Of a stretch of 64,000 nucleotides of DNA, positions 1 through 64,000 are shown one piece after another (position 1 is the stretch's first letter; each line of letters opens with the position of its first letter). The notes beneath the pieces are model-generated. The model was given only the letters and a program-made list of their open reading frames with translations, made no database searches and was not told the origin of the DNA. Source of the DNA: Candidatus Latescibacterota bacterium (GTDB taxonomy: Bacteria; Latescibacterota; UBA2968; GCA-2709665). The DNA lies in assembly GCA_963667175.2 (NCBI GenBank), contig CAXXXF010000004.1, forward strand, positions 192,001 to 256,000, read 5' to 3'. A program made the position numbers and the translations under genes.

Positions 1-133
1 TCGTCCAGTCGGTTTTTTATTGTCACCTGTATACTTTATTACACGAGGGGTACAAAGGAGATAAGTTACCTATACGTCGGCACCCGCATTGGGGGTGCAA
101 GGGAGAGTGGGGTAACGAGGTATTGCAGGCGCC

Positions 134-207
134 ATCGGGTAGAGAGGAACATTTCGGTCCCTTTCCTCCCACACCACCGTACGTTTCGGGTCCGTATGCG
201 GCGGTTC
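134..207 (-). mobile_element. Group II intron (class IIC-like) domain V/VI remnant, no RT ORF
   Basis: The minus strand reads GAACCGCCGCATACGGACCCGAAACGTACGGTGGTGTGGGAGG...CCTCTCTACCCGAT. This matches the IIC-type domain V (CCG...CGTACGGTGG) and a domain VI hairpin ending in AT. Confidence 0.75.
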
Positions 208-292
208 AAGGCAAGCCCATCCGGGCATTGGTGATCCTGAGCGAGGTCGGCGACCGACCGCACCCCCTCTTTGTTTCGGTCTACTACCCTTC

Positions 293-3250
293 TCAGAACC
301 TCATGCTGACCTGGCTGAAGACGAGGCGGCCCACCTCCGGGGCCCCGATGAACGACTGGTAGCGCGTATTCAGGAGATTGCTCGCGTCGAGATGTATAGC
401 GATATCTCTTTCAACCGGCAGTTTGTAATTCAGCTTCATGTCAACCACCGTATTGGCGTCCACGTTGCCCACGTACACTCCAGACTGCATGGGAAAGGAA
501 TCGGTGAAGCGCAGGGCGCCGCCCACCGACAGCCCCAGCCGCGCGAAGTCATACGTCGCACCCAGCTTGAACTTGTGACGGGGCGAGTTCAGTGCGACGT
601 CGCCAACCCCCGGTACCTTTGCGTATTTGAGGTTTTTAAAGAAATTCTCGTTCACGTATGAATAATTGCCGGTCAGCCGCCATTGCGCCGTCGGAAAGTA
701 GGCCAGGCTGAGGTCCAGCCCCCGTATGGTGATATCTTCATAGTTGCGGTAGGTCAACACCATCGCGTAGGGATCTGACGCCTGTTCCGGCGACACCGTG
801 CCGTATGGAATCGCCGCCGCCCCGGCCACGAAGATGGAGGTCAGTTCGTCCACCGGCGAACCGTTCCCGTTGCCCTCCAGGAGTCCCGGTACCTGCACGT
901 TGTCAACCAGCTGGATTCCGGCGGCGAGCACCGCATTGGACGGATCGGACAGCGCCTGTTCGAATCCTCGAGCCAGCGCCTCGGCGAGACTCTCCGGATC
1001 GAGAAAGACGTTTGGGGTTTCCACCGAAACCGAGCCCACGTAATTTTGGATCCTGGACTGATACAGGTCCGCGGCCACGATGAGCTTGTCGGCCAGGACG
1101 CCCTTGTAGCCGAATTCGATCGTCCTGGTAATCGCGGACTGAATCCGCGGAACGTCGTAGGCCGTAACCGGCGTGGCGCCGTCCGACTCAACGAAAAAGA
1201 AGGGCTGCAGATTGTCGTCCGGCTCTTCGCCAAGCGGCGGCGTTGCGATATTCAGCCGGCCCATGACGTTGCGGAGACCGGTCAGTTGCTCGGGAACGAT
1301 ACCGGGAAAGGCCTCAGCCAGTCCGTTCGCGACGGCCCGGGCTTCATCGGCGCCCATGCCCTGTTCGATCAGGATGCCTACGGCCATCTCCTTTACGGTC
1401 GGCAACAACTGCTCCAGCACCACCTCCCTGCCGATACCCCACATCACGTTGGTGAAAACCGGGTCGTCCAGGCGAAGATACTGGTCGGCCGGAAGGCCTG
1501 CCACCGTGGCAAATGGAGAGCGGAACAGGGGCCGGCCTCCTTCCCTCCGGAACGTGAAGCCGTAACCGTCGTCCTGGTAATTTCCCTGGGTCCAGAGGTC
1601 TATGGCGTCGAGCGTCAGGCCGCGCGACGTGAACATCGGCCCGAAGAGTCCGCTGAACCCGAAAGGGTCCCGGGTCGCCAGCAGATCGAGGTAGAGGTTG
1701 TTCGACGTGGGTGTGGTGAACGCCCGATTATAGGTCAGACGCCAGGTCTGGGTGGGCTCCGGCTTGAACACCACCGCGGCGCGGGGCGAAAATTCCGGGT
1801 CCGCGAGGCGGCTGTGATAGTCGTAGCGCAGGGCAAGCACGAGGTCGAGCATCCTGGAAAGGGAGGTTTCACTCTGCAGGTAGACTCCGAACTCGTTCAG
1901 GTCGTCGTCATCCTCGTTTCTGCCCATCACGGTTTCTTCTGTATCCGGCCGCGTCAACAGTGCGTCCAGTCCGTAGGTGAATCGCTGGCGTTTGCCCAGT
2001 TTCGACAGATGTTGCGCCTGGAATACCGTGAGGGAGGACAGGTCGACCACGGGATCGCCGGTGCGCAGCAGGAAGGTGCCGCCCGAATCGGTCCAGTTGC
2101 GGAACGCCTGGACAAACCAGTCGCCGTACAGCACGCGCATCTGGACGTAGTTGTACTGCCAGTCTCTCGTTTGCGAGGCCCCCACGCCAGTCAGCCCCAC
2201 CAGGTCCGCCCGGTTGTGCCCGGCGGAAAAAATGGCGGTGAAGTTGTCCGACTTGCGCCAGTCCAGACGCGCTTCCAGACCCAGGTTGTTGGTATCGGGG
2301 TTGCGCGTCGGAAGCGGCGGAAGGTTCAGGCCCGCGGCGATTTCTTCCTGCCTTCGTTCTCTGGCTCGCACCTCCTCCGGATCGACGTAATCCCACTCGA
2401 TCCCGGAATAGTACCGGGCGGAAACCTTATAGCCTACCCTGTCCCCGACCGTACCCGCGTGACGGATCGCGGTCTGACGCAGGCTGCGCTCTCCCAGGCC
2501 GAAATGCAGGCTCGTACCCTGCGACGTCAAGGGAGAGTGGGTAATGATGTGCATGACCCCATCCGCGCTGTTGGGTCCGTACAGCGCCGATCCCGGGCCG
2601 AGGACCACCTCGATTCGTTCCACGTCGTCGCTGGTAATGGGAATGAAATTGGGAGCGTTGACCCGCACGGACGGCACCCGGGCAACCCGATTGTCCGTCA
2701 TCATAAGCAACGTGCCGGTGAATACGCTGTTGAAGCCGCGCACAACGATGCTGCTGTTGGCCAGCCCGGTCTTCGCGAAATCAACCGACGGCAGGTCCTT
2801 TACGTGGTCGGCGACGTTCATCGAGGGGTTGCTGCGGATATCGGCGGACTCGACCACCGAAACGGAAGCGGGAGCGTCCAGGATCTTTTCACGTCGGCGG
2901 GAAGCGGAAACCACGCTCTGCTCCAGAAGAATGACCTGCTCCCTGAGCATCACGTTGAGAACGGTGGACCGCTCAGACTGTACGGCGACGTTGTCACGAA
3001 CCTCCGACCTGTACCCGATGAACGTGATCTCGATCCGGTAATTCCCCGCAGGTACGGCAATTCGAAACCGCCCGTCATCGCCGGCAGCCGCTACGGTTCG
3101 CTCCGGAAGATTCGAACCCTGAACAGAGATATAGGCGCCGGGCAGGGCCTCGCCGCCTTCCGCTTTGATCGACCCCTCGATATAGCCGTCGGGCTGGGCC
3201 AAAACGGTCCCGCACCCCAGCACCAGCCAACAAAGCAAAAACACGCGCAC
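293..3250 (-). CDS. TonB-dependent outer-membrane receptor with N-terminal carboxypeptidase-regulatory-like domain
   Basis: Signal peptide, VVSASRR TonB-box region, plug motif IEVVLGPGSALYG, beta-barrel pattern, terminal Phe. Confidence 0.92.
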   Translation of the reverse strand: MRVFLLCWLVLGCGTVLAQPDGYIEGSIKAEGGEALPGAYISVQGSNLPERTVAAAGDDGRFRIAVPAGNYRIEITFIGYRSEVRDNVAVQSERSTVLNVMLREQVILLEQSVVSASRRREKILDAPASVSVVESADIRSNPSMNVADHVKDLPSVDFAKTGLANSSIVVRGFNSVFTGTLLMMTDNRVARVPSVRVNAPNFIPITSDDVERIEVVLGPGSALYGPNSADGVMHIITHSPLTSQGTSLHFGLGERSLRQTAIRHAGTVGDRVGYKVSARYYSGIEWDYVDPEEVRARERRQEEIAAGLNLPPLPTRNPDTNNLGLEARLDWRKSDNFTAIFSAGHNRADLVGLTGVGASQTRDWQYNYVQMRVLYGDWFVQAFRNWTDSGGTFLLRTGDPVVDLSSLTVFQAQHLSKLGKRQRFTYGLDALLTRPDTEETVMGRNEDDDDLNEFGVYLQSETSLSRMLDLVLALRYDYHSRLADPEFSPRAAVVFKPEPTQTWRLTYNRAFTTPTSNNLYLDLLATRDPFGFSGLFGPMFTSRGLTLDAIDLWTQGNYQDDGYGFTFRREGGRPLFRSPFATVAGLPADQYLRLDDPVFTNVMWGIGREVVLEQLLPTVKEMAVGILIEQGMGADEARAVANGLAEAFPGIVPEQLTGLRNVMGRLNIATPPLGEEPDDNLQPFFFVESDGATPVTAYDVPRIQSAITRTIEFGYKGVLADKLIVAADLYQSRIQNYVGSVSVETPNVFLDPESLAEALARGFEQALSDPSNAVLAAGIQLVDNVQVPGLLEGNGNGSPVDELTSIFVAGAAAIPYGTVSPEQASDPYAMVLTYRNYEDITIRGLDLSLAYFPTAQWRLTGNYSYVNENFFKNLKYAKVPGVGDVALNSPRHKFKLGATYDFARLGLSVGGALRFTDSFPMQSGVYVGNVDANTVVDMKLNYKLPVERDIAIHLDASNLLNTRYQSFIGAPEVGRLVFSQVSMRF

Positions 3251-3501
3251 CGTCTTTCCCCCTCAAGCGATCAGGGTCCGGCCCTGAAATGGCGGATTGA
3301 AATGCAAACGCATCCTGAACGTTCTGACCGTCCGCAGGCCTGTCCGGGACATTAGCCGTTGCCCCGACGCGCCAATCACCGTAAATTCGGAGCGTAGACG
3401 TCGAATACGAACCTCTACCAGCGGACTACCCGAGGAGCCGAACGACCCGGATGTTTGCCTCAGGCCATTGTCCAATTGTCGATTTTTGTTATATATTTTT
3501 A

Positions 3502-3531
3502 AAGGTATATTGGAAGAACCGGTCTTGTCAA
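3502..3531 (-). promoter_or_regulatory. Putative sigma70 promoter of the TonB-dependent receptor
   Basis: Minus strand TTGACA (3531-3526), 18 nt, TACCTT, within an AT-rich patch. Confidence 0.4.
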
Positions 3532-3549
3532 CTTTTGTATTGCTGCATT

Positions 3550-3900
3550 TGAAGCGCGAACCGGTCTACACCTACCGTTTGCGGATCGGCAAATACACCC
3601 GTGGGGCGGAGACGAGACGCCCCAAGACGCGGGCAAATATGCGTATCGCCGGCTGGAACAACTCGAGAAAACCCGCGCGCCGTCCACTTCGGTGACACTG
3701 TCCGTGGGGGCCACCCGGGTAAAATGCCTGAATGCCGATGACTTTTGTCTGCTTGTAGACCGGGCGCCTTACGACGACGTCATCACGAAATTTGAATACG
3801 ATGCAGGATATCATCATACATTAAAGGTAAGCAAAATTGGCGATGGCCGCCACGTATTGGATGAAACCGTCGCGAAGACCGGGCAATTGAATACCGTCGG
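3550..3900 (+). pseudogene. Relic of a tandem DUF4377-like domain gene
   Basis: Frameshifted translation EPVYTYRLRIGKY/PWGGDETP/DAGKYAYRRLEQLEK, then TLSVGATRVKC...FCLLV...ITKFEYDAGYHHTLKV. This resembles the DUF4377 pattern (C..C.V..IEGFxYExGYxYxLxV). No 5' end. Confidence 0.5.
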
Positions 3901-3990
3901 ATATACGCGCTTGCGTAGCTCCATGACGCCGAGCGGCGTGTCTCTGTCGGGGACGGGACGCTGGAGGTTTCATAACAGGAGAAGGACATA

Positions 3991-6900
3991 ATGGTCGCAT
4001 ATGGGCAAGTTGAATCTTCGGGCAACCTGAACGACGACCGCGCGAAATCCGGTTCCTCGCAGCCGATAGCGATCGTGGGTATGGCGTGTCGATTCCCCGG
4101 GGCGCCGGACGTCGCTTCATTCTGGCAATTGCTCGAAGCCGGCGAAAACGCCGTCAGCGAGGGGGTACCGGGGTCCGGCGACGGGCGCATAGGAGAGCTT
4201 TTCCCCGACGCCGATATTCAGAGCGAGGCCTGCCGGTTCGGCGCTTACCTCGACAGGATCGATCTGTTTGACGCTGCGTTCTTTCGCATTTCGCCGGTTG
4301 AGGCGCAATTGCTCGACCCGCAGCAGCGGTTGATGCTGGAAACGAGTTGGAAGGCGATCGAGGACGCGGGGATGGATCCGGATCGGCTGAAGGGCAGCCG
4401 GACCGGCGTCTACGCGGGAATCAGCAATCACGATTACCGCAGCCTGATCCTGGGTGGGACCGAAATTACCGAGCCGGCGGCAAGCCTCTATGCCGTCAGC
4501 GGCACTTCCTTCAATACAGCCATCGGACGGGTCGCCTTCGCGCTGGGACTCGAGGGGCCGGCGATGGCGCTGGACACCGCCTGCTCGTCATCGCTGGTGG
4601 CGATCCATCAGGCGGTGTCGGGCCTGCAGCGCGGCGAAGCGGACCTCGCGCTCTCCGGAGGGGTTCACCTGATCGTATCGGGGCGGCTGTCGGAACTGCG
4701 CGGGAAGGCGGGAATGTTGGCGCCCGACGGACAGTGCAAGACGTTCGACGCCGCCGCGAACGGGTACGTGCGGGGTGAAGGCTGTGGAATCGTGGTCCTG
4801 AAGCGGCTCCGCGAGGCGGAGGCGGACGGCGACCGGATCTGGGGCGTAATCCGCGGTTCGGCGGTCAACCAGGATGGCGCCAGCCCGGGGTTGACCGTAC
4901 CGAACGGCGCCTCACAGGAGCGCGTCATCGGGGAGGCGTTGTCAGATGCGGGGCTTACGCCATCGGAAGTGGATTATCTGGAGGCGCACGGGACGGGGAC
5001 GACGGTGGGCGACCCCATCGAGTTGGAGGCTGCCGCGGCCGCTTATGGCAACGGTCGCGCGGCGGACCGGCCCCTCTTGATCGGTTCGGTGAAGACGAAC
5101 ATCGGCCATCTTGAGCCTGCGGCCGGCGTTGCGGCGCTGATCAAGGTCGCGCTGGCAATGAAGCACGGCGTGATTCCCAGACACCTGAACTTCCGCGAGC
5201 CGAATCCGGCGTTGGACTGGGACAGGATGCCTCTGCGGGTGACGGCGGAACAGACAGCCTGGCCGCGCCGTCCCGAGCGGCTCCCGACGGCCGGGATCAG
5301 TGGTTTCGGCTGGTCGGGCACGAACGCACACCTGGTGGTGGAAGCGTACCATACCGAGGCGGAAGGGCAGGCTGGCGCTGAACGTCGCCAGTGGCCATCG
5401 GGAACCCGAATGCGGGTCGCCGTTACGCTTCCCGGCCAGACTGCGGGACCGGCGACGGGAACGGAAACTCCGGCTGACCGGGAAGCGCGCTTCCTGCCGC
5501 TTTCCGCGAAGTCCAATGAGGCGCTTCGAGGCCTGGCCGGGCGGTACCTGGACTGGCTGAACGAGCGCGCAGCCGAGCCTGGAGACGCGGACGAGGCACA
5601 GACCATGCTTGCCGACATGGCGTGGACGGCCGGCGTGGGCCGGAGCCACTTCACGCATCGGAAAGGCATCGTCTTCGAAGACGTTCCGTCTCTGCGCGAG
5701 GAGCTCCGTGCGCTCGCCGACTCCGGCGCGGCGAACGACGCGCCGGCGCCCTCCCGGGTTGCCTTCCTGTACACGGGTCAGGGCAGCCATTGGGTGGGTA
5801 TGGGCGAGAAGCTGTACGAGACGGAGCCCGTGTTTCGAGCGGTACTCGACCGCTGCGACGCGGTGATGAGGAAGGAACGGGGCGGCTCGCTGCTGGACGT
5901 GATGTTCGGCCGTTCAGGAGATCTTTCCAACCAGGCGTGGACGCAGGCGGCGATTTTTTCTTTAGAGTGCGCACTGACGGCGCTGTGGTCCAGCCTGGGT
6001 GTTCGCCCTCACGTTGTGCTCGGGCACAGTTTTGGCGAACACGCCGCCGCGCAGGCGGCGGGGGTGTTCGAACTGGAGGAGGGCGTACGTTTTGCCTCGG
6101 CAAGGGGCGAGCTCACGGCTGCGCTGCCGCAAGGCGGGGCCATGGCCGCGGTCTTCGCCGACGTACCGCAGGTCGAGACGGCTATCGATGAACTGAACGC
6201 CGCGTCCGACGGGATGGGACTGTGCATCGCGGCGTACAACGGCGCGCATCAGGTCGTGAGCGGCCTCGAAAACGACGTTACGGAGATCTCGGAGCGCTTC
6301 CTTGCCCGGGATGTCCGGGTCAACCGTCTCGCCACGGGAAACGCCTTCCACAGTCCCATGGTGGATCCGATGTTGGACGGTTTGGAGAACGTGGTCGCGA
6401 ATCTGGATATCGCGTCCCCTTCGCTCACGCTCGTCAGCAACGTGACGGGCAGGGTGCTGGAATCGGATGAACGGATGGACGGCGCATACTGGCGCCGCCA
6501 CTCACGCGAGCCAGTGGCATTCAGTCGGAGCATGGAGACCCTGGCGCGCCTCGGCGTCGATCTGATCATTGAAGTCGGGCCCCATTCGGTGCTGGGATCG
6601 ATGGCGACCATGGCCTGGCCGGACGCGGCGGGGAGCGCCCCGCCGCCGATTGCGCTTTCGAGCCAGTTGCGCCCCTCGAGCAGGGTGTCGCATGCGGAGG
6701 CCGACCGCGCCTTTGCAGCGGCCGCCGCAAGGGCTTACGAATCGGGACTGTCGATTTCCTTTTCCGGCCTGTTCGCCGGCGAGGAGCGGCGCCGGATCTC
6801 GTTACCGGGCTATCCGTTCCAGCGCAAGAGCCACTGGGTGAAAGCAACCAGGCGGCGGCCCGGCGCCGGTCACCCATTGCTTGGCAGCCGGCATGAATCC

Positions 6901-9900
6901 GCCAGCGGGGAGGTCGCGTTCGATACGGAGGTGTTTCCCTCGGACCCGGCCTGGCTGGAGGACCACCGGGTGTTCGACCGGCTCGTGGCGCCGGGCGCGC
7001 TCTACGGGGCCATGGCGGTATCGGCTACCTTCTCGGACGGCGACGGAACGGACGCGCTGGAGGACGTTCAACTCCACAACCCGTTGATCTTCGCGGATGA
7101 GGACGACGGCGACGGGGCCGGTGAACGGGGCAGGAAAATGCAGGTCCTGATCGACGACTCCGGCGATGCGCAACGAATTCGAATACTGAGCAGGGGAGAC
7201 TCCGGAGACGATTGGACGCTTCACGCGGAGGGCCGGCTGTCGCCCGACGCCGGCGGTCCGCGTGCGGAGGCGCCGCCCGATCTGGAGGGACTCAAAACCG
7301 GCCTGTCACCGCAGGACGTGCCCGCCATCTACCGGGCCAAGGCCGGGGTAGGGATCGACCATGGGCCGTCGTTCCGCACACTGGAAGCGGTCTGGTCCGG
7401 GGCGGGCGAGGCGTTTGGCGAGGTGGCGCTGCCGGCTGGAATCGACCCCGGTGGGATCGAAATCCATCCGCTCCTGCTCGACGGTTGTTTCCAGGTTATG
7501 GCAGCGGCGCGCGAACCGGCGGGGACCTGGGAAGGGGTCACCTATCTGCCGTTCGGATGGGAACGGCTCTGGCTCGCGGGGCCGCTCCCGGAGCGGGTTG
7601 TCTGCCACGCGCGCATGTCCGCAGACTCGCGCACCCCGTCGCCGGATACGGAGTCCGAGCCGCCGGAGGTCCTTACCGGAGACCTCCGGATCTACGACCC
7701 GAGCGGTACCCTGCTGTGCGAGTTGGATGGATACACGGTGAAGCGGGCGACCCGTGAGGCGCTGCTCTCGGCCGTGGAAGGACTTGACGAACTCCTGTAC
7801 GAGGTGGTGTGGCGGGACGGTGTCCTCTCGCCTGGAATGCCGTCCGCCGATTTTCTGCCAGGCCCTTCGTCAGTGGCGCCCCGCTCGAAGCCATTCTCAC
7901 GGTACCTGGCCGCGGAAGGCGTCGTCGTCGAAGACGAGGCCGCCCTGCAAGCCGACCTGGAGCGGTTGTCGTGGGCTTACGCGCTTTCGGCCCTGGAAAA
8001 GCTGGGTTGGCAGCGCAGGACGGGCGCCGACGTGGACCCGGACAGCCTGCGGCAGGACCTGGAGGTTCTGCCGGAACACTCCCGGCTGTTCCGCCGGATC
8101 CTCGAAATACTGGCCAGATCGGGCGTGCTGGAGGCGGCGGGCGAGGGCTTCGTGGTGGCGGTCGGGGCGGAAGATGCGTTGCCGGAAGAGTTGCCGCATG
8201 ACTCCGATGAGCACGCGACCGCCATGAACGGACGTTACCCGCACGGCACGAATGAGATCGGGCTCATCAGGCGATGCGCCGGGGCCCTCGCGGAGGTGCT
8301 GCGCGGCCGCGAGGATCCGCTGTCGCTGTTGTTTGGCGACGCGGAACCGCAGGCTGCCGATCTCTACCGCAGGGCGCAGGTGTGGCGAGCGGCGAATCGG
8401 ATGCTGGGAGAGGTGGTGCAGACCCTCGCGGCCGGGCTGCCGGAAGGGCGGCGGCTCCGGGTGCTCGAGGTCGGCGCGGGCATCGGGTCGGCGACCGAGT
8501 GCGTCCTGCCCGGGCTGCCGGCCGGGCGGTTCAATTATACCTACACCGACATCTCCGCGGGCTTCTTCGCCGACGCGGAAGCTCGTTTCGACCAGGCGGA
8601 TGCGCCCATGGAATACCGCGTCCTCGATATTGAGAAGGAGCCGGCGGCTCAGGGCTATGAGGCCCACGCGTATGACCTGGTAATTGCCGCCAACGTGCTG
8701 CACGCGACGCAGTATCTCGACGAGACACTGGGACACTGCCGGGAGCTTCTGGCGCCGTCGGGACAGCTTGTGGCGCTGGAGAACCAGCGCGGCAGAGACT
8801 GGATGGACCTGATATTCGGACAACTGGACGGCTGGTGGCGATTCGCCGATCGGTACCGTTCGGACCACGCCCTGGCGGGGCCGGACGTGTGGCGGCGAGC
8901 GCTCGGCGACGCGGGTTTCGGCGAGGTCGAGATCCTTGGCGTTGACGAGTCCGAGTCGGCCGGGTTGCCCGACCGGGGCGTGATCGTGGCGCAGGGACCG
9001 GCGGAGGTCCTCCTCCCGCCGGCCGCATGGGTTCTCGCAGGGGACCGGGGCGGCGTCGCGACGGAACTGGCGGCCCAGCTCGCAGCGCGGAACCAGACGG
9101 TTGTGCTGGCGGGCGCGGAATCGACGGAAACGGCGGGACCCGGCCACGGAGCGAACGGCGTCGTCAGAAGCGCCGTGGAGATGGAACGGCGTGAGTCGTG
9201 GCGGACCCTTCTGGAGGAACTGCCCGGCGACGCGCCCCTCGGCGGTATCGTGCATCTTACGGCGCTGGACGGTCACGGGGCGGCGGCGTCCACGGAGGAA
9301 ATGGGAGAGGATGCAAGACGAGCGGCGGCCAGCGCGCTGGCGCTGACGCAGGGTGTGATCGATGCCGACCTGACCCCCACGAAAGGAGTGTGGTACGTCA
9401 CCCGGGGCGCGCAGGTCCTGGAGCGGGAGCGCGCGGGGCAGCTTGGCGGAGCGACGTTGTGGGGTTTCGGCAGGGTGGTGGCCAGGGAAGCGGCGCACCT
9501 GAATCCGAAGATGATCGATCTCGATCCCGAGGCGGCGGGATTGCCGGCCGACTTCACGGAAGAACTGCTGTTTCCCGACCCGGATACGCAAATCGCGTAT
9601 CGGACCGGTCGCCGCCAGGTGGCCCGCCTGGTTCGTACCGCGGGGCGCCTCGCACTGCCGGAGGGTTCCGACTGGCTGTTGGCCCCCTCCGTAGGCGGCA
9701 CGCTCCAGGAGCTCCAGGTCCAGCCGTTGCCGGCGCGTTCCCTGGAGCCAGGGGAAGTTCGCGTCGCGGTCGAAGCTCGCGGGCTGAACTTCCTCGACGT
9801 GTTCCGGGGCATGGGCCTGGTCGGTGAAGGCCTGATGGGCGAGGAGATGTGCGGCCGGATCGTAGAGGTCGGTTCCGGAACCTCAACGGTCTCCGCCGGC

Positions 9901-12900
9901 GACCGTGTGGTCGGCCTGGCATTCGGCACATTCGGACCGGAAGTGGTGACGAGGGAGGAACTGGTGGCGCTCACGCCCGCGGGGATTCCGGTCGCAGCCC
10001 TCGCCACAATGCCCACCGTGTTCGTGACCACCGCGTTGTCTTTCGAAATTGCAGACCTGAAGGCGGGCGAGCGGGTACTGATCCACGCCGCCGCGGGTGG
10101 CGTGGGGCTCGCGGCCGTCCAATTGGCGAAGGCCGCCGGCGCGGAGATATTCGCCACCGCGAGCGCGTCCAAGCAGGCGTATCTCCGATCGCTCGGCGTG
10201 ACGCACGTTTTCGACAGCCGCACGACGAACTTCGGCGGGGAGATCCTGGAGGTCACGGACGGCGCGGGTGTGGACGTGGTGCTGAACAGCCTTACCGGTG
10301 AGGGTTTCATCAAGGCGAGTCTGTCCTGCCTCAGGCACGGCGGTCGATTCGTGGAGCTTGCAAGGCGCGATATTCTGAGCGAGGAGGAAATGGCCGCAGC
10401 GCGTCCGGACGTCGCATACGCCATCCTGGAGCTGGACGTCCTCAAGAAGCAGGATCCGGCGCGGCCTGGAGCGGCGCTCCGGAACGTAATGGAGCGGCTG
10501 GGGGCGGGAGAACTGAAGCCCCTGATTCACAGCCGGTGGCCGCTGGCCGAGGCCGGAGCCGCGATGGAGTTCATGCGCGACGCCAGGCACATTGGGAAGA
10601 TCGTACTGACCGGGCCATCGCTCGTTGATGGCCGGCTGCGTCAGGACCGGACCTACCTGGTGACCGGAGGCCTGGGTGGAATCGGGTGCGCCCTGGCCGG
10701 CTGGCTGGCGGAGCGGGGTGCGGGGGCCATCGTATTGAACGGCCGGCGGGCGCCGGACCCGGAAGCCGAGGAAACGATCACAGCGCTCCGGGAACGCGGC
10801 GTTACGGTGCGGGTGGAGTTGGCCGACGTGACGGATGCCCACGCGGTGGACGCAATGTTCGAGCGGATCAAGGGGGAACTGCCGCCGCTTGGAGGCGTAA
10901 TCCACAGCGTGGGTGTGCTGTCGGATGCTTCGCTTGCGAATCAGAGCTGGGAGCGGTTCGAGCACGTTCTCCGCCCGAAGGTCCTTGGCGCCTGGCATCT
11001 GCACCGGTCTACCGCCGACTGCGAACTGGACCTCTTCGTCCTGTTCTCGAGCGTGGCCGGGATTCTGGGCAATCCGGGCCAGGCGAACCACGCGGCGGCC
11101 AACACGTTCCTCGATCAACTCGCCGCCCACCGGCGCGCGCTTGGGCTTCCCGGCCAGGCCATCGCCTGGGGCGCCTGGTCCGGACTCGGCGAGGCCGAGG
11201 AGCAGCGGGAGCGGATTGCCCGCAGGCGCGAGGCGGCCGGAACCGGCTGGTTCAGCCCGGAACAAGGCCTCAGGGTGTTCGACCGGCTGCTGCGCGAAGA
11301 TCCCACGACTTCGGTCGTTCTGGCGGCGGACTGGTCCGTGTTTGGTGAGGCCATCGAGGGCCGCCCGTCCCTGTTCGAAGACCTGCTGCCAGCGGCCGAG
11401 GATGCTTCCGCGGACGCTCCAGACACGTCGGAAGACCTGCTTTCCACGCTGGAAGTCACGCCGGCGGCGGGGCGCGAAGAATTGCTCGTATCCTTCCTGC
11501 AGCAGGAAGTTCAAGCCGTGTTGAGGCTGCCGGCGGCGCCCGCGCCCGCGGTGGGCTTCTTCGATCTGGGGATCGACTCGCTGATGGCGGTGGAACTCCG
11601 GAACCGGCTGAATCGGGCTTTTGCCGGGAATTACGTAGCGCCCAACACCCTGGTATTCGACTACCCGGACATCGCCAGCCTCGCCGGACACCTTGTCGGG
11701 GAACTGGGTGAGATCGAGAGCGCGCCAGCGCCTGTCCCTGAGCCGCAACCTGAGCCTGAGCGCGCGCCGACCTCTCCACGCGAGGGAAACGGCGTCGCAA
11801 TCGTCGGTATGGCGTGCAGATTCCCGGGCGCTTCAAACGTCATGGAATTCTGGAAGCAACTGGAAGCCGGCGCGAACGCGCTGACGGACGGACGATGGAA
11901 TTCCGGAACCACGGGCAGCTGCCCCGAAGAACTCACCGGTGAATTCAGAGCGTATCGCAGCGGCGGATTTGTGGATGGGATCGATCGGTTTGACGCGCGT
12001 TTCTTCCGGATTGCGCCCATCGAGGCGCGCACGATGGACCCTCAGCAGAGAATGCTGCTGGAGACGAGTTGGCAGGCACTCGAGGATGCCGGCATCGATC
12101 CTGGCGGATTGAGGGGAAGCCGTACAGGGGTATATGCCGGCATCGCCGCCAGCGAATACAGGGACCTGATGGCCTCCGGCAACCACGATATCAGTTACCT
12201 GGGTACCTCGGCCAGCATGACCGTCGGACGAGTCGCCTTCGTGCTGGGTCTGGAGGGCCCGGCGATACCCGTGGAGTTGAACTGTGCTTCGTCGCTGGTG
12301 GCCTTGCACCAGGCTGTGACGGGATTGCGGGAGGGCGAAGTCGACCTCGCCCTGGTTGGCGGCGTGAACGCGGTCCTGTCGCCGAGGTTGACCAGAGAGA
12401 TGGCGGAATTGGGGATGTTGTCGCCGGAGGGGCAGTGTAAAGCCTTCGATGGTTCCGCGAACGGCTTCGTTCGGGGCGACGGTTGCGGGATGGTCGTCCT
12501 GAAGCGGCTGGCGGATGCGGAAGCGGACGGCGACCGCATCTGGGGCGTGATCCGAGGCTCGGCTGTCAATCAGAACGGCGCTGCGGCCGGCCCGACCGTT
12601 CCGAACGGTCCCGCGCAGGAACGCCTGATCGAGGCGGCGCTGGCAAGAGCAGGCATCGCCCCGTCTGACGTGGACTACCTGGAGACCCACGGCGCCGGAT
12701 CCGCCATGGGCGATTCCATTGAGTTGCAGGCAGCGGCGGCGGTGTACGGCCGGGAACGCGAAGCGGACCGTCCTCTGCTGATCGGTTCCGTGAAGACCAA
12801 CGTCGGGCACCTGGAGACGGTTGCCGGGATTGCCGGCCTGATCAAGACGGTGCTGGCGATGAAGCATGGGATGATTCCCAGGCATTTGCACTTCCGGGAT

Positions 12901-14277
12901 CCCAACCCGAACCTGGATTGGAGCCAGCTCCCTGTACGCGTGACATCCGAGGCAACGGGCTGGCCCCATCGCCCCGACAGACCGTCCAGGGCGGGAGTTA
13001 GCGCATTCGGGATATCGGGATCGAATGCCCACGTGGTCGTGGAGGGATATGGAAAACCGGCCGTCGGCAGTCCGGAATCGGGACTCCTTTCTGCCGGGTC
13101 CGCTCAACAGGTATCCATTTCGTTGCCGGAGACGGTCGCGGACCTGCCGCTGCCGGAGGATGGGCAGTTGCAGAAGCGGGAGGCCCGGTTCCTGCCCTTA
13201 TCCGGGAAGGCCGAAGGAGCGATCCGGGAGCTTGCGGCGCGCTACGCGGCCTGGTTGGACGAACATGATGGGGAGACGTCTTCCCACGCAGCTCAAGCGG
13301 ACATGCTCGCCGACATGGCCTGGACCGCAGGGGTGGGCAGGAGTCATTTCGCCTACAGGGCGGGTGTGGCTTTCAACGACGTCGCGTCGTTGCGTGAAGG
13401 ATTGAAGACAGTGGCGGAGGAGGAGGAAGGGTTGGTACCCGTGAAGGCCACGAAGGTGGCGTTCGCCTACGCCGGGAAGGACAGTCACCAGGCAGGCATG
13501 GGCCGTTCGCTGTACGAAACGGAACCCGTCGTACGTGCGATTCTGGATCGCTGCAACGAGGTTTTTCGCGAAATGCGAGGCGCCTCGCTGTTGGAGGTCA
13601 TGTTCAGGCCCGCGGAATCAGACGGCGCCGTACAGGACCCTGCCTGGCAGCAGCCGGCGATCTACACGTTGCATTGCGCGCTTACGGAATTGTGGTCCAG
13701 TGTGGGTATCCGACCGAACGTGGTCGTTGGACGTGACCTTGGAGAACTCGCGGCAGCCAGGGCGGCGGGGATATTCAGTCTGGAGGAGGGATTGCGAATT
13801 GCGGCTTCCCTGGGCGGGGAAGCGCCTTTGGAGAAAATCGCGGCTGCGCATCCGTCGATCGACGTGATAAGCGGCGCCACGGGGCGTTCTGTCGAACCGG
13901 ACGACGCCCTCGAGGGCGAGTACTGGCGCCGCAAGGCGAACGAACCGGCGAGACTGGACCGTTGTTTCGAAACCCTGGTCGAAACCGGGGTCAACGTCGT
14001 GATCGAGATCGGGCCGGATGCTGTAACCGGCGCCGATTCAGCAGGGGCGTGGCCGAAGTCCGCGAATGGCGGGGAGGCGCCGGTTGTGCTTTCCAGCATG
14101 CCGCGGCCATCCGGTGACGATGCGGGGGCGTGCTGCGACCGATTTATCGAGACGGTCGCGGGCGCTTACGAGACGGGGCTGGCGATTTCCTTCGAGGGCC
14201 TTTTCGCGGGAGAAAACCGGCGACGCATTGCCCTGCCGCTCTACCCCTTCCAGCGCAGGCGCCACTGGTTCCAATGA
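3991..14277 (+). CDS. supA: Type I PKS/FAS of sup type: KS-AT-DH-cMT-ER-KR-ACP-KS-AT(degenerate)
   Basis: KS DTACSSS/HGTGT/NIGH; AT GHSFG/NAFHS; DH HRVFDRLVAP and LLDGCFQ; MT LEVGAGIG; ER IHAAAGGVG; KR GGLGGIG; ACP DLGIDSL; KS2 ELNCASS; AT2 GRDLG. Domain order and neighbours match the sponge-symbiont sup cluster. Confidence 0.9.
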   Translation: MVAYGQVESSGNLNDDRAKSGSSQPIAIVGMACRFPGAPDVASFWQLLEAGENAVSEGVPGSGDGRIGELFPDADIQSEACRFGAYLDRIDLFDAAFFRISPVEAQLLDPQQRLMLETSWKAIEDAGMDPDRLKGSRTGVYAGISNHDYRSLILGGTEITEPAASLYAVSGTSFNTAIGRVAFALGLEGPAMALDTACSSSLVAIHQAVSGLQRGEADLALSGGVHLIVSGRLSELRGKAGMLAPDGQCKTFDAAANGYVRGEGCGIVVLKRLREAEADGDRIWGVIRGSAVNQDGASPGLTVPNGASQERVIGEALSDAGLTPSEVDYLEAHGTGTTVGDPIELEAAAAAYGNGRAADRPLLIGSVKTNIGHLEPAAGVAALIKVALAMKHGVIPRHLNFREPNPALDWDRMPLRVTAEQTAWPRRPERLPTAGISGFGWSGTNAHLVVEAYHTEAEGQAGAERRQWPSGTRMRVAVTLPGQTAGPATGTETPADREARFLPLSAKSNEALRGLAGRYLDWLNERAAEPGDADEAQTMLADMAWTAGVGRSHFTHRKGIVFEDVPSLREELRALADSGAANDAPAPSRVAFLYTGQGSHWVGMGEKLYETEPVFRAVLDRCDAVMRKERGGSLLDVMFGRSGDLSNQAWTQAAIFSLECALTALWSSLGVRPHVVLGHSFGEHAAAQAAGVFELEEGVRFASARGELTAALPQGGAMAAVFADVPQVETAIDELNAASDGMGLCIAAYNGAHQVVSGLENDVTEISERFLARDVRVNRLATGNAFHSPMVDPMLDGLENVVANLDIASPSLTLVSNVTGRVLESDERMDGAYWRRHSREPVAFSRSMETLARLGVDLIIEVGPHSVLGSMATMAWPDAAGSAPPPIALSSQLRPSSRVSHAEADRAFAAAAARAYESGLSISFSGLFAGEERRRISLPGYPFQRKSHWVKATRRRPGAGHPLLGSRHESASGEVAFDTEVFPSDPAWLEDHRVFDRLVAPGALYGAMAVSATFSDGDGTDALEDVQLHNPLIFADEDDGDGAGERGRKMQVLIDDSGDAQRIRILSRGDSGDDWTLHAEGRLSPDAGGPRAEAPPDLEGLKTGLSPQDVPAIYRAKAGVGIDHGPSFRTLEAVWSGAGEAFGEVALPAGIDPGGIEIHPLLLDGCFQVMAAAREPAGTWEGVTYLPFGWERLWLAGPLPERVVCHARMSADSRTPSPDTESEPPEVLTGDLRIYDPSGTLLCELDGYTVKRATREALLSAVEGLDELLYEVVWRDGVLSPGMPSADFLPGPSSVAPRSKPFSRYLAAEGVVVEDEAALQADLERLSWAYALSALEKLGWQRRTGADVDPDSLRQDLEVLPEHSRLFRRILEILARSGVLEAAGEGFVVAVGAEDALPEELPHDSDEHATAMNGRYPHGTNEIGLIRRCAGALAEVLRGREDPLSLLFGDAEPQAADLYRRAQVWRAANRMLGEVVQTLAAGLPEGRRLRVLEVGAGIGSATECVLPGLPAGRFNYTYTDISAGFFADAEARFDQADAPMEYRVLDIEKEPAAQGYEAHAYDLVIAANVLHATQYLDETLGHCRELLAPSGQLVALENQRGRDWMDLIFGQLDGWWRFADRYRSDHALAGPDVWRRALGDAGFGEVEILGVDESESAGLPDRGVIVAQGPAEVLLPPAAWVLAGDRGGVATELAAQLAARNQTVVLAGAESTETAGPGHGANGVVRSAVEMERRESWRTLLEELPGDAPLGGIVHLTALDGHGAAASTEEMGEDARRAAASALALTQGVIDADLTPTKGVWYVTRGAQVLERERAGQLGGATLWGFGRVVAREAAHLNPKMIDLDPEAAGLPADFTEELLFPDPDTQIAYRTGRRQVARLVRTAGRLALPEGSDWLLAPSVGGTLQELQVQPLPARSLEPGEVRVAVEARGLNFLDVFRGMGLVGEGLMGEEMCGRIVEVGSGTSTVSAGDRVVGLAFGTFGPEVVTREELVALTPAGIPVAALATMPTVFVTTALSFEIADLKAGERVLIHAAAGGVGLAAVQLAKAAGAEIFATASASKQAYLRSLGVTHVFDSRTTNFGGEILEVTDGAGVDVVLNSLTGEGFIKASLSCLRHGGRFVELARRDILSEEEMAAARPDVAYAILELDVLKKQDPARPGAALRNVMERLGAGELKPLIHSRWPLAEAGAAMEFMRDARHIGKIVLTGPSLVDGRLRQDRTYLVTGGLGGIGCALAGWLAERGAGAIVLNGRRAPDPEAEETITALRERGVTVRVELADVTDAHAVDAMFERIKGELPPLGGVIHSVGVLSDASLANQSWERFEHVLRPKVLGAWHLHRSTADCELDLFVLFSSVAGILGNPGQANHAAANTFLDQLAAHRRALGLPGQAIAWGAWSGLGEAEEQRERIARRREAAGTGWFSPEQGLRVFDRLLREDPTTSVVLAADWSVFGEAIEGRPSLFEDLLPAAEDASADAPDTSEDLLSTLEVTPAAGREELLVSFLQQEVQAVLRLPAAPAPAVGFFDLGIDSLMAVELRNRLNRAFAGNYVAPNTLVFDYPDIASLAGHLVGELGEIESAPAPVPEPQPEPERAPTSPREGNGVAIVGMACRFPGASNVMEFWKQLEAGANALTDGRWNSGTTGSCPEELTGEFRAYRSGGFVDGIDRFDARFFRIAPIEARTMDPQQRMLLETSWQALEDAGIDPGGLRGSRTGVYAGIAASEYRDLMASGNHDISYLGTSASMTVGRVAFVLGLEGPAIPVELNCASSLVALHQAVTGLREGEVDLALVGGVNAVLSPRLTREMAELGMLSPEGQCKAFDGSANGFVRGDGCGMVVLKRLADAEADGDRIWGVIRGSAVNQNGAAAGPTVPNGPAQERLIEAALARAGIAPSDVDYLETHGAGSAMGDSIELQAAAAVYGREREADRPLLIGSVKTNVGHLETVAGIAGLIKTVLAMKHGMIPRHLHFRDPNPNLDWSQLPVRVTSEATGWPHRPDRPSRAGVSAFGISGSNAHVVVEGYGKPAVGSPESGLLSAGSAQQVSISLPETVADLPLPEDGQLQKREARFLPLSGKAEGAIRELAARYAAWLDEHDGETSSHAAQADMLADMAWTAGVGRSHFAYRAGVAFNDVASLREGLKTVAEEEEGLVPVKATKVAFAYAGKDSHQAGMGRSLYETEPVVRAILDRCNEVFREMRGASLLEVMFRPAESDGAVQDPAWQQPAIYTLHCALTELWSSVGIRPNVVVGRDLGELAAARAAGIFSLEEGLRIAASLGGEAPLEKIAAAHPSIDVISGATGRSVEPDDALEGEYWRRKANEPARLDRCFETLVETGVNVVIEIGPDAVTGADSAGAWPKSANGGEAPVVLSSMPRPSGDDAGACCDRFIETVAGAYETGLAISFEGLFAGENRRRIALPLYPFQRRRHWFQ

Positions 14278-14366
14278 TTGGGTCGGCAGCACCGGACGGT
14301 CCGGAACATCGTTCCGGCTGCGCTGCGGGATTTTTGTTGTTCATTCTTCTGACCCAAAAAAACGAA

Positions 14367-14395
14367 TTGACTTGACATCAGATGATCGCTATCTT
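14367..14395 (+). promoter_or_regulatory. Putative internal sigma70 promoter for the ACP gene
   Basis: TTGACT-N17-TATCTT about 45 nt upstream of the ACP start. Confidence 0.45.
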
Positions 14396-14440
14396 ATGGG
14401 TCCGTTCAAACCATTTACCTAAAACGAAAGGATCGTGGCA

Positions 14441-14683
14441 ATGGCGTCAACTGAAGATCGTATCAGGAGTCTCATCGCGGACAATCTCGAAGTGGATGGG
14501 CAGCCGATCGCGCTGCCGGATGATTTGAACGTCAGCCTTTTGGAGGCCGGTATCTCGTCCGTGGATCTCGTCGCGTTCGCGAAACTGGTCTCGCAGGAAT
14601 TCGACGTCAAGTTTACTCTTGAAGACTGCGCGAACATCAACAGCGTGCGGGAACTGGTCAATCGCCTGGACGCCGCCGGGTGA
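14441..14683 (+). CDS. supB: Stand-alone acyl carrier protein
   Basis: Small acidic protein with LLEAGISSVDLV phosphopantetheine-site motif, directly after the PKS; RBS AAGGA. Confidence 0.85.
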   Translation: MASTEDRIRSLIADNLEVDGQPIALPDDLNVSLLEAGISSVDLVAFAKLVSQEFDVKFTLEDCANINSVRELVNRLDAAG

Positions 14684-14721
14684 GACGGTTTCTTCAAGGA
14701 GAACGTTCACAGCTCAAGGAC

Positions 14722-14747
14722 TGGCCCCGGATTCCAATCCGGGGCCA
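14722..14747. other. Perfect 12-bp GC-rich hairpin between the ACP and hydrolase genes
   Basis: TGGCCCCGGATT-CC-AATCCGGGGCCA. It has no U-tract, so it may be a stabilising hairpin or weak terminator. Confidence 0.6.
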
Positions 14748-14832
14748 CATTGAATTTAAGGGAAATCCAGACGGCGCCGGCAGATCATGTTCTGCTGCGA
14801 TGTTTTAATTTTTCTCTGGGAAGATCTCGTAT

Positions 14833-15744
14833 TTGACCACGCACCCGGAAACTGTATGGGAAATCCCTGATCCGCAGTCCACGATCGACGTCCCCGTGGA
14901 TGGCGAAACCCGCATCACCTTGCGGCGGCATGGAAATCCCGAGGGTCCACGTCTCGTACTGAGTCATGGCAATGGTCTCGCAATCGATCTCTATTTTCCG
15001 TTCTGGTCTTTGCTTCTGGATGATTTCGACCTGATTGTCTACGACCTGAGGAACCATGGCTGGAACGCGGTGAGTTCTCTTCACGAGCATAGCGTTCCCA
15101 CGTTTGTCAATGACCACGACCGAATTCTGGAAGCAATCGACCTGCACTTCGGGAAGAAACCGAAAATGGGCGTATTTCATTCTGTTTCGGCCCTGATCGC
15201 GTTACTCTCGCCCGCCAGGGGCGCTGGATTCGGCGCCTGCGTTCTGTTCGATCCCCCGTTGTGCCGGCACGGCGACAGTTACGAAGAATTCGACGCCGTG
15301 GCTGAACGGGTGGCAGCAATGACCCGGAGGCGCGCGAATCGCTTCGAGACGCGGCAGGAATTTTCGGAGGTTCTTCCCTACCTGCCTACGTTTCAGCGCG
15401 TGGTGCCGGGTGTTTTCGAGCTTGTCGCAAGAACGACACTTCGCAAATCCGAAAACGGGCAGGTCTACGAACTTCGGTGCCCCCGTGAATACGAAGCACA
15501 GATCGTCGACTATGCAGCCACGTTTGCCGTGCTGGTGGACTTTCCGAAATTCCAGTGCCCGATAAAGGTCATTGGCGCCGATCCTACGTTACCCTATTCA
15601 TATCTGCCGACGCTCGACCTCAGCGACATCGTCACCGTCGACTACGATTTCCTACCTGAAACGACCCACCTCCTGCAATTGGAACAGCCCGCGGAGTGCG
15701 TCGAGGCGATGAGGGAATTCCTCGACAATCATTCGCTCATCTGA
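14833..15744 (+). CDS. Alpha/beta hydrolase (sup-cluster hydrolase, possible chain release)
   Basis: SHGNG oxyanion motif, YDLRNHG, FHSVSA nucleophile elbow, C-terminal THLLQLE His. Confidence 0.85.
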   Translation: MTTHPETVWEIPDPQSTIDVPVDGETRITLRRHGNPEGPRLVLSHGNGLAIDLYFPFWSLLLDDFDLIVYDLRNHGWNAVSSLHEHSVPTFVNDHDRILEAIDLHFGKKPKMGVFHSVSALIALLSPARGAGFGACVLFDPPLCRHGDSYEEFDAVAERVAAMTRRRANRFETRQEFSEVLPYLPTFQRVVPGVFELVARTTLRKSENGQVYELRCPREYEAQIVDYAATFAVLVDFPKFQCPIKVIGADPTLPYSYLPTLDLSDIVTVDYDFLPETTHLLQLEQPAECVEAMREFLDNHSLI

Positions 15745-15910
15745 TTCCATGGCGTTCCGCATTCGCCCCGCTTGCACGACTTGCCTGCCGTTGTTGTTCG
15801 TTGCCGGCTTCCTCGTTTGCTCGCCTGCTTCCTCGATAGCGCGGGAAAGGGTCGAAGACTGCGAGAAGTCGCGGGAGACGCCGCAATGAGTGCCTGAATG
15901 GGAGCGGATT

Positions 15911-16594
15911 GTGAAACTGATCGTTACGAACGACGACGGCATTGAAGCGGACGGCATAAATGCGCTGGTTGGACTGGCGTCTCGGTGGGGTGAGGTCGTC
16001 GTTGTCGCGCCCGCGGCGCCGCAGTCCGGCGTTGGACACCGATTGACAACCGACAGACCCATTCGTGTGGATAGACAGACTGAAGACCGGTTCAGAGTAT
16101 GGGGTACGCCCGCCGACTGTGCGCGCCTGGCCCTGAGCCAGCTGGCGTCCGACGCAGACTGGTTGCTCTCAGGCATCAACAACGGAAGCAATCTTGGCGT
16201 GGACGTCTACGATTCCGGGACCGTAGCCGCCGCCCGGGAAGCGGCGATTCTCGGATACAAAGCCATCGCCCTGTCACAATATAGAGCGAAAGACCGGTCC
16301 ATAGACTGGCCGCTTGCAGCGGACCGGCTCCGGCCCCTTCTTGAGAGAGTACTTAGCCGAACGCTCCAAGCGGGGTGTTTTCTCAACGTGAATCTGCCCC
16401 ACCCTGAACACGAAAGGGTGGGTCTGGAAACCCGATCGACTCCCGTCGACAAGAGCCCCCAGGCCATCTCGTTCAAGCGAAGCGGCAGCGATTATCACTA
16501 TACCGGCGTCTATCAGGAGCGCCCGAGACAACACGGAAGCGACGTTGACGCCTGTTTCAATGGCCGCATTTCGCTTTCCAGGATCCCCATTTGA
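15911..16594 (+). CDS. surE: 5'/3'-nucleotidase SurE
   Basis: TNDDGI, APAAPQSGVG, GTPADC, SGINNGSNLG, SGTVAAA motifs. Confidence 0.93.
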   Translation: MKLIVTNDDGIEADGINALVGLASRWGEVVVVAPAAPQSGVGHRLTTDRPIRVDRQTEDRFRVWGTPADCARLALSQLASDADWLLSGINNGSNLGVDVYDSGTVAAAREAAILGYKAIALSQYRAKDRSIDWPLAADRLRPLLERVLSRTLQAGCFLNVNLPHPEHERVGLETRSTPVDKSPQAISFKRSGSDYHYTGVYQERPRQHGSDVDACFNGRISLSRIPI

Positions 16595-16705
16595 ATATAC
16601 GTGACCACGGTCCCGCCCTGAAACCGACCGGGCGGGCGCAGCCGCGCTGCTGGAGGAATACCGGGCGCATTTCGACCCATAAAGGGGTTCGGTCCTTTTA
16701 CTCAC

Positions 16706-18439
16706 TCACGTGGGGGCCACCCGCACGGTGACGATATCCATGCCGTGGTATTTCTGGTGCCGGACCGAAGAAGCGTAATGGCGTAACATCCGGAACGACA
16801 ATTCGCTTTCATCCAGGGTTTGCGTCTGTTCGTCGAGATACGCGAGACGATCTCCCAGGTTCTCTTCGTCGAAGACCGCTACGAATTCCATTTCTACGGC
16901 CTCTCCCTCCGCGCGCGCGACGATAATCAGGCGCGGCGCCTCATCCTCATGAGACGGGTTCTCCGGCTCCAGTAGACTCGCCAGCGTCTCCTCGCCCGCG
17001 GACCGCAACCGCCTCGTCGTGGCGGCGTCCCATCCCATCCCGTCTGCAACCTCTCTCAGAAACGCGTCGATACGGGGAAGATCCGAAATGTCCAGCCGGG
17101 CTTCCAGGCGCCGGCGACGCGGACCGGTCAGTTCAAGGAACACGGTCAATGCGATCGCCGCGGCCGTGCCAACCGTTATCCCGTTGCCGAGCAGCACGCC
17201 CCAGGGTCTCCCCAACAGGTCCTCGAGGATGTTGTTGCCTTGCATACCGAGTCCGATGGAGAACGCCAGCCCGACCACGATGGCCTTCCGGGCGTCGAGG
17301 CCCGCACGCGATAGGGTCTGGATCCCCTCCACGAAGAGCATGCCGATGGCAACCAACAGGAACCCCCCCATGACGGGGCTGGGAATCACCAGCAGGAGAC
17401 CCGTTACTTTGGGAAAGAAAGCCAGCACCACGAGAAGGCACCCCACGGCATATCCGGCGCCGCGAGCGGCAACTCCGGTAAGATTGATAAGGGACACGGT
17501 GGACGACGAATAGGAGGTCGTGGGCGGTGTCCCGGCAACGCCCGAAAGCAGAATGCCAACCGCATTGGCATAGGTTGAGCCCTGGATCAGCCGGAAATCC
17601 GTCGCCCGGGTCAGGCGGCGCGATACCTGTTGTACGACCATCCCGTCGCCGATTCCTTTGATCGCCTGTACGAGGGTAACGATAAGAAACATCGCCAGAA
17701 GCGCCCAGAATCCTCCGGTCGGCATCAGAGCCAATCCGGGAAACCCGCTGTGGGGAACGCCTACCCACGGCGCCCCAATCAGCCGATCGAATTCGTAAAG
17801 CCCGAGCGGAGCAGCGGAGGCGCAGCCCGCCGCGATTCCAATTAACAGCGACCAGGGCCGCCAGGCTGCGGATCCCCGCAACATCAATACCGTGGATACC
17901 GCCAGGGTAACGGCCGCCACGGTCGGGCCGGCAGCCGCAGATGCCCCCTCGGGTACCTCTTTCAACCGGTCGAACGCGATGGGAAGGATCATCGCGGCAA
18001 TCAGCATCAGTACCGTGCCGGAAACGACTGGCGTAATGATGCGCCGCAGTTGCGGAAGCCACGTCGCGACAGCGAGGTAGAAGAGTGACGAAAGGACGAT
18101 CAGGCTTGCGAGCGTGGCCGCTCCGCCCGCTTCGATGGCCAGGACCGAGACCGCGATGAAGTTGGGCGAAGCGCCCATGATCAGCACGTGACCGCCGCCT
18201 AGCCGCCCGATCCTCGCCGCCTGCAGCACGGTGGCCAACCCGCTGATAATGAGCGCCGCGAAGACGGCCCACGAAAGGTAACGATCGTCCTGGCCGGCGG
18301 CAACGGCGGTGACGGCCACGATCAGTACCGTCGGCGCAAGCCCGATGATGATTCCCTGTATCCCGACGCCAATCGCCTCAGGGAAACGGCATGGCTCGTC
18401 CGGTTCGTAGCGGATTCTGTCGCTTTTACTGTCTGCCAC
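16706..18439 (-). CDS. Xanthine/uracil (NCS2) permease with C-terminal RsbW/HATPase-like domain
   Basis: Multi-TM NCS2-like body followed by a soluble tail (LEARLDISDLPRIDAFLREVA...RLRSAGEETL...) resembling an anti-sigma kinase fold. Confidence 0.8.
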   Translation of the reverse strand: MADSKSDRIRYEPDEPCRFPEAIGVGIQGIIIGLAPTVLIVAVTAVAAGQDDRYLSWAVFAALIISGLATVLQAARIGRLGGGHVLIMGASPNFIAVSVLAIEAGGAATLASLIVLSSLFYLAVATWLPQLRRIITPVVSGTVLMLIAAMILPIAFDRLKEVPEGASAAAGPTVAAVTLAVSTVLMLRGSAAWRPWSLLIGIAAGCASAAPLGLYEFDRLIGAPWVGVPHSGFPGLALMPTGGFWALLAMFLIVTLVQAIKGIGDGMVVQQVSRRLTRATDFRLIQGSTYANAVGILLSGVAGTPPTTSYSSSTVSLINLTGVAARGAGYAVGCLLVVLAFFPKVTGLLLVIPSPVMGGFLLVAIGMLFVEGIQTLSRAGLDARKAIVVGLAFSIGLGMQGNNILEDLLGRPWGVLLGNGITVGTAAAIALTVFLELTGPRRRRLEARLDISDLPRIDAFLREVADGMGWDAATTRRLRSAGEETLASLLEPENPSHEDEAPRLIIVARAEGEAVEMEFVAVFDEENLGDRLAYLDEQTQTLDESELSFRMLRHYASSVRHQKYHGMDIVTVRVAPT

Positions 18440-18778
18440 TCAGAGGTATCTCCGGCTTAATCTTCGGGCGCAATTCCCGCAATGCCTGGCGCCGCGCTTG
18501 CGAGCGATCGTGCTCGTCAAGAATATTGAAATCTCGTGAACAAATCAACCGGCGATCGTGTCCTTCCCGAAAACGCAAAAGCCCTTTTGGTATTCCGTAC
18601 GGGACGCCGGCGCGGCGACCGCTTATGCGTTCGTGTTCCACGCTTGATCCGGAATAAAAAAGGGCTTCTTCGAATGCAAAGACAGCTTTTCGCCACCTCG
18701 GGACTCAACGCCCCCGGGTGGTGGATGTATCAAGGCTCCCCGATCGGTTCCTCACATCCTGCGAGATCGGAAACGAGC

Positions 18779-19063
18779 TTATTGACGCTTGTCGACGACC
18801 TCACCGAGCTTCTCTTCGGCAAGGTTGAACATCCCCTCCAGGTACTGCTTGCGCAACAGGTTCAACTCCGCAACCCGCTGCCACAGGACCTCCTCAATCG
18901 AGGCGACTGCTTCCTTGCGCACCTCGGAGGGGAGAGTATCGTCGATTTGGAACTCGTACTTCTCAATCGTAAATTCAGCGATATCCGATATGTTATCGCC
19001 AATGATTTCCATATCGACAGCGCTTCTCATCGATCCGATTTTTTCCTCATCCGTGTTCATCAT
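18779..19063 (-). CDS. Small acidic hypothetical protein
   Basis: 94 aa with protein-like helical composition, co-oriented downstream of the STAS gene. Confidence 0.6.
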   Translation of the reverse strand: MMNTDEEKIGSMRSAVDMEIIGDNISDIAEFTIEKYEFQIDDTLPSEVRKEAVASIEEVLWQRVAELNLLRKQYLEGMFNLAEEKLGEVVDKRQ

Positions 19064-19129
19064 GGCAACTCCGATATGGTTGGCCGGTCGGCTGTTCCGC
19101 GGCAGAATGGAAAATCTGCAAGCAACAAC

Positions 19130-19477
19130 TCAACTGCTACCGTACGCTGCTATGGCCTCGGTCTGTGACTCGTAAATGTCGATGATTTGATCGAAACCGC
19201 TCATGGTGATCACTTTACGGACCCGTTCCGTAAGTGCGCAGACCCCGAACTGCTTGCCCGGGTCCTTGAATTTCCGGGAAATGATGATTCCGAGGCGAAG
19301 CCCCGCGCTGCTGATATAGGATACCTGTTCGAAGTCCAGAAGCAATGCGTTGTCTTCCGGGCCGATTCCGGACTCGATGACACGCTGAACTTCCTGCGCA
19401 TTGCTGCCGTCGATACGACCCGCCAGGATCGCGATCAGGATTCCGTCTTTCCGATCCCATTTGACATCCACGTCCAT
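19130..19477 (-). CDS. STAS-domain anti-sigma factor antagonist (RsbV/SpoIIAA-like)
   Basis: GRIDGSNA, LLLDFEQVSYISSAGLR phospho-Ser motif, SGFD; RBS GGAGG before ATG at 19477. Confidence 0.9.
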   Translation of the reverse strand: MDVDVKWDRKDGILIAILAGRIDGSNAQEVQRVIESGIGPEDNALLLDFEQVSYISSAGLRLGIIISRKFKDPGKQFGVCALTERVRKVITMSGFDQIIDIYESQTEAIAAYGSS

Positions 19478-19734
19478 CTGAACCCGCCTCCGCACAGTGG
19501 CATCAATTCAATCTCGCGAATGTCAAATGAGTGACCCCGGTATCTATTAATTATTATAAGGAAAATGGACGGTTTAACAAGCCCGCGAACCGGAAAACCG
19601 CGTGAAACAGCCCGGATGGACTTTATCAACGGGCTGTCAGGGTTGGGTGCTCTGATTCAGAAATCGGGCAATTCGTTCCCGGTTAGCGGTAAGGCTTGTT
19701 AACGCCCTGGCTTCCCGCCTGAGACTTGCTTATA

Positions 19735-20403
19735 TCACGCTGCAGTGAACGCCAAGAATGCGTGATGTAATGCTATCGGTGAAGCTCCCTTGCGCGGATG
19801 GCAACTTCCCCACGCCCACGACTCGAGGATTAAGTCTGACGGTTTCAAGTTCTCATTGGTACGTGATTTGCGGTTCAATATCCTGTTAATGCCGGTGACC
19901 GCCACGTGCTCGTCGCCAGCGAGCAGGTACCCGACCATGAACCCCGTGGAGTGATTGCCGGAGTACTTGCCGGTCCGGAAGCGGTCGATGCCTTCAGCGA
20001 CGTACTCACGGCAGAGGTAGCCGCTGTTGCCGTCGATACGCTTGCATTCAATAATCGCGTGGGGATCGTGTTCGCCGAATCGCAGAAAAATCTCGATTGA
20101 TAGAATCGGGATGTCGGTTCTGCCATCCGGCACAAGCATATCAGGACGGGACCGGGATTCAGTTCCGGGTAGTACAGCCATTTTCTTGCCCCACCGCATC
20201 CCTTTGAGTCCCAGAGCTCGTCGCATTCCATCCCGTAGCCGTTCCGTGATTTCGACTTCGCCGGCTTTCGCATTGACGTCCCGCGACTGTGACGCAAACT
20301 CCCAGCCGACTTCAACCGTTCGCAAGATCGCCGTGGCAATATCAGGTCCGAGATTGATAAACCGGCGGCCGGCCGTCGTTGTAACATCAAACGGCAACTT
20401 CAT
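19735..20403 (-). CDS. Putative PD-(D/E)xK nuclease-fold protein coupled to the MTase
   Basis: GRTDI...IIECKRI motif; 4-nt overlap with the upstream MTase gene. Confidence 0.6.
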   Translation of the reverse strand: MKLPFDVTTTAGRRFINLGPDIATAILRTVEVGWEFASQSRDVNAKAGEVEITERLRDGMRRALGLKGMRWGKKMAVLPGTESRSRPDMLVPDGRTDIPILSIEIFLRFGEHDPHAIIECKRIDGNSGYLCREYVAEGIDRFRTGKYSGNHSTGFMVGYLLAGDEHVAVTGINRILNRKSRTNENLKPSDLILESWAWGSCHPRKGASPIALHHAFLAFTAA

Positions 20404-23345
20404 TCGGCGATCCCAGAGAAGCTCTCGACGATGACCGAGTCCGCGTCTTCCAATGCCGACACGCCCATCCAGTGTCGAAGGGCGGCAGGCTTAATGATCA
20501 CAACCTCATTGTGGCCATGCACCCGAAGTTCGCGCTGACCAATCAGAGAGTTTGCAAGCGGGACCTCCAGGCGTTCGCCGATCCTGTCAAGAACATCCCT
20601 CAAGTTTCCGTCTGGTGCTACGACATCCAACCGAGAAGGTCTCGTAATGCGGGAGCGCTCATCAAGAACGAAGCGAACGACTCGAAGTGGCGCACGTTCG
20701 GGAAGTTCGAAGACTTCCGCGCGCATACAGCGTTGATTCGCTGCTGAAAGCCAGGCCTCCACCACCGTTTGAAACGTACGTGCATAGACAGAAATGTCAC
20801 GAACTTCGGCGGCTTTCACTGAAGCATTCCTGCCAGCCTGCCAATGCCAACTGGCACGGAACAGACCGTCACGCGCAACAATGCTATCAGTCTCGTCCAA
20901 CCCGTACAGCTCGAATACAGCCTCATCGAGCAATTCCCACTCCGCGGGGGACGGGGAACCATCTTGAAATTTCTGCGCAAGCTCCGTCAACCGAACGCCA
21001 ACGTTGGAATATAGGGCCTTTTCAAGATCGGGAATCGGCATGCGTTCGATATCCCGGCACTTGATCCTTCGCATCCACAATCCAAAAGAGGAAGCGGTCA
21101 TTAGAAAGAACCAAGACGCCAGCGACGAACTAAGAATTGCAGCGAGCAGGTGGGCGGTTTTTTCCCCGGCGAATGGTAGCGCTGCGCCAAAGAATGAGTC
21201 GGTGAAGACAATATCTCTACCTGCAACTGCAACAACAGGGCGAGGGGCTCCTATCATGAACTCTTTAATAAGCAACAGAGGTGCGCGATAAATATCGCGA
21301 TTGCGCGGCCATTGCGCAGTTGCACTGTCAAAGGATGCCAAATCCTTCGGGACAGAGAATTGTCGAAGGTCCTTGACGGTCAAGAGTGGGAGTCCCCGAA
21401 GAAACCGGCAGTCGCGGCTTCGATTCCCAACAGTAAGCCCCGTGTGTAGCCCTGTATCGAACTTGGTGAGTTGTCGATCAAATGTCGGATAACTTTCTCT
21501 CAGCCTGTTCAACAACGACAGATCCCTCCGAAAACCAACAAACGCGGCCTTTAGAATCTCTGGTGTTCGCTTCCAATCACTCATTTGAAGCGTTATGATA
21601 TCACTACGTGCGATCTCGAATGTATGGCTTTTTGCTCCTGCGGGCGACCACGGCACTTGAACAGCGGTAATCGTGTCTCGTCGCAATTTACGGTGCCTTG
21701 CGAAAAGTACAACTGCTGGCATTCTGCTTTTTGGAAACAGCCAATCAGCGTGATTCGACAGATTAACCAGCGTCACTGATGATAGTTTTTCGACTAGTTG
21801 AAGCGAAGCAGCTACTCCCGTCGTACTCTGACTGAAGAATTGGACAGCACTCAGAATCAGACCAAATCGGGTTTTCTCGGAGGCAAAATCCATTGCTCGA
21901 TGTACGAAGTCCAGACTTTCCCCACGAGGCGCGAGTGCATTCCTCGGGCTACTTCGGAGACGGCGTCCCGCGGTGCCAGATTCGCCTCGATAGCTCCAGG
22001 GCGGATTTCCAACGATGACGTCGAATTTCTTCGGTACACCCCGTTCTGTCATCGCAAGCCGTCCGGAAGGCGTAGTTTCGACGTGGTATGCGTCGGCGAC
22101 GATTAACGTCTTGCCGATGAGCGGTTCGAACTTCAAAGCATTTGGTGGCTGTGGGTCTGGATCAAGCTCCAACGCCGCCAAGTAAAGACTGAACGCAGCA
22201 ACACGCACCGCGGATTCGTTCACGTCGACGCCGTAGATCTGTTGATGCAATATGGAACGGACTAATTCGCGACTTCGGTCGCCGCCATTCGATTGGAGAT
22301 CTACTAGCCTCCGAAGGGATTCGACTAGGAAGACGCCCGAACCACAAGTCAGGTCGATCACGGTTTCCTTTCCCGTGAGTCCTTCCATGACCTCGTCCAG
22401 AACCAAGGAAACAAGCGGTAGCCGCGTATAGAAAATATCGAATCCGGTATTGCTGTAGGGCGTCGATGGATCAGAGTGCGCGAACTGCTCGTAGATGGAA
22501 CTGATTAATTCTACCGGTATCACGTCGAACTGGTAAGGGAAAAGCGTGGTTTGTCCCGACTCCGGGTCCACGGCTTCGAGGAAGTCCGCGATTCTACAGA
22601 GATGCCTAAGTCCTGGCGCGATTGACTGCTCCAACGGAAACATGTCGCCGTTGAATATCTCTCGAAGCCAGTCGAACAACTGCTCTGTGGCAGCGGGGAC
22701 ACGCAGGATTTCGGGTAGGGTGCCGTGGCCATAATCACGTTCGAGGATTTGCTCCGTTACGATCTTCCGATCAATAAGGTACTGCGTGAATATCGACCTG
22801 CCAATCAGACCCTGTGCGCTCGAATAGTCTAGCCCTGCATCCACGAGGTCTTGTTCAAGCGCGGCAAGATCGGAAAGAAGCTGTTGATCCACGCTCGTTT
22901 TGCGATCCACAGCGCCCGCCTGTTGCCAGAACTGCCCCGTTTCCATAACTAGGCGGCCGGCGAAGGCATCGAGTCTGTCCAACTCACTAGCGATCAGTTC
23001 GAATGTATCCAACAGGTACGCCGCAGCATCCTCGGTCTCTCGGGGACGACCGAAACCGTTGTATAGATCTATTCTTTGCGGTGAAACCACCCATAACAAC
23101 GGGGCGAAACCCTGGTTCCAGATCTCCTGACGCCACCGTTCCACCTGTTCATTAGATGGGTCTTCCTGTTCAAGCTTGAAGTAGACGGTGAGCGCTGAGT
23201 CGCTGCACCATAAGGCATCAGGTTCAAACTCCCGGGCCTGGCACCTGGTACGGGCGTCGTCCTCCAGGTAAACGCCATGTGCTGGTTCACCATTCTCCAG
23301 ATAGCCAGTGGCTTCAAGCACCTGCCTTAAGGATTGAGCGATCAT
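20400..23345 (-). CDS. Large N6-adenine DNA methyltransferase (Eco57I/type IIG-like)
   Basis: ELISSIYE, motif I DLTCGSGVFL, motif IV VGNPPW, C-terminal TRD-like region. Start at ATG 23345 is supported by the promoter position and by the paralogous pseudogene. Confidence 0.85.
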   Translation of the reverse strand: MIAQSLRQVLEATGYLENGEPAHGVYLEDDARTRCQAREFEPDALWCSDSALTVYFKLEQEDPSNEQVERWRQEIWNQGFAPLLWVVSPQRIDLYNGFGRPRETEDAAAYLLDTFELIASELDRLDAFAGRLVMETGQFWQQAGAVDRKTSVDQQLLSDLAALEQDLVDAGLDYSSAQGLIGRSIFTQYLIDRKIVTEQILERDYGHGTLPEILRVPAATEQLFDWLREIFNGDMFPLEQSIAPGLRHLCRIADFLEAVDPESGQTTLFPYQFDVIPVELISSIYEQFAHSDPSTPYSNTGFDIFYTRLPLVSLVLDEVMEGLTGKETVIDLTCGSGVFLVESLRRLVDLQSNGGDRSRELVRSILHQQIYGVDVNESAVRVAAFSLYLAALELDPDPQPPNALKFEPLIGKTLIVADAYHVETTPSGRLAMTERGVPKKFDVIVGNPPWSYRGESGTAGRRLRSSPRNALAPRGESLDFVHRAMDFASEKTRFGLILSAVQFFSQSTTGVAASLQLVEKLSSVTLVNLSNHADWLFPKSRMPAVVLFARHRKLRRDTITAVQVPWSPAGAKSHTFEIARSDIITLQMSDWKRTPEILKAAFVGFRRDLSLLNRLRESYPTFDRQLTKFDTGLHTGLTVGNRSRDCRFLRGLPLLTVKDLRQFSVPKDLASFDSATAQWPRNRDIYRAPLLLIKEFMIGAPRPVVAVAGRDIVFTDSFFGAALPFAGEKTAHLLAAILSSSLASWFFLMTASSFGLWMRRIKCRDIERMPIPDLEKALYSNVGVRLTELAQKFQDGSPSPAEWELLDEAVFELYGLDETDSIVARDGLFRASWHWQAGRNASVKAAEVRDISVYARTFQTVVEAWLSAANQRCMRAEVFELPERAPLRVVRFVLDERSRITRPSRLDVVAPDGNLRDVLDRIGERLEVPLANSLIGQRELRVHGHNEVVIIKPAALRHWMGVSALEDADSVIVESFSGIAE

Positions 23346-23394
23346 CTCCGTTACCTCGCAGAAACAAAAACCCCATTGAGACGGTGTTTTCCAT

Positions 23395-23438
23395 ATTATA
23401 GCCACAATGGGGTTGACGTTCAACAAAATCCGCAATTA
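23395..23438 (-). promoter_or_regulatory. Sigma70 promoter of the MTase-nuclease pair
   Basis: Minus strand TTGAAC-N17-TATAAT. The 20-mer TTCAACAAAATCCGCAATTA (23419-23438) recurs exactly at 36777-36796. Confidence 0.7.
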
Positions 23439-23523
23439 TAGCGTCTTTACGTCAGATTCGGAACATTACACCGCCGACTAAAATGCGGTAAGGAATGACG
23501 TTAGACGCCAATTCCGGGTGCGA

Positions 23524-23778
23524 TTAATCAGGATCATCACCGCCTATCCGATCGATTGGGATTGGCTCGCGGGAAGGTATGTTCAGTTCCACGCCACCCA
23601 TTGGCGCGAATCGATCATGTATAGCGCTTGCGAGATTGGCAGGTGGCGGGTATACGGTTAGCGCTGCACGCAGAATCGCCCGCGCTTCCTCCTCAATGGA
23701 ATGGCCATGCTCGGCCGCCCGCATGCGGAGACGCTGCGCTAAATCATCGCCGATGTCTTGTATCTTTATACTGCCCAT
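23524..23778 (-). CDS. FitA/StbC-like ribbon-helix-helix antitoxin (no adjacent toxin)
   Basis: MGSIKIQDIGDDLAQRLRMRAAEHGHSIEEEARAILRAAL...NLASAIHDRFAPMGGVEL is a typical plasmid-stability antitoxin sequence. Confidence 0.85.
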   Translation of the reverse strand: MGSIKIQDIGDDLAQRLRMRAAEHGHSIEEEARAILRAALTVYPPPANLASAIHDRFAPMGGVELNIPSREPIPIDRIGGDDPD

Positions 23779-23945
23779 CTTCTCTATCTCCGATTCATAG
23801 TAAATTCGCATTTCCGCCCGAATGTGTGTGCGGTTCCATTTGCGCGGCAACGCCCGAAGCTACCCCGCCGTCAACTCGTGACTTACTTCCCCCTGCACAA
23901 TTCGGCAGTTGACAGCGCACCTGGAGCCCTTAGCCTTGATCTCAT

Positions 23946-24695
23946 TCAATATCGCCCGTGCTCATTTCCCGATGGCGAGCGGTTGAGTTCTTCCCGATGA
24001 TAGCGCCAGGTTGGCATGAACCTGTCCATCAGTTTCCAAAAACGATCGTTGTGACGGCGCTCGATCAGGTGGACCATCTCATGCACAACGACGTACTCAA
24101 GGCAGGATGCCGGTTTCTTTGCCAGCTCGAGACTCAGCCAGATTCGGCGGGCCTGGGGATTGCAAGTCCCCCAACGGGTCTTCATCTTTCTGATCCGCGC
24201 TTCGTTGACCCGCACCCCCATTTCGGGCTCCCATTTTGCAATGATCCCCGGAAGCAAATCACGGAGTTGGCGTCGATACCATCGATCCAGTACGGCCTCC
24301 CTATTATGCCTGTCTGCGCCCGGCCGAACGCGCATCGCTATGGTCGTATTGTTAAGGAGGCGGACCTCAGGCGGGGTGTCCCGTTCCGTCACCTCGAGCC
24401 GGTAGCGTCGGCCCTCGAAAAAATGACTCTCGCCCGTTATGAATTCCCGCTCGGACTGGCGGTATTGCCGCTGAAATCTCGCCTCCTGCAGACGAATCCA
24501 TTCAAGACGGGAAGTGACGGCAACTCGCACGTCGTCTTTATCGAGACGACGCGGCGCGGACACCCTTACGCGACCGTTCGGCGGGTAGACTCTTATGTAC
24601 AGGTTCTTGACGTCCTTGTGCACGACGTCCACTGCGGTTCCTCGTACCTCAATGGTGTAATTTTTCAGCCTATTCTTCACTTTCCACCGTCGCAA
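23946..24695 (-). CDS. M48/YgjP (DUF45)-family zinc metallopeptidase, copy 2
   Basis: MKTRWGTC, VVHEMVH HExxH motif; paralog of 24970-25704. Start position uncertain. Confidence 0.88.
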   Translation of the reverse strand: MRRWKVKNRLKNYTIEVRGTAVDVVHKDVKNLYIRVYPPNGRVRVSAPRRLDKDDVRVAVTSRLEWIRLQEARFQRQYRQSEREFITGESHFFEGRRYRLEVTERDTPPEVRLLNNTTIAMRVRPGADRHNREAVLDRWYRRQLRDLLPGIIAKWEPEMGVRVNEARIRKMKTRWGTCNPQARRIWLSLELAKKPASCLEYVVVHEMVHLIERRHNDRFWKLMDRFMPTWRYHREELNRSPSGNEHGRY

Positions 24696-24787
24696 TCTCG
24701 ACTGAATCGGCGCACGAGGTTCTCATTGTTACCAGATTGGGACTTGATAGCATTGCGGACTTTCAGTCCCCGCCGCCACCGGACGAA

Positions 24788-24920
24788 CTATCCCTGACAC
24801 AGCTCGGCGACCATCGCCGCATTCTCGCCAAGCTGATCGCCGAATTTCTGGTACATCCCCACCAGAAGAATATCGATGGGTTTGATATTATCGAGCGTAA
24901 AGTCAAACTCTGTGCGAATT
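24788..24920 (-). pseudogene. 3' fragment of a homolog of the aldo/keto-reductase-like gene at 40026-40871
   Basis: Translates IRTEFDFTLDNIKPIDILLVGMYQKFGDQLGENAAMVAELCQG*, against IREEFAYTLANVKPNDILLVGMYQKFSDQLGENAAIIAELCRR* in the intact gene. Confidence 0.9.
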
Positions 24921-24969
24921 CAACTTTTGGAGCTGACAGCGCGCTTGGGGCCTCAATCCTTTATTTCGT

Positions 24970-25704
24970 TCAATACTGCCAGTCCGCATGCGCCAGTGGC
25001 GATCGATTGAGTTCGTCCCGATGATAGCGCCAAGTTGGCATGAACCTGTCCATCAGCGACCGAAAACGATCGTTGTGACGACGCTCAATCAAGTGAACCA
25101 TTTCATGGAGAACGACAAAGTCTAGGCAGGATGACGGTTTCTTTGCCAACTCGAGATTCAGCCAGATTCGGCGGGCATCCGGGTTGCAGGTACCCCATCG
25201 AGTCTTCATCTTTCTGATACGAGCTTCATTGACGTGCACACCCAATTCAGGCTCCCACTTCGCGATGAGACCCGGTAGACGATCTCGGAGTTGCTGGCGG
25301 TACCATCGATCCATCACGGCTTCTCTGGTATTCCGGTCGGCCCTCGGTCGTACGCACATTCCCATTGTCGTGTTATTGATGAGACAAACCGAAGGTTGTC
25401 CGTCACATTCCGTAACATCGAGTCGGTAGCGCCTTCCCTCGAAGTAATGGCTTTCACCAGTGACGAATTCCCGTTGGGACTGCCGATTTTGCTTCTCGAA
25501 TTTCGACTGATGGCGACGAATCCATCCCAGCCGAGAAACAACAGCCATCCGCACCGCGTCATCATCAAGACTGAGCGGAGCGGCCACTCTAACCCTGCCG
25601 TTCGGTGGGTAGACCCCAATATGGAGGTTCTTGATGTCCTTGTGGACCACATCGACCGCAGTCCCTTGTACATCAATGCTGTAAGTTTTCCACTCAGTAT
25701 TCAC
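24970..25704 (-). CDS. M48/YgjP (DUF45)-family zinc metallopeptidase, copy 1
   Basis: VLHEMVH HExxH motif; overlaps the hsdR stop, the usual position for this family. Confidence 0.9.
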   Translation of the reverse strand: MNTEWKTYSIDVQGTAVDVVHKDIKNLHIGVYPPNGRVRVAAPLSLDDDAVRMAVVSRLGWIRRHQSKFEKQNRQSQREFVTGESHYFEGRRYRLDVTECDGQPSVCLINNTTMGMCVRPRADRNTREAVMDRWYRQQLRDRLPGLIAKWEPELGVHVNEARIRKMKTRWGTCNPDARRIWLNLELAKKPSSCLDFVVLHEMVHLIERRHNDRFRSLMDRFMPTWRYHRDELNRSPLAHADWQY

Positions 25705-28700
25705 TCTGCGCCTTTACAATCTCAAATATTCGGTACACCAGGCCCTCATTGTCGCCGAGTTGCGACCTTATAGCGTTGCGGACCTCCCGTTCCTTGAATT
25801 TGTTTCCACGCCAGTCCGCTTTCTTGACGCTACGAATGGCGTGATCAACCGCGACAGCCTTTGCGGAAAGTTCATCCGCGGAAAACTCCATCCCGGTGTC
25901 GGCATAGGGTTTGTCTTGCCCAAGTGCGGCACCCTGTAAGTTATCGAATAGAGACCTGAGCGTGTTGGTGTCGATTTCCGACGGATATGACGTCTCGGAT
26001 TCAGGGCTGCTGACTTTTTTGGCCAAGTCAATAATTCTCGCAAGGTACATCTTGTAGTCGAGGCTTTCCTGCTTACGCTGAAGGATCAGGGCGTCCAACA
26101 ACTCAGACATCTTGCCGTAATATTTAGGGTTGACCGGGGTCTCGTCGATGATGAGACGGCGGACGTTATTCTCTATCGTCTCGGCCGTCGCCTCCTGATC
26201 ACTGCGAATACCATCTGGAAGTGCATCTAACGCCTTATCGCCTCGTTTGACGATTAGCTGTACAAGTGTCAGATCGTCAAACGTCGAGAGTCTTTCACTT
26301 TCCTCGGCGCGGATGTAGGTGTCGAGAAGGTGCCGCATGGCCGGCTCATACATCTTCAGGTCAATGTAGTCGCCACTCGCGAGTTTGACCTCCTTGCGGA
26401 CATTCTCGTAGTGATCCACTTCTATTTTTATTTCCTGCGCCTCGGCATCACTGTAACCTGCCTCATGCATTTCGTTGGCCAGGTTGGCGTAAGCTCGCAA
26501 AAGCGCCGCAGTCCGCCTATAGAGGGCTAGACGCCGTGGCTCAGTTTCCTTGAGACCCTTGATACTTCCACCATCCGTCCCGCAGAAGAAACGCCGATAT
26601 GACGCAGAGTCGCGTGGCAGCGCGACCGGCTCACACAGCGCCCGTATAGCCTCGCGTGTCTCCTCAAGCCGCTCACGCCCCTTCGCGAGCCTGTCCGTCA
26701 GCAACCCCTGCACATCGGCATGGTCGTACCCGCCGAAGGCACCTCCGGTGTAATCCTGAATCGACTGCTCCAACGAACGGAACAGGTCCTTGTAGTCGAC
26801 GATATATCCGTACACTTTGTCCTCACCGTCGAGGCGGTTGACACGGCAGATCGCCTGGAAGAGCCCATGGTCCTGCATGTGTTTGTCGATGTAGAGATAG
26901 GTAGCAGAGGGTGCATCGAAACCGGTCAGGAGCTTATCTACCACGATAAGGAGCTTCATCTGCCCCGGCTCCTTTACGAATCGCTTCTTAACCTCGCGTT
27001 CAAACCGCTCAACCTTGTTCATTGCGGTGTCTTCCGGCTCGTTGAAGTGCACCGCAAGCATCTGTCGGTAGATACCGTACCGGCGTAGCCTCTCGGTAAG
27101 CCCTTCGCCGGTCTCCTCACCCTTGATGTCCCCGGGCGCTGGCTTGTAGGATGTGACGATGGCGCACTTACCCGCCAAATCAGTCTGCTGAAACATCTCA
27201 AAAAAGCGGCACGCAGAGTCGATGCTGCCAGAGACCAGCAGGGCGTTGCCCTTACCGCTCTTAAGTCGGTCGCATATCTCCATGTCTAGCTGAATGTCGG
27301 CGACGATTTTCTCCAAGCGATCCCGTGAACTTAACACTCTCCGCATGGTGCCCCAACGCTGTTTAAGTTGGGCCTTCGCTACGTCAGTCAATCCTTTGGT
27401 CTTGACTTCGAACCACTGATCTATCTTGTCCTGAGAGGTAATATTCTGGTCGATGTCACGTGCTTCGTAACGCAAGTCCAGCACCACGCCATCGCGCACC
27501 GCTTCGTCGTACTTATAGGTGTGGATGTAGGTTCCGAAGGTCTCGATGCTGCGGCGCTTATCTGCCTTGAGCAATGGGGTTCCGGTAAAGCCAATGAGCA
27601 TAGCGCCTGGTAAAATTGCCCTCATTGCCTCGTGAAGTTTTCCGGACTGGGTGCGGTGACATTCGTCCACGAAAACGAAAATCTCGCCCTTGGGACGGAA
27701 ATCACCGGGTAGATTCTTCTTGATCTCCTCGACGTAGGCCTCGATTTCTCTTTCGCTGATATCGTCGGTTGTACCGAACTTGTGGATAAGGGAGCCGATC
27801 AGCCACTCGTCGGGTCTGTTAAGTACCTGCACGAGATCAGCTCCACTTTTCGTCCGGTAGATGTCCTCGCTGACACCCTTGAAAACAGCCTCAATTTGCT
27901 CGTCCAACTCCGTGCGATCCGTTATGAGAAGGACCCTTGCGTCGGTGACGTTCTCGCGAATCCATTTCGCAAGCCAGACCATCGTCAGGCTCTTGCCACT
28001 CCCTTGCGTGTGCCAGATGATGCCACCCTCCCGGCTTTTCACTCGGACTTGGGCAGCCCGCGCACCGAAGTATTGGTTGTGGCGGCAAGTCTTCTTTACC
28101 CCAGCGTCAAAGACGACGAAGTCATGTATTATCTCAAGTAATCGCTCTTTGCTGCAGAGTTGACTCAGCTCGCGCAATAAAGGATTGTCGCCGGCAGCCG
28201 GGTTGGCGTTCGCTTCCTTCCAGTGCAGCCAGTATTTTTCAGGTGTCTCGATTACACCGTAACGCAACCCCTCGGTATCATTGCCCGCCATCACGAGTTG
28301 CACGGTGGTGAAAAAGGGGCGGATGAACTCCTTTTTCTGGTTGTCAAGGTTTTGACGAATGCCCTCGGTCACAGAAACCGTCGAGCGCTTCAGTTCCAGG
28401 ATCCCGAGAGCGATCCCATTGACGTATAGCACAATGTCCGGACGTTTGCTGTTCGTCGCTGAGATTGTAACCTCTTCGGCGATTGCAAAGTCGTTATTGC
28501 CAGGATTCTCCCAGTCCATCAGCCAGACAGTGACATTCGGTTCGCCGACGTCCGGTCGGACCTTCACTCCGTAACGGAGCAGGCTGTATACCTCGCGGTT
28601 TGCTTCGTATAGTGTCTTGCTGCCGCCGAGTGCTGATGCTTTGTCCAGTTCGCGCAGAACCTTGTTTACGACATTGTCGGCGTAACCATTGCGCTTCAGC

Positions 28701-28843
28701 CAATCGGTGAGCAGCCTTTTCTCAACATTACCGTTATCGGCGCGATCCTGCCAGTGGCCGAGATTGGAGTACCCTAGCGAATCCCGCAAGAAAGAAATCA
28801 CCCGTCGCTGTGTGCGAAATTCGTTTTGACCGATTGTGTTCAT
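25694..28843 (-). CDS. hsdR: Type I restriction enzyme R subunit
   Basis: RPDIVLYVNGIALGILELK nuclease motif, WHTQGSGKS Walker A, VDECHR, GFTGTP, LLTGFDAP, QAICRVNR. Confidence 0.96.
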   Translation of the reverse strand: MNTIGQNEFRTQRRVISFLRDSLGYSNLGHWQDRADNGNVEKRLLTDWLKRNGYADNVVNKVLRELDKASALGGSKTLYEANREVYSLLRYGVKVRPDVGEPNVTVWLMDWENPGNNDFAIAEEVTISATNSKRPDIVLYVNGIALGILELKRSTVSVTEGIRQNLDNQKKEFIRPFFTTVQLVMAGNDTEGLRYGVIETPEKYWLHWKEANANPAAGDNPLLRELSQLCSKERLLEIIHDFVVFDAGVKKTCRHNQYFGARAAQVRVKSREGGIIWHTQGSGKSLTMVWLAKWIRENVTDARVLLITDRTELDEQIEAVFKGVSEDIYRTKSGADLVQVLNRPDEWLIGSLIHKFGTTDDISEREIEAYVEEIKKNLPGDFRPKGEIFVFVDECHRTQSGKLHEAMRAILPGAMLIGFTGTPLLKADKRRSIETFGTYIHTYKYDEAVRDGVVLDLRYEARDIDQNITSQDKIDQWFEVKTKGLTDVAKAQLKQRWGTMRRVLSSRDRLEKIVADIQLDMEICDRLKSGKGNALLVSGSIDSACRFFEMFQQTDLAGKCAIVTSYKPAPGDIKGEETGEGLTERLRRYGIYRQMLAVHFNEPEDTAMNKVERFEREVKKRFVKEPGQMKLLIVVDKLLTGFDAPSATYLYIDKHMQDHGLFQAICRVNRLDGEDKVYGYIVDYKDLFRSLEQSIQDYTGGAFGGYDHADVQGLLTDRLAKGRERLEETREAIRALCEPVALPRDSASYRRFFCGTDGGSIKGLKETEPRRLALYRRTAALLRAYANLANEMHEAGYSDAEAQEIKIEVDHYENVRKEVKLASGDYIDLKMYEPAMRHLLDTYIRAEESERLSTFDDLTLVQLIVKRGDKALDALPDGIRSDQEATAETIENNVRRLIIDETPVNPKYYGKMSELLDALILQRKQESLDYKMYLARIIDLAKKVSSPESETSYPSEIDTNTLRSLFDNLQGAALGQDKPYADTGMEFSADELSAKAVAVDHAIRSVKKADWRGNKFKEREVRNAIRSQLGDNEGLVYRIFEIVKAQSEY

Positions 28844-28918
28844 GTACGTTCGCAATTTAGTAACTCGGGCCAGTTCACAACTCGGAGAAAGACATTGGCC
28901 GCATTCGATGAGTTGGCC

Positions 28919-29419
28919 TCAATCGTCCATCAGGTCTGGACATACAAACACCACGTGAATCCCATTTTTTTGAAGTGTTGCGCGGTGGTGCCACCAATCT
29001 GTATCAGATGCGTTTAACAACTCCGGACTAGAATGGCTAGCCAACGCTACAGCCACGAACTTTCGATCATCCCAATCGAAAGTATCGAGATCTGGGTCAT
29101 TGGGAAACTCCTCGAAGCCACGGTCTCGGTGAGGCTTTACTGTGATTTTCCGGCAATGCTGGTCGTTAGCTTGGTTTTTCCAAAGCCACAGGAAGAAATA
29201 GTCCCCGAGACCAGGCTCCCCTGAAGGGTTGAGGTTTCTTCGGTATTCGTCAATAATCAGATTCTCGTCGTCAAGAAGAAGCCGAAACCCTCCGTTCTGG
29301 ATCATACTTAATGTTTCTCTACACTTAAATATGCAACTCCGATTGAAGTCTTGGTAATTATGATTTGCAACTACGGCGACATTGGTATCCATGATTATCT
29401 CAGGTTTCTTCGAATTCAC
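28919..29419 (-). CDS. PIN-domain ribonuclease-like protein
   Basis: IIMDTNV, IIDEY, DWDDRKFVAVA, ASDTDW acidic PIN tetrad. Confidence 0.75.
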   Translation of the reverse strand: MNSKKPEIIMDTNVAVVANHNYQDFNRSCIFKCRETLSMIQNGGFRLLLDDENLIIDEYRRNLNPSGEPGLGDYFFLWLWKNQANDQHCRKITVKPHRDRGFEEFPNDPDLDTFDWDDRKFVAVALASHSSPELLNASDTDWWHHRATLQKNGIHVVFVCPDLMDD

Positions 29420-29430
29420 TCGAGATACCC

Positions 29431-30777
29431 CTACCTATTCTGTAAGGCCTCGCTCATGGCGGCAATTTCACCGAACTGATCCCCAAAGAACCCTTTAGGC
29501 CAATTGGAAATATTCCCGAATTTGTCAAGCTCGAGCTGGCTAATGTTTGAGGCACCCTGGTCGTTCATTGAACAGAAATAAAGGCTAACGTCATCCTTGT
29601 TGATCTTTCCTTCTGCGATTCGACGTTGAAGTCTAAGCAATAGATGTTCGCTATGGCTTTCGAACAAGACCTGTACATTCCGCTGCTGCCAAGCGTCAAT
29701 AAATACATCAGCAAGGCCCGCTTGTACAGAAGGATGCAAGTGAATCTCTGGCTGCTCCAATATGATCTTGGACTTACGTGGAACATAGAAACAAAGCACC
29801 AATACGGGAAGTATCTGGGAAACTCCGAAGCCGATGTCAGTGAGGAGAACCTCAGCTGAATTGGGTGACTTACGGACCCTTACTTCGAATAAGCGTCTCC
29901 CTTTAGTCAATGCCACTACGCGAAAATCGTATATCAATCCGAGACGCATAAGCCATTGCGCGATATATCTTTCGAAACTTAGAGGTCGTCGTCGATGGCT
30001 AATCCTTCTTCCACGTTCGCGAGACGATAGGATTGCGTCTACCGCAAATTCGCCTGCCTGGCCCATATCGCGAGGTTGTGCACCAGATCGTGCGTAGATC
30101 CGAGACGGATAGGCACGCAGAGGTCCGAGATAAAAGAGACTCCTTAAGGACAATTCCAATGCGTATTGAAGGCTGTACATTATGGCCGGGTCTTTGAAGA
30201 ACTCAGGAAGCCAATATCTAAACTCGTGAAATTTAACCGAACGAACTAGCCTATCGTCATCCCTCACACGGTGAGACCTATCCCTTCCGGCACCACGTAC
30301 AAACAGATCGTGTTCCTTCTTTCCCGGTACTCGCACCAAACCAAACCGTCTTCCGCGGACAGTATATGCCATTTTTTTTACTAGTGGCGACTTCCCAGAA
30401 CCGACATTCTCCTCTGTGACATCGACATCAAATCCAATTTCGTCACCTGGCGTTGGAGGTTGGGTGTTAATCGTATCGTCAAATGGCAGCTCAATCTCTG
30501 AGTTCCAGCCGAGCGAAAGTCTAATACTTTGCTTTGTGTCATGCTGGTGGACCACGCTTTCAAAGTCACCTAGGTTCACAGGGGATTTTTCATCGCCGAA
30601 GTGAAATACAATTCCCGGGTCTGAAGAGTCGACCGTTTGTTTCATTAACAGCAAAGCTTGAAAAAGGCTGGTCTTGCCAGAACTATTGGTACCAAAAAAA
30701 CCTGTGATAGGCTTAAACGTAATGTCCCCTGTATCTTTCCAGGATTTAAAATTCTCCAAACGTAGCCGTGTCAACAT
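29431..30777 (-). CDS. ABC-type AAA ATPase (AAA_21/DUF3696-like)
   Basis: LENFKSW, Walker A GTNSSGKT, signature GFGVSQILP, Walker B LEQPEIHLHP, ESHSEH, C-terminal WPKGFF; RBS GAGGAGG. Confidence 0.88.
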   Translation of the reverse strand: MLTRLRLENFKSWKDTGDITFKPITGFFGTNSSGKTSLFQALLLMKQTVDSSDPGIVFHFGDEKSPVNLGDFESVVHQHDTKQSIRLSLGWNSEIELPFDDTINTQPPTPGDEIGFDVDVTEENVGSGKSPLVKKMAYTVRGRRFGLVRVPGKKEHDLFVRGAGRDRSHRVRDDDRLVRSVKFHEFRYWLPEFFKDPAIMYSLQYALELSLRSLFYLGPLRAYPSRIYARSGAQPRDMGQAGEFAVDAILSSRERGRRISHRRRPLSFERYIAQWLMRLGLIYDFRVVALTKGRRLFEVRVRKSPNSAEVLLTDIGFGVSQILPVLVLCFYVPRKSKIILEQPEIHLHPSVQAGLADVFIDAWQQRNVQVLFESHSEHLLLRLQRRIAEGKINKDDVSLYFCSMNDQGASNISQLELDKFGNISNWPKGFFGDQFGEIAAMSEALQNR

Positions 30778-30995
30778 TTGGGGCACCTCCTCAGCGAGTA
30801 CCTAACTGTAAGACGTCAATTTAGCAATCCCAGGAGGCTCGGATCATTTCGTTCGTCAAAATTCATCTTATCTCCGTTTACGTCCGGCTTACTTCGAGAA
30901 TCGTCGACCAGAAAAGTCAAATCTCAGTTCCTTTTGCGGCCAAATTCCTGAAAAAACTGCCGAGATATTTCAATTCAACGTTAATTCCTGCGTTT

Positions 30996-31499
30996 CTAAC
31001 GATTCTCGGATTCCCTCTCAATGATACTTGCAAGCTGATCTTGTCTCCAGGGTACGACATTAATATTGTTGTCGATTATTGCCTTAGGAAGTCGTCGTGG
31101 AGGAGTGTTTCCTTTGTGCATAGCGACGACGGCTTTCCCAATTTCAATGCTCTCTCTTATCTCCCAGTCGACCCATTTGCTACTTACGGTATTTTCAGAC
31201 ACATAGACAACAGTTACAGAAGATTGGCGAATGCGTTCCCTAATACCGCGCCTAATATAGTCGGCTACCTCACTGTCGAACGGTTTTCTCAGTGACCAAT
31301 CATTGAAATTTATGTTGCTGTCTTGGTTCCTCGCCTGAGCACGCAGCAAATTAACCTCATTGAGATCATCCGATGAAAAGCTAATAAACACATTGCGTTT
31401 GTGCTCGTCGACACGATCCTTAAGGGACCGTCTGACACGCTGCTCGAGTGACTCCAGTTCGTTTGGGTCTAATCCTCTACCACTGCCTATGCCGCCCAT
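30996..31499 (-). CDS. TIR-domain protein (DUF1863/Thoeris ThsB-like) with Gly-rich N-terminus
   Basis: RNVFISFS, IRERIRQSSVTVVYVS, SKWVDWEI with the catalytic Glu; starts MGGIGSGRG; RBS AGGAG. Confidence 0.88.
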   Translation of the reverse strand: MGGIGSGRGLDPNELESLEQRVRRSLKDRVDEHKRNVFISFSSDDLNEVNLLRAQARNQDSNINFNDWSLRKPFDSEVADYIRRGIRERIRQSSVTVVYVSENTVSSKWVDWEIRESIEIGKAVVAMHKGNTPPRRLPKAIIDNNINVVPWRQDQLASIIERESENR

Positions 31500-31501
31500 T
31501 T

Positions 31502-32098
31502 CTATCTCCTTTTTTCAGCATTATCGATCTCAATACAAGCGATACAAACCCCGCAAGGATCTTTACCACCAGCGTGACACGAATAGGTTTGTGTGATCCC
31601 TCGTTTGCTGGCCAAAAGCAAGACATCTCGCTTTGACAATTCCAGTAAAGGCGCAAGGACAAGAATGCGGCTCCCCATCGCAATCTCGATCATCCTTTCA
31701 CATTCATCCAAGAAGTGTTTCGTCTGGTCTGGGAAGATGTGATCAGCGGGATTGAGTAGACCGAGCGCGATGCTATTTGCCTGAACATCAATTGCATGAG
31801 CCGCACCTGCCAAGACAAATAGGAGATTGCGGCCCGGCAAAAAAGCATCCTCATTTATGCGCAAATTACAGTTTGTGAGACCACTCGAGATCGTCTTTCC
31901 AAACCCAGACACGTCCATGTACGTAGCAGGTGGTAGACCAAATTGTGAGTGAAGGCGCTCGCAGGCCTCCCATTCCTCGCGTACGGCAAGTTGGCCATAG
32001 TCAATAAAGAGTGGAAATAGCTCTGCTCCTTCCTCCTTCGCTATCACGCTCACAAGAGTTGAATCAAATCCACCCGATACAAGAGTCACGATCCGCAA
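31502..32098 (-). CDS. queC: QueC-family PP-loop ATPase (Cap9-like)
   Basis: SGGFDS PP-loop, IDYGQ, PGRNLLF, YSCH...PCGVCIAC zinc site. Confidence 0.9.
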   Translation of the reverse strand: MRIVTLVSGGFDSTLVSVIAKEEGAELFPLFIDYGQLAVREEWEACERLHSQFGLPPATYMDVSGFGKTISSGLTNCNLRINEDAFLPGRNLLFVLAGAAHAIDVQANSIALGLLNPADHIFPDQTKHFLDECERMIEIAMGSRILVLAPLLELSKRDVLLLASKRGITQTYSCHAGGKDPCGVCIACIEIDNAEKRR

Positions 32099-32777
32099 TT
32101 TTGGATTCCTCCTTTGCCACTCTTATTACAATCCAGACTGCAAGGTCGAATTGGTCAGGCGAGTATCCGAACGCACAGGCATGTTCGATAAAGGCGCTTT
32201 CCAACGCTTCGTATTCGCACAGATTCGAAATCGATTTGAACGATGAGCCTGTAATTCCTACCCAACGCAAATAAGTCAGAACATGCACATCCAAGATCGC
32301 AATGTACTTTGCAAAACAAATGTTGCGGAGAAATAGACTTGCCTGTTTCGGTCCCAGACCTGGAACCTCTCGCACTAGCAGTCTTCGAGCGCTGCAAACG
32401 TCTTCTGAATCATCTAACAGGCTGAGTATTGACCCTCGTGTAATGTATATGTATTCTGCTGCCCGCCGAATCTGATTGGCACGGACGCGAAAAAAGGGAT
32501 AACCTCCCGTTAGTGCTGCTAAAGTGTCCACTTCAAATTGATTAAAACAAGTGCGTGGCTGCGGTCGCGACAACAGACACATACTGCTCATGCGTTCGAT
32601 GGCTGCATTAACAGCCTTGACTCTTACCCGACTACCCAGGATACATGACACAAGCTCCCTCCACAGTTCATCTTCGCTATGGATTCTCCAGGACACGGGC
32701 GGGCGTTCTTCTAATGTGTTGCACACATCGCGGATCGCTTGTTCGATAGATAGTAGCGTGAAATTTTTCGTCGCCAT
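32064..32777 (-). CDS. 8-oxoguanine DNA glycosylase/AP-lyase-like HhH protein (Cap11-like)
   Basis: LWRELVSCILGS, HhH VPGLGPKQASLFLRN with catalytic Lys, AILDVHV, DLAVW. ATG 32777 directly follows the upstream stop. Confidence 0.82.
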   Translation of the reverse strand: MATKNFTLLSIEQAIRDVCNTLEERPPVSWRIHSEDELWRELVSCILGSRVRVKAVNAAIERMSSMCLLSRPQPRTCFNQFEVDTLAALTGGYPFFRVRANQIRRAAEYIYITRGSILSLLDDSEDVCSARRLLVREVPGLGPKQASLFLRNICFAKYIAILDVHVLTYLRWVGITGSSFKSISNLCEYEALESAFIEHACAFGYSPDQFDLAVWIVIRVAKEESKIADRDSCIGWI

Positions 32778-32778
32778 G

Positions 32779-33843
32779 CTATTGAACTCCTTCGATAGCA
32801 GGCAATAGCAGATCCAATTGTTCCTTAGTTGCATACTTTTGGACGAACGATTCAACTCTTCCGGTATACAGTGCTTCCTGAAACCCTACCATAAACTCGC
32901 GATAAAAAACCAGATTGTGCATTAAGACAGATTGGACGTACGGTAGTACGGGAGATTGACCCCACTCTGTTTGGTTTCGGATCAGATCCCATTGCTGGAA
33001 ATGTAACAGCCTGCCATTCTCGTGATCAACGACTGCCTGACACCATTCCAATCCATCAAAACTATCGGCTCCCGCCAATGTGTAGGCAATGATTGAAATC
33101 GGATTTCCGGTTCCAAGCAGGTGAAGCGGGCAATAGAAGCCTAATGCGTTTAACGCTACTCGGATTCTCCGTACGGTGCGAATCCGATCGAGAATTCCCT
33201 CACCTAAATCTCGTTCCGCGACAGCCAACAATAAAGGGTAGAGCTTTTCCGCTGTTAAACGCGCCGCATCAGGCAATTCTTCTGCGTTGCCATGGACTAT
33301 CGGAAGCACTGTTGTCTGTGCATTCTCCTGATCTCTTGTTACACCGGCCACGACATCGTCGGCGATCGATTTCGGAGAGTCAGGTGGCTTCAGGTTATCA
33401 AAACAGAAGCAGAGATCGTGTTGATAGGATTGCACGACCTTATGAAAATCAGCCGGTCCCCAATCGGAATCTTGTTTCCAATAGCTTTCGTAGTTTCCGC
33501 TATCAATAAGTACAACGGCACCGCTTTCTATACGTCTATTAAGGGCAGTTTCCATGCGAGGGCGCTGATCATCAGGACAATTGGCTAAATCATATGCAGA
33601 AGCTAAAAACAGTGGATGACCAGTAACGGTCAGAAAGTCAGCGTAACTGACCGGCGATAGGCTTGTCTTCACGCTCGAAACTGAAGGAAAGAAACAGGGT
33701 ACTTGAACGGTTGTCTCAGCGACGTATAACTCCTGGCTTCGTTCGATTGCCGTAGAGGATTCGACGTTTAGGTATTTGGCTCCATTGCAATGTTGGATTG
33801 TCATCTTAATCATCCTTGATTGCTTGAATCTGAAGAACGCCAC
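32779..33843 (-). CDS. tRNA-guanine transglycosylase-fold protein (Cap10-like)
   Basis: PCFFPSVS, LIDSGNYE, LPIVHG, PLHLLGTG, GADSFDG, HNL motifs. The true start may be 33813 or 33804. Confidence 0.82.
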   Translation of the reverse strand: MAFFRFKQSRMIKMTIQHCNGAKYLNVESSTAIERSQELYVAETTVQVPCFFPSVSSVKTSLSPVSYADFLTVTGHPLFLASAYDLANCPDDQRPRMETALNRRIESGAVVLIDSGNYESYWKQDSDWGPADFHKVVQSYQHDLCFCFDNLKPPDSPKSIADDVVAGVTRDQENAQTTVLPIVHGNAEELPDAARLTAEKLYPLLLAVAERDLGEGILDRIRTVRRIRVALNALGFYCPLHLLGTGNPISIIAYTLAGADSFDGLEWCQAVVDHENGRLLHFQQWDLIRNQTEWGQSPVLPYVQSVLMHNLVFYREFMVGFQEALYTGRVESFVQKYATKEQLDLLLPAIEGVQ

Positions 33844-33892
33844 GTAAGACTTCTGTCCATCGAAGAGTAAGTTTCGGAACAGAATACTGACT

Positions 33893-34852
33893 TTACGCCA
33901 TTTCTTCGCCCGCGTGGGTCGGACCGAAATTTACATTTCGGCGTACACACCACATAGTGTGCTCACGAGAAATGGTCTGCTCGACCTGCTCCACGAGCTC
34001 GAGAAAAACAGCCTCTTCCATTGCATCCAACGCGATTGTTTCCTGATCCCCAAGTTCCTGGGCGGCGAGCGAATAGGACTGAGCCAACTCATTGTAGCGC
34101 TTCATTTGACTCCAGGCGACAGCGGAAGCAGCGCAAGTCATTAACAACGGGACCACGTTTAATGGTAAGCCACTCGAACACGCCTGAATAATTGCAAGAG
34201 CAATGGCGGAAATCTGTAGAACAACAACTGTCCAGTACCAACGGATTTCCTTTCTTGAATTGAAGATGGCTTTATTTGAATACCAGGTCTTTTGATCGCG
34301 AAGCCGCGACTCAAGATATAGGTTCCGCCGTTCACCCACGGATTTCCGACGAATTTCATTCATAAGACCACTAACGGATTGAGCATTTGGATCGAGATTT
34401 TGCGCCAAATCCGTCGGGCTGGACGGTCTCGCTCCTCTTATTTGCTGAAGTTTCTCAAGAAATGATTGCTCAGATGTGCTGTCATCCTTGAATGGTTCAG
34501 CCTTCATCATGAATCGCCATGTGGCGGTCTTTGTTGACTCAGCAATCGCCCGACAGTCAAACCAAACTTCCTCATCCCGACGGACGCGGGATGTCAGAGT
34601 AAGAAAAATGCCAATTGTCAGAACGATCGCTAAAAGAACGTAGGTCCATGTGGCGACGATTGGAAATATTGTCGTCATGGCGACACTAACGCTCCCCAAG
34701 ATAAGACAGAATAAATGCCATCGATGAAAGTGAATATAGCGCCGCTGTGCCGAGATTGAGGATCGATCGGCACTCTGGTATAGTCCCGGAAAGTGTTCGT
34801 CTTCAACAATCGTTGGCGCTGATTCCTGCTGGTTATTCCCGTCATTGACCAT
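33893..34852 (-). CDS. SLATT/DUF4231 4-TM membrane effector
   Basis: Two TM hairpins, WFDCRAIAESTKTATWRFMM, RLRDQKTWY, ISREHTMW motifs of tandem SLATT domains. Confidence 0.82.
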   Translation of the reverse strand: MVNDGNNQQESAPTIVEDEHFPGLYQSADRSSISAQRRYIHFHRWHLFCLILGSVSVAMTTIFPIVATWTYVLLAIVLTIGIFLTLTSRVRRDEEVWFDCRAIAESTKTATWRFMMKAEPFKDDSTSEQSFLEKLQQIRGARPSSPTDLAQNLDPNAQSVSGLMNEIRRKSVGERRNLYLESRLRDQKTWYSNKAIFNSRKEIRWYWTVVVLQISAIALAIIQACSSGLPLNVVPLLMTCAASAVAWSQMKRYNELAQSYSLAAQELGDQETIALDAMEEAVFLELVEQVEQTISREHTMWCVRRNVNFGPTHAGEEMA

Positions 34853-34961
34853 CAAAATGCCTCCGAAAATCTGTGTTTTATCATCACACGTCTGTTCTTG
34901 AAGAAAATCGGTTTCGTGTGTCTAACGTTGCCCTGTCGTGCCGTCTAAAACTCAGTCCGAT

Positions 34962-35051
34962 CAGCCTCATCCGCCCAGTAATAAGGTGCAGTATCACTCC
35001 CTGTTTGACAGAACGGATCCTGCCCCGGCACAACTCCACCAAGGCGATCTC
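34962..35051 (-). pseudogene. Degenerate 3' end of an hsdS gene
   Basis: Translates EIALVELCRGRIRSVKQGVILHLITGRMRL, against EIAALERRRKKVRAVKHGMMEQLLSGRVRL at the C-terminus of the intact HsdS. Confidence 0.75.
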
Positions 35052-35074
35052 AACAAGCTTAATGAAATCGTGGA

Positions 35075-35851
35075 CTATCCCGAGATGCTCTCGCTTAGAA
35101 AGCGCGTAATCCTCTCCTGATTTGCAGTGAGGCTGGAGAATTGCTTCTCGCAGACGTCGCTGAAGCGCGCCAACACCTTGCGATTAATCGACTCTTGGTC
35201 TTCGAAAATGGCGAGTGAACCGAACGGTATTTCCCACCGTTCAAATTGAAGGAGCGCGATCGTTGCGTCGCGGGTCCTGCCATCGCTCGCGAGCGCATGA
35301 ACGAATAACGGCCGCTGCATACCGTTGACTCGACAGTCCACGGTATACATTCCTTGAGGATCCCGTTCAGGATCGTTCCAGTCAAAACTCCGACGATTTT
35401 CCGGGACGGCGCCAGTCATCACCGTACGAAAATCGTCCATAAATGTGGAACTGACCCTTGCCCGAGATAAGTACGAAACGTCGGATATCTTGAGTAGCCC
35501 CTGAACGAACGAATACAGTGCGTCACCGTAACGTTCCTCCGGCACGTCAAGTATCAACTCTCCGTCACGATCCTCGATCTGAAACATGGAAAGTGTATTT
35601 GAAATGATTTTTTGACGCGTGCCACCATGGAGATCCTTCTCATCGATGTCGTATGTCAGATGCATGTACGTATGCGCTTCATCGGAAAGCACCCAACGTG
35701 TACCGTCCTTCCTTAAAACGATGTCCAGATGATCGCCGTCGTCGAACATGAACGGGGTAAACACGCGGAAGCGTTCCATACCCTCGGCCGCAAGCCGAAT
35801 CTGAGCCGAGACCTTCTCGTGAAAGTCTCGCTCTATGGTCTCAAAGGACAT
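35075..35851 (-). CDS. DUF1828-like protein
   Basis: VFTPFMFDDGDHLDIVL...WVLSDEAHT N-terminal motif; C-terminal restriction-endonuclease-like region. Confidence 0.7.
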   Translation of the reverse strand: MSFETIERDFHEKVSAQIRLAAEGMERFRVFTPFMFDDGDHLDIVLRKDGTRWVLSDEAHTYMHLTYDIDEKDLHGGTRQKIISNTLSMFQIEDRDGELILDVPEERYGDALYSFVQGLLKISDVSYLSRARVSSTFMDDFRTVMTGAVPENRRSFDWNDPERDPQGMYTVDCRVNGMQRPLFVHALASDGRTRDATIALLQFERWEIPFGSLAIFEDQESINRKVLARFSDVCEKQFSSLTANQERITRFLSESISG

Positions 35852-35854
35852 TGC

Positions 35855-36337
35855 TTACACCTCCTCGAAAAGGTCAACTTGGAGGTCCGGCGGTAACACA
35901 AGATTCACATCGGAAATCAGACAACGAAGGGCACCGTGATAGTCTCCGAAACGGTCGGTTGGATCGGCGTACGCATCCTCCCTGGTTCCGAGTTCCTGAT
36001 ACCTCTCCGTGGCAACATGAATGTGAAAATCATAGAATTTCACGCCTTCAATGCGGTTCGAATGTTCTTGGCTCTTGCCATTATAGCGCCGGAGGCGGAA
36101 GAGTTGATTTGATCCCGGAACTCGAACAGCCAGAATAACTGAGAAGTCGAGCGGATTGATCTTATTCTGCCTGAGAATCAGACGATACTCGCTCCCCGCA
36201 TCACCTGCTAAATCAAGGTGTTGTTCTTCGTGGCCACGCTTGGACTTTAGACGAATCCGGGTGCGCCAATCTGGAGGCAGGAGCTTGCGCTCTTGTATCA
36301 ACGACTCTATCTCATGATCCGAAAACGTTACCGCCAT
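35855..36337 (-). CDS. DUF6978-like hypothetical protein
   Basis: LRRYNGKSQEHSNRIE...FHIHVATERY His motifs; coupled to the DUF1828-like gene. Confidence 0.6.
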   Translation of the reverse strand: MAVTFSDHEIESLIQERKLLPPDWRTRIRLKSKRGHEEQHLDLAGDAGSEYRLILRQNKINPLDFSVILAVRVPGSNQLFRLRRYNGKSQEHSNRIEGVKFYDFHIHVATERYQELGTREDAYADPTDRFGDYHGALRCLISDVNLVLPPDLQVDLFEEV

Positions 36338-36374
36338 AACGATTACAATTCGATGGCCCACACCTGGCCGAAGA

Positions 36375-36703
36375 GTAGGCGCCGCATCCTTTGTACGTCT
36401 CGGACAACCGAAGCCGTTTTGGAGATCAATCCTATGTCGCGGAACTTTTCATAGCACAGGGACGAAACCCTGATTCCAGGTTTCCTGTCGCAACCGCTCC
36501 ACTTGCCGAGTAGATGGGATTTCCGCATCCAGCTTGAAGTAGACCGCGAGGGACGACTCACTCAGCCACAAGGCGTCCAGAGAGAACTCTCGAGCCTTAC
36601 ACATTGTACGGGCATCTTGGTCCAGTTAGACACCATGCGCGGGTTCACCATTCGCCAGATAGCCAGTTGCTTCAGGAACTTCGCCTAAGGATTGGGCGAT
36701 CAT
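36375..36703 (-). pseudogene. 5' fragment of a paralog of the N6-MTase at 20400-23345
   Basis: MIAQSLGEVPEATGYLANGEPAHGV*LDQDARTMCKAREF...WNQGFVPVL*...NGFGCPR aligns with the first ~110 aa of the intact protein; stops at 36628 and 36451. Confidence 0.92.
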
Positions 36704-36751
36704 CTAGCACCCTCACAAAGTCACAAATCACAATGAGACGATATATCCACT

Positions 36752-36796
36752 ATTATACGTTATTACGGTCCTAGCATTCAACAAAATCCGCAATTA
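36752..36796 (-). promoter_or_regulatory. Second copy of the MTase promoter
   Basis: Minus strand TTGAAT-N18-TATAAT plus the identical 20-mer seen at 23419-23438. Confidence 0.65.
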
Positions 36797-36925
36797 CTGT
36801 GGTTCCACACCAAATCCAGTTCTCTATCACGGTGCAGGAAAGTCGATGAGGAATAATGTCAAAGCACGATTCGGGACGTGACAAAATGGAACACCAACGA
36901 CAATTAAACCAGTTACGGATGAATC

Positions 36926-37135
36926 GTGCATGGGATTGCGCGAAGATATGGCAAACTTCACACTACTGATTGGTCTGGGTAGATCGTGTATAACGTGTGA
37001 GATTGGCGTGTGGCGTGTGTTCGTGAAGCGCTGTACGCAAGATCGCCCACGCTTTCTCGTCGATTCAAAGGTCGTACTCAGCCGCGCGGACGTGCAGTCG
37101 GTGCTCAAAGTCTTCGCTTACGTCAATGTAATCTA
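36926..37135 (-). pseudogene. Degenerate copy of the FitA-like antitoxin
   Basis: DVSEDFEHRLHVRAAEYDL*IDEKAWAILRTAL...ANL, then frameshifted SHVIHDLPRPISSVKFAISSRNPM, aligns with 23524-23778. Confidence 0.82.
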
Positions 37136-37196
37136 CGTCTCCTACAATGGCGACAAGGGTCAGCCGGCGAGGAGTAAAATTGCCCGATTGGACTCA

Positions 37197-38078
37197 TCAG
37201 TCTGCTTGCCTTTTTGAATTGGTTTCATAGAGATTTTCGGTGATTGCGCCTCGGAATATCTCTTCGTTGAGAAATTGCAAAACCTTTTTCGCCCTAGGCT
37301 TTTCCGAAGGGAAGACAATCTTGTCCTCTGAGATGTGAATATCGACGTCGTATCGAGCGGAACGCTCTCTGATTTCCCCGGCGGAATATTGATCAAGCAC
37401 CCCTGAATCCTTGAGCATAGCGAACCGCTTTCGGAACCATTGATTGGCTCCCATCACTAAGGAGTCCGGGTTTTGCGTTGCCAGCAGTTCGTGCCCCAAC
37501 ACGTCGCGAATCTCCTGATCCGACGCCTCCTTATAAAAGTCCTCTAAAGGAAGAAACGTGTTGACGGTACGGTAATTCCGAAACAACAGCTTACGTTCAT
37601 TCGGCAGATACACTGCTGCCAGTTTGTCATCAAGTGTAATCCCGGGATCTTGGATGGTCTTGTAGGTATTTTTCTCTAGAAACAGAAAACGCCCTGGTCG
37701 AATCAAATGCGAGCGGTTAAAATTCTGAAACAATACTATCTCCGCGCTTCCGCCACTTCGGGCAAAAGCCACGACTCCCTTGATGGATTCGATCAGCGTC
37801 TCATTGCTGCTGATTCTTTCAAGATTCGGAACTGTCTGACTGTCTTCGTATACAATCCAAGGTGGAGGGGTGTAATCATCTAAACAGAAACACTCATGCT
37901 CCTCCGGAGTGTAACCCGCATTGAAGTCGATTTCCTGAATTTCTAAAACGAATCTTCGGTACTGGTCTTGCCAATTCTCAGCGAGGTCGATCTGTAGGTC
38001 TTGATACAGAGGAATCGAGAGCAGGTTTGGACTTGTGCCCTGCTTTGCAATTACAGCAAGTTGGAAGTTTTCAAGCAT
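37197..38078 (-). CDS. kwaB: Kiwa KwaB-like (DUF4868) protein
   Basis: ILFQNF-type motif, GITLDDKL, FRKRFAML, VLQFLNEEIF...LYETNSK C-terminus; overlaps an upstream membrane protein gene. Confidence 0.75.
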   Translation of the reverse strand: MLENFQLAVIAKQGTSPNLLSIPLYQDLQIDLAENWQDQYRRFVLEIQEIDFNAGYTPEEHECFCLDDYTPPPWIVYEDSQTVPNLERISSNETLIESIKGVVAFARSGGSAEIVLFQNFNRSHLIRPGRFLFLEKNTYKTIQDPGITLDDKLAAVYLPNERKLLFRNYRTVNTFLPLEDFYKEASDQEIRDVLGHELLATQNPDSLVMGANQWFRKRFAMLKDSGVLDQYSAGEIRERSARYDVDIHISEDKIVFPSEKPRAKKVLQFLNEEIFRGAITENLYETNSKRQAD

Positions 38079-38610
38079 CCGGCTCTCCTATATGTAGAAA
38101 GATATTCAAAGCGAGTCCAACCGTTTGGACTTCTCTTTCAGGTCTTCGCAAATCAACTCTGCTGATCAGAAGACTAGACACCCCACGCTTGTCTTTTACA
38201 GCGTAGAAGCGATAGCCAAACAACAGACGCATGACGGGATTAAAATGAAAGGCGCCGGCTTGCGCAATTGCTACTACGATGATTAGTAAAATATAGATGC
38301 TCGTTAGCGACTCGCTGGCAAACGTCGAATTTTCGGATCGGACAAAGGGCAACAAATAAATAAACAGGAATGTAAGAACCTCCTGATCCTTGCTTTCAAA
38401 TTCCTTAATGTAGAATGAGTGTTTTTGTGCTTTCTTCGCAGCGTTTCTCAAGAGCGCCCAACAAAGAGCAACCAAAACTATCGCAGCCAAGAACCACCAT
38501 ATCCAACTCGTCCATGGCTCGCAACGCTCGAATTGACTGATGGCCACGGCGCCGAGGACTGGAGATAAAGATGTTGATACCAACAGACACTTGGCAAGGA
38601 AGCTCAGCAT
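38071..38610 (-). CDS. kwaA: Kiwa KwaA-like membrane protein
   Basis: Four hydrophobic segments, FLFIYLLPF and FNPVMRLLFGYRFY motifs; paired with kwaB. Confidence 0.72.
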   Translation of the reverse strand: MLSFLAKCLLVSTSLSPVLGAVAISQFERCEPWTSWIWWFLAAIVLVALCWALLRNAAKKAQKHSFYIKEFESKDQEVLTFLFIYLLPFVRSENSTFASESLTSIYILLIIVVAIAQAGAFHFNPVMRLLFGYRFYAVKDKRGVSSLLISRVDLRRPEREVQTVGLALNIFLHIGEPDA

Positions 38611-39980
38611 GCTGGATTTTCCTTAGTAGGTGTTGGCAGATCCAGCCGTACCCGCCCGGATAAAAGTTGCTCCATCATCCCGTGCTTGACGGCACGAACT
38701 TTTTTTCTCCGTCGCTCCAACGCTGCGATCTCAGCATCCATATCGGAAAGGACAGTTGCGATGGCTCTTTGTTCGGTGTAGTTGGGAACAGAAAGTTCCA
38801 TAGACGCCATATCTCGGTTGCCTATTTCCAGAAATGTTGATCCAATTGCGCGCTCCAACATCCGAGACTTGAGCGTCAAGAGCACGTAATACAGAAACTC
38901 ACTCGAAACATCTGCTTTGCAGACGAGCGACTTAAACCCTTGGTTTGTGCATACTGGCGATATACTGATCTTAATCTCTCCGATGGTTGCGCGGCTGCAG
39001 AGCAGTAGGGAACCAGCAGGAAGCAGCCTCGCCCCGCAACTTGCCAATCCTTCCTCAGTGACACTCCGATGCGTCGCAACGAGGTACTTCTCACGCGTGG
39101 CCGTGATATCGGTGGGCGTACACCACGGAATCGGCCCGTTCCAATAGGCACCAATTTGAGTACTTGGCGTTGCTCCGCCGATAATGTCTGCGACTCTTCC
39201 GACCGTTGTCGTCTCCCACTCCCCGCAGAATCCCGGCAACCGAGTCTTGCCGGTAAGGAGTTGTTGCATCGCCGCTTGCTTGATGGCTCGTTTTTTGGCA
39301 ATCAGCGCTTCCAGCGTCGTAAGCAACCCATCCACATCCGACAACGCCTCGGCGATGGCGCGTTGTTCGGCCACAGGGGGGAGAAATGCACGGACGTTCC
39401 TGATTGACTGCTTTGATATTCCAAAGACCTTTAGACCAGTGGCGAGGCGACGCAATTGTTCCTTTGCCGGCCCATTCTCTAGAAGAAATCCGCGATAGCC
39501 ATATTGGACTCGCATGTCCTTTGATCTGAGCAGGAATGTATGCAATCCTGAAACTGCTTCAGCCGTACCAAGGTTTCGAATTTCGACGCTCTTACCTACA
39601 CCAATTTCGTCTTCGGAGGCATCTGCGACGACTAGATCGCCATCTCTAAGCCGGGTGGCTTTAACACTCTTGCCGCGCAAAAGATATGGTACATCTTCTC
39701 GGGAAAAGTCGATAACATGATCAAATCGGGTATGGATGTCGCCGTAATGTATATACGCCGTTTGCCCGGACTCTCCTAGATCGGCTCTAGAATTGGATGC
39801 AGTACTTTGGAAGTCGAAAAGTTCGCCAATGGAGAATACGGACCAATCATCGGGAATCACTCCCCATTCGGTTCGAGTGTAACCCTCGGGTGGATCATTC
39901 GATGGGGCAAATCCGGGTTCACTTTCTCTGCCCGAATGATCGGATATACTGTTCATCAAATTAACCCTTCGTGCGACCAC
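38604..39980 (-). CDS. hsdS: Type I R-M specificity subunit
   Basis: IPDDW, two TRDs, conserved repeats LPPVAEQRAIAEALSD...KQAAMQQLLTGKTRL and EQRAIATVLSDMD...QLLSGRVRL. Likely start 39956. Confidence 0.95.
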   Translation of the reverse strand: MVARRVNLMNSISDHSGRESEPGFAPSNDPPEGYTRTEWGVIPDDWSVFSIGELFDFQSTASNSRADLGESGQTAYIHYGDIHTRFDHVIDFSREDVPYLLRGKSVKATRLRDGDLVVADASEDEIGVGKSVEIRNLGTAEAVSGLHTFLLRSKDMRVQYGYRGFLLENGPAKEQLRRLATGLKVFGISKQSIRNVRAFLPPVAEQRAIAEALSDVDGLLTTLEALIAKKRAIKQAAMQQLLTGKTRLPGFCGEWETTTVGRVADIIGGATPSTQIGAYWNGPIPWCTPTDITATREKYLVATHRSVTEEGLASCGARLLPAGSLLLCSRATIGEIKISISPVCTNQGFKSLVCKADVSSEFLYYVLLTLKSRMLERAIGSTFLEIGNRDMASMELSVPNYTEQRAIATVLSDMDAEIAALERRRKKVRAVKHGMMEQLLSGRVRLDLPTPTKENPAC

Positions 39981-40025
39981 TGCCTAGTAATGAACACACG
40001 CGGTCTGCAACCCGCTCACACTGGA

Positions 40026-40871
40026 CTATCGGCGACACAATTCCGCTATTATCGCCGCATTTTCGCCGAGTTGATCGCTGAATTTCTGGTACATTCCCAC
40101 CAAGAGAATATCGTTGGGTTTGACATTAGCGAGTGTATATGCGAATTCCTCCCGAATCCGGTTTCTCGAGCCGATAGCGCGTCCGGCCGCGAGGACTTTG
40201 AAGACAATGCATGGTTTGGCGATATTGCGAATGATGGCACACATGCGGTCGCGGTGTTCGCGGAGGTAGATTTCGCCGAGGGGCGCATAGCCGAATTTTT
40301 GTTCGAATTCCTCCTGGGCGCCCTGCAGATAATAGAGCGCGGTCATGTAATAGTCGATATCCCAATCTTCTTCTTCCGCGATTTCGATGACGCGGGGATT
40401 GTGGACCGACAACCCGACCATGACGCCGTTGTCACGAATCCGCTTCAGAATATCTTGAAGATGGTCGAGGCGGTTCTCCTGCAGGCATCGTCCCGCAACA
40501 CCGCTTCCGTGCGGCGCCATTCCGATGGGTTCATGCGTGGCGGCTTCGTCGATCAGCGAGGGATCGTCGTACCAGTTTCCGCCCCCGCTGAGACAGAAGT
40601 AATGAATAGCGCCTCCCTCGTCGCGATATCGTCGAAGATCGGCCGCCGATCGTTCGGTAAGCGTATTTTGCCAGGCGTTTACTCCCACTTCTTCCGCGCG
40701 GCGGAGGGTTGCCATAACCTGGTCCGACGAATTAGCTTCTCTCTGATGCTCTGAGAGCAACTGATTGAAGTGTGAATACCCATAGATCGGATTGTCGCCC
40801 ATGATAAGCCGGCTGATCCGATATTTCCCGAATGGAACTGTTGGAAGTCTTACTGTATCCAATGTTGACAC
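40026..40871 (-). CDS. Aldo/keto-reductase-like TIM-barrel protein
   Basis: LPTVPFGKYRISRLIMGDNP, VGLSVHNP, CIVFKVLAAGR, LLVGM are AKR-like motifs. Confidence 0.65.
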   Translation of the reverse strand: MSTLDTVRLPTVPFGKYRISRLIMGDNPIYGYSHFNQLLSEHQREANSSDQVMATLRRAEEVGVNAWQNTLTERSAADLRRYRDEGGAIHYFCLSGGGNWYDDPSLIDEAATHEPIGMAPHGSGVAGRCLQENRLDHLQDILKRIRDNGVMVGLSVHNPRVIEIAEEEDWDIDYYMTALYYLQGAQEEFEQKFGYAPLGEIYLREHRDRMCAIIRNIAKPCIVFKVLAAGRAIGSRNRIREEFAYTLANVKPNDILLVGMYQKFSDQLGENAAIIAELCRR

Positions 40872-40892
40872 GCTGTGTCTCCTCTGCCCCTT

Positions 40893-43430
40893 TTACAACG
40901 ATAGCCCCATCCTTGTCAGGTGGCCCTCGACCTTCGCGCTGTATTCATCGACCTCCCGCTCCAACTTGGGAAGCGGCCGCGCATAACGCTCGTCGAGTTG
41001 CTTGACCCTACCGGTAAGTTGCTGTGTAATTCGCTGCACCTCTGCCTGAATATCGGCTCGGATGCGCGCGAACCATTTGTCCTCGATCACAAGCGACTTT
41101 ATTTCTTCATCAGTGAGCTGGTTGTACTTCGCAATGACCGCCATGTGCAACGCTTCCATCGCTCGTTCTTGCGCCTTCTTTTGCCTTGTCTCATCCGCGA
41201 TCAGCTGAAGATAATCGTAAAGAACATCCAGCTCCTCGAATAAGCCTTCTGCGTCCTTTATGTTCTTGATCCAGTCATTATCGCCAAATGTCGTCTTCTT
41301 GATCGACTTAGCCTGATCGTGCTCGGGCTCACCCTTGGGATACGCTTTCAAGATGGCGTCCTTGAGTTCTACGACTCGTAGCTGCACATTACCTTTTGTG
41401 ATTCCATTCTTGCCTTCCAAACCGTTAAGGGGCCCCTCTTCAGAAGCATGTTCTGCTTCGAATTCTTCCTTTCGTTCCGCTAATCTGGTGACTTCTGCCT
41501 TAAGTTGCTCGAGTTCCCGCTGTTCGGCGCTAAAAAACCCTGCAATTACCAGAGGTGAAGGTATCAATTCACCTACGTACTTGGAGGTCGTTTTTCCCTT
41601 TTTGATCGTGAATTCAGGCGATTCATTATCCTCTGGCGACCGAACGGTACGGCCGGCTTTCCAGCCATCTGAGGCAATCAGGTAGACATCGTCCTGCATA
41701 ACCTCATCCCAGTAATCCATCATCCGCTGGTAAACGTCGTGAGCGTCAATCAGGGGAAGGTCTCCAAAGCACTTCAATAGATCGTCCGCCAGAATACGTA
41801 CGATGTCCTTGAGATTCGTACCTGGACCAAGATCCGAAAGAGTCGATCGATGGGCCTTGCACCAATCGTTGAGAAGGACTGCAACCCGTTCCTCAAAAAG
41901 CTTGAATTCCCTGTGTTCAAGGATACTGGCTTTAAGCTGCTGAGTCTCAGTTCTGGCGTCACTATAGCCCGGACGGCCATTCCGTACAAACAACGCCTGA
42001 CGCAATGTCGGGAAGACCTCCCAATATGCAGCAAGTGTATCGAGGTCCCGATCCGGAATGCCGCCGTGCAGGTGCGCGTCAAGATCGTGCAAATCCTCCG
42101 CATCACTGGAGTCGATATATCGAGGAATGTTGAGGTTGTATTCGTTAGCAGGACTGCTGATCTCGGCTACCGGCACCATGCGGGAATAGCGAGGCAACTC
42201 AATCTGATTGTTGAAAACATCGGCGATCCGATGGATGTCCTGCGCCCGCAGCCGGTTCTTGTTCCCATCTTTGAGGAATCCCTTGCTGGCATCGATCATA
42301 AGGATACCCGTGCGAGCGTGGGCGTTCTCCTTATCGATGACGAGTATGCACGCGGGAATGCCAGTACCGTAGAAAAGGTTTGCAGGTAGGCCGATGATAC
42401 CCTTGATATAGCCGTGCTGGATTAGGTTCTTACGTATATCCGCCTCCTTGTTGCCGCGAAACAACACACCGTGCGGCAGAATTATCGCACCCTTTCCGTT
42501 GCTCTTGAGCGACGCAATGAGGTGTAAGAGGAAGGCATAGTCACCATTCCTTGCCGGGGGGATACCATACCCGAATCGTCCGTATTCGTCGTGTTCCGGA
42601 TTAAGTCCGCTGGTCCAGGCCTTAGCCGAAAAGGGTGGATTTGCGACGGCGAAGTCGAACGTCTTGAGACTGTCATCCGGGTTTTTGAAATACGGTGAGG
42701 CCAGCGTATTCCCACGCCAGAGTTCGGCGGTCGGGTGGCCATGCAGGATCAGGTTCATTCGAGCCAGCGCCCAGGTCGCGTTGTCCATCTCCTGGCCGTA
42801 GATTGAGATGCCGCTTGGCGCCTCGTCCGCGGCTTTGAGCAGTAGCGAGCCAGAGCCGCAGGTCGGATCGTAAATCGTCTGGTCCTGGCGAGTGTCAGAT
42901 CCAATGCCGATCACTTTCGCCATGATACGGGACACCTCGGCCGGCGTGTAAAATTGCCCTTTGCTCTTGCCTGACTCGGTAGCGAAGTGCATCATCAGGT
43001 ACTCGTACGCGTCGCCGAGCAGATCATCGCCCCCTCCGCGGTTAGCTCGAAAGTCCAGACCGTCGAATATGGCAACCAGTTTGGAAAGCCGATCCTGCAT
43101 TTCCTTGCCCGAACCGAGCTTGCTCTCGTCGTTGAAATCCGCCTGATCGATGACACCCTTTAAATCGTTCGACTCGGCAAGTCTACCAATGATCTTGTTA
43201 ATCCCGTCTCCTATTTCCTTTTTACCCTTCAACGCTAACATGTCCAAAAAGCCGCCGCCCGGAGGAACTTCGATAAGCGCGTTGGGATCGGAGGCGTGTT
43301 TGTCAGAGACATACTTCATGAACAAAAGGGTCAGGACGTAGTCTTTGTACTGAGACGCGTCCATGCCACCACGTAACTCGTCGCAGCTTTGCCAGAGTGA
43401 TGAATAGAGTTGGGATTTCTTCAATGCCAT
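40893..43430 (-). CDS. hsdM: Type I R-M methyltransferase subunit
   Basis: LWQSCDELRG, GQFYTP, YDPTCGSGSLL, VANPPF, LPHGVLFRG, YNLNIPRY. Confidence 0.96.
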   Translation of the reverse strand: MALKKSQLYSSLWQSCDELRGGMDASQYKDYVLTLLFMKYVSDKHASDPNALIEVPPGGGFLDMLALKGKKEIGDGINKIIGRLAESNDLKGVIDQADFNDESKLGSGKEMQDRLSKLVAIFDGLDFRANRGGGDDLLGDAYEYLMMHFATESGKSKGQFYTPAEVSRIMAKVIGIGSDTRQDQTIYDPTCGSGSLLLKAADEAPSGISIYGQEMDNATWALARMNLILHGHPTAELWRGNTLASPYFKNPDDSLKTFDFAVANPPFSAKAWTSGLNPEHDEYGRFGYGIPPARNGDYAFLLHLIASLKSNGKGAIILPHGVLFRGNKEADIRKNLIQHGYIKGIIGLPANLFYGTGIPACILVIDKENAHARTGILMIDASKGFLKDGNKNRLRAQDIHRIADVFNNQIELPRYSRMVPVAEISSPANEYNLNIPRYIDSSDAEDLHDLDAHLHGGIPDRDLDTLAAYWEVFPTLRQALFVRNGRPGYSDARTETQQLKASILEHREFKLFEERVAVLLNDWCKAHRSTLSDLGPGTNLKDIVRILADDLLKCFGDLPLIDAHDVYQRMMDYWDEVMQDDVYLIASDGWKAGRTVRSPEDNESPEFTIKKGKTTSKYVGELIPSPLVIAGFFSAEQRELEQLKAEVTRLAERKEEFEAEHASEEGPLNGLEGKNGITKGNVQLRVVELKDAILKAYPKGEPEHDQAKSIKKTTFGDNDWIKNIKDAEGLFEELDVLYDYLQLIADETRQKKAQERAMEALHMAVIAKYNQLTDEEIKSLVIEDKWFARIRADIQAEVQRITQQLTGRVKQLDERYARPLPKLEREVDEYSAKVEGHLTRMGLSL

Positions 43431-43500
43431 TATTCATTCCTTACCGAATGTGATGGACGACTTATAAATTTCGGACCCAAATTGCCTCCTGCAAAGCCCC

Positions 43501-43660
43501 TCAGTCAAAAACCAGCACCGTGCGCGCCACCTTCCCCTGAACCATGTCTTCGAATGCCTCGTTGATCTCGTCCAGCGGTCGATAGCGGGAAATCAGTTCG
43601 TCCAGCTTGGTCTTCCCTGCCGATACAGATCCGGAATCCAGAGGAAGTCCACGCGGGTCC
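43501..43660 (-). pseudogene. 3' fragment of a Zn-dependent alcohol dehydrogenase gene
   Basis: GKTKLDELISRYRPLDEINEAFEDMVQGKVARTVLVFD* is a typical MDR C-terminus; the rest of the gene is absent. Confidence 0.8.
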
Positions 43661-43676
43661 CGGCATTTCCTTTCTC

Positions 43677-44255
43677 TCAACCGCCCCGGATACCGAGCCG
43701 GGCGAGGACGTCCGACCACCGTTTCGCGTGACTCTCGTGGGTGTGCAGAGGCCGGAATCCTGCCGTGAGATAGCTCTTGATTGCCGGGACACGCCAATCG
43801 TCGGTGAGCAGGTGGGCCTGGCGATAGCCCAGCTCTCTGAGTCGATGAAGCACGGCGGCGTTGACCAGGTGGCCCAGGCCTTTCCCGCGCTGGTCTTCCA
43901 GCACGGCAACCATATGCACTTCCCCCACGATGCGTTCGGTCAGATCCCGGCGCCACGCGCAGGCGGAGCCGACGAGCCGCGAATCGATGGTTGCAAAAAA
44001 GAGACTTTGCGGATGGAAGCGGGGGTCGTTAATGAGTTTTTCACGGCAGGTTTCAGGCGTCCAGTCCCGCCCCACGTTTCCTTCCATGATCGCGCACCAT
44101 CCGGCTTCGTCGCCCGAACGGTACGTTCGCAGCCCATACCCTTCCGGGATCCGGATTTCCGGAAGGTCCTGCAGCGTATCTCTTATCATCTCCAGTTGCG
44201 GCGGTGGCGGAGGAGGTGATTTGGCGCACATGGAAGAAAGAATCCTGCGAAGCAT
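43677..44255 (-). CDS. GNAT-family N-acetyltransferase
   Basis: VAVLEDQRGKGLG acetyl-CoA motif A, AIKSYLTAGF. Start taken at ATG 44255. Confidence 0.85.
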   Translation of the reverse strand: MLRRILSSMCAKSPPPPPPQLEMIRDTLQDLPEIRIPEGYGLRTYRSGDEAGWCAIMEGNVGRDWTPETCREKLINDPRFHPQSLFFATIDSRLVGSACAWRRDLTERIVGEVHMVAVLEDQRGKGLGHLVNAAVLHRLRELGYRQAHLLTDDWRVPAIKSYLTAGFRPLHTHESHAKRWSDVLARLGIRGG

Positions 44256-44582
44256 GGTGGTTCTCTGGTCGAATCGGCGCGGTCTGTACCGGGGTACCGT
44301 TGGCTCGCGGTTATGCCGGGCCGGTCGCAGATCCCCGGACCCCTGCGCATCGATTGCAAATACCGTCCGTGGTCGCCATTCGTCTGACGCGAAACGGGGT
44401 TCCCGACCCGGCCGCGCCCTTATGTACAATATGAGCGTCGCGGCCGTTGGTGTCAACGGATAATCGCCCGTTCGAGCCCTGGATCGGGGGAACGAATTCG
44501 CGCCTGGCGCGAATGAAACCGGGGCCGGATTCAGCCCTGAAATCACGCCCCGGCCGGGGCCTGTTGATTCTTCGGTAATGCC

Positions 44583-44616
44583 TTGACAATTGCCAATCCT
44601 TGTGATATACTATCAC
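44583..44616 (+). promoter_or_regulatory. Sigma70 promoter of the nuo operon with overlapping palindrome
   Basis: TTGACA (44583)-N17-TATACT (44606); GTGATA-TAC-TATCAC at 44602-44616. Confidence 0.8.
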
Positions 44617-44621
44617 CGCCG

Positions 44622-44665
44622 AAAAGCGGTCCTCGGAATGAATGCCATTCCGGAACCGTTTTTTT
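44622..44665 (+). terminator. Terminator-like hairpin in the nuoA leader
   Basis: AAAAGCGGT..CGGAATG-AATGC-CATTCCG..ACCGTTTTTTT. Confidence 0.5.
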
Positions 44666-44691
44666 GAGCATGTGGGAGGTCCAGGCGCACG

Positions 44692-45057
44692 ATGCTGGTC
44701 GATTATCTTCCGATTGTTATTCTGATGGCGGTGGCCGTCGGGTTTGCAGCCGTCAGTCTGTTAATAACGCATCTGTTCGGGCCCCGCCGACCCAATCCGG
44801 TCAAATTGTCGCCATATGAATCGGGTGTGCCTCCCGTAGGCGATGCCAGACTGCGGTTTTCGGTCAAGTTTTACGTTGTGGCGATGCTGTTTATCGTCTT
44901 CGATATCGAAGTCGTGTTCTTGTACCCCTGGGCCGTTGTCTTTAAGGAAATGCTGGCCCAGGGGAACTTTATTTTTACGGAAATGGTGGTATTCCTCGGC
45001 GTTCTGGCGCTGGGGCTGGCGTACGTCTGGCGGAAGGGCGGCCTGGATTGGGATTGA
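44692..45057 (+). CDS. nuoA: NADH-quinone oxidoreductase subunit A
   Basis: PYESG, FIVFDIEVVFLYPWA, WRKGGLDW. Confidence 0.96.
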   Translation: MLVDYLPIVILMAVAVGFAAVSLLITHLFGPRRPNPVKLSPYESGVPPVGDARLRFSVKFYVVAMLFIVFDIEVVFLYPWAVVFKEMLAQGNFIFTEMVVFLGVLALGLAYVWRKGGLDWD

Positions 45058-45113
45058 ACGCGGACGGCGCGTCTGAAACATCGACGATACACGACTGACG
45101 AACGGGCAATCGC

Positions 45114-46886
45114 ATGGCCCAGGAAATGACAAACGGAACCACTGTGACTGACGTCGCCGCTGGAAACCTGACGGCCGGACGGCTGGAGGAACGGTTCGGG
45201 GAAGACGGCCTTGAGTTTTCCGAATTCTGCGGCGACTGTACGGCGGTCTGCGATGCGGACCGGGTCTCGGAAGTGCTGGCCTTCTTGCGGGATGAGCCGG
45301 GCCTGGAATACGATCGATTGTCCGATGTGACGGCCGTCGACTATTCCGAATATCCGGGGCCGCGTCCTGACGTCCGTTTCAACGTGGTCTATCACCTCTA
45401 TTCACATCCTCACAACCAGCGCTTTCGGCTCCGGGCGAACGTAGGCGAAGAAAACTGCGGGATCCCCTCCGCGTGCGGATTGTGGAAAGGCGCCGAATGG
45501 CCGGAGCGCGAAGTCTACGATATGTTCGGCATCCGGTTCGAGGACCATCCGGACCTGCGGCGCATATTGATGCCGGTAAACTTTCAGTACTACCCGCTGA
45601 GGAAAGATTACCCGCTCAACGGACGGGGCGAGCGGGACGTTATCGCGCCGGAAGATCCCGGTTTCGAGGGCAATCCTTTCGGGGACGACGACGCTCCGGA
45701 CGACGACCCGCTGGCGTCGGAGCGGATGATCCTGAACCTGGGGCCCCAGCATCCGGCAACCCACGGGACGCTGCGGCTCACGCTCGAATTGGACGGCGAG
45801 CGCATTTCCAGGTGTCTTCCGGACATAGGCTACCTGCATACCGGCTTCGAAAAACTGGGGGAACACCATACCTACAACCAGTGGGTCACGGTCACGGACC
45901 GGATGAACTATCTTTCACCGTTGTGCAACAACATCGGTTACGCGATGACGGTGGAAAAACTGATGGGCCTGGAAGTCCCGCCTCGGGCCGTGTGTATCCG
46001 TGTCATTCTGTCGGAACTTTCCCGCATCGCGGACCACATGGTCTGGCTGGGCACGCACGCGCTGGATATCGGCGCGATGACGGTGTTCCTCTACACCTTC
46101 GAACAACGTGAACGCCTGTACGATATATTCGAGGCCGTCACCGGCGCCCGCCTGACCACCAGCTATACGCGAGTTGGCGGGATGGGATGGGACGTGCCCG
46201 ACAATTTCCACGAACTGGTAACGGACTTCACGGCGCAATTCCCCAGGGCGGCCGCGGAGGTCGACAGGCTTCTGACCCGCAACAGGATCTGGATAGACCG
46301 TACCAAGGGAATCGGCGTTATCTCGGCCGAAGACGCCATCGCGTGGAATCTGACGGGTCCGATGGCTCGCGGTTCCGGTGTGAACTACGATTTGCGGAAG
46401 GCCGAGCCATACCTGGGTTACGAAGCGTTTGACTTCGACGTTCCCGTGGGCGAAAAGGGCGACGTCTACGACAGGTACCTGGTACGCATGGAGGAACTGA
46501 ACCAGAGCATCCGGATTATCGAACAGGCGGTGAACAACCTGCCCGGCGGCGCCGTAAAGGTCGACGACGCCAAGGTGATTCTTCCCGAGAAAGACGACGT
46601 GTACACCGGGATGGAGTCGCTGATCCACCATTTCAAGGTCACGATGGACCATCACGGAATCGCGCCGCCCCCGGGAGAAATCTACCTGGCTACGGAGGGA
46701 CCTAACGGGGAGTTGGGCTTCTATATCGTCAGCGACGGGAGCGGCGCCGCGTACCGGCTGAGGGTAAGACCCCCTTCGTTTATGAACTACCAGTGCTTTC
46801 CGAAACTGGCGCACGGGCATATGGTGGCCGACGTGGTGGCCATTCTGGGCAGCATCAACGTAATTGCGGGAGAGTTGGACCGGTAA
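45114..46886 (+). CDS. nuoCD: NADH-quinone oxidoreductase fused subunit C/D
   Basis: EREVYDMFGI, HPDLRRIL, PLRKDYP (C); GPQHPATHG, GYLHTGFEK, GELDR (D). Confidence 0.95.
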   Translation: MAQEMTNGTTVTDVAAGNLTAGRLEERFGEDGLEFSEFCGDCTAVCDADRVSEVLAFLRDEPGLEYDRLSDVTAVDYSEYPGPRPDVRFNVVYHLYSHPHNQRFRLRANVGEENCGIPSACGLWKGAEWPEREVYDMFGIRFEDHPDLRRILMPVNFQYYPLRKDYPLNGRGERDVIAPEDPGFEGNPFGDDDAPDDDPLASERMILNLGPQHPATHGTLRLTLELDGERISRCLPDIGYLHTGFEKLGEHHTYNQWVTVTDRMNYLSPLCNNIGYAMTVEKLMGLEVPPRAVCIRVILSELSRIADHMVWLGTHALDIGAMTVFLYTFEQRERLYDIFEAVTGARLTTSYTRVGGMGWDVPDNFHELVTDFTAQFPRAAAEVDRLLTRNRIWIDRTKGIGVISAEDAIAWNLTGPMARGSGVNYDLRKAEPYLGYEAFDFDVPVGEKGDVYDRYLVRMEELNQSIRIIEQAVNNLPGGAVKVDDAKVILPEKDDVYTGMESLIHHFKVTMDHHGIAPPPGEIYLATEGPNGELGFYIVSDGSGAAYRLRVRPPSFMNYQCFPKLAHGHMVADVVAILGSINVIAGELDR

Positions 46887-46929
46887 CAGTCCGCGGACTT
46901 GAGCCGTTCGAAGGACAGGACACCATAAT

Positions 46930-47409
46930 ATGGCGATCGCGCTTTCCGATGAGACGTTGAAGAAGTGCGAGGAGATGATCACGCACTATCCGCAGGAATG
47001 GCGAAAGGCGGCAATTCTTCCCGTTCTGCATCTGGCGCAGAAGGAGTGGGGGTACATCTCCCTCGAAGGATTGAGATACGTGGCGAACCTGCTGGAGATC
47101 CCGCCCGCCCATGCGGCGGGCGTGATGAGCTTCTATCCGATGTTCCACAAGGCGCCCGTGGGCGAGGTTGTCATCCATGTCTGCGGCACGCTGTCCTGTG
47201 CGCTCTGCGGCGCCGGCGAGCTTACGAAACACCTCAAGGAAAAACTGAAAATAGACGTGGGTGAAACCACCGGAGACGGACGGTTCACGCTGGCCAAGGT
47301 GGAGTGCATTGCGGCATGCGAAGGCGCGCCGGCCGTTCTGATCAACGAGGAACTGCATCGTTGCGTGACCCGGGAAAAGCTGGACGAACTGCTGGACCGG
47401 TCCGCGTAA
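46930..47409 (+). CDS. nuoE: NADH-quinone oxidoreductase subunit E
   Basis: SFYPMF, CGTLSC and ECIAAC 2Fe-2S ligands. Confidence 0.95.
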   Translation: MAIALSDETLKKCEEMITHYPQEWRKAAILPVLHLAQKEWGYISLEGLRYVANLLEIPPAHAAGVMSFYPMFHKAPVGEVVIHVCGTLSCALCGAGELTKHLKEKLKIDVGETTGDGRFTLAKVECIAACEGAPAVLINEELHRCVTREKLDELLDRSA

Positions 47410-47429
47410 AACAGTCGAATTGACAGGGT

Positions 47430-48767
47430 ATGCCTGAAGAACACAAAATCATCACCGAAGGCTTCGGCGTAGATGGCCTCCGGACGATCGACGTCTACAG
47501 GGCTCATGGCGGATATACGGCCATCGAGAAGGCCTTCGGAATGTCACAGGACGAGGTGATCGACGAGGTGAGGGAGTCGTTGCTGGCCGGTCGGGGAGGC
47601 GCGTGGTTCCCGGCCGGTGTGAAATGGGGGTTTATGCCGAAAGAACCCCGCGAGCCCAGTTACCTCTGCGTGAATGCCGACGAAAGCGAGCCGGGCACGT
47701 TCAAGGACCGGCATCTGATGGAGCAGAATCCGCATCAGATGCTCGAGGGTACCATTATCGCGTCGTACGCGATGCGGGTAAGCGTGGCATACGTCTATAT
47801 CCGCGGCGAGATGTTCGAGGCCAGGAGGATCGTGGAGAAGGCGATCGCCGAGGCGCGGGCGGCCGGCTTTATCGGCAGGGACATTCTGGGTTCCGGATAC
47901 GACCTGGAGGTCTACGTCCACCCTGGCGCCGGGGCCTATATTTGCGGTGAGGAAATGGGCCTGATCCAGTCCCTCAACGGCAACCGAGCCGAGCCGCGCG
48001 CAAAACCGCCGTTTCCCGCCCAGCAGGGTGTTTTCGAACGGCCCACCACGGTGAACAACGTCCAGACGCTTTCTTACGTGCCCCACATCGTGAACCGGGG
48101 GGCGGACTGGTTCAAGGGAATCGGCAGCGAACGGTTTCCCGGCACGTTCATTTTCTGTGTCAGCGGCCATGTGAACAATCCGGGGATGTTCGAGCTCGAA
48201 ACCGGTTCCGTCACGATGCGCCAGATCGTGGAGGATTTCGCGGGGGGAGTGCGCGACGGCCGCGCGTTGAAAGCGGTGATTCCAGGCGGGGCCTCAACGC
48301 CGCCGATGACACCCGACCAGATCGATATCGTAATGGACCCGTCGAATTTCCTTGCGCCGGGCGGGGGAGACTTCCAGGGCATGTTCGGCACGGGCGGGAT
48401 CATTGTGATGGACGAAACTTCGTGCATGGTCGACGCTTTGTTGAACTTCATGGTCTTCTTCGCTCACGAGTCCTGCGGCCAGTGCACGCCCTGCCGTGAG
48501 GGATGCCCATGGGCGCGGGATATCGTGTGGCGGATCGAGAATGGCCTGGGGAAACGGGGCGACCTGGATACGTTGCTCGACATAGCCCATAACGTCGGGC
48601 CTTATCTGTGTCCGCCTTCCAGGCTGACAACCATATGCGGCTTCGGCGGGGCGTTTGCAAATCCGATCCACGGATTCGTGCAGACGTTCCGGGACGAATT
48701 CGAGGCCCACGTCGAAGAGGGTCGATACCCGGTCAAACAGGACAAATCCACTCGGGTTCCGGGATAA
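47430..48767 (+). CDS. nuoF: NADH-quinone oxidoreductase subunit F
   Basis: GRGGAWFP, NADESEPGTFKDR, GAGAYICGEE, ESCGQCTPCREG. Confidence 0.95.
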   Translation: MPEEHKIITEGFGVDGLRTIDVYRAHGGYTAIEKAFGMSQDEVIDEVRESLLAGRGGAWFPAGVKWGFMPKEPREPSYLCVNADESEPGTFKDRHLMEQNPHQMLEGTIIASYAMRVSVAYVYIRGEMFEARRIVEKAIAEARAAGFIGRDILGSGYDLEVYVHPGAGAYICGEEMGLIQSLNGNRAEPRAKPPFPAQQGVFERPTTVNNVQTLSYVPHIVNRGADWFKGIGSERFPGTFIFCVSGHVNNPGMFELETGSVTMRQIVEDFAGGVRDGRALKAVIPGGASTPPMTPDQIDIVMDPSNFLAPGGGDFQGMFGTGGIIVMDETSCMVDALLNFMVFFAHESCGQCTPCREGCPWARDIVWRIENGLGKRGDLDTLLDIAHNVGPYLCPPSRLTTICGFGGAFANPIHGFVQTFRDEFEAHVEEGRYPVKQDKSTRVPG

Positions 48768-48773
48768 ATCAAG

Positions 48774-50390
48774 ATGGCGACGTTTACGATTGATGGCAGT
48801 GAAATTGAGATCGTCCCTGGAAAGAACGTGCTCCAGACGGCGATTGACAACGGGATCTACGTCCCTCACTATTGCTACCACCCGGGGCTCAGCGCGCCGG
48901 CAAACTGCCGCATGTGCCTTGTGGAGATGGACGTGGGCGGTCGTCGCAGCCTCGGACCTTCCTGCTCCGCCATGCCCGCCGATGGCATGGTTGTGGATAC
49001 GCAGTCGGACGTCGTCAAGGAAAACCAGAATGCCGTGATGGAATTCCTGCTGGTGAATCATCCGCTGGACTGTCCGGTGTGCGATCAGTCCGGCGAGTGC
49101 GAGCTGCAGGACTACAGCTACACGTACGGGACCGACAGGAGCCGGTACCACGAGAAGAAGCTGGTCCAGCCCAAGAAAGACGTCGGAAGGCACGTGTTGT
49201 TGTATTCCGACCGGTGCATCCGGTGTACCCGCTGCATCCGGTTCTGCGACGAGGTTTCCGGAACGGGCGAGCTGGGGTACTTCAATCGGGGGGTCTATAA
49301 CGAAATCGACGTGTTCCCCGGGGCGAGGATGGACAATCGACTGTCGGGCAATACCGTGGATATCTGCCCGGTCGGCGCGTTGCTGGACAAATCGTTTCTT
49401 TTCAAACAGCGTGTATGGTTTCTGAAGTCGGTCGACACGATCTGCCCGGGATGCAGCACGGGATGCAACGTCAGGGCCGATTACAACAATGAACGGATCT
49501 ACCGACTGGCGCCGCGCGAGAATCCGGACGTGAACGAATACTGGATGTGTGACGACGGACGCCACGGGTGGGGCTACGTGCATGCCGACGACCGTCTGCT
49601 GTTTCCGATGCTGGGGCGAGGCGAGGCGCAGGAACTGGCGCTGTGGGAGGCCGCGCTGAAGGCGACGAGGGCCGGATTCGAACGCGTTCGGTCGGAGTAC
49701 GGAGACGGCGCCGTGGCGGGGATTGCGTCGGCTCACCTGACCAACGAAGAGCACTATCTTTTCGGCAGTCTCTTCTCGAACGGGCTGGCGGGTGGTCCCG
49801 TCGCGGTCCACACCAGACTCAGCGACGAGGGCGACGTGACGTTCAAGGGCGGATTCACCATCCATGGGGACAAGTCTCCCAATTCACGCGGCGCGCGGAC
49901 CGTGCTTGAGGGGTTGGGGTTGTCTCTCGCGGAGCCGCCGGAAATCTGGCGCGGCATCGCGGAAGGACGGATACGGGGTCTCTACCTTCTGGGCGGCGAT
50001 CCTCTGGCTTCGTTGTCCGACGAGGAACAGACGGCCCTGGCAACCCTCGACTTTCTGGTCGTTCAGGATATCCGGGCTCGCAGCTGGACGGCGATGGCCG
50101 ACGTGATCCTGCCCGGCGCGGCGTTTATCGAGAAGGACGGCACGTTCAGCAATTTCGGCGGACGGGTACAGCGTGTACGGCGGGGCCTGGCCCCAGTCGG
50201 CGACGCGCGTGCGGACTGGGAGATCCTTCGGGACGTCAACCGGGAGATGGGGGTCGAAGCCGCACACGACCGGATCGAAGCGGTTATGGCCGACCTGGCG
50301 AACGCCGTCGCGGCCTTCGAGGGAGTGGACGATGATGACGGGGGAGACCGGGGAAAGCCACTTGTTGAGATTGAGGCAGCCGGAGCGTAG
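48774..50390 (+). CDS. nuoG: NADH-quinone oxidoreductase subunit G (short form)
   Basis: CYHP..NCRMC, HPLDCPVCDQSGEC, CIRCTRC, CPGCSTGC Fe-S motifs. Confidence 0.93.
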   Translation: MATFTIDGSEIEIVPGKNVLQTAIDNGIYVPHYCYHPGLSAPANCRMCLVEMDVGGRRSLGPSCSAMPADGMVVDTQSDVVKENQNAVMEFLLVNHPLDCPVCDQSGECELQDYSYTYGTDRSRYHEKKLVQPKKDVGRHVLLYSDRCIRCTRCIRFCDEVSGTGELGYFNRGVYNEIDVFPGARMDNRLSGNTVDICPVGALLDKSFLFKQRVWFLKSVDTICPGCSTGCNVRADYNNERIYRLAPRENPDVNEYWMCDDGRHGWGYVHADDRLLFPMLGRGEAQELALWEAALKATRAGFERVRSEYGDGAVAGIASAHLTNEEHYLFGSLFSNGLAGGPVAVHTRLSDEGDVTFKGGFTIHGDKSPNSRGARTVLEGLGLSLAEPPEIWRGIAEGRIRGLYLLGGDPLASLSDEEQTALATLDFLVVQDIRARSWTAMADVILPGAAFIEKDGTFSNFGGRVQRVRRGLAPVGDARADWEILRDVNREMGVEAAHDRIEAVMADLANAVAAFEGVDDDDGGDRGKPLVEIEAAGA

Positions 50391-50398
50391 ATGCGTTT

Positions 50399-51439
50399 AT
50401 GGATTACGCGATTGAGAGTGTCGTGAAGATCGTTGTGGTATTCGGCGGGATGCTGGGCGCGGTCGCCTATCTCGTACTTGCCGAGCGGAAGGTCAGCGCG
50501 TATATCCAGAACCGTCTGGGTCCGAACCGGGTCGGGCCCTGGGGATTGCTGCAGCCGCTTGCCGACGGTCTCAAGTTTCTCTTCAAGGAAGACGTGATTC
50601 CCCGGCACGTGAACCGGTTCGTCTATCTGGCCGCGCCGCCCGCCATTCTCGTCCCTGCGCTGATGGGTTTTGCCATCGTGCCGTTCGGCGATACCATGAC
50701 CCTGTGGGGCCATGAGGTCCGGCTGCAGATCGCCGATATAAACGTCGGCGTCCTTTACCTCCTTGCGCTGGCGTCTCTGGGGGTCTACGGGGTGGTGCTC
50801 GGCGGGTGGGCGTCCAACAACAAGTATGCCCTGCTGGGCGGGTTGCGCGCTTCCGCCCAGATGATCAGCTACGAACTGGCGCTGGGGCTGTCGCTGATCG
50901 GCGTACTGATGGCCGCGGGCACACTGCAGCTGGATGAAATCGTCAGGCAGCAGTCCGAACGAACGCTGTTCGGTTTTTTGCCGGGATGGAACGTGTTCAC
51001 GCAGCCGCTGGGATTCGTGTTGTTTACAGCGGCCGCGTTCGCCGAGAGCAACCGGCTGCCGTTCGATCTGCCGGAGTCCGAACAGGAACTGGTGGCCGGG
51101 TATCACGCCGAGTACAGCAGCATGAAGTTCGCCATGTTCTTCATGGCCGAGTACGCCCATATGATTACGGCGTCGGCCGTCATCGCCACCCTTTTCTTCG
51201 GCGGCTGGCATATGCCGTGGCTGGTGGACCCCGGAAGTTCCTCGATCGGCGCCAGTCTGCTCAAGTTGCTCGCGTTTCTGATCAAGACCGGATTCTTCAT
51301 GTTTCTGTTCCTGTGGGTACGCTGGACCCTTCCGCGTTTTCGGTACGATCAGGTGATGTGGCTGGGGTGGAAGGTTCTGCTGCCGCTGGCGCTTCTGAAC
51401 GTCTTCTTAACCGGGCTCTATCTGACGCTTACGCACTGA
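50399..51439 (+). CDS. nuoH: NADH-quinone oxidoreductase subunit H
   Basis: [44 protein letters not shown]. Confidence 0.96.
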
Positions 51440-51483
51440 ATGTTCCGTCCCGGAACGCAAAGCGGCGCCCTGCAGGAGGGAGA

Positions 51484-52011
51484 ATGGAGCAGATCTTCTT
51501 TTTTGTCTTCGCCGCAATCGCGCTGGTTGCGGGCGTGCTCCTCGTCGCGTTTCGAAATCCGGTCTACAGTGCCCTGTCTCTGGTGGCTGCGTTCTTCGCC
51601 CTGGCGGGGCTTTTTGTTTTGCTGAACGCCTATTTCCTGGCGGCGGTGCAGATCATCGTGTATGCCGGCGCGATTATGGTACTCTTCCTGTTCGTGATTA
51701 TGCTTCTGAACCTGGGCCATGCCGGCGCACTCGAGCGCGTGGCGGGCAAATACCGGCGCGTCGCGGTGGTATTGCTGGCGGCGGTTCTGGTGGCGCAACT
51801 CGGCTTCATGGCGGGACGACATTGGGCGGGCACGCCGGTATCCGACGAGGCGCCGCTGTTTACCGACAACGTCAATGCCATCGGCAAACTGCTCTATACC
51901 AGGTATCTGTTCCCCTTCGAAGTGGTTTCCCTGATTCTGCTGGTCGCGTTGATCGGTGTGATGGTCATGGTGAAACGGGATCGTGGAGGCGGAGAAAGCC
52001 GATCCCGTTAG
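51484..52011 (+). CDS. nuoJ: NADH-quinone oxidoreductase subunit J
   Basis: RNPVYSAL, QIIVYAGAIMVLFLFVIMLL, PFEVVS; RBS GGAGGG before ATG 51484. Confidence 0.95.
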   Translation: MEQIFFFVFAAIALVAGVLLVAFRNPVYSALSLVAAFFALAGLFVLLNAYFLAAVQIIVYAGAIMVLFLFVIMLLNLGHAGALERVAGKYRRVAVVLLAAVLVAQLGFMAGRHWAGTPVSDEAPLFTDNVNAIGKLLYTRYLFPFEVVSLILLVALIGVMVMVKRDRGGGESRSR

Positions 52012-52099
52012 AAGCGACAGCAATTCCGGGCGCACGCTCCCGTCCCGCTGTTCGTCCAGATGACGAATTCTTAGACAGCTTCTTGACAGCGAGATCGAG

Positions 52100-52405
52100 A
52101 TGGCCGTTCCGGTTACCTATTACCTGATACTGAGCGCGATGCTCTTTGCGATCGGTGTGACGGGCGTACTGATTCGTCGCAATGCGATCGTGATATTCAT
52201 GTGTATCGAACTGATGCTGAACGCGGTCAATCTGCTGTTCGTGACCATGGCGCGTTATATGGGATCGGGTTCCGGCCAGGTATTCGTGTTCTTCGTGATG
52301 GCGGTGTCCGCCGCCGAAGTTGCGGTCGGACTGGCGATTATCATTGCGCTATACAGGAACAGACAGACATTGGACGTTGGCGAAGTGAACCTGCTGAAAT
52401 GGTAG
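52100..52405 (+). CDS. nuoK: NADH-quinone oxidoreductase subunit K
   Basis: [23 protein letters not shown]. Confidence 0.96.
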
Positions 52406-52465
52406 GCGCCGCGTGACGGTGATACGGCAACCGCGATACTTCCGTCGGAATAAAGTGAGCTGGCG

Positions 52466-54325
52466 ATGCTGACCGTTGTGATTCTGATCATTCTCTTTCC
52501 GCTCGCCGGCGCCGCCGTAAACGGATTGTTCGGTCATCGGCTTCGGGAGGCGTCCGGGTACATCGGCGCCGCGGCGGTGGGGCTTTCGTGTGTACTGTCC
52601 CTGCGTGTTCTGCTCTGGGTGGCGGGCGGCGGAGAATTGAACGAAAACGTCTACACCTGGATTGCGGCCGGGTCGTTCAAGGCCGCCGTCGGGTTCCAGG
52701 TCGATGCCCTGTCGACCATCATGATCGTGACGGTTACGGCAATCTCGTTCCTTATCCATATATATTCTTTCGGATATATGCGCAACGACCCGGGGTTCGC
52801 CCGATTCTTTGCCTACCTGAACCTGTTTGTGTTTTCCATGCTGGTACTGGTGCTCGCGAACAATTATCTGCTGATGTTCGTGGGATGGGAGGGCGTTGGG
52901 TTGTGTTCATATCTCCTGATCGGCTTCTGGTACGAACGGAAGTCCGCTTCGGATGCGGGCAAGAAAGCGTTTATCGTGAACCGGATCGGAGATTTCGGTT
53001 TCCTGCTCGGCATTTTTCTGATGGTAAGCTACCTGGGCACGGTGCAGTACACCGAGGTATTCGCAAAGGCGCCGCTCCTGTTGTCCACGGGCGTCGCGAC
53101 GGCGATCGCGCTTCTGCTTTTCGTCGGCGCCTGCGGAAAGTCGGCGCAGTTTCCGCTCTACGTATGGCTGCCCGACGCTATGGAAGGCCCAACGCCGGTG
53201 AGTTCTCTGATTCACGCGGCCACGATGGTCACGGCGGGTGTCTATATGGTGGCGCGCTCGAACGTGCTGTATACGCTCTCCCCCGCCGCGGGGACCGTGG
53301 TGGCCTGGGTCGGTATCGCCACGGCGTTGCTGGCCGCGACCATCGCGCTGGTGAATACCGACATCAAACGGGTCCTGGCCTATTCGACCGTCAGCCAGCT
53401 GGGGTACATGTTCGTTGGCGTGGGCGTCGGCGCATATACGGCCGGAATTTTCCATCTGTTCACACACGCGTTCTTCAAAGGGCTGATGTTTCTGGCGGCG
53501 GGCAGTGTGATGCACGCGATGCAGGACGAACTGGATATGCGGAAGATGGGCGGGCTGTTGGGCAAGATGCGGGTGACCGGTGTCACGTTCTGGGTCGGCG
53601 CTCTCGCCATCGCGGGCATTCCGCCCCTGGCCGGATTCTGGAGCAAGGACGAAATCCTGGTGAGCGCGTACCGCTCCGGGAACGTGGCGATCTGGGCCCT
53701 GGGTGTCGCAGGGGCTGTGCTTACGGCATTTTACATGTTCCGGCTGATCTTTATGACATTCCATGGACAACCCCGCGACCGGCATCTGTACGAGCACGCT
53801 CACGAGTCTCCTTACAACATGACGGCGCCGCTGGTTTCGCTGGCGTTGGGATCGGCCCTGGTCGGGTTCGTGGGCGTTCCGCCCGGGCACGGCTGGATCG
53901 ATGCGTTCCTGAGCGATACGGCCGGAGCGGCTCACCATCCGGCGTCCGGCGGACTGTCAGGCGGGATGCTGGTGGGTATTTCCATTCTCGCGGGTCTGCT
54001 GGGAATCGGGTTCGCCTACCGGATGCACAGGGCAGGCCGGCTGGGAGCGGCGTCCTCGAATGCCCTTCATGGGCTGCTGGTTCGCAAATGGTACGTCGAC
54101 GAGATCTACCACGCCGTCGTCGTCCGACCGATTCATCGGCTTTCGCAGGCGCTGGCGCGTGTTCTCGATGCGATGGTGGTGGATGGGATCGTAAACGGTC
54201 TGGGCCTGCTGGTGAAAGGTTCGGGCTGGGTCGTCACCAGGTTTCAGTCGGGCAACGCGCCCACGTACGCGCTCTGGATGGTGATTGGCGTGGTTGCGGT
54301 GTTGTATTACGTGTCGGGGAATTGA
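52466..54325 (+). CDS. nuoL: NADH-quinone oxidoreductase subunit L
   Basis: GWEGVG, GKSAQFPL, WLPDAMEGPTPVS, HAFFK, GFWSKD. Confidence 0.96.
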   Translation: MLTVVILIILFPLAGAAVNGLFGHRLREASGYIGAAAVGLSCVLSLRVLLWVAGGGELNENVYTWIAAGSFKAAVGFQVDALSTIMIVTVTAISFLIHIYSFGYMRNDPGFARFFAYLNLFVFSMLVLVLANNYLLMFVGWEGVGLCSYLLIGFWYERKSASDAGKKAFIVNRIGDFGFLLGIFLMVSYLGTVQYTEVFAKAPLLLSTGVATAIALLLFVGACGKSAQFPLYVWLPDAMEGPTPVSSLIHAATMVTAGVYMVARSNVLYTLSPAAGTVVAWVGIATALLAATIALVNTDIKRVLAYSTVSQLGYMFVGVGVGAYTAGIFHLFTHAFFKGLMFLAAGSVMHAMQDELDMRKMGGLLGKMRVTGVTFWVGALAIAGIPPLAGFWSKDEILVSAYRSGNVAIWALGVAGAVLTAFYMFRLIFMTFHGQPRDRHLYEHAHESPYNMTAPLVSLALGSALVGFVGVPPGHGWIDAFLSDTAGAAHHPASGGLSGGMLVGISILAGLLGIGFAYRMHRAGRLGAASSNALHGLLVRKWYVDEIYHAVVVRPIHRLSQALARVLDAMVVDGIVNGLGLLVKGSGWVVTRFQSGNAPTYALWMVIGVVAVLYYVSGN

Positions 54326-54374
54326 GACGATTCCGCGCAAGATAACAGTCCGTAGGCTGATAAGGAACTGAACT

Positions 54375-55895
54375 GTGCCTGGAATCCTGACAGGCTTGAT
54401 CTTCATTCCATTGATTGGCGGCGTGCTGGTCCTGCTTCTGGGTCGTGGACGCGACGGGTTGAGTCGCGCTCTCGCCCTGGCGGTGGCACTGGCGAATCTG
54501 CTGCTGTCCGTCTGGTTATATGCCGGATTCAGATCCGGCGCCGCGGGGATGCAGTTTGTGGAAAAAACGGAGTGGGTGGGGGCCTTCGGCATCTCCTATT
54601 TCGTGGGGATCGACGGAATCAGTCTCTTGCTGGTACTGGTGACGACATTGCTCACGTTCCTGGCGATTCTCGCATCGTGGACGTCAATAACGTCCCGCGT
54701 GCGGGAGTATATGGCTTCGATGCTTCTGCTGGAAACGGGGATGATCGGGGTGTTCTGCGCCCTGGATCTGTTCCTCTTATACGTGTTCTGGGAGGCCATG
54801 CTCATTCCGATGGTTCTGCTGATCGGCGTCTGGGGCGGAGAACGGCGGATCTATGCGGCGATAAAATTCCTGCTGTTTACCCTGGCGGGCAGTCTGTTGA
54901 TGCTCGTGGCGATTGTCTATCTCGGTCTGCGGTATGGCACCTTCGACCTGATGGCGCTGCAGAAGATGACGTATCTGCACCCGCAACAGCACTGGCTCTT
55001 CCTCGCGTTTTTCCTGAGTTTCGCGATCAAGGTGCCGCTGTTTCCACTGCATACCTGGTTGCCTGACGCGCACGTCGAGGCGCCGACGGCGGGCAGCGTG
55101 ATCCTTGCGGGGGTTCTTCTGAAAATGGGTACCTACGGGTTGATCCGCTTCTGCCTGCCGTTGTTCCCGATGGCTGCGCTGTACTTCACCCCGCATATCA
55201 TGGCGCTGTCCGTGGTCGGCATCGTGTACGGCGCACTGGTGGCTATGGTCCAGACCGATATTAAGAAACTCGTAGCTTATTCGAGCGTGAGCCACCTGGG
55301 TTTCGTGGTTCTGGGTATTTTCTCAATGAACGCCCAGGGCATGCAGGGCGGGATTATTCAGATGGTGAACCACGGGCTGTCAACAGGGGCGCTGTTCTTG
55401 ATTGTGGGCATGATCTACGAACGCCGTCATACGCGTCTCATCGCCGACTTCGGCGGGTTGGCCAGGACCATCCCGGTATTTGCGACGTTCTTCCTGATCA
55501 CGACGCTCTCTTCGATCGGCCTTCCGGGGCTGAACGGGTTTGTGGGTGAGTTCCTGATCCTTCTCGGCGCCTTTAAGGCAAGCATGACGCACGGCATCAT
55601 TGCTGCCTCCGGTGTCGTCCTTGCCGCCGTGTACATGCTGTGGATGTTTCAGCGTGTGGTGTGGGGCGAGGTGAAAGACGAACGAAATCGGAAGCTGGCG
55701 GACCTGTCCGTACGGGAATGGTTCATTCTGACGCCGCTGGTGGTCCTGATGTTCTGGATCGGCGTGTACCCGGGCGCGTTCCTGAAGAAGACCGAACTGT
55801 CTGCGAAAATGGTGATCGAACAGGTGCGCATCAGGCAGATTGAAAGCCTGAAAGATACCTTCGCTTCGGCACCCACACGCGGAAAAATCGAATAA
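54375..55895 (+). CDS. nuoM: NADH-quinone oxidoreductase subunit M
   Basis: FWEAMLIPM, PLHTWLPDAHVEAP, AYSSVSH, GLPGLNGFVGE. Confidence 0.96.
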   Translation: MPGILTGLIFIPLIGGVLVLLLGRGRDGLSRALALAVALANLLLSVWLYAGFRSGAAGMQFVEKTEWVGAFGISYFVGIDGISLLLVLVTTLLTFLAILASWTSITSRVREYMASMLLLETGMIGVFCALDLFLLYVFWEAMLIPMVLLIGVWGGERRIYAAIKFLLFTLAGSLLMLVAIVYLGLRYGTFDLMALQKMTYLHPQQHWLFLAFFLSFAIKVPLFPLHTWLPDAHVEAPTAGSVILAGVLLKMGTYGLIRFCLPLFPMAALYFTPHIMALSVVGIVYGALVAMVQTDIKKLVAYSSVSHLGFVVLGIFSMNAQGMQGGIIQMVNHGLSTGALFLIVGMIYERRHTRLIADFGGLARTIPVFATFFLITTLSSIGLPGLNGFVGEFLILLGAFKASMTHGIIAASGVVLAAVYMLWMFQRVVWGEVKDERNRKLADLSVREWFILTPLVVLMFWIGVYPGAFLKKTELSAKMVIEQVRIRQIESLKDTFASAPTRGKIE

Positions 55896-55955
55896 TCCGA
55901 ACCGGACAACAGACGCGTCCGGCCGTTGCGGCGCCCGGCGCGGAGGGAACAGGAT

Positions 55956-56441
55956 TTGAGAATCTTGCTGAGTCTGACCGTTGTGTTATTCGGAGTCTGG
56001 CTGCTCTGGTCGGGGCACTATTCCATCGACCGCTCGCTGGTACTCGCGCTCGGGGTCGTGTCCTGCCTGACGGTGGTCGCCATCGTCCGGCGGATGGGTA
56101 TCGTCGATTCCGAGGGACATCCGGTTCACCTCGCGGCTCGAGTACTGGGATACGTTCCGTGGCTTCTGTTGGTTATCGTCCGGTCCAATATCGACGTGGC
56201 TTTGCGAATACTGACGCCCGGAATGCCCATCAGCCCCACTCTGGTCCGAACCGGGACAAGCCAGAATCACGCGCTGGGAAGGGTCATTTACGCAAATTCC
56301 ATCACACTGACGCCCGGGACGGTTTCGGTGGAAGTGGAAGACGACGCGATTCTTGTTCACGCGCTTTCGCGTGAAGGCGCCGAAGAACTTCTGGACGGCG
56401 AGATGGACCGCCGTGTCACGGCAATGGAGGGAACCTCCTGA
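55956..56441 (+). CDS. mrpE: Mrp/Mnh Na+/H+ antiporter subunit E
   Basis: YANSITLTPGT, ILVHAL; TTG start after an AGGA RBS. Confidence 0.9.
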   Translation: MRILLSLTVVLFGVWLLWSGHYSIDRSLVLALGVVSCLTVVAIVRRMGIVDSEGHPVHLAARVLGYVPWLLLVIVRSNIDVALRILTPGMPISPTLVRTGTSQNHALGRVIYANSITLTPGTVSVEVEDDAILVHALSREGAEELLDGEMDRRVTAMEGTS

Positions 56442-56728
56442 TGTTTGCGGCGGCGATGGCGGCAGTCCTTATCACGATGGTTCTGGCGCTGATTCGAGCG
56501 ATCGCGGGTCCAACGGTTTACGACCGCGTCCTGGCCGCAAACATGTTCGGCACCAAGATGATTCTCCTGATTGCGGTGCTGGGTTTTCTGACGGGCCGGC
56601 CGGATTTTCTGGACCTGGCGCTGATCTACGTCCTGCTGAACTTCATCGGAACGTTCGCCGTGCTCAAGTACGTCCAATACGGCAATTTCGGGTCGGCGGA
56701 CGGCGAGGGCGGGGAGACTTCCAAATGA
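56441..56728 (+). CDS. mrpF: Mrp antiporter subunit F
   Basis: GPTVYDRVLA, DLALIYVLLNFIG. Confidence 0.9.
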   Translation: MFAAAMAAVLITMVLALIRAIAGPTVYDRVLAANMFGTKMILLIAVLGFLTGRPDFLDLALIYVLLNFIGTFAVLKYVQYGNFGSADGEGGETSK

Positions 56729-57036
56729 CGGTTCACGAAATTGCAAGCTGGGTCTGCCTGCTTTTGGGATCGTTTTTCTGTATCGTGGGCGGCATCGGGC
56801 TGATCAGACTTCCCAACGTCTACACTCGGACGCACGCCGCCGGAGTCACAGATACCCTCGGCGCAGGCCTTGTGCTGGTGGGGCTGATGATACAGGGCGG
56901 GTTCAGCATGGCAACCGTCAAGCTGCTGCTGATCCTTCTGCTTCTCTTGCTGACCAGCCCGGCATCCACCCACGCGGTCGCAAAGGCCGCCTACGCCTCC
57001 GGGTTGAAGCCTCTGCTTCCGGAGGACAAACAATGA
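56725..57036 (+). CDS. mrpG: Mrp antiporter subunit G
   Basis: GLIRLPNVYTRTHAAG, TSPASTHAVA. Confidence 0.9.
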   Translation: MTVHEIASWVCLLLGSFFCIVGGIGLIRLPNVYTRTHAAGVTDTLGAGLVLVGLMIQGGFSMATVKLLLILLLLLLTSPASTHAVAKAAYASGLKPLLPEDKQ

Positions 57037-57608
57037 CCATGATCGAGCTCATAGACGTTGTCCTGCTGGCGCTCCTGGCTGCCACCGCCGTCGCCGTCGT
57101 GCTCACCCGGAATCTTCTCGCCGCCGTGATTCTCGCCGGGATATTCAGCCTGCTTTCCGCCGGGTTGTTTGCCGTGATGGACGCCGTTGACGTGGCCTTT
57201 ACCGAGGCCGCAGTGGGCGCGGGCATCTCGACCGTGCTGCTGATCGGGACCCTTGCGCTGACAGCCCGGAAGGAAGCGAAATCGTCACGACCGTCTCCGC
57301 TGACCCTGCTGGCGGTCCTGGCGACGGGCGCCGTCCTGATTTACGGCACCCTGGACATGCCGCGGTTCGGCGACCCGGAAGCGCCGGTTCATACCCACGT
57401 CGCGCCCGAATACCTCAAGGATTCCGTGCCGCACGCGGGCGGTTCAGCAGCGCGCGTCGACGTTGAGAACATCGTGACGTCCGTGCTTGCCAGTTACAGA
57501 GGGTACGATACGCTTGGCGAGACCACCGTGATCTTCTGTGCGGGCGTGGGGGTGCTGCTGTTGTTGAAGGGAACCCGGCGGGGACGCGAACCGGAGGACG
57601 GACGGTGA
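57033..57608 (+). CDS. Mrp subunit, DUF4040/MrpA-C-terminal plus MrpB-N-like
   Basis: DAVDVAFTEAAVGAG, NIVTSVLASYRGYDTLGE. Confidence 0.85.
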   Translation: MTMIELIDVVLLALLAATAVAVVLTRNLLAAVILAGIFSLLSAGLFAVMDAVDVAFTEAAVGAGISTVLLIGTLALTARKEAKSSRPSPLTLLAVLATGAVLIYGTLDMPRFGDPEAPVHTHVAPEYLKDSVPHAGGSAARVDVENIVTSVLASYRGYDTLGETTVIFCAGVGVLLLLKGTRRGREPEDGR

Positions 57609-58024
57609 AGAATCAGATCATACCGCGGGTCATCGCCAAACTGTTTATCCCGCTGATCCTTCTGTTTGCGCTCTACGTCCAGTTTCACGGCGATTTCGGG
57701 CCGGGAGGCGGGTTTCAGGCCGGCGTGATTTTCGCCGCGGGCTTTGTTCTCTATACGCTGATTTTCGGCCTGGACGAGGCGAAGCGGGTGGCAGGGCCCG
57801 CGGTCGTGGAAATTGTCATCGCCCTCGGTCTGCTCCTGTATGCCTGCACCGGGGTCGCGGGAATGATGAAGGGCGGCCGCTACCTGGACTACGGCGTGCT
57901 TGGCGCGGATCCTGTGGCCGGTCAGCATCTGGGTATTCTCCTGATTGAACTGGGTGTGGGAATCACCGTGGCTTCTGTGATCATTGGGATCTTCTACGCC
58001 TTCGTCGGCAGGAATCGCGCATGA
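57605..58024 (+). CDS. mrpB: Mrp antiporter subunit B
   Basis: HGDFGPGGGFQAG, ELGVGITV. Confidence 0.9.
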   Translation: MKNQIIPRVIAKLFIPLILLFALYVQFHGDFGPGGGFQAGVIFAAGFVLYTLIFGLDEAKRVAGPAVVEIVIALGLLLYACTGVAGMMKGGRYLDYGVLGADPVAGQHLGILLIELGVGITVASVIIGIFYAFVGRNRA

Positions 58025-58380
58025 CAGGATTCCCGGGCTTAACCAACTATTGGTTCGTCGTTGTCCTGATGATGATCGGGTTCTATGGGGTGATCGCCAG
58101 CGGCAACCTGATCAAGAAGCTGATCGGCCTGAATATCTTTCAGACCTCGGTCTTCCTGTTCTACATCAGTATGGGCAAGGTCTCCGGGGGGAGCGCGCCG
58201 ATTGTCGCGGAGGGCGTGCGCAGCTATTCCAACCCGCTGCCGCATGTGCTGATTCTGACGGCGATCGTCGTCGGCATCGCCACGACGTCTCTCGGGCTGG
58301 CGCTCGTCGTGAGGATCAGGGAAGCATTCGGCACCATCGAAGAAGAGGAAATCTACGGTCGGGGCGAGGAGACGCCCTGA
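58021..58380 (+). CDS. mrpC: Mrp antiporter subunit C
   Basis: NLIKKLIGL, NPLPHVLILTAIVVG. Confidence 0.92.
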   Translation: MTGFPGLTNYWFVVVLMMIGFYGVIASGNLIKKLIGLNIFQTSVFLFYISMGKVSGGSAPIVAEGVRSYSNPLPHVLILTAIVVGIATTSLGLALVVRIREAFGTIEEEEIYGRGEETP

Positions 58381-59897
58381 TGGCCGTCCACCTGCCCATT
58401 CTGCAAATCGTGGTTCCCCTCATTGCCGCGCCGGTCTGCCTCCTGCTTCGGCGAAGAATGCTGGCCTGGGCATTCGCCACGGCCGTCGCGTGGGCGGTGC
58501 TGGGGATGACGGCCCTGCTGCTGATCCGGGTCCTGGATGCCGGTACCATCTCCTACGCGCTCGGAAGCTGGAGCGCCCCGTGGGGGATCGAGTACCGGAT
58601 CGATGCGGTCAACGCGTTCGTACTGCTCCTGGTGGCCTTCATCGGCGCCGTGGTGCTTCTGTACGCGCCACCCAGCGCCGCCCGTGAGATCCCGCATGAC
58701 CGCCACTATTTGTTTTACGCCGCATATCTCCTGTGCCTGACGGGCCTTCTCGGCATCGCCATCACCGGAGACGCGTTCAACCTGTTCGTCTTTCTCGAGA
58801 TTTCCTCCCTTTCAACCTACGCGCTGATCAGCCTTGGAGCAGACCGCCGCGCCCTGACGGCCTCGTACCAGTACCTGGTCATCGGTACCGTCGGGGCGAC
58901 GTTTATTCTCATCGGCGTGGGGCTCCTCTATATGGCCACGGGAACGCTGAACATGGCGGACCTCGCGGTACGTCTGGGTCCGGTCCTGGGCAGCAGGACA
59001 GTGCTGGCCGCGTTCGCGTTCCTCGGCGTCGGCCTGTGTTTGAAACTGGCGCTGTTTCCCCTGCACATGTGGCTGCCCGACGCGTATTGCTATGCGCCGT
59101 CCATGGTTACGGCCTTCCTCGCGGCAACGGCGACCAAGGTCTCCATCTACGTTCTCCTGCGGTTCGTCTTCACCGTTTTCGGACCGCGTTTCGCATTCGA
59201 TACGGTCGGATTGCAGGTGGTGCTGTTGCCGCTTTCGCTACTGGCCGTGTTCGCGGCCTCGGCGGTCGCCATTTTCCAGACGAACGTCAAACGCATGCTC
59301 GCCTGGTCCAGCGTTGCCCAGGTCGGTTACATCATGCTGGGAGTCGCCTTAGTGTCGGTGAGCGGCGCCGCGCCGGACGTGCGGTTCGGACCGGGGTCGT
59401 TGAATGGTCTCACCGCGGGAATCGCGCACGTGTTCAATCACGCCGTAACGAAGGGCGCGCTGTTCCTGTGCATGGGATGTATCGCCCTCCGCGCGGGCTC
59501 GGTGAATCTTGACGATATGCATGGTCTCGGACGCCGCATGCCGGTCACGACGGCCGCTCTCGTACTCGGCGGCCTGAGCCTGATCGGCGTCCCGCTTACG
59601 GTGGGATTCATCAGCAAGTGGTACCTGGTTCTGGCGGCCCTGGAGAAGGGCTGGTGGCCGGTCGCGGTTCTGGTCCTGCTGGGCTCCCTGCTGGCGGCGA
59701 TCTATGTCTGGCGGGTGGTTGAAGTCGCCTATTTCCGTAAGCCCGCAGAGCCCTCCGGGGTTAACGAGGCGCCGCTGCTGATGCACGTCCCAACGTGGAT
59801 TCTGATTGCGGCCACCCTGTATTTCGGGGTTTCGACGTCTTTCACCGTGGGCGTTGCCCGCCGGGCCGCCGGCTGGCTTCTGGGAGTCGCGCCATGA
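58380..59897 (+). CDS. mrpD: Mrp antiporter subunit D, copy 1
   Basis: DAFNLFVFLEI, FPLHMWLPDAY, GFISKW; ATG overlaps the mrpC stop. Confidence 0.9.
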   Translation: MAVHLPILQIVVPLIAAPVCLLLRRRMLAWAFATAVAWAVLGMTALLLIRVLDAGTISYALGSWSAPWGIEYRIDAVNAFVLLLVAFIGAVVLLYAPPSAAREIPHDRHYLFYAAYLLCLTGLLGIAITGDAFNLFVFLEISSLSTYALISLGADRRALTASYQYLVIGTVGATFILIGVGLLYMATGTLNMADLAVRLGPVLGSRTVLAAFAFLGVGLCLKLALFPLHMWLPDAYCYAPSMVTAFLAATATKVSIYVLLRFVFTVFGPRFAFDTVGLQVVLLPLSLLAVFAASAVAIFQTNVKRMLAWSSVAQVGYIMLGVALVSVSGAAPDVRFGPGSLNGLTAGIAHVFNHAVTKGALFLCMGCIALRAGSVNLDDMHGLGRRMPVTTAALVLGGLSLIGVPLTVGFISKWYLVLAALEKGWWPVAVLVLLGSLLAAIYVWRVVEVAYFRKPAEPSGVNEAPLLMHVPTWILIAATLYFGVSTSFTVGVARRAAGWLLGVAP

Positions 59898-61360
59898 CCG
59901 CGTCCGACGCCACGCTGATTGCCGTTCTGCTGCCCCTGCTCGGGGCCCCGCTGATCGGTCTTCTCGGTCAGAGGCCCAATCTCCGTGAGGCGGCCACGCT
60001 GGCAACCGGCGGCGTGCTTTTTTTCGTGGTTCTCTCCCTGGTTCCTGAAGTCATCTCCGGAGCGAGGCCGGGCATACAGATTCTCGAGGTGCTGCCGGGA
60101 CTCGCGCTGGCATTTGAAGTTGAACCCCTGGGCATGCTCTTCGGTTTGATCGCCTCTGGGCTCTGGATTTTGACGTCTCTTTATTCCATCGGGTACATGC
60201 GCGGGCATCACGAAACGCACCAGACCCGGTTTTACGTTTTCTTCTCGGTGGCCATCGCGGGCGCCCTGGGCGTTGCGTTTGCCCGCAACATGCTGACCCT
60301 GTTCATCTTCTACGAGATTCTGACCCTTTCGACCTACCCGCTGGTTACCCACCATCGTACGAAGGAGGCGCTGCGGTCCGGAAGGATATATCTGGGCATC
60401 CTGCTGGGCACGTCGGTGGGGTTGATGCTACTGGCGGTCACGTGGACCTGGAACCTGACGGGTACCCTGGAATTTGAACCCGGTGGAATCCTCGAGGGAA
60501 AAGCGAGTCCGGCCGTGGTGGGCCTGCTGCTGGCGCTCTATGCGTTCGGAACCGGCAAGGCCGCGCTGATGCCGTTCCACCGGTGGCTGCCGGCGGCGAT
60601 GGTGGCGCCAACGCCGGTGAGCGCCCTGCTGCACGCGGTGGCAGTCGTTAAGGCAGGTGTGTTTAGCGTGATGAAGGTTGTCGTCTACATCTTTGGCATC
60701 GACCTGCTCGCGAACACGGGCACAAGCCTGTGGCTGGCCGGTGTGGCGGCCGCAACGTTGCTGATTGCATCCCTGGTTGCGCTGACCAAAGACAATCTCA
60801 AGGCGCGTCTCGCCTATTCCACGGTCAGCCAGTTGTCCTACGTGATTCTCGGCGCGGCCCTGGCCAACAACTGGGGGATCATTGGCGGCTCCATGCATAT
60901 TGCGATGCACGCATTCGGTAAGATCACGCTGTTTTTCTGTGCCGGCGCCATCATGGTGGCCGCGCACAAGACGGAAATCAGCGAAATGGCAGGCATCGGG
61001 AAGACAATGCCGGTGACCATGTTCGCTTTTTTTGTGGGATCGCTGAGCGTCATCGGCCTGCCTCCACTTGGAGGTTCATGGAGCAAGTGGTACCTGGCGC
61101 TGGGCGCGGCGGATACCGGCCAGGTTATTCTCGTGGCCGTATTGATCGTCAGTTCGCTTTTGAACGTCGCGTATCTGATGCCGATCGTCGCGCGCGCGTT
61201 TTTTGCTGCGCCCGCCTCCGGGCCAGGGGGACCGACTCCCATACGGGAGGCCCCGGCGTTCTGCGTGGTTCCGCTTTGTTTGACGGCCCTCGGTTGTCTC
61301 GCGCTGTTCTTCGGCGCCGATGAGATCTACCGGTTGCTCGCGCCAATTGCACAACCCTGA
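59894..61360 (+). CDS. mrpD: Mrp antiporter subunit D, copy 2
   Basis: FYEILT, PFHRWLPAAMVAPTPVS, HAFGK. Confidence 0.88.
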   Translation: MTASDATLIAVLLPLLGAPLIGLLGQRPNLREAATLATGGVLFFVVLSLVPEVISGARPGIQILEVLPGLALAFEVEPLGMLFGLIASGLWILTSLYSIGYMRGHHETHQTRFYVFFSVAIAGALGVAFARNMLTLFIFYEILTLSTYPLVTHHRTKEALRSGRIYLGILLGTSVGLMLLAVTWTWNLTGTLEFEPGGILEGKASPAVVGLLLALYAFGTGKAALMPFHRWLPAAMVAPTPVSALLHAVAVVKAGVFSVMKVVVYIFGIDLLANTGTSLWLAGVAAATLLIASLVALTKDNLKARLAYSTVSQLSYVILGAALANNWGIIGGSMHIAMHAFGKITLFFCAGAIMVAAHKTEISEMAGIGKTMPVTMFAFFVGSLSVIGLPPLGGSWSKWYLALGAADTGQVILVAVLIVSSLLNVAYLMPIVARAFFAAPASGPGGPTPIREAPAFCVVPLCLTALGCLALFFGADEIYRLLAPIAQP

Positions 61361-61372
61361 CGGACGAAGCGT

Positions 61373-61618
61373 ATGGAACAAAGATCGAAAGACAGACTTG
61401 AGGGTGCCGGAATCGTAAAGAAGACGTGCCGGGTTCTCTATGCGGTCTGCGTCCTGCTGCTGTTGGCGGATGTTTTCATTCACAAACATACCCATTTTTC
61501 GGCCGAGCAATGGTTCGGATTTCATGCGTTTTACGGGTTTGTGGCCGCCGTCGTGCTTGTGCTGGCAGCCAGGGGGCTACGCGTGGTTCTGGGACGCAAG
61601 GAAGACTATTATGATTGA
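61373..61618 (+). CDS. Small 2-TM membrane protein of the Mrp cluster
   Basis: 81 aa, two hydrophobic helices, ends RKEDYYD; overlaps the next gene. Confidence 0.7.
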   Translation: MEQRSKDRLEGAGIVKKTCRVLYAVCVLLLLADVFIHKHTHFSAEQWFGFHAFYGFVAAVVLVLAARGLRVVLGRKEDYYD

Positions 61619-63299
61619 TCCGTTTCCGCCGGCGTTGATCCTGATGATCGGGTCGCTGCTGATACCGCTCCTGAGGGGGCGCATTCAGTCGGCGTATATG
61701 CTGCTGCTTCCGGTTGCCGGGCTTGTCCATCTGCACGGCCTCTCCCCGGGCGAATACTGGCAGATCGGAATCTTCGACTATTCCCTGACGCTGGTTCGAA
61801 TCGACAGACTCAGCCTGGTTTTTGGCTACGTCTTCCATATCGCCGCCCTGTTGAGCGTCGTCTATGCGCTCCACGTGAAAGACAACGTGCAGCACGTTGC
61901 CGGCCTGTTCTATGCCGGCAGCGCCATAGGCGCCCTCTTCGCGGGCGATCTCATTACCCTCTTCGTCTATTGGGAACTGACGGCGATCTCTTCCGTATTT
62001 CTGATCTGGTGCCGCCGGACCGACCGGGCCTATGCCGCCGGGATGCGCTACCTGATCGTCCAGGTCTGCTCGGGCATGATTCTGCTCGCCGGCATTCTGC
62101 TCCACCTGCGCGAGACAGGGTCGATCGCGTTTACCGGGTTGGGGCTGAACGGTCCGGGCACCACGCTGATCTTAATCGCGATTGGAATCAAATGCGCCTT
62201 TCCCCTGCTCCACAGCTGGCTGCCGGACGCCTATCCGGAGGCAACGGTGACCGGGACCGTGTTTCTGAGCGCGTTCACAACAAAGCTGGCGGTCTATGCG
62301 CTTGCCCGGGGGTTTCCCGGTACGGAGATCCTGATCCCGATCGGCGCCGCGATGACCGCGTTTCCGATGTTCTACGCGGTCATTGAAAACGACCTCAGGC
62401 GGGTGCTGTCCTACAGCCTGAATATCCAGTTGGGATTTATGGTGGTTGGCATTGGGATCGGAACGGAGACGTCCCTGAACGGTACGGCCGCCCACGCGTT
62501 CACGCACGTCCTTTACAAAGCCCTGTTGTTTATGTCGATGGGCGCCGTGCTCTACCGGACTGGCGCCGCGAAAGCGTCGGAGCTGGGCGGGCTGTACCGA
62601 TCCATGCCGCTGACTACGGTGTTCTGCATCGTTGGCGCGGCGTCGATTTCGGCCTTTCCATTCTTCAGCGGCTTCGTCAGTAAGTCGTTTATCATCTGGT
62701 CGGTAGCCAATGGTCACAACGTCCTGACATGGGTGGTCCTGGTGTTCGCGTCGGCCAGCGCGTTGATCTATATAGGCATCAGAATCCCCTACCTTGCTTT
62801 CTTCTCGCGTGATTCGGGGATCCGATGCAGGGAGGCGCCGCTGAACATGCTCGTCGCCATGGGCGCAGCAGCGGCCATGTGCGTTCTGATTGGCATGATA
62901 CCGAAACCACTGTACGATATTCTGCCTCATGCCGTGGATTTCGAACCTTATACGATGGACCACGTGATTGCCCAGGTTCAGCTGCTGTCTTTCTCCGCTC
63001 TGGCCTTCGTCCTGTTGAAACGGACCGGGATTTATCCGTCCGTACTCCGGTCGGTGAACCTGGACACCGACTGGGCGTACCGACGACTGCTTCCCGGTAT
63101 CGTCCGGATTGTTGCGCGGGCGGGCGGTTCCGCGGGAGATCCGATCCTGCGGGGCGGAAAGGCGCTGGTCGCGGCGACGATATCCGGATGCCGGCGAACC
63201 CACGGTCCCCAGGGCATTCTGGGTCGGACCTGGACTACGGGCACTGCCGTATTGGTCGTGACGATCTTTCTGGCTGCCTTCCTGATTTACTGCTTTTGA
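61611..63299 (+). CDS. mrpD: Mrp antiporter subunit D/A-like, copy 3
   Basis: YWELTA, HSWLPDAYP, SGFVSK, plus a C-terminal amphipathic-helix and TM tail. Confidence 0.88.
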   Translation: MIDPFPPALILMIGSLLIPLLRGRIQSAYMLLLPVAGLVHLHGLSPGEYWQIGIFDYSLTLVRIDRLSLVFGYVFHIAALLSVVYALHVKDNVQHVAGLFYAGSAIGALFAGDLITLFVYWELTAISSVFLIWCRRTDRAYAAGMRYLIVQVCSGMILLAGILLHLRETGSIAFTGLGLNGPGTTLILIAIGIKCAFPLLHSWLPDAYPEATVTGTVFLSAFTTKLAVYALARGFPGTEILIPIGAAMTAFPMFYAVIENDLRRVLSYSLNIQLGFMVVGIGIGTETSLNGTAAHAFTHVLYKALLFMSMGAVLYRTGAAKASELGGLYRSMPLTTVFCIVGAASISAFPFFSGFVSKSFIIWSVANGHNVLTWVVLVFASASALIYIGIRIPYLAFFSRDSGIRCREAPLNMLVAMGAAAAMCVLIGMIPKPLYDILPHAVDFEPYTMDHVIAQVQLLSFSALAFVLLKRTGIYPSVLRSVNLDTDWAYRRLLPGIVRIVARAGGSAGDPILRGGKALVAATISGCRRTHGPQGILGRTWTTGTAVLVVTIFLAAFLIYCF

Positions 63300-63487
63300 A
63301 ATCGGGAACAACCAGTAATGTATAAGTATAATAAAAACCATTAATTGTGCTGTTTTTTCGTTGCGCATGGCAGATGTGTTTTCCGGCAATTATCCACATT
63401 CGCGTCAGATTGAAACTTTAGGCTTGACATTTTTATCGCATCCCCGTTAATTAATGTCGCTAATAATTATCACCGAGGACTTCTGCG

Positions 63488-64000
63488 TTGCCTGACCTGA
63501 ACTGGATCGTGCTCGTTCCCTCGTTGATCGTGGCGGCCAGCGCGCTGCTGATCCTGTGCATCGACGTCGTCCGGCCCGCAAATCGGGGTACGGGCGCGGC
63601 ATACGCTGCCATTGTCGGAACGGGCCTGGCGGCGGTCGCCTGCGCGGGTCTCTGGGGACGGTCCGAGCAGGCTTTTGGCGGCATGCTCGCGCTGGACAAT
63701 TTCGCGCTCTTTTCCAACGTTATATTTACAGTCGGCACGGCGCTGACCATTTTTGTTTCCACAGGGTACCTGAGGCGGGAACGAGGCAGCCGCAGCGAAT
63801 ATTATCTGCTGCTGCTGACGGCCACCCTGGGCATGATGCTCATGGCCGCGGGGACGGATCTTATCGTCATCTTCCTGGGCCTGGAACTGATGTCCCTGTC
63901 ACTCTATATCCTGGTCGGATTCCTCAGTTCGCGTTCCGTGTCCAACGAAGCCTCCTTGAAGTACCTGCTGCTGGGCGCATTTGCGACCGGGTTTCTGCTC
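63488..64000 (+). CDS. nuoN: NADH-quinone oxidoreductase subunit N (runs off the window; not in the ORF track)
   Basis: TTG start after GAGGA; translates ...EYYLLLLTATLGMMLMAAGTDLIVIFLGLELMSLSLYIL...EASLKYLLLGAFATGFLL. Confidence 0.92.
   Translation, partial: MPDLNWIVLVPSLIVAASALLILCIDVVRPANRGTGAAYAAIVGTGLAAVACAGLWGRSEQAFGGMLALDNFALFSNVIFTVGTALTIFVSTGYLRRERGSRSEYYLLLLTATLGMMLMAAGTDLIVIFLGLELMSLSLYILVGFLSSRSVSNEASLKYLLLGAFATGFLL

Follow-up and report, generated by a model that had tools for sequence, protein, structure and literature searches.

In type IV CBASS, Cap9 places 7-amido-7-deazaguanine (NDG) on the N-terminal motif M(G/S)G(G/S)GG of the synthase CdnD, where Gly2 is the modified residue (Wassarman et al. 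2025). Among Thoeris systems, the pairing of a TIR protein with a SLATT effector (ThsH) is classed as type VII by Yirmiya et al. (bioRxiv 10.64898/2025.12.03.692087), and the signal is given in that preprint as canonical cyclic ADP-ribose (cADPR). Section 9 of the preprint, with Fig. 6G and S10B, describes Thoeris operons that include cap9, cap10, and cap11, and ThsB was modeled there with Cap10 and Cap9, the AlphaFold3 model of ThsB-Cap10 having an ipTM of 0.79. The text of the preprint gives no count, tail motif, or experiment for these operons, and its supplementary tables may hold counts. An earlier note on the DNA considered here had put forward a candidate new system; with these operons already described in the preprint, the operon is instead a further example of a layout noted there in 2025. 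The main new point concerns the N terminus of its TIR protein, which bears the motif that Cap9 modifies in type IV CBASS cyclases.

A five-gene operon within a type I restriction locus

The window (the whole stretch of 64,000 nucleotides that was analyzed) contains five intact genes in the same direction at positions 30996 to 34855 of the minus strand, in the order SLATT, Cap10, Cap11, Cap9, and ThsB-type TIR. The first gene (33893 to 34855) encodes a SLATT effector of 320 amino acids (aa) with SLATT_3 and SLATT_1 matches. It is followed by the TGT-like Cap10 (32779 to 33843), for which the longest open reading frame (ORF) has 354 aa and the start used by relatives corresponds to M14 (33804) or a position near residue 31. 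Cap11, an OGG-like HhH-GPD glycosylase, spans 32064 to 32777 (237 aa from the ATG at 32777); its longest ORF is 263 aa (32064 to 32855), and the equivalent start in relatives is M27, the same ATG. The last two genes encode Cap9 (31502 to 32098; 198 aa), a QueC-like ATP-dependent ligase, and the ThsB-type TIR protein (30996 to 31499; 167 aa), which is predicted to make the signal and to be the target of conjugation.

The spacing of the five genes is operon-like. The Cap10 stop codon lies 1 nt from the Cap11 ATG, the Cap11 and Cap9 genes overlap, the TIR start lies 2 nt beyond the Cap9 stop codon, and the SLATT and Cap10 genes are 49 to 88 nt apart. Judging from spacing, the promoter of the operon is presumed to lie in the 219 nt ahead of the SLATT gene (34856 to 35074); no consensus sigma-70 site was found on the minus strand there, and sites across the region were no more numerous than in shuffled sequences. 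At the other end, a noncoding gap of 209 nt (30787 to 30995) separates the TIR gene from the next cassette (HEC-03B).

Within a type I restriction locus, the operon has hsdS on one side and hsdR on the other, and its neighbors in the window include type I hsdM, hsdS, and hsdR, Kiwa, HEC-03, and a DUF6978/DUF1828 pair. The G+C content is 46 to 49% at 29 to 39 kb, compared with 60 to 70% over much of the remaining window. The five closely spaced, co-oriented genes described in the earlier note are thus confirmed by the ORF list, Pfam and PADLOC matches, and spacing, as is their defense island setting by these neighbors.

Conserved features of the SLATT protein and the Cap enzymes

The SLATT protein matched Pfam SLATT_3 (1.9e-31) and SLATT_1 (1.3e-30), as well as the NCBIfam SLATT_3 and SLATT_1 models. 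Its hydrophobic stretches at residues 46 to 92 and 204 to 247 are long enough for about four helices, consistent with the four transmembrane segments predicted previously. Full-length relatives (30 to 36% identical) adjoin plain TIR genes in two-gene operons.

Cap9 was identified by Pfam QueC (1e-34) and PADLOC QueC (6.1e-28), and its best PDB sequence match was the Cap9 structure from type IV CBASS (9nto_B; 5.5e-13). The S8-G-G-x-D12-S13 loop, R90, D124, and Cys174/182/185/188 are kept in 76/76 sequences and F122 in 75/76. Cap10 matched Pfam TGT (2.2e-11) and PADLOC TGT (2.2e-22), and its best PDB sequence match was likewise a Cap10 (9ntn_A). The Cap10 structural model (pLDDT 96.9) also had 9ntn as its top fold match, with a TM score of 0.69 and about 19% identity in the fold alignment. 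Residues D114/S115, H241, and D263, which align with D73/S74, H226, and D248 of 9ntn, are kept in 77 to 78 of 78 sequences, and the CxCxxC zinc motif is absent from the Cap10 sequence. An invariant His184 is likely the counterpart in this Cap10 clade of K154 of the solved protein and may make a different ligand contact. In Cap11 (Pfam Ogg-HhH, 3.2e-22), K170 and D189 are invariant (73/73). All three enzymes fall below the NCBIfam cutoffs for housekeeping QueC, Tgt, and OGG; Cap9 scores 115 bits against the QueC equivalog (cutoff, 150) and Cap11 83 bits against N-glycosylase/DNA lyase (cutoff, 183). Elsewhere, the same genome encodes two QueC proteins that score above Cap9, plus a QueD, relevant to substrate supply.

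A glycine tail on the TIR protein

The TIR protein matched Pfam ThsB_TIR (5.9e-24) and PADLOC ThsB (4e-16). Conserved positions include FISF at 38 to 41, D45, and W109-V-x-W-E113; the S-x-W-V-x-W-E motif is intact, and E113 is kept in 74/75 sequences, which bears out the earlier description of a ThsB-like TIR with its catalytic Glu. Ahead of this core lies an N-terminal extension of residues 1 to 34 (31398 to 31499, minus strand), consisting of a glycine tail, M-G-G-I-G-S-G-R-G-L-D-P, and then a helix. The alignment of the TIR core with plain TIRs begins at residue 33 to 37 of the former and residue 3 to 10 of the latter, and solved ThsB and TIR chains align from about position 35 on.

Among Cap9-linked TIRs, 73/76 begin with M-G-G (71 detected automatically; L036 and L072 by reading), the motif being M-G-G-[GS]-[GS]-[GS]-G at the head of an extension of about 34 residues. 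Only L011 (MAG), L008 (MGN), and L067 (truncated) depart from this pattern. The start codon of the tail lies 0 to 3 nt beyond the Cap9 stop codon in 59 of the 74 automatically found tails, and a second search gave five more Cap9-linked TIRs, all of which start with MGG. The control set comprised 59 loci with SLATT homologs and without Cap9 or Cap10, 46 of which had an adjacent TIR, giving 55 TIR ORFs; an M-G-G start or extension was found in 0/55. Across these sets the glycine tail co-occurs strictly with Cap9/Cap10, and N-terminal deazaguanylation is predicted to occur at Gly2 of the TIR protein.

A complex model supports binding of the TIR protein to Cap10, with an ipSAE of 0.84 compared with 0.00 for the best of three controls; the mark used for this score was attained by 58/80 solved complexes and 2/110 mismatched pairs. 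Model runs had at least 48% of contacts in common, and partner pLDDT was at least 73. A solved Cap10-CdnD complex exists, and part of the score may therefore reflect likeness to it. The modeled interface includes TIR tail residues 5 to 10 and the next helix, and its confident contacts do not include TIR residues 2 to 4 or the Cap10 active-site residues D114, S115, and D263. The model has 1:1 stoichiometry and lacks the nucleobase; in the crystal, by contrast, the complex is 2:2 and the tail sits in the other protomer.

Related loci and the search for a cyclase

One peptide pattern, FDGL[ED]WC[QR], retrieved 183 relatives, of which 80 loci were fetched; this census samples the present Cap10 clade and not all Cap10 proteins. 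The order Cap10-(Cap11)-Cap9-TIR was found in 75/80 loci from many phyla. Counting the window as well (81 sources), Cap9 was present in 78, Cap11 in 75, TIR in 77, and SLATT in 65, and the TIR gene came immediately after Cap9 in 76.

As the earlier note had claimed, no CD-NTase is recognizable in the window by Pfam SMODS, a type IV CdnD profile, or analysis of the downstream gap. The CdnD profile, which was constructed for this analysis, had no match at an E value of ≤10 among 658 window frames. The count of CD-NTases in homologous operons, set beforehand as a check, was 0 in the 3472 ORFs of the 80 loci and the window region, so that none of the 80 loci has a CdnD-like ORF, and the profile total was 0 in 3472 + 2201 + 658 ORFs or frames. 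As a positive control, the profile recovered 7/7 in true CBASS loci. Six type IV CBASS loci (L177 to L182) have Cap9-Cap10 followed by a SMODS protein of 305 to 313 aa that starts with MGG (cut by the locus end in L182), and L179 gives the exact peptide published by Wassarman et al. The gap at 30787 to 30995, where a search for a relic had been suggested as a check (30790 to 30995), contained no cyclase relic: stops occur in all three minus-strand frames, and tblastn with two CD-NTases from the same genome gave a best E value of 0.05, on the plus strand.

Across the entire genome, Pfam SMODS matched only on two other contigs and nowhere at the locus. These two SMODS-family genes could favor a cyclase encoded elsewhere, but their proteins, which start with MEYLNQ and MDGQNM, lack a glycine tail, and neither gene has Cap9 or Cap10 within about 1.5 kb. 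SMODS matches occurred in only 15/80 host genomes, none of them at the loci, leaving 65 with no match; the Pfam model is weak on type IV cyclases (22.8 to 38.9 bits), and many host genomes are incomplete.

Proposed mechanism and alternatives

The operon probably encodes a Thoeris-type abortive infection system with the type VII layout (TIR synthase and SLATT), regulated by the ancillary module of type IV CBASS. The steps proposed here follow from homology and have as their sequence basis the genes, the conserved active sites, the co-occurrence of the tail, and the missing cyclase. After removal of Met1, Cap9 would use ATP and 7-carboxy-7-deazaguanine to place NDG on the alpha-amine of TIR Gly2. 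Cap10 would bind the TIR protein and its modified tail, keeping TIR primed and inactive. Upon infection, the Asp263/His241 pair of Cap10 would transfer the tail to a target, a step that Cap11 may reverse or limit. The freed TIR protein, through Glu113, would convert NAD+ to a cADPR-type signal, and SLATT would bind this signal, oligomerize, and breach the membrane. Canonical cADPR is the best guess for the signal because the SLATT-linked TIRs of type VII Thoeris make cADPR; the SLATT-linked TIRs used for this analogy are about 30% identical. The logic put forward earlier, in which deazaguanine enzymes control a TIR generator that acts on a SLATT effector and TIR replaces the cyclase, stands as the favored interpretation of the sequence.

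It is unlikely that TIR is instead a killing NAD+ depleter primed by Cap9 and Cap10, with SLATT as a second, parallel or sensing component. TIR domains are NADase effectors in several bacterial systems, and in many relatives of Cap10 a second TIR domain is fused to the protein or precedes it (7 of the 10 long forms scanned); TIR domains therefore do not all have the same role near this module. However, the TIR protein in the window is small, stand-alone, and of ThsB type, 46 two-gene loci combine the same SLATT family with a plain small TIR, and SLATT has no recognizable sensor besides its nucleotide-binding role. By the account of Yirmiya et al., moreover, the TIR of a TIR-SLATT layout gave phage-dependent cADPR, and added cADPR was toxic to cells with the type VII system.

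Tight packing of unrelated systems is common to defense islands, and QueC and TGT homologs make deazaguanines and insert them into nucleic acids, so a TIR-SLATT Thoeris pair might adjoin a separate QueC/TGT/OGG pathway of Dpd-like or queuosine-like DNA or tRNA modification. This arrangement is very improbable: the genes for the three enzymes are enclosed by those for SLATT and TIR, with 1- to 2-nt gaps or overlaps, the five-gene set travels as a unit across phyla, the TIR tail occurs only with Cap9/Cap10, the three enzymes score below housekeeping cutoffs with no zinc motif in Cap10, and the complex model supports TIR-Cap10 binding. There is even less reason to see a nonimmune housekeeping or stress response operon placed in a restriction locus by chance, since all parts belong to families with proven phage defense roles, the operon lies among Kiwa, HEC-03, and restriction genes, its spread over many phyla is patchy like that of mobile defense genes, and 25/80 related loci have type I restriction genes on their flanks. 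A decayed type IV CBASS, offered earlier as the alternative, is scarcely credible, whether with TIR as a chance neighbor or with the cyclase encoded elsewhere, and was rejected because the TIR protein itself bears the conjugation tail in 73/76 loci; neither a relic nor a CD-NTase was found at the locus, and a quick tree places CBASS Cap9 apart from TIR-linked Cap9.

Comparison with known systems

The operon resembles type IV CBASS (Wassarman et al. 2025; 9ntn, 9nto) in the SxGxDS loop and zinc cysteines of Cap9, in the Asp/His catalytic pair, D-S base-reading pair, and missing zinc motif of Cap10, in the optional OGG-like Cap11, and in a synthase with an added N terminus, M-G-G-[GS]-[GS]-G. 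It differs in that the synthase is a TIR and not a cGAS/DncV-like nucleotidyltransferase, and the CD-NTase that defines type IV CBASS is therefore absent. The gene order is Cap10-Cap11-Cap9-TIR in the window, whereas it is Cap9-Cap10-CdnD in the six CBASS loci, and Cap11 is present in 75/81 sources of the window type compared with about one-third of type IV CBASS (Wassarman et al.).

QatABCD, as described in Nat Commun 2026 (PMC13279940), shares a QueC-family protein, QatC, which acts on the N-terminal glycine motif of QatB, a protein whose unstructured N terminus and Gly2 are essential. That description gives the motif as MGTS and the partners as an ATPase and a TatD nuclease, with no TGT-like, OGG-like, TIR, or SLATT partner.

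With type VII Thoeris, the operon shares a small ThsB-type TIR and a two-domain SLATT membrane protein, and homologs of the window SLATT adjoin plain TIRs in 46/59 Cap-less loci; this likeness is drawn from homologous loci. The window differs in having three additional enzymes encoded between the TIR and SLATT genes and a 34-residue tail on its TIR, a feature of 0/55 plain TIRs. The Cap-Thoeris operons described in the preprint comprise the same five families (TIR, effector, cap9, cap10, and cap11), and the AlphaFold3 ThsB-Cap10 model reported there agrees with the TIR-Cap10 model obtained here. The locus from Pseudomonadales bacterium SP163 (L115), the organism of Fig. S10B, has the order Cap10-Cap11-Cap9-TIR-SLATT and a TIR tail of MGGGGG; SLATT is last there and first in the window, and the window proteins are only distantly related to those of L115 (33% identity for SLATT).

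Operon structure and genomic setting

The operon occupies the minus strand of the window and encodes five proteins: a 320-aa SLATT_3+SLATT_1 protein (33893-34855; Pfam), the first gene; Cap10, a TGT-like protein with an open reading frame (ORF) of 354 aa (32779-33843; Pfam TGT, PADLOC TGT); Cap11, an Ogg-HhH protein of 237 aa from the ATG at 32777, a start placed as in relatives (ORF 32064-32855; Pfam); Cap9, a QueC-like protein of 198 aa (31502-32098; Pfam QueC, PADLOC QueC); and a ThsB-type TIR protein of 167 aa (30996-31499; Pfam ThsB_TIR, 5.9e-24; PADLOC ThsB, 4e-16). All five ORFs, with predicted starts, are intact. A single nucleotide separates the Cap10 stop from the Cap11 ATG, Cap11 and Cap9 overlap, the TIR ATG lies 2 nt past the Cap9 stop, and gaps of 219 nt and 209 nt set the operon off from its neighbors. 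The five closely spaced genes described in an earlier note are therefore confirmed, since the ORFs, the domain matches, and the operon-like packing were all found in the window.

The operon is one of four cassettes between the hsdM (40893-43430) and hsdS (38604-39980) genes and the hsdR gene (25694-28855) of a type I restriction system. The others are a Kiwa cassette (kwaA, 38071-38610; kwaB, 37197-38078); a pair of DUF6978 (168 aa) and DUF1828 (258 aa; PADLOC candidate PDC-M24B) genes between Kiwa and the operon (35075-36361), which is kept beside the operon in related locus L007 at 94% identity; and, directly downstream of the TIR gene, the candidate defense pair HEC-03 B/A (28919-30786), in which HEC-03B (1.5e-129) is an AAA_15/DUF3696 ATPase and HEC-03A (6.7e-33) its partner of 166 aa. 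The G+C content is 46-49% at 29-39 kb of the window, versus 60-70% across much of the remainder. Related operons also tend to be embedded in type I restriction loci, with hsdS on one side and hsdR on the other (L004, L006, L009, L010, L011, L058, and others, besides the window); among the 80 related loci, 25 have relatives of the window HsdR, HsdS, or HsdM at most 6 kb away, and about 8 have them to either side.

The island continues beyond hsdR (19735-25704), where a 1011-aa protein resembling type IIG restriction-methylases is encoded at 20400-23435 and two genes for YgjP-like metallopeptidases lie at 23946-24695 and 24970-25704. The high-G+C flank holds a 3428-aa ORF (3991-14277) encoding a multidomain type I polyketide synthase, with the domains KS-AT-DH-MT-ER-KR-ACP followed by a second KS. 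Scans for promoters and terminators, tRNAs, and Rfam families returned nothing informative.

Identity of the Cap9, Cap10, and Cap11 enzymes

The SLATT and SMODS names and the QueC-TGT-OGG associations are said to originate with Burroughs et al. 2015 (NAR). Among solved structures, the best sequence match of the window QueC-like protein is 9nto_B, "Cap9" (5.5e-13), and that of the TGT-like protein is 9ntn_A, "Cap10" (6.1e-7). An AlphaFold model of Cap10 built from a 77-row alignment (pLDDT 96.9; a 12-row version with pLDDT 55 was set aside) also matched 9ntn best by fold (E 1.2e-14, TM 0.69), with bacterial tRNA-guanine transglycosylases ranking after it (TM 0.61-0.64). Scores fell below the NCBIfam equivalog cut-offs for QueC (115.2 versus 150.3) and the tgt superfamily (30.6 versus 47.6), as did that of Cap11 for N-glycosylase/DNA lyase (83.1 versus 183), and the genome carries two better-scoring QueC genes and one QueD gene outside the operon. 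On these sequence and fold matches, the three enzymes are Cap9, Cap10, and Cap11 and not housekeeping QueC, Tgt, and OGG.

Residues expected of active enzymes are retained. Cap11 K170 and D189 are kept in 73 of 73 sequences, with a spacing that we take to be that of the Lys/Asp pair in OGG-type enzymes. For Cap9 and Cap10, the main text of the type IV CBASS preprint of Wassarman et al. identifies residues that matter: in Cap9, the SxGxDS loop (S8-G-G-x-D12-S13), the nucleobase contacts R90 (equivalent to R86) and D124 (D117), and the four zinc cysteines are kept in 76/76 and the contact F122 (Y115) in 75/76, and in Cap10, base-reading D114/S115 (D73/S74) and catalytic H241 (H226) and D263 (D248) are kept in 77 to 78 of 78. 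Cap10 has no CxCxxC zinc motif, as is also the case for the solved type IV CBASS Cap10. A quick Cap9 tree, read without a root, divides CBASS-type from TIR-type Cap9 with an SH-aLRT of 87, a value suggestive of separation and not decisive; one outgroup row, from contig C16, is a mis-chosen ORF (branch length, 10) and is to be disregarded.

A glycine tail on the Cap9-linked TIR protein

The window TIR protein begins M-G-G-I-G-S-G-R-G-L-D-P and continues into a helix, with the TIR fold starting at about residue 35; solved ThsB/TIR chains align to it only from about that position. Its catalytic glutamate, E113, is kept in 74 of 75 partners. Nearly all Cap9-linked TIR proteins (73/76) start M-G-G, with the consensus M-G-G-[GS]-[GS]-[GS]-G; the other three are a MAG start, an MGN start, and a truncated gene. 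The TIR start codon falls 0-3 nt past the Cap9 stop in 59 of 74 automatically found tails, the starts of L036 and L072 having been corrected by eye. In type IV CBASS, Cap9 puts 7-amido-7-deazaguanine (NDG; +176 Da) on Gly2 of the cyclase, which bears the motif M(G/S)G(G/S)GG (Wassarman et al.). A synthase extension of this form is present here, but on a TIR protein (MGGIGSG in the window).

A search with the SLATT alignment gave at least 562 relatives, the best 80 of which were taken as a control set. Fifty-nine of these 80 had no Cap9 or Cap10 nearby, and 46 of the 59 had an adjacent TIR gene, as in type VII Thoeris. An M-G-G start or extension occurred in none of the 55 TIR ORFs in these Cap-less TIR-SLATT loci, and the first residues of such plain TIR proteins align to residues 33-37 of the window protein. 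Five further Cap9-linked loci in the same set all had the tail (5/5). True type IV CBASS loci, retrieved through a motif from the solved Cap10, read Cap9-Cap10-CdnD (the cyclase); their cyclases start MGG, and that of L179 reproduces the N-terminal peptide published by Wassarman et al. An MGG start directly after Cap9 (73/76, against 0/55 among plain TIR proteins) offers a simple sequence test for operons of this kind.

Distribution and conserved gene order

A pattern search of species-representative genomes with the Cap10 alignment returned 183 relatives, and the best 80 loci were fetched. Record titles place them in Latescibacterota, Acidobacteriota, Nitrospirota, Planctomycetota, Chloroflexota, Bacteroidota, Alpha-, Beta-, and Gammaproteobacteria, a Saccharimonadales bin, and further groups. 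Latescibacterota bins hold the operon's nearest relatives, whose Cap10 is 96% identical in L007 and 75% in L009. Across the 81 sources (80 loci plus the window), iterated profiles detected Cap9 in 78, Cap11 in 75, TIR in 77, and SLATT in 65. The window's order, SLATT-Cap10-Cap11-Cap9-TIR, is the commonest (34 of 81), and a TIR gene lies directly 3' of Cap9 in 76 of 81. Among the remaining five, contig ends truncate L019 and L031, the L053 and L070 loci are broken, and L030 has a 109-aa ORF after Cap9 that carries a glycine tail and missed the TIR threshold.

Several variants were seen among these loci. Cap10 relatives of 450-590 aa had an N-terminal TIR_2 domain in 7 of 10 scanned and a Schlafen AlbA_2 domain in 2 of 10 (P0125, P0136, P0144, P0195, P0198, P0219, and P0270; also P0141 and P0157), and other loci have a separate second TIR gene of about 132 aa just upstream of Cap10 (loci with either form include L003, L004, L006, L013-L018, L037, L052, L054, L061, L062, and L066). 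The window has neither. In 14 loci, mostly from Rhizobiales and relatives (e.g., L037:4468-5604 and L066:4301-5521), the gene immediately upstream of TIR-fused Cap10 encodes a protein of 376-438 aa weakly matching PfkB-like kinases, which may be an extra component of this subtype. TPR-S or MAP3K_TRAF_bd proteins occur near the operon at L028:4557-5888, L029:7405-8787, L061:9921-11174, and nine further loci; L028 and L029 have no SLATT gene, and this protein occupies the position expected of the effector. In the Thoeris preprint of Yirmiya et al., the sensing of cADPR by type VIII Thoeris is connected with a TPR domain. In many betaproteobacterial and other loci (L042-L051, L056-L060, L064, L068, L076, and L077), the SLATT gene 5' of Cap10 encodes just 162-192 aa, roughly half the length of the window's two-domain form.

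Proposed mechanism and alternatives

Binding of the TIR protein to Cap10 was modeled at 1:1 with Cap10 residues 31-354, each chain entered as an alignment and the nucleobase absent. The ipSAE was 0.84 (runs of 0.84, 0.64, and 0.88) versus 0.00 for the best of three controls, a score to which likeness may add because a Cap10-cyclase complex has already been solved; of 80 solved complexes, 58 reach the mark applied, as do 2 of 110 mismatched pairs. Runs had at least 48% of contacts in common, with a partner pLDDT of at least 73. Residues 5-10 of the TIR protein and its helix at 14-25 form part of the modeled interface, whereas TIR residues 2-4 and the Cap10 active site are not confidently placed. 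The model supports binding of the TIR protein by Cap10. Models of ThsB with Cap10 (ipTM 0.79) and with Cap9 (0.62) appear in the available part of the preprint of Yirmiya et al.

The operon may represent a Thoeris-type system in which the TIR enzyme is primed by N-terminal deazaguanylation. Cap9 would attach the base to the TIR protein; Cap10 would hold the TIR protein and, on infection, transfer it; and Cap11 would reset the system; in type IV CBASS, loss of cap11 raises toxicity. The TIR enzyme would then make a cADPR-type signal, which would open the SLATT effector. The observations here are of sequence, and every biochemical step is extrapolated from the Wassarman and Yirmiya preprints.

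The one alternative that keeps a small but appreciable probability is that the TIR protein is itself a killing NADase. Two independent modules, a TIR-SLATT pair beside a set of Cap enzymes, are improbable: the glycine tail is confined to TIR proteins that follow Cap9 in the loci compared. A non-immune operon has a similarly small chance given its place among restriction and Kiwa genes.

The earlier note also raised a type IV CBASS that had lost its cyclase, and decayed CBASS is again an improbable reading. In the genome itself, Pfam SMODS had only two matches, both on other contigs (C17:92820-93239, locus L001; C12:275209-275637, locus L002), in nucleotidyltransferases of 315 and 326 aa that have no glycine tail and no Cap neighbors. 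A small gene encoding 160-186 aa follows each of these SMODS genes, which are probably separate CBASS-like systems. A cyclase relic beside the TIR gene, sought at 30790-30995, was ruled out: every minus-strand frame of the 209-nt gap 3' of the TIR gene is interrupted by stops, and tblastn searches of 30701-31100 and of the entire window with the two SMODS proteins yielded nothing above noise (best E values, 0.05 on the wrong strand and 0.82).

Pfam SMODS scored only 22.8-38.9 bits on true type IV cyclases, one under the cut-off, and was rejected as the sole cyclase detector; a CdnD profile was therefore built from five cyclases of the CBASS loci. It recovered 7 of 7 cyclases in those loci, two of them outside its building set. 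At E of ≤10, it had no match among 658 window frames, among 3472 ORFs from the 80 related loci and the window region, many of these loci coming from incomplete bins, or among 2201 ORFs from the SLATT loci. With no CdnD-profile match in the 80 related loci and the layout conserved across them, the gene neighborhoods indicate a conserved architecture and, for that reason, not decay.

Novelty and implications

The operon is real and intact, and its kind is already in the literature, to which the window adds a member. The earlier claim of a new anti-phage system is not supported, because the layout is described in the preprint of Yirmiya et al. (bioRxiv 10.64898/2025.12.03.692087), the only such description found, whose supplementary tables may hold counts or sequences. 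For the Cap-linked form, the available text of that preprint, supplements aside, reports neither a tail motif nor a count nor an experiment. The main text of the Wassarman preprint does not mention TIR, nor does the available part of a QueC-family paper (PMC13082051), which places a CD-NTase beside 67% of its Cap9 cluster. The present analysis adds the tail rule and the controls for it, the wide spread of the clade, the absence of a cyclase, and the side observations.

It is conceivable, although rather doubtful, that N-terminal deazaguanylation is a portable switch beyond cyclases that in this large clade gates a TIR protein, which would be the first nucleobase-tagged TIR enzyme. Nucleotide cyclases and NAD-cleaving TIR enzymes, which are unrelated, share an acquired glycine tail and a control module derived from QueC, TGT, and OGG; the module would therefore be a general priming device and not a peculiarity of CBASS. 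Operons with the TIR may equal or outnumber those with a cyclase (183 relatives in species-representative genomes versus 49 published type IV CBASS operons), a frequency comparison that the locus samples do not measure because both (Cap10 relatives and CBASS loci) came from single peptide patterns. Given the frequent second TIR beside or fused with Cap10, and an OGG-like Cap11 that is nearly universal, a bolder reading is conceivable in which the TGT-like enzyme may join the tagged N terminus via N9 to a ribose of an NAD-derived or nucleic-acid target, and Cap11 may cut the N9 glycosidic bond to reset the system. The TIR version provides a second, simpler substrate (167 residues) that could serve for finding the transfer target of Cap10 and the role of Cap11.

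Comparison with Thoeris and type IV CBASS

With Thoeris, the operon shares a ThsB-type TIR protein with a catalytic glutamate and an effector, SLATT, encoded in the same operon. The combination of TIR and SLATT, the latter as ThsH, is type VII Thoeris in Yirmiya et al., where its signal is canonical cADPR; by analogy, we infer the same signal here. The window SLATT is homologous to those of two-gene TIR operons (30-36% identity), a comparison made through these relatives. The core of the window TIR protein is about 30% identical to SLATT-linked plain TIR proteins, which, unlike it, have no tail (0/55).

With type IV CBASS, the operon shares proteins that match Cap9 and Cap10, whereas no CD-NTase was found in the window or the 80 related loci. 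Two actinobacterial type IV CBASS loci have their own QueE-like radical SAM (L178:2932-3579) and QueD/PTPS (L181:1612-1977) genes, located 3' of those for the cyclase and effector (one gene of either kind was Pfam scanned, its counterpart in the other locus being recognized by N-terminal sequence only), which presumably make the carboxy-deazaguanine substrate locally; the window operon, unlike these, has neither gene. The gene order also differs, being Cap9-Cap10-CdnD in the type IV CBASS loci retrieved and SLATT-Cap10-Cap11-Cap9-TIR in the window.

Follow-up and report, generated by a model that had tools for sequence, protein, structure and literature searches.

One question raised by this locus is why a TIR protein should carry a glycine-rich head in front of its core and be encoded directly behind a gene for a QueC-family enzyme. 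The locus lies in the 64,000-nucleotide stretch of a Candidatus Latescibacterota contig that was analyzed here (the window), and a first-pass annotation of that stretch proposed that the N-terminus of the TIR is an acceptor for a 7-deazaguanine base. Comparison with related loci and analogy with known systems suggest that the operon is probably a defence system of the Thoeris type that signals through a TIR and employs the accessory module of type IV CBASS. Judged from sequence, the earlier interpretation is probably right in substance, and it had already been published as a prediction.

Thoeris operons with cap9, cap10 and cap11 were reported in December 2025 (bioRxiv 10.64898/2025.12.03.692087). 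In the main text of that preprint, the subject is confined to two sentences and the AF3 scores for a single operon from Pseudomonadales, and no experiment is given. One ThsB was modelled with AF3 at an ipTM of 0.79 with Cap10 and 0.62 with Cap9, described as 'suggesting a similar mechanism', and neither the N-terminus nor a glycine motif of these TIRs is mentioned in the main text. Since the operons and the ThsB models were already described there, the TIR is not the new substrate class that the first-pass annotation had taken it for, and with the concept in print the window adds an example and statistics rather than a new principle. What is new here are the statistics of linkage and tag with an unlinked control, the difference at K154 of Cap10, and the ambiguity between QueC and Cap9, all of which are taken up below. 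Apart from that preprint, full-text searches found no primary paper tying TIRs to Cap9 or Cap10, and TIR, Thoeris and Cap10 do not occur in a survey of the QueC family (PMC13082051).

The operon is comprised of five genes on the minus strand that abut or overlap, in the order SLATT (first), TGT-like, OGG-like, QueC-like and TIR (last). The SLATT gene (33893..34855) encodes a membrane effector of 320 amino acids with SLATT_3 and SLATT_1 domains (Pfam, 1.9e-31 and 1.3e-30, respectively), and is followed by a TGT-like (Cap10-like) gene (32779..33843) for a protein of 354 amino acids if read from a GTG whose assignment as the start is uncertain (Pfam TGT, 2.2e-11; PADLOC CBASS TGT, 2.2e-22). One nucleotide past the stop of the TGT-like gene is the ATG at 32777 of the OGG-like (Cap11-like) gene (32064..32777), which encodes an HhH-GPD glycosylase of 237 amino acids (Pfam Ogg-HhH, 3.2e-22) and overlaps with its end the start of the QueC-like gene by 35 nt. 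The QueC-like (Cap9-like) gene (31502..32098) starts with TTG and encodes 198 amino acids (Pfam QueC, 1e-34; PADLOC CBASS QueC, 6.1e-28), and its TAG at 31504..31502 is separated by 2 nt (31501..31500) from the ATG of the TIR gene (30996..31499). A ribosome-binding site, AGGAG, lies within the end of the QueC-like gene (31506..31510, minus strand), 6 nt upstream of that ATG. In a scan of 30700..35200, promoter and terminator sites were no more numerous than in shuffles. Neither Pfam nor PADLOC found a CD-NTase or SMODS domain in any of the nine ORFs scanned from 28919 to 36361, and the TIR occupies the position of such a synthase; likewise, neither matched QatA, QatB or the TatD nuclease QatD among the genes of the operon.

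The TIR is of the ThsB type and has 167 residues (Pfam ThsB_TIR, 5.9e-24, residues 38-129; PADLOC ThsB, 4e-16; PDB 8fz9_A, 1.1e-13). Its ATG at 31499..31497 is the first start codon past the in-frame upstream stop, and the product begins MGGIGSGRGLDPNELESLEQ, which corresponds to the 20 codons of 31440..31499 on the minus strand. Within the core, W109, W112 and E113 are invariant in family alignments A1 and A2 and form a W-x-x-x-E pattern, and by the Thoeris literature we take E113 to be the catalytic Glu. Since TIR residue 36 aligns with residue 4 of the stand-alone solved TIR 8fz9_A, the first 35 residues constitute a genuine N-terminal extension. The Gly-rich head of that extension, MGGIGSGRG, occupies codons 1-9 (31473..31499, minus strand), with Gly2 as the proposed acceptor after removal of Met. 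An AlphaFold2 model built on a 42-row alignment (mean pLDDT 74.7) has residues 1-11 as coil, 12-27 as a helix and 35-40 as the first strand of the core. The predicted helix, which was assigned by DSSP and connects head to core (31419..31466, minus strand), is of low confidence (pLDDT of about 44-52), and its L18 is nearly invariant in alignment A2. Coordinates, the alignment to 8fz9_A and the model thus bear out the first-pass description of a Gly-rich extension and a helix that precede the TIR core, in a gene placed 2 nt behind queC. A search of PDB sequences with the first 40 residues returned a chance match to triosephosphate isomerase (E 0.84) and did not find the CdnD chain.

The head is a constant feature of close relatives of the TIR. 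Of 1076 candidates from a protein search with the TIR, 1032 are homologues at E≤1e-3, and nearly all of the 120 listed (63-100% identity) have a length of 161-172 amino acids. Among those 120, the start is MGG in 109, MGS in 8, and MVG, VGG and MRG in one each, and Gly2 is present in 118. The homologue starting with MRG has an annotated start that lies upstream, and its MGG run is internal.

Linkage to the QueC-like gene was followed in a context scan of one genome per species that used patterns from the TIR core, not from the tag, and yielded 73 loci, which were then searched with the five window proteins. Sixty-eight of the loci are at 42-93% identity, and 61 of these are intact; left out were two loci cut by contig ends (L028 and L064), two remnants (L031 and L047), two frameshifted loci (L026 and L067) and L044. 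In L031, a deletion has left the QueC-like gene truncated and joined to the TIR at residue 54. The TIR of L044 starts MGSEDAGG, and no QueC-like gene is found in the 424 nt upstream or elsewhere on its 3.4-kb contig. At every one of the 61 intact loci, the TIR lies directly downstream of the QueC-like gene and has an extension of 30-39 amino acids, and the gap between the two genes is 1-2 nt in 42 of them. When each TIR was read from whichever start codon lies closest to the QueC stop, irrespective of the motif, Gly2 was found in 59/61 TIRs and Gly-Gly in 58/61; the departures are MMGG in L002 (MGG from the second ATG), MAG in L015 and MGN in L021. A TGT-like gene accompanies 59 of the 61 loci, with contig ends accounting for the two misses, and an OGG-like gene accompanies 57. 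Across clades, Gly2-Gly3 and one helix Leu are constant in the extension while the remainder varies. The family consensus head is MGGGGGG, of which the window version, MGGIGSG, keeps G2, G3 and G5 and has I4 and S6. The five distant TIR loci (L069-L073, 28-32% identity) have no QueC-like neighbour, and the TIRs of L071-L073 start directly at the core.

An independent control compared linked with unlinked TIRs. A search of 401 genomes from one class with the Pfam ThsB_TIR model gave matches in 34 of them, and 30 loci were examined. All five QueC-linked TIRs in this set start MGGG and have extensions of 33-43 amino acids, whereas MGG starts are absent from the 25 unlinked ThsB TIRs, 23 of which have a start codon no more than 10 codons from the core. 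The MGG tag on linked TIRs is therefore more than chance (5/5 versus 0/25, Fisher probability about 7e-6, with the linked TIRs belonging to one related family), and, since they are one family, the co-occurrence has been maintained rather than having arisen in five independent events. The enrichment of MGG in queC-linked over unlinked TIRs that the first-pass annotation asked about is present in this control.

A second line of evidence comes from the cyclases of CBASS. In type IV CBASS, CdnD is encoded with Cap9, Cap10, Cap11 and a 2TM effector, and conjugation at the N-terminus of the synthase, which has the motif M(G/S)G(G/S)GG, has been demonstrated (Wassarman et al., bioRxiv 10.1101/2025.04.06.647259). 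The PADLOC CBASS QueC model matched in 9 of the 401 genomes at E≤1e-18; five of these matches are TIR-linked, three group with ordinary QueC, and one (L083) belongs to a classical type IV CBASS operon with Cap9, Cap10, a CD-NTase, a 2TM protein and an OGG-like gene. Among 120 listed homologues of the L083 cyclase, the start is MGG in 94, MAG in 16 and MSG in 3, followed by a Gly/Ser run, in agreement with the published motif. A profile made from the first 42 residues of 115 cyclase homologues and run against the 7740 ORFs of the 73 loci hit 24 ORFs at E≤1, and 22 of these were TIR ORFs matched at their N-termini (best E 3e-4). The window tag matches this profile less well than is usual in the family (L001, the closest relative, has E=3.2 against it), and its head differs from the published motif at positions 4 and 6. 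Once the Gly head was taken off, the CD-NTase profile found no TIR among the ORFs of the 73 loci, the best TIR ORF having an E of 0.67. The element in common is thus a Gly-rich head placed before a helix and not the sequence of the helix, and homology between the TIR and CD-NTase helices, which had been considered, was ruled out of our claims on this result. The portable tag envisaged in the first-pass annotation accordingly holds for the Gly-rich head but does not extend to the helix.

How might such a head be used? By analogy with type IV CBASS and from the sequence comparisons, we think it likely that Met is removed, that the QueC-like enzyme joins 7-carboxy-7-deazaguanine (CDG) to Gly2, and that the TGT-like protein holds the resulting tail, which would gate a Thoeris-like abortive response passing from the TIR to SLATT. 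As to the chemical steps, the nature of the signal and the part played by the OGG-like protein, we infer the following course. The TIR would be translated from the ATG at 31499 and lose Met1 to methionine aminopeptidase because residue 2 is Gly, the circumstance in which this enzyme, by an established rule, removes Met1. The QueC-like enzyme would adenylate CDG supplied by the host queuosine pathway, and the free amine of Gly2 would replace ammonia to give an N-terminal 7-amido-7-deazaguanine adduct. For this reaction, the flexible Gly head may thread into the QueC-like active site while the helix behind it docks on the enzyme; a docking role for the helix, with the QueC-like and TGT-like proteins as partners, is proposed by likeness to helix alpha1 of CdnD. 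The TGT-like protein may then bind the base-tagged tail and either keep the TIR primed or inactive or move it onto a target, a step that the OGG-like protein may reverse. Upon infection, the TIR would make an NAD-derived signal and the SLATT membrane effector would open in response.

The proposed mechanism borrows from several known systems and differs from each. The operon shares with type IV CBASS the accessory triad, a membrane effector, and a synthase whose Met-Gly-Gly, Gly/Ser-rich head precedes a helix, but the synthase here is a TIR, with a presumed NAD-derived signal, and not a nucleotidyltransferase, and it follows the QueC-like gene, whereas the cyclase of L083 follows Cap10. With the Thoeris operons carrying cap9, cap10 and cap11, as these are described in the main text of 10.64898/2025.12.03.692087, the window shares the full set of a ThsB-type TIR, an effector and QueC-, TGT- and OGG-like genes in one operon, the adjacent candidate effector here being the SLATT protein, and in both cases Cap9 and Cap10 are proposed to act on the TIR in the way they act on the CD-NTase of type IV CBASS. 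The main text of the same preprint describes type VII Thoeris as a two-gene system of a TIR and the SLATT effector ThsH with canonical cADPR as the signal. The ThsB-type TIR beside a SLATT membrane protein in the window resembles this arrangement, the likeness to ThsH being one of description, but the two-gene system as described there has no QueC, TGT or OGG genes. QatABCD likewise pairs a QueC-family enzyme with a partner that has an N-terminal Met-Gly tail: in PMC13279940, QatB has an unstructured Met-Gly tail with an essential MGTS head, and a G2D substitution abolishes defence. Unlike the operon in the window, which has no QatA, QatB or QatD, that system as described has the MGTS head and no TGT-like reader. 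Attachment of the base by QatC is inferred in that article, where the reaction was not reconstituted, and so the first-pass annotation overstated the case in treating it as known.

The residues that the proposed chemistry would need are conserved. The QueC-like protein has a PP-loop, S8-G-G-F-D12-S13, in which S8, D12 and S13 correspond to S18, D22 and S23 of Cap9, and its R90, F122 and D124 correspond to Cap9 R86, Y115 and D117; in Cap9, the loop binds pyrophosphate and has the form SxGxDS, and the latter three residues contact NDG (10.1101/2025.04.06.647259). These positions and a four-Cys site (C174, C182, C185 and C188) are invariant or almost invariant across 42 family members (alignment A3). 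Since ordinary QueC has the same residues, they are compatible with the Cap9 reaction but do not prove it, and they do not discriminate between the two enzymes. In the TGT-like protein, D114/S115, D149, H241 and D263 correspond to D73/S74, D122, H226 and D248 of Cap10 and are invariant in 32 family members, with the D122 column shifted by 3 in one of the TGT-like/Cap10 alignments. Both the PP-loop and these pocket residues are points of likeness to type IV CBASS. Elsewhere, the genome encodes two canonical QueC proteins, QueD, a QueE-like protein that falls below subfamily cut-offs, and a canonical TGT. The QueC-like and TGT-like genes of the window are thus additional copies, and from the presence of queuosine-pathway genes the CDG substrate should be available. 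The central proposal of the first-pass annotation, that the TIR N-terminus is an acceptor, is therefore favoured by the conservation of the tag, its strict co-occurrence with the QueC-like gene, the matching CBASS head, the catalytic residues and a genome positive for the CDG pathway; it was encumbered by the three points on substrate class, portability and QatC.

An alternative explanation is that the QueC-, TGT- and OGG-like proteins leave the TIR unmodified. They might instead produce a 7-deazaguanine in free form, or act on nucleic acid, be it tRNA or the DNA of host or phage, by modifying or scanning it, and the Gly tail would then serve only as a flexible linker or docking peptide through which the TIR is regulated non-covalently. 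The QueC-like protein gives this explanation some ground. As a single sequence, it matches Cap9 and QueC structures in the PDB about equally (9nto_B, 5.5e-13, versus 2pg3_A, 7.6e-13), but the profile of the TIR-linked family is nearer housekeeping QueC (2pg3_A, 99.1 bits; 3bl5_A, 86.3 bits) than Cap9 (9nto_B, 76.1 bits), and each of its conserved residues is, as noted above, also found in true QueC. The OGG-like protein is a member of a DNA glycosylase family, and the base-reading K154 of Cap10 is not kept in the TGT-like protein. When the QueC-like protein and the TIR were folded together, both entered as alignments, the score was 0.45, against 0.02 for the best of three controls; this lies in the tool's weak band and also leaves room for such an explanation. 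Of 80 solved complexes, 58 reach the mark used in this test, as do 2 of 110 mismatched pairs, and at 0.60 or under only 7 of the 80 complexes and both mismatches reach it. Contacts agreed between runs to at least 89% and the partner pLDDT was at least 73. The test separates the pair from its controls and lends weak support to QueC-like/TIR pairing.

Several observations nevertheless make an unmodified TIR improbable. The TGT-like family is far nearer to protein-binding Cap10 than to tRNA or archaeosine TGT: a family profile without CBASS sequences (A5) matches Cap10 9ntn_A at 1.4e-19 versus 3.6e-6 for archaeosine TGT (73.6 versus 29.4 bits), the match having held when the one CBASS Cap10 included in the earlier profile A4 (9ntn_A, 8.1e-34) was removed. 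Full-length canonical QueC and TGT are already present in the genome. A linker requires neither the Gly2 retained in 59/61 relatives nor a 1-2 nt junction with the QueC-like gene. In addition, the unrelated CD-NTase has the same head only in a system in which N-terminal conjugation has been demonstrated.

Another possibility is that Gly2 is indeed conjugated, but with a chemistry or a reader unlike those of type IV CBASS. A different 7-deazaguanine derivative may be attached, or the TGT-like protein may read it in another way, and the QueC-like clade may have been recruited from QueC apart from Cap9. This possibility, which we hold to be about as improbable as an unmodified TIR, draws on the phylogeny and on the TGT-like pocket. 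In the tree, the TIR-linked QueC-like proteins form a separate, well-populated clade beside the canonical QueC clade, and the single CBASS Cap9 sits on a very long, unplaced branch. With that lone Cap9 on a long branch and the family profile nearer QueC, Cap9 orthology of the clade is not demonstrable, which also sets the operon apart from type IV CBASS. In the pocket, the position of Cap10 K154 corresponds to L180 of the TGT-like protein, where the family consensus is hydrophobic, just before an invariant P181; this too is a difference from type IV CBASS. Four residues past the K154 position and three past P181 is H184, which is invariant in the 32 of 32 members aligned. Against a different chemistry, the remaining Cap10 pocket and catalytic residues are kept, the TIR Gly head matches the head of the CBASS cyclase, and one CBASS Cap9 in the tree is too few to establish separate recruitment.

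The same observations allow a broader proposal, namely that the clade stems from a separate recruitment of QueC and not from Cap9, so that deazaguanylation of MGG heads would have arisen or been adopted at least twice. The altered TGT-like pocket, with K154 lost and a His gained, may in that case bind another 7-deazaguanine adduct, and the TIR version may be the commoner one, given five TIR-linked modules versus one cyclase-linked module in the 401 genomes of one class. We regard this proposal as unlikely, and offer it as a speculation.

The weakest alternative, that the tag is never made and the TIR gene is read from the GTG at codon 37 (31391..31389), the next in-frame start, which lies at the edge of the TIR core about where unlinked ThsB TIRs begin, can be set aside as highly improbable, since no Shine-Dalgarno sequence precedes this GTG whereas AGGAG lies 6 nt ahead of the ATG, and since the 35 upstream codons are kept as protein in bacterial and archaeal relatives down to 42% identity. 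Eukaryote-type myristoylation of the N-terminal Gly was also considered and was set aside on the co-occurrence of the tag with QueC. We know of no enzyme in bacteria that myristoylates an N-terminal Gly.

If the TIR is base-tagged as we favour, nucleobase-protein conjugation would be a general priming device that serves synthases of two unrelated folds and reaches beyond the cGAS-like enzymes of CBASS. A small TIR of 167 residues with a 35-residue tag would then also be a convenient second substrate for asking what the TGT-like protein transfers the tagged protein onto. The genes beside the cassette bear on the downstream part of the proposal. A SLATT gene flanks 32 of the 61 linked loci, and ten downstream genes scanned at other loci included three for TPR-S proteins, two for a lipase or alpha/beta-hydrolase with TPR-S, two for TIR-TPR proteins, one for DUF3644 and two that matched no family. 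The TGT-like/OGG-like/QueC-like/TIR cassette is thus combined with differing effectors across genomes, and such variety beside a constant cassette fits a signal-and-effector design. The TIR family itself is large and is found in many phyla, including archaea. Other defence genes recognized by PADLOC around the operon in the window are a HEC-03 pair and a DUF1828/PDC-M24B gene.

The cassette of TGT-like, OGG-like, QueC-like and TIR genes is paired with effectors other than the SLATT protein in seven loci from other genomes (L025, L032, L036, L048, L051, L057 and L062), where the genes that follow the TIR gene place the effector 3' of the cassette. These effectors are of three types, namely TPR-S/MAP3K_TRAF_bd proteins, lipase-like hydrolases with a fused TPR-S domain, and long TIR-TPR proteins.

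Within a sample of 401 genomes from a single class, QueC-like modules linked to a TIR were found in more genomes than those linked to a CD-NTase (five versus one, both small numbers). One sampled genome, G001, which holds the TIR locus L052 as well as L100, has a multi-TIR island (G001:C14:18940-23565) in which a Pfam search returned three ThsB_TIR matches inside 5 kb, the first being the QueC-linked TIR.

Some copies of the module are decayed. At locus L031 (6488-7330), the QueC-like gene lacks its first 20 codons and is fused directly into the TIR at residue 54, and no TGT-like, OGG-like or SLATT gene is present at the locus. All that remains of the module at locus L047 (7001-7363) is TIR residues 47-166. 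The TIR relative at locus L044 (425-898) has a degenerate tag, with a Met-Gly-Ser start that is acidic thereafter, and is the sole family member without a QueC-like gene on its contig. It is possible that the helper was lost at L044 and that the tag then began to decay. Alternatively, the contig, which is short and has only 424 nt upstream of the TIR, could merely be truncated.

Immediately downstream of the TIR gene in the window is a gene pair matching the PADLOC candidate system HEC-03 (28919..30786, minus strand), comprising HEC-03A (166 aa, 6.7e-33) and HEC-03B (451 aa, 1.5e-129), the latter with AAA_15/AAA_21 ATPase and DUF3696 domains in Pfam. Immediately upstream of the SLATT gene, a DUF1828 protein that matches PADLOC PDC-M24B (2.2e-18) is encoded beside a small protein whose match to DUF6978 falls below threshold (35075..36361, minus strand). 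These two genes probably make up a candidate defence pair of their own.

Further ORFs flank the operon on either side (24970..28855 and 38604..39980, minus strand). Read by eye only, they comprise a helicase-like ORF of 1053 aa, one of 244 aa that contains an HExxH motif, and one of 458 aa that resembles a type I restriction specificity subunit. Their arrangement suggests that inserted defence genes interrupt a type I restriction system, leaving its parts on both sides of them.
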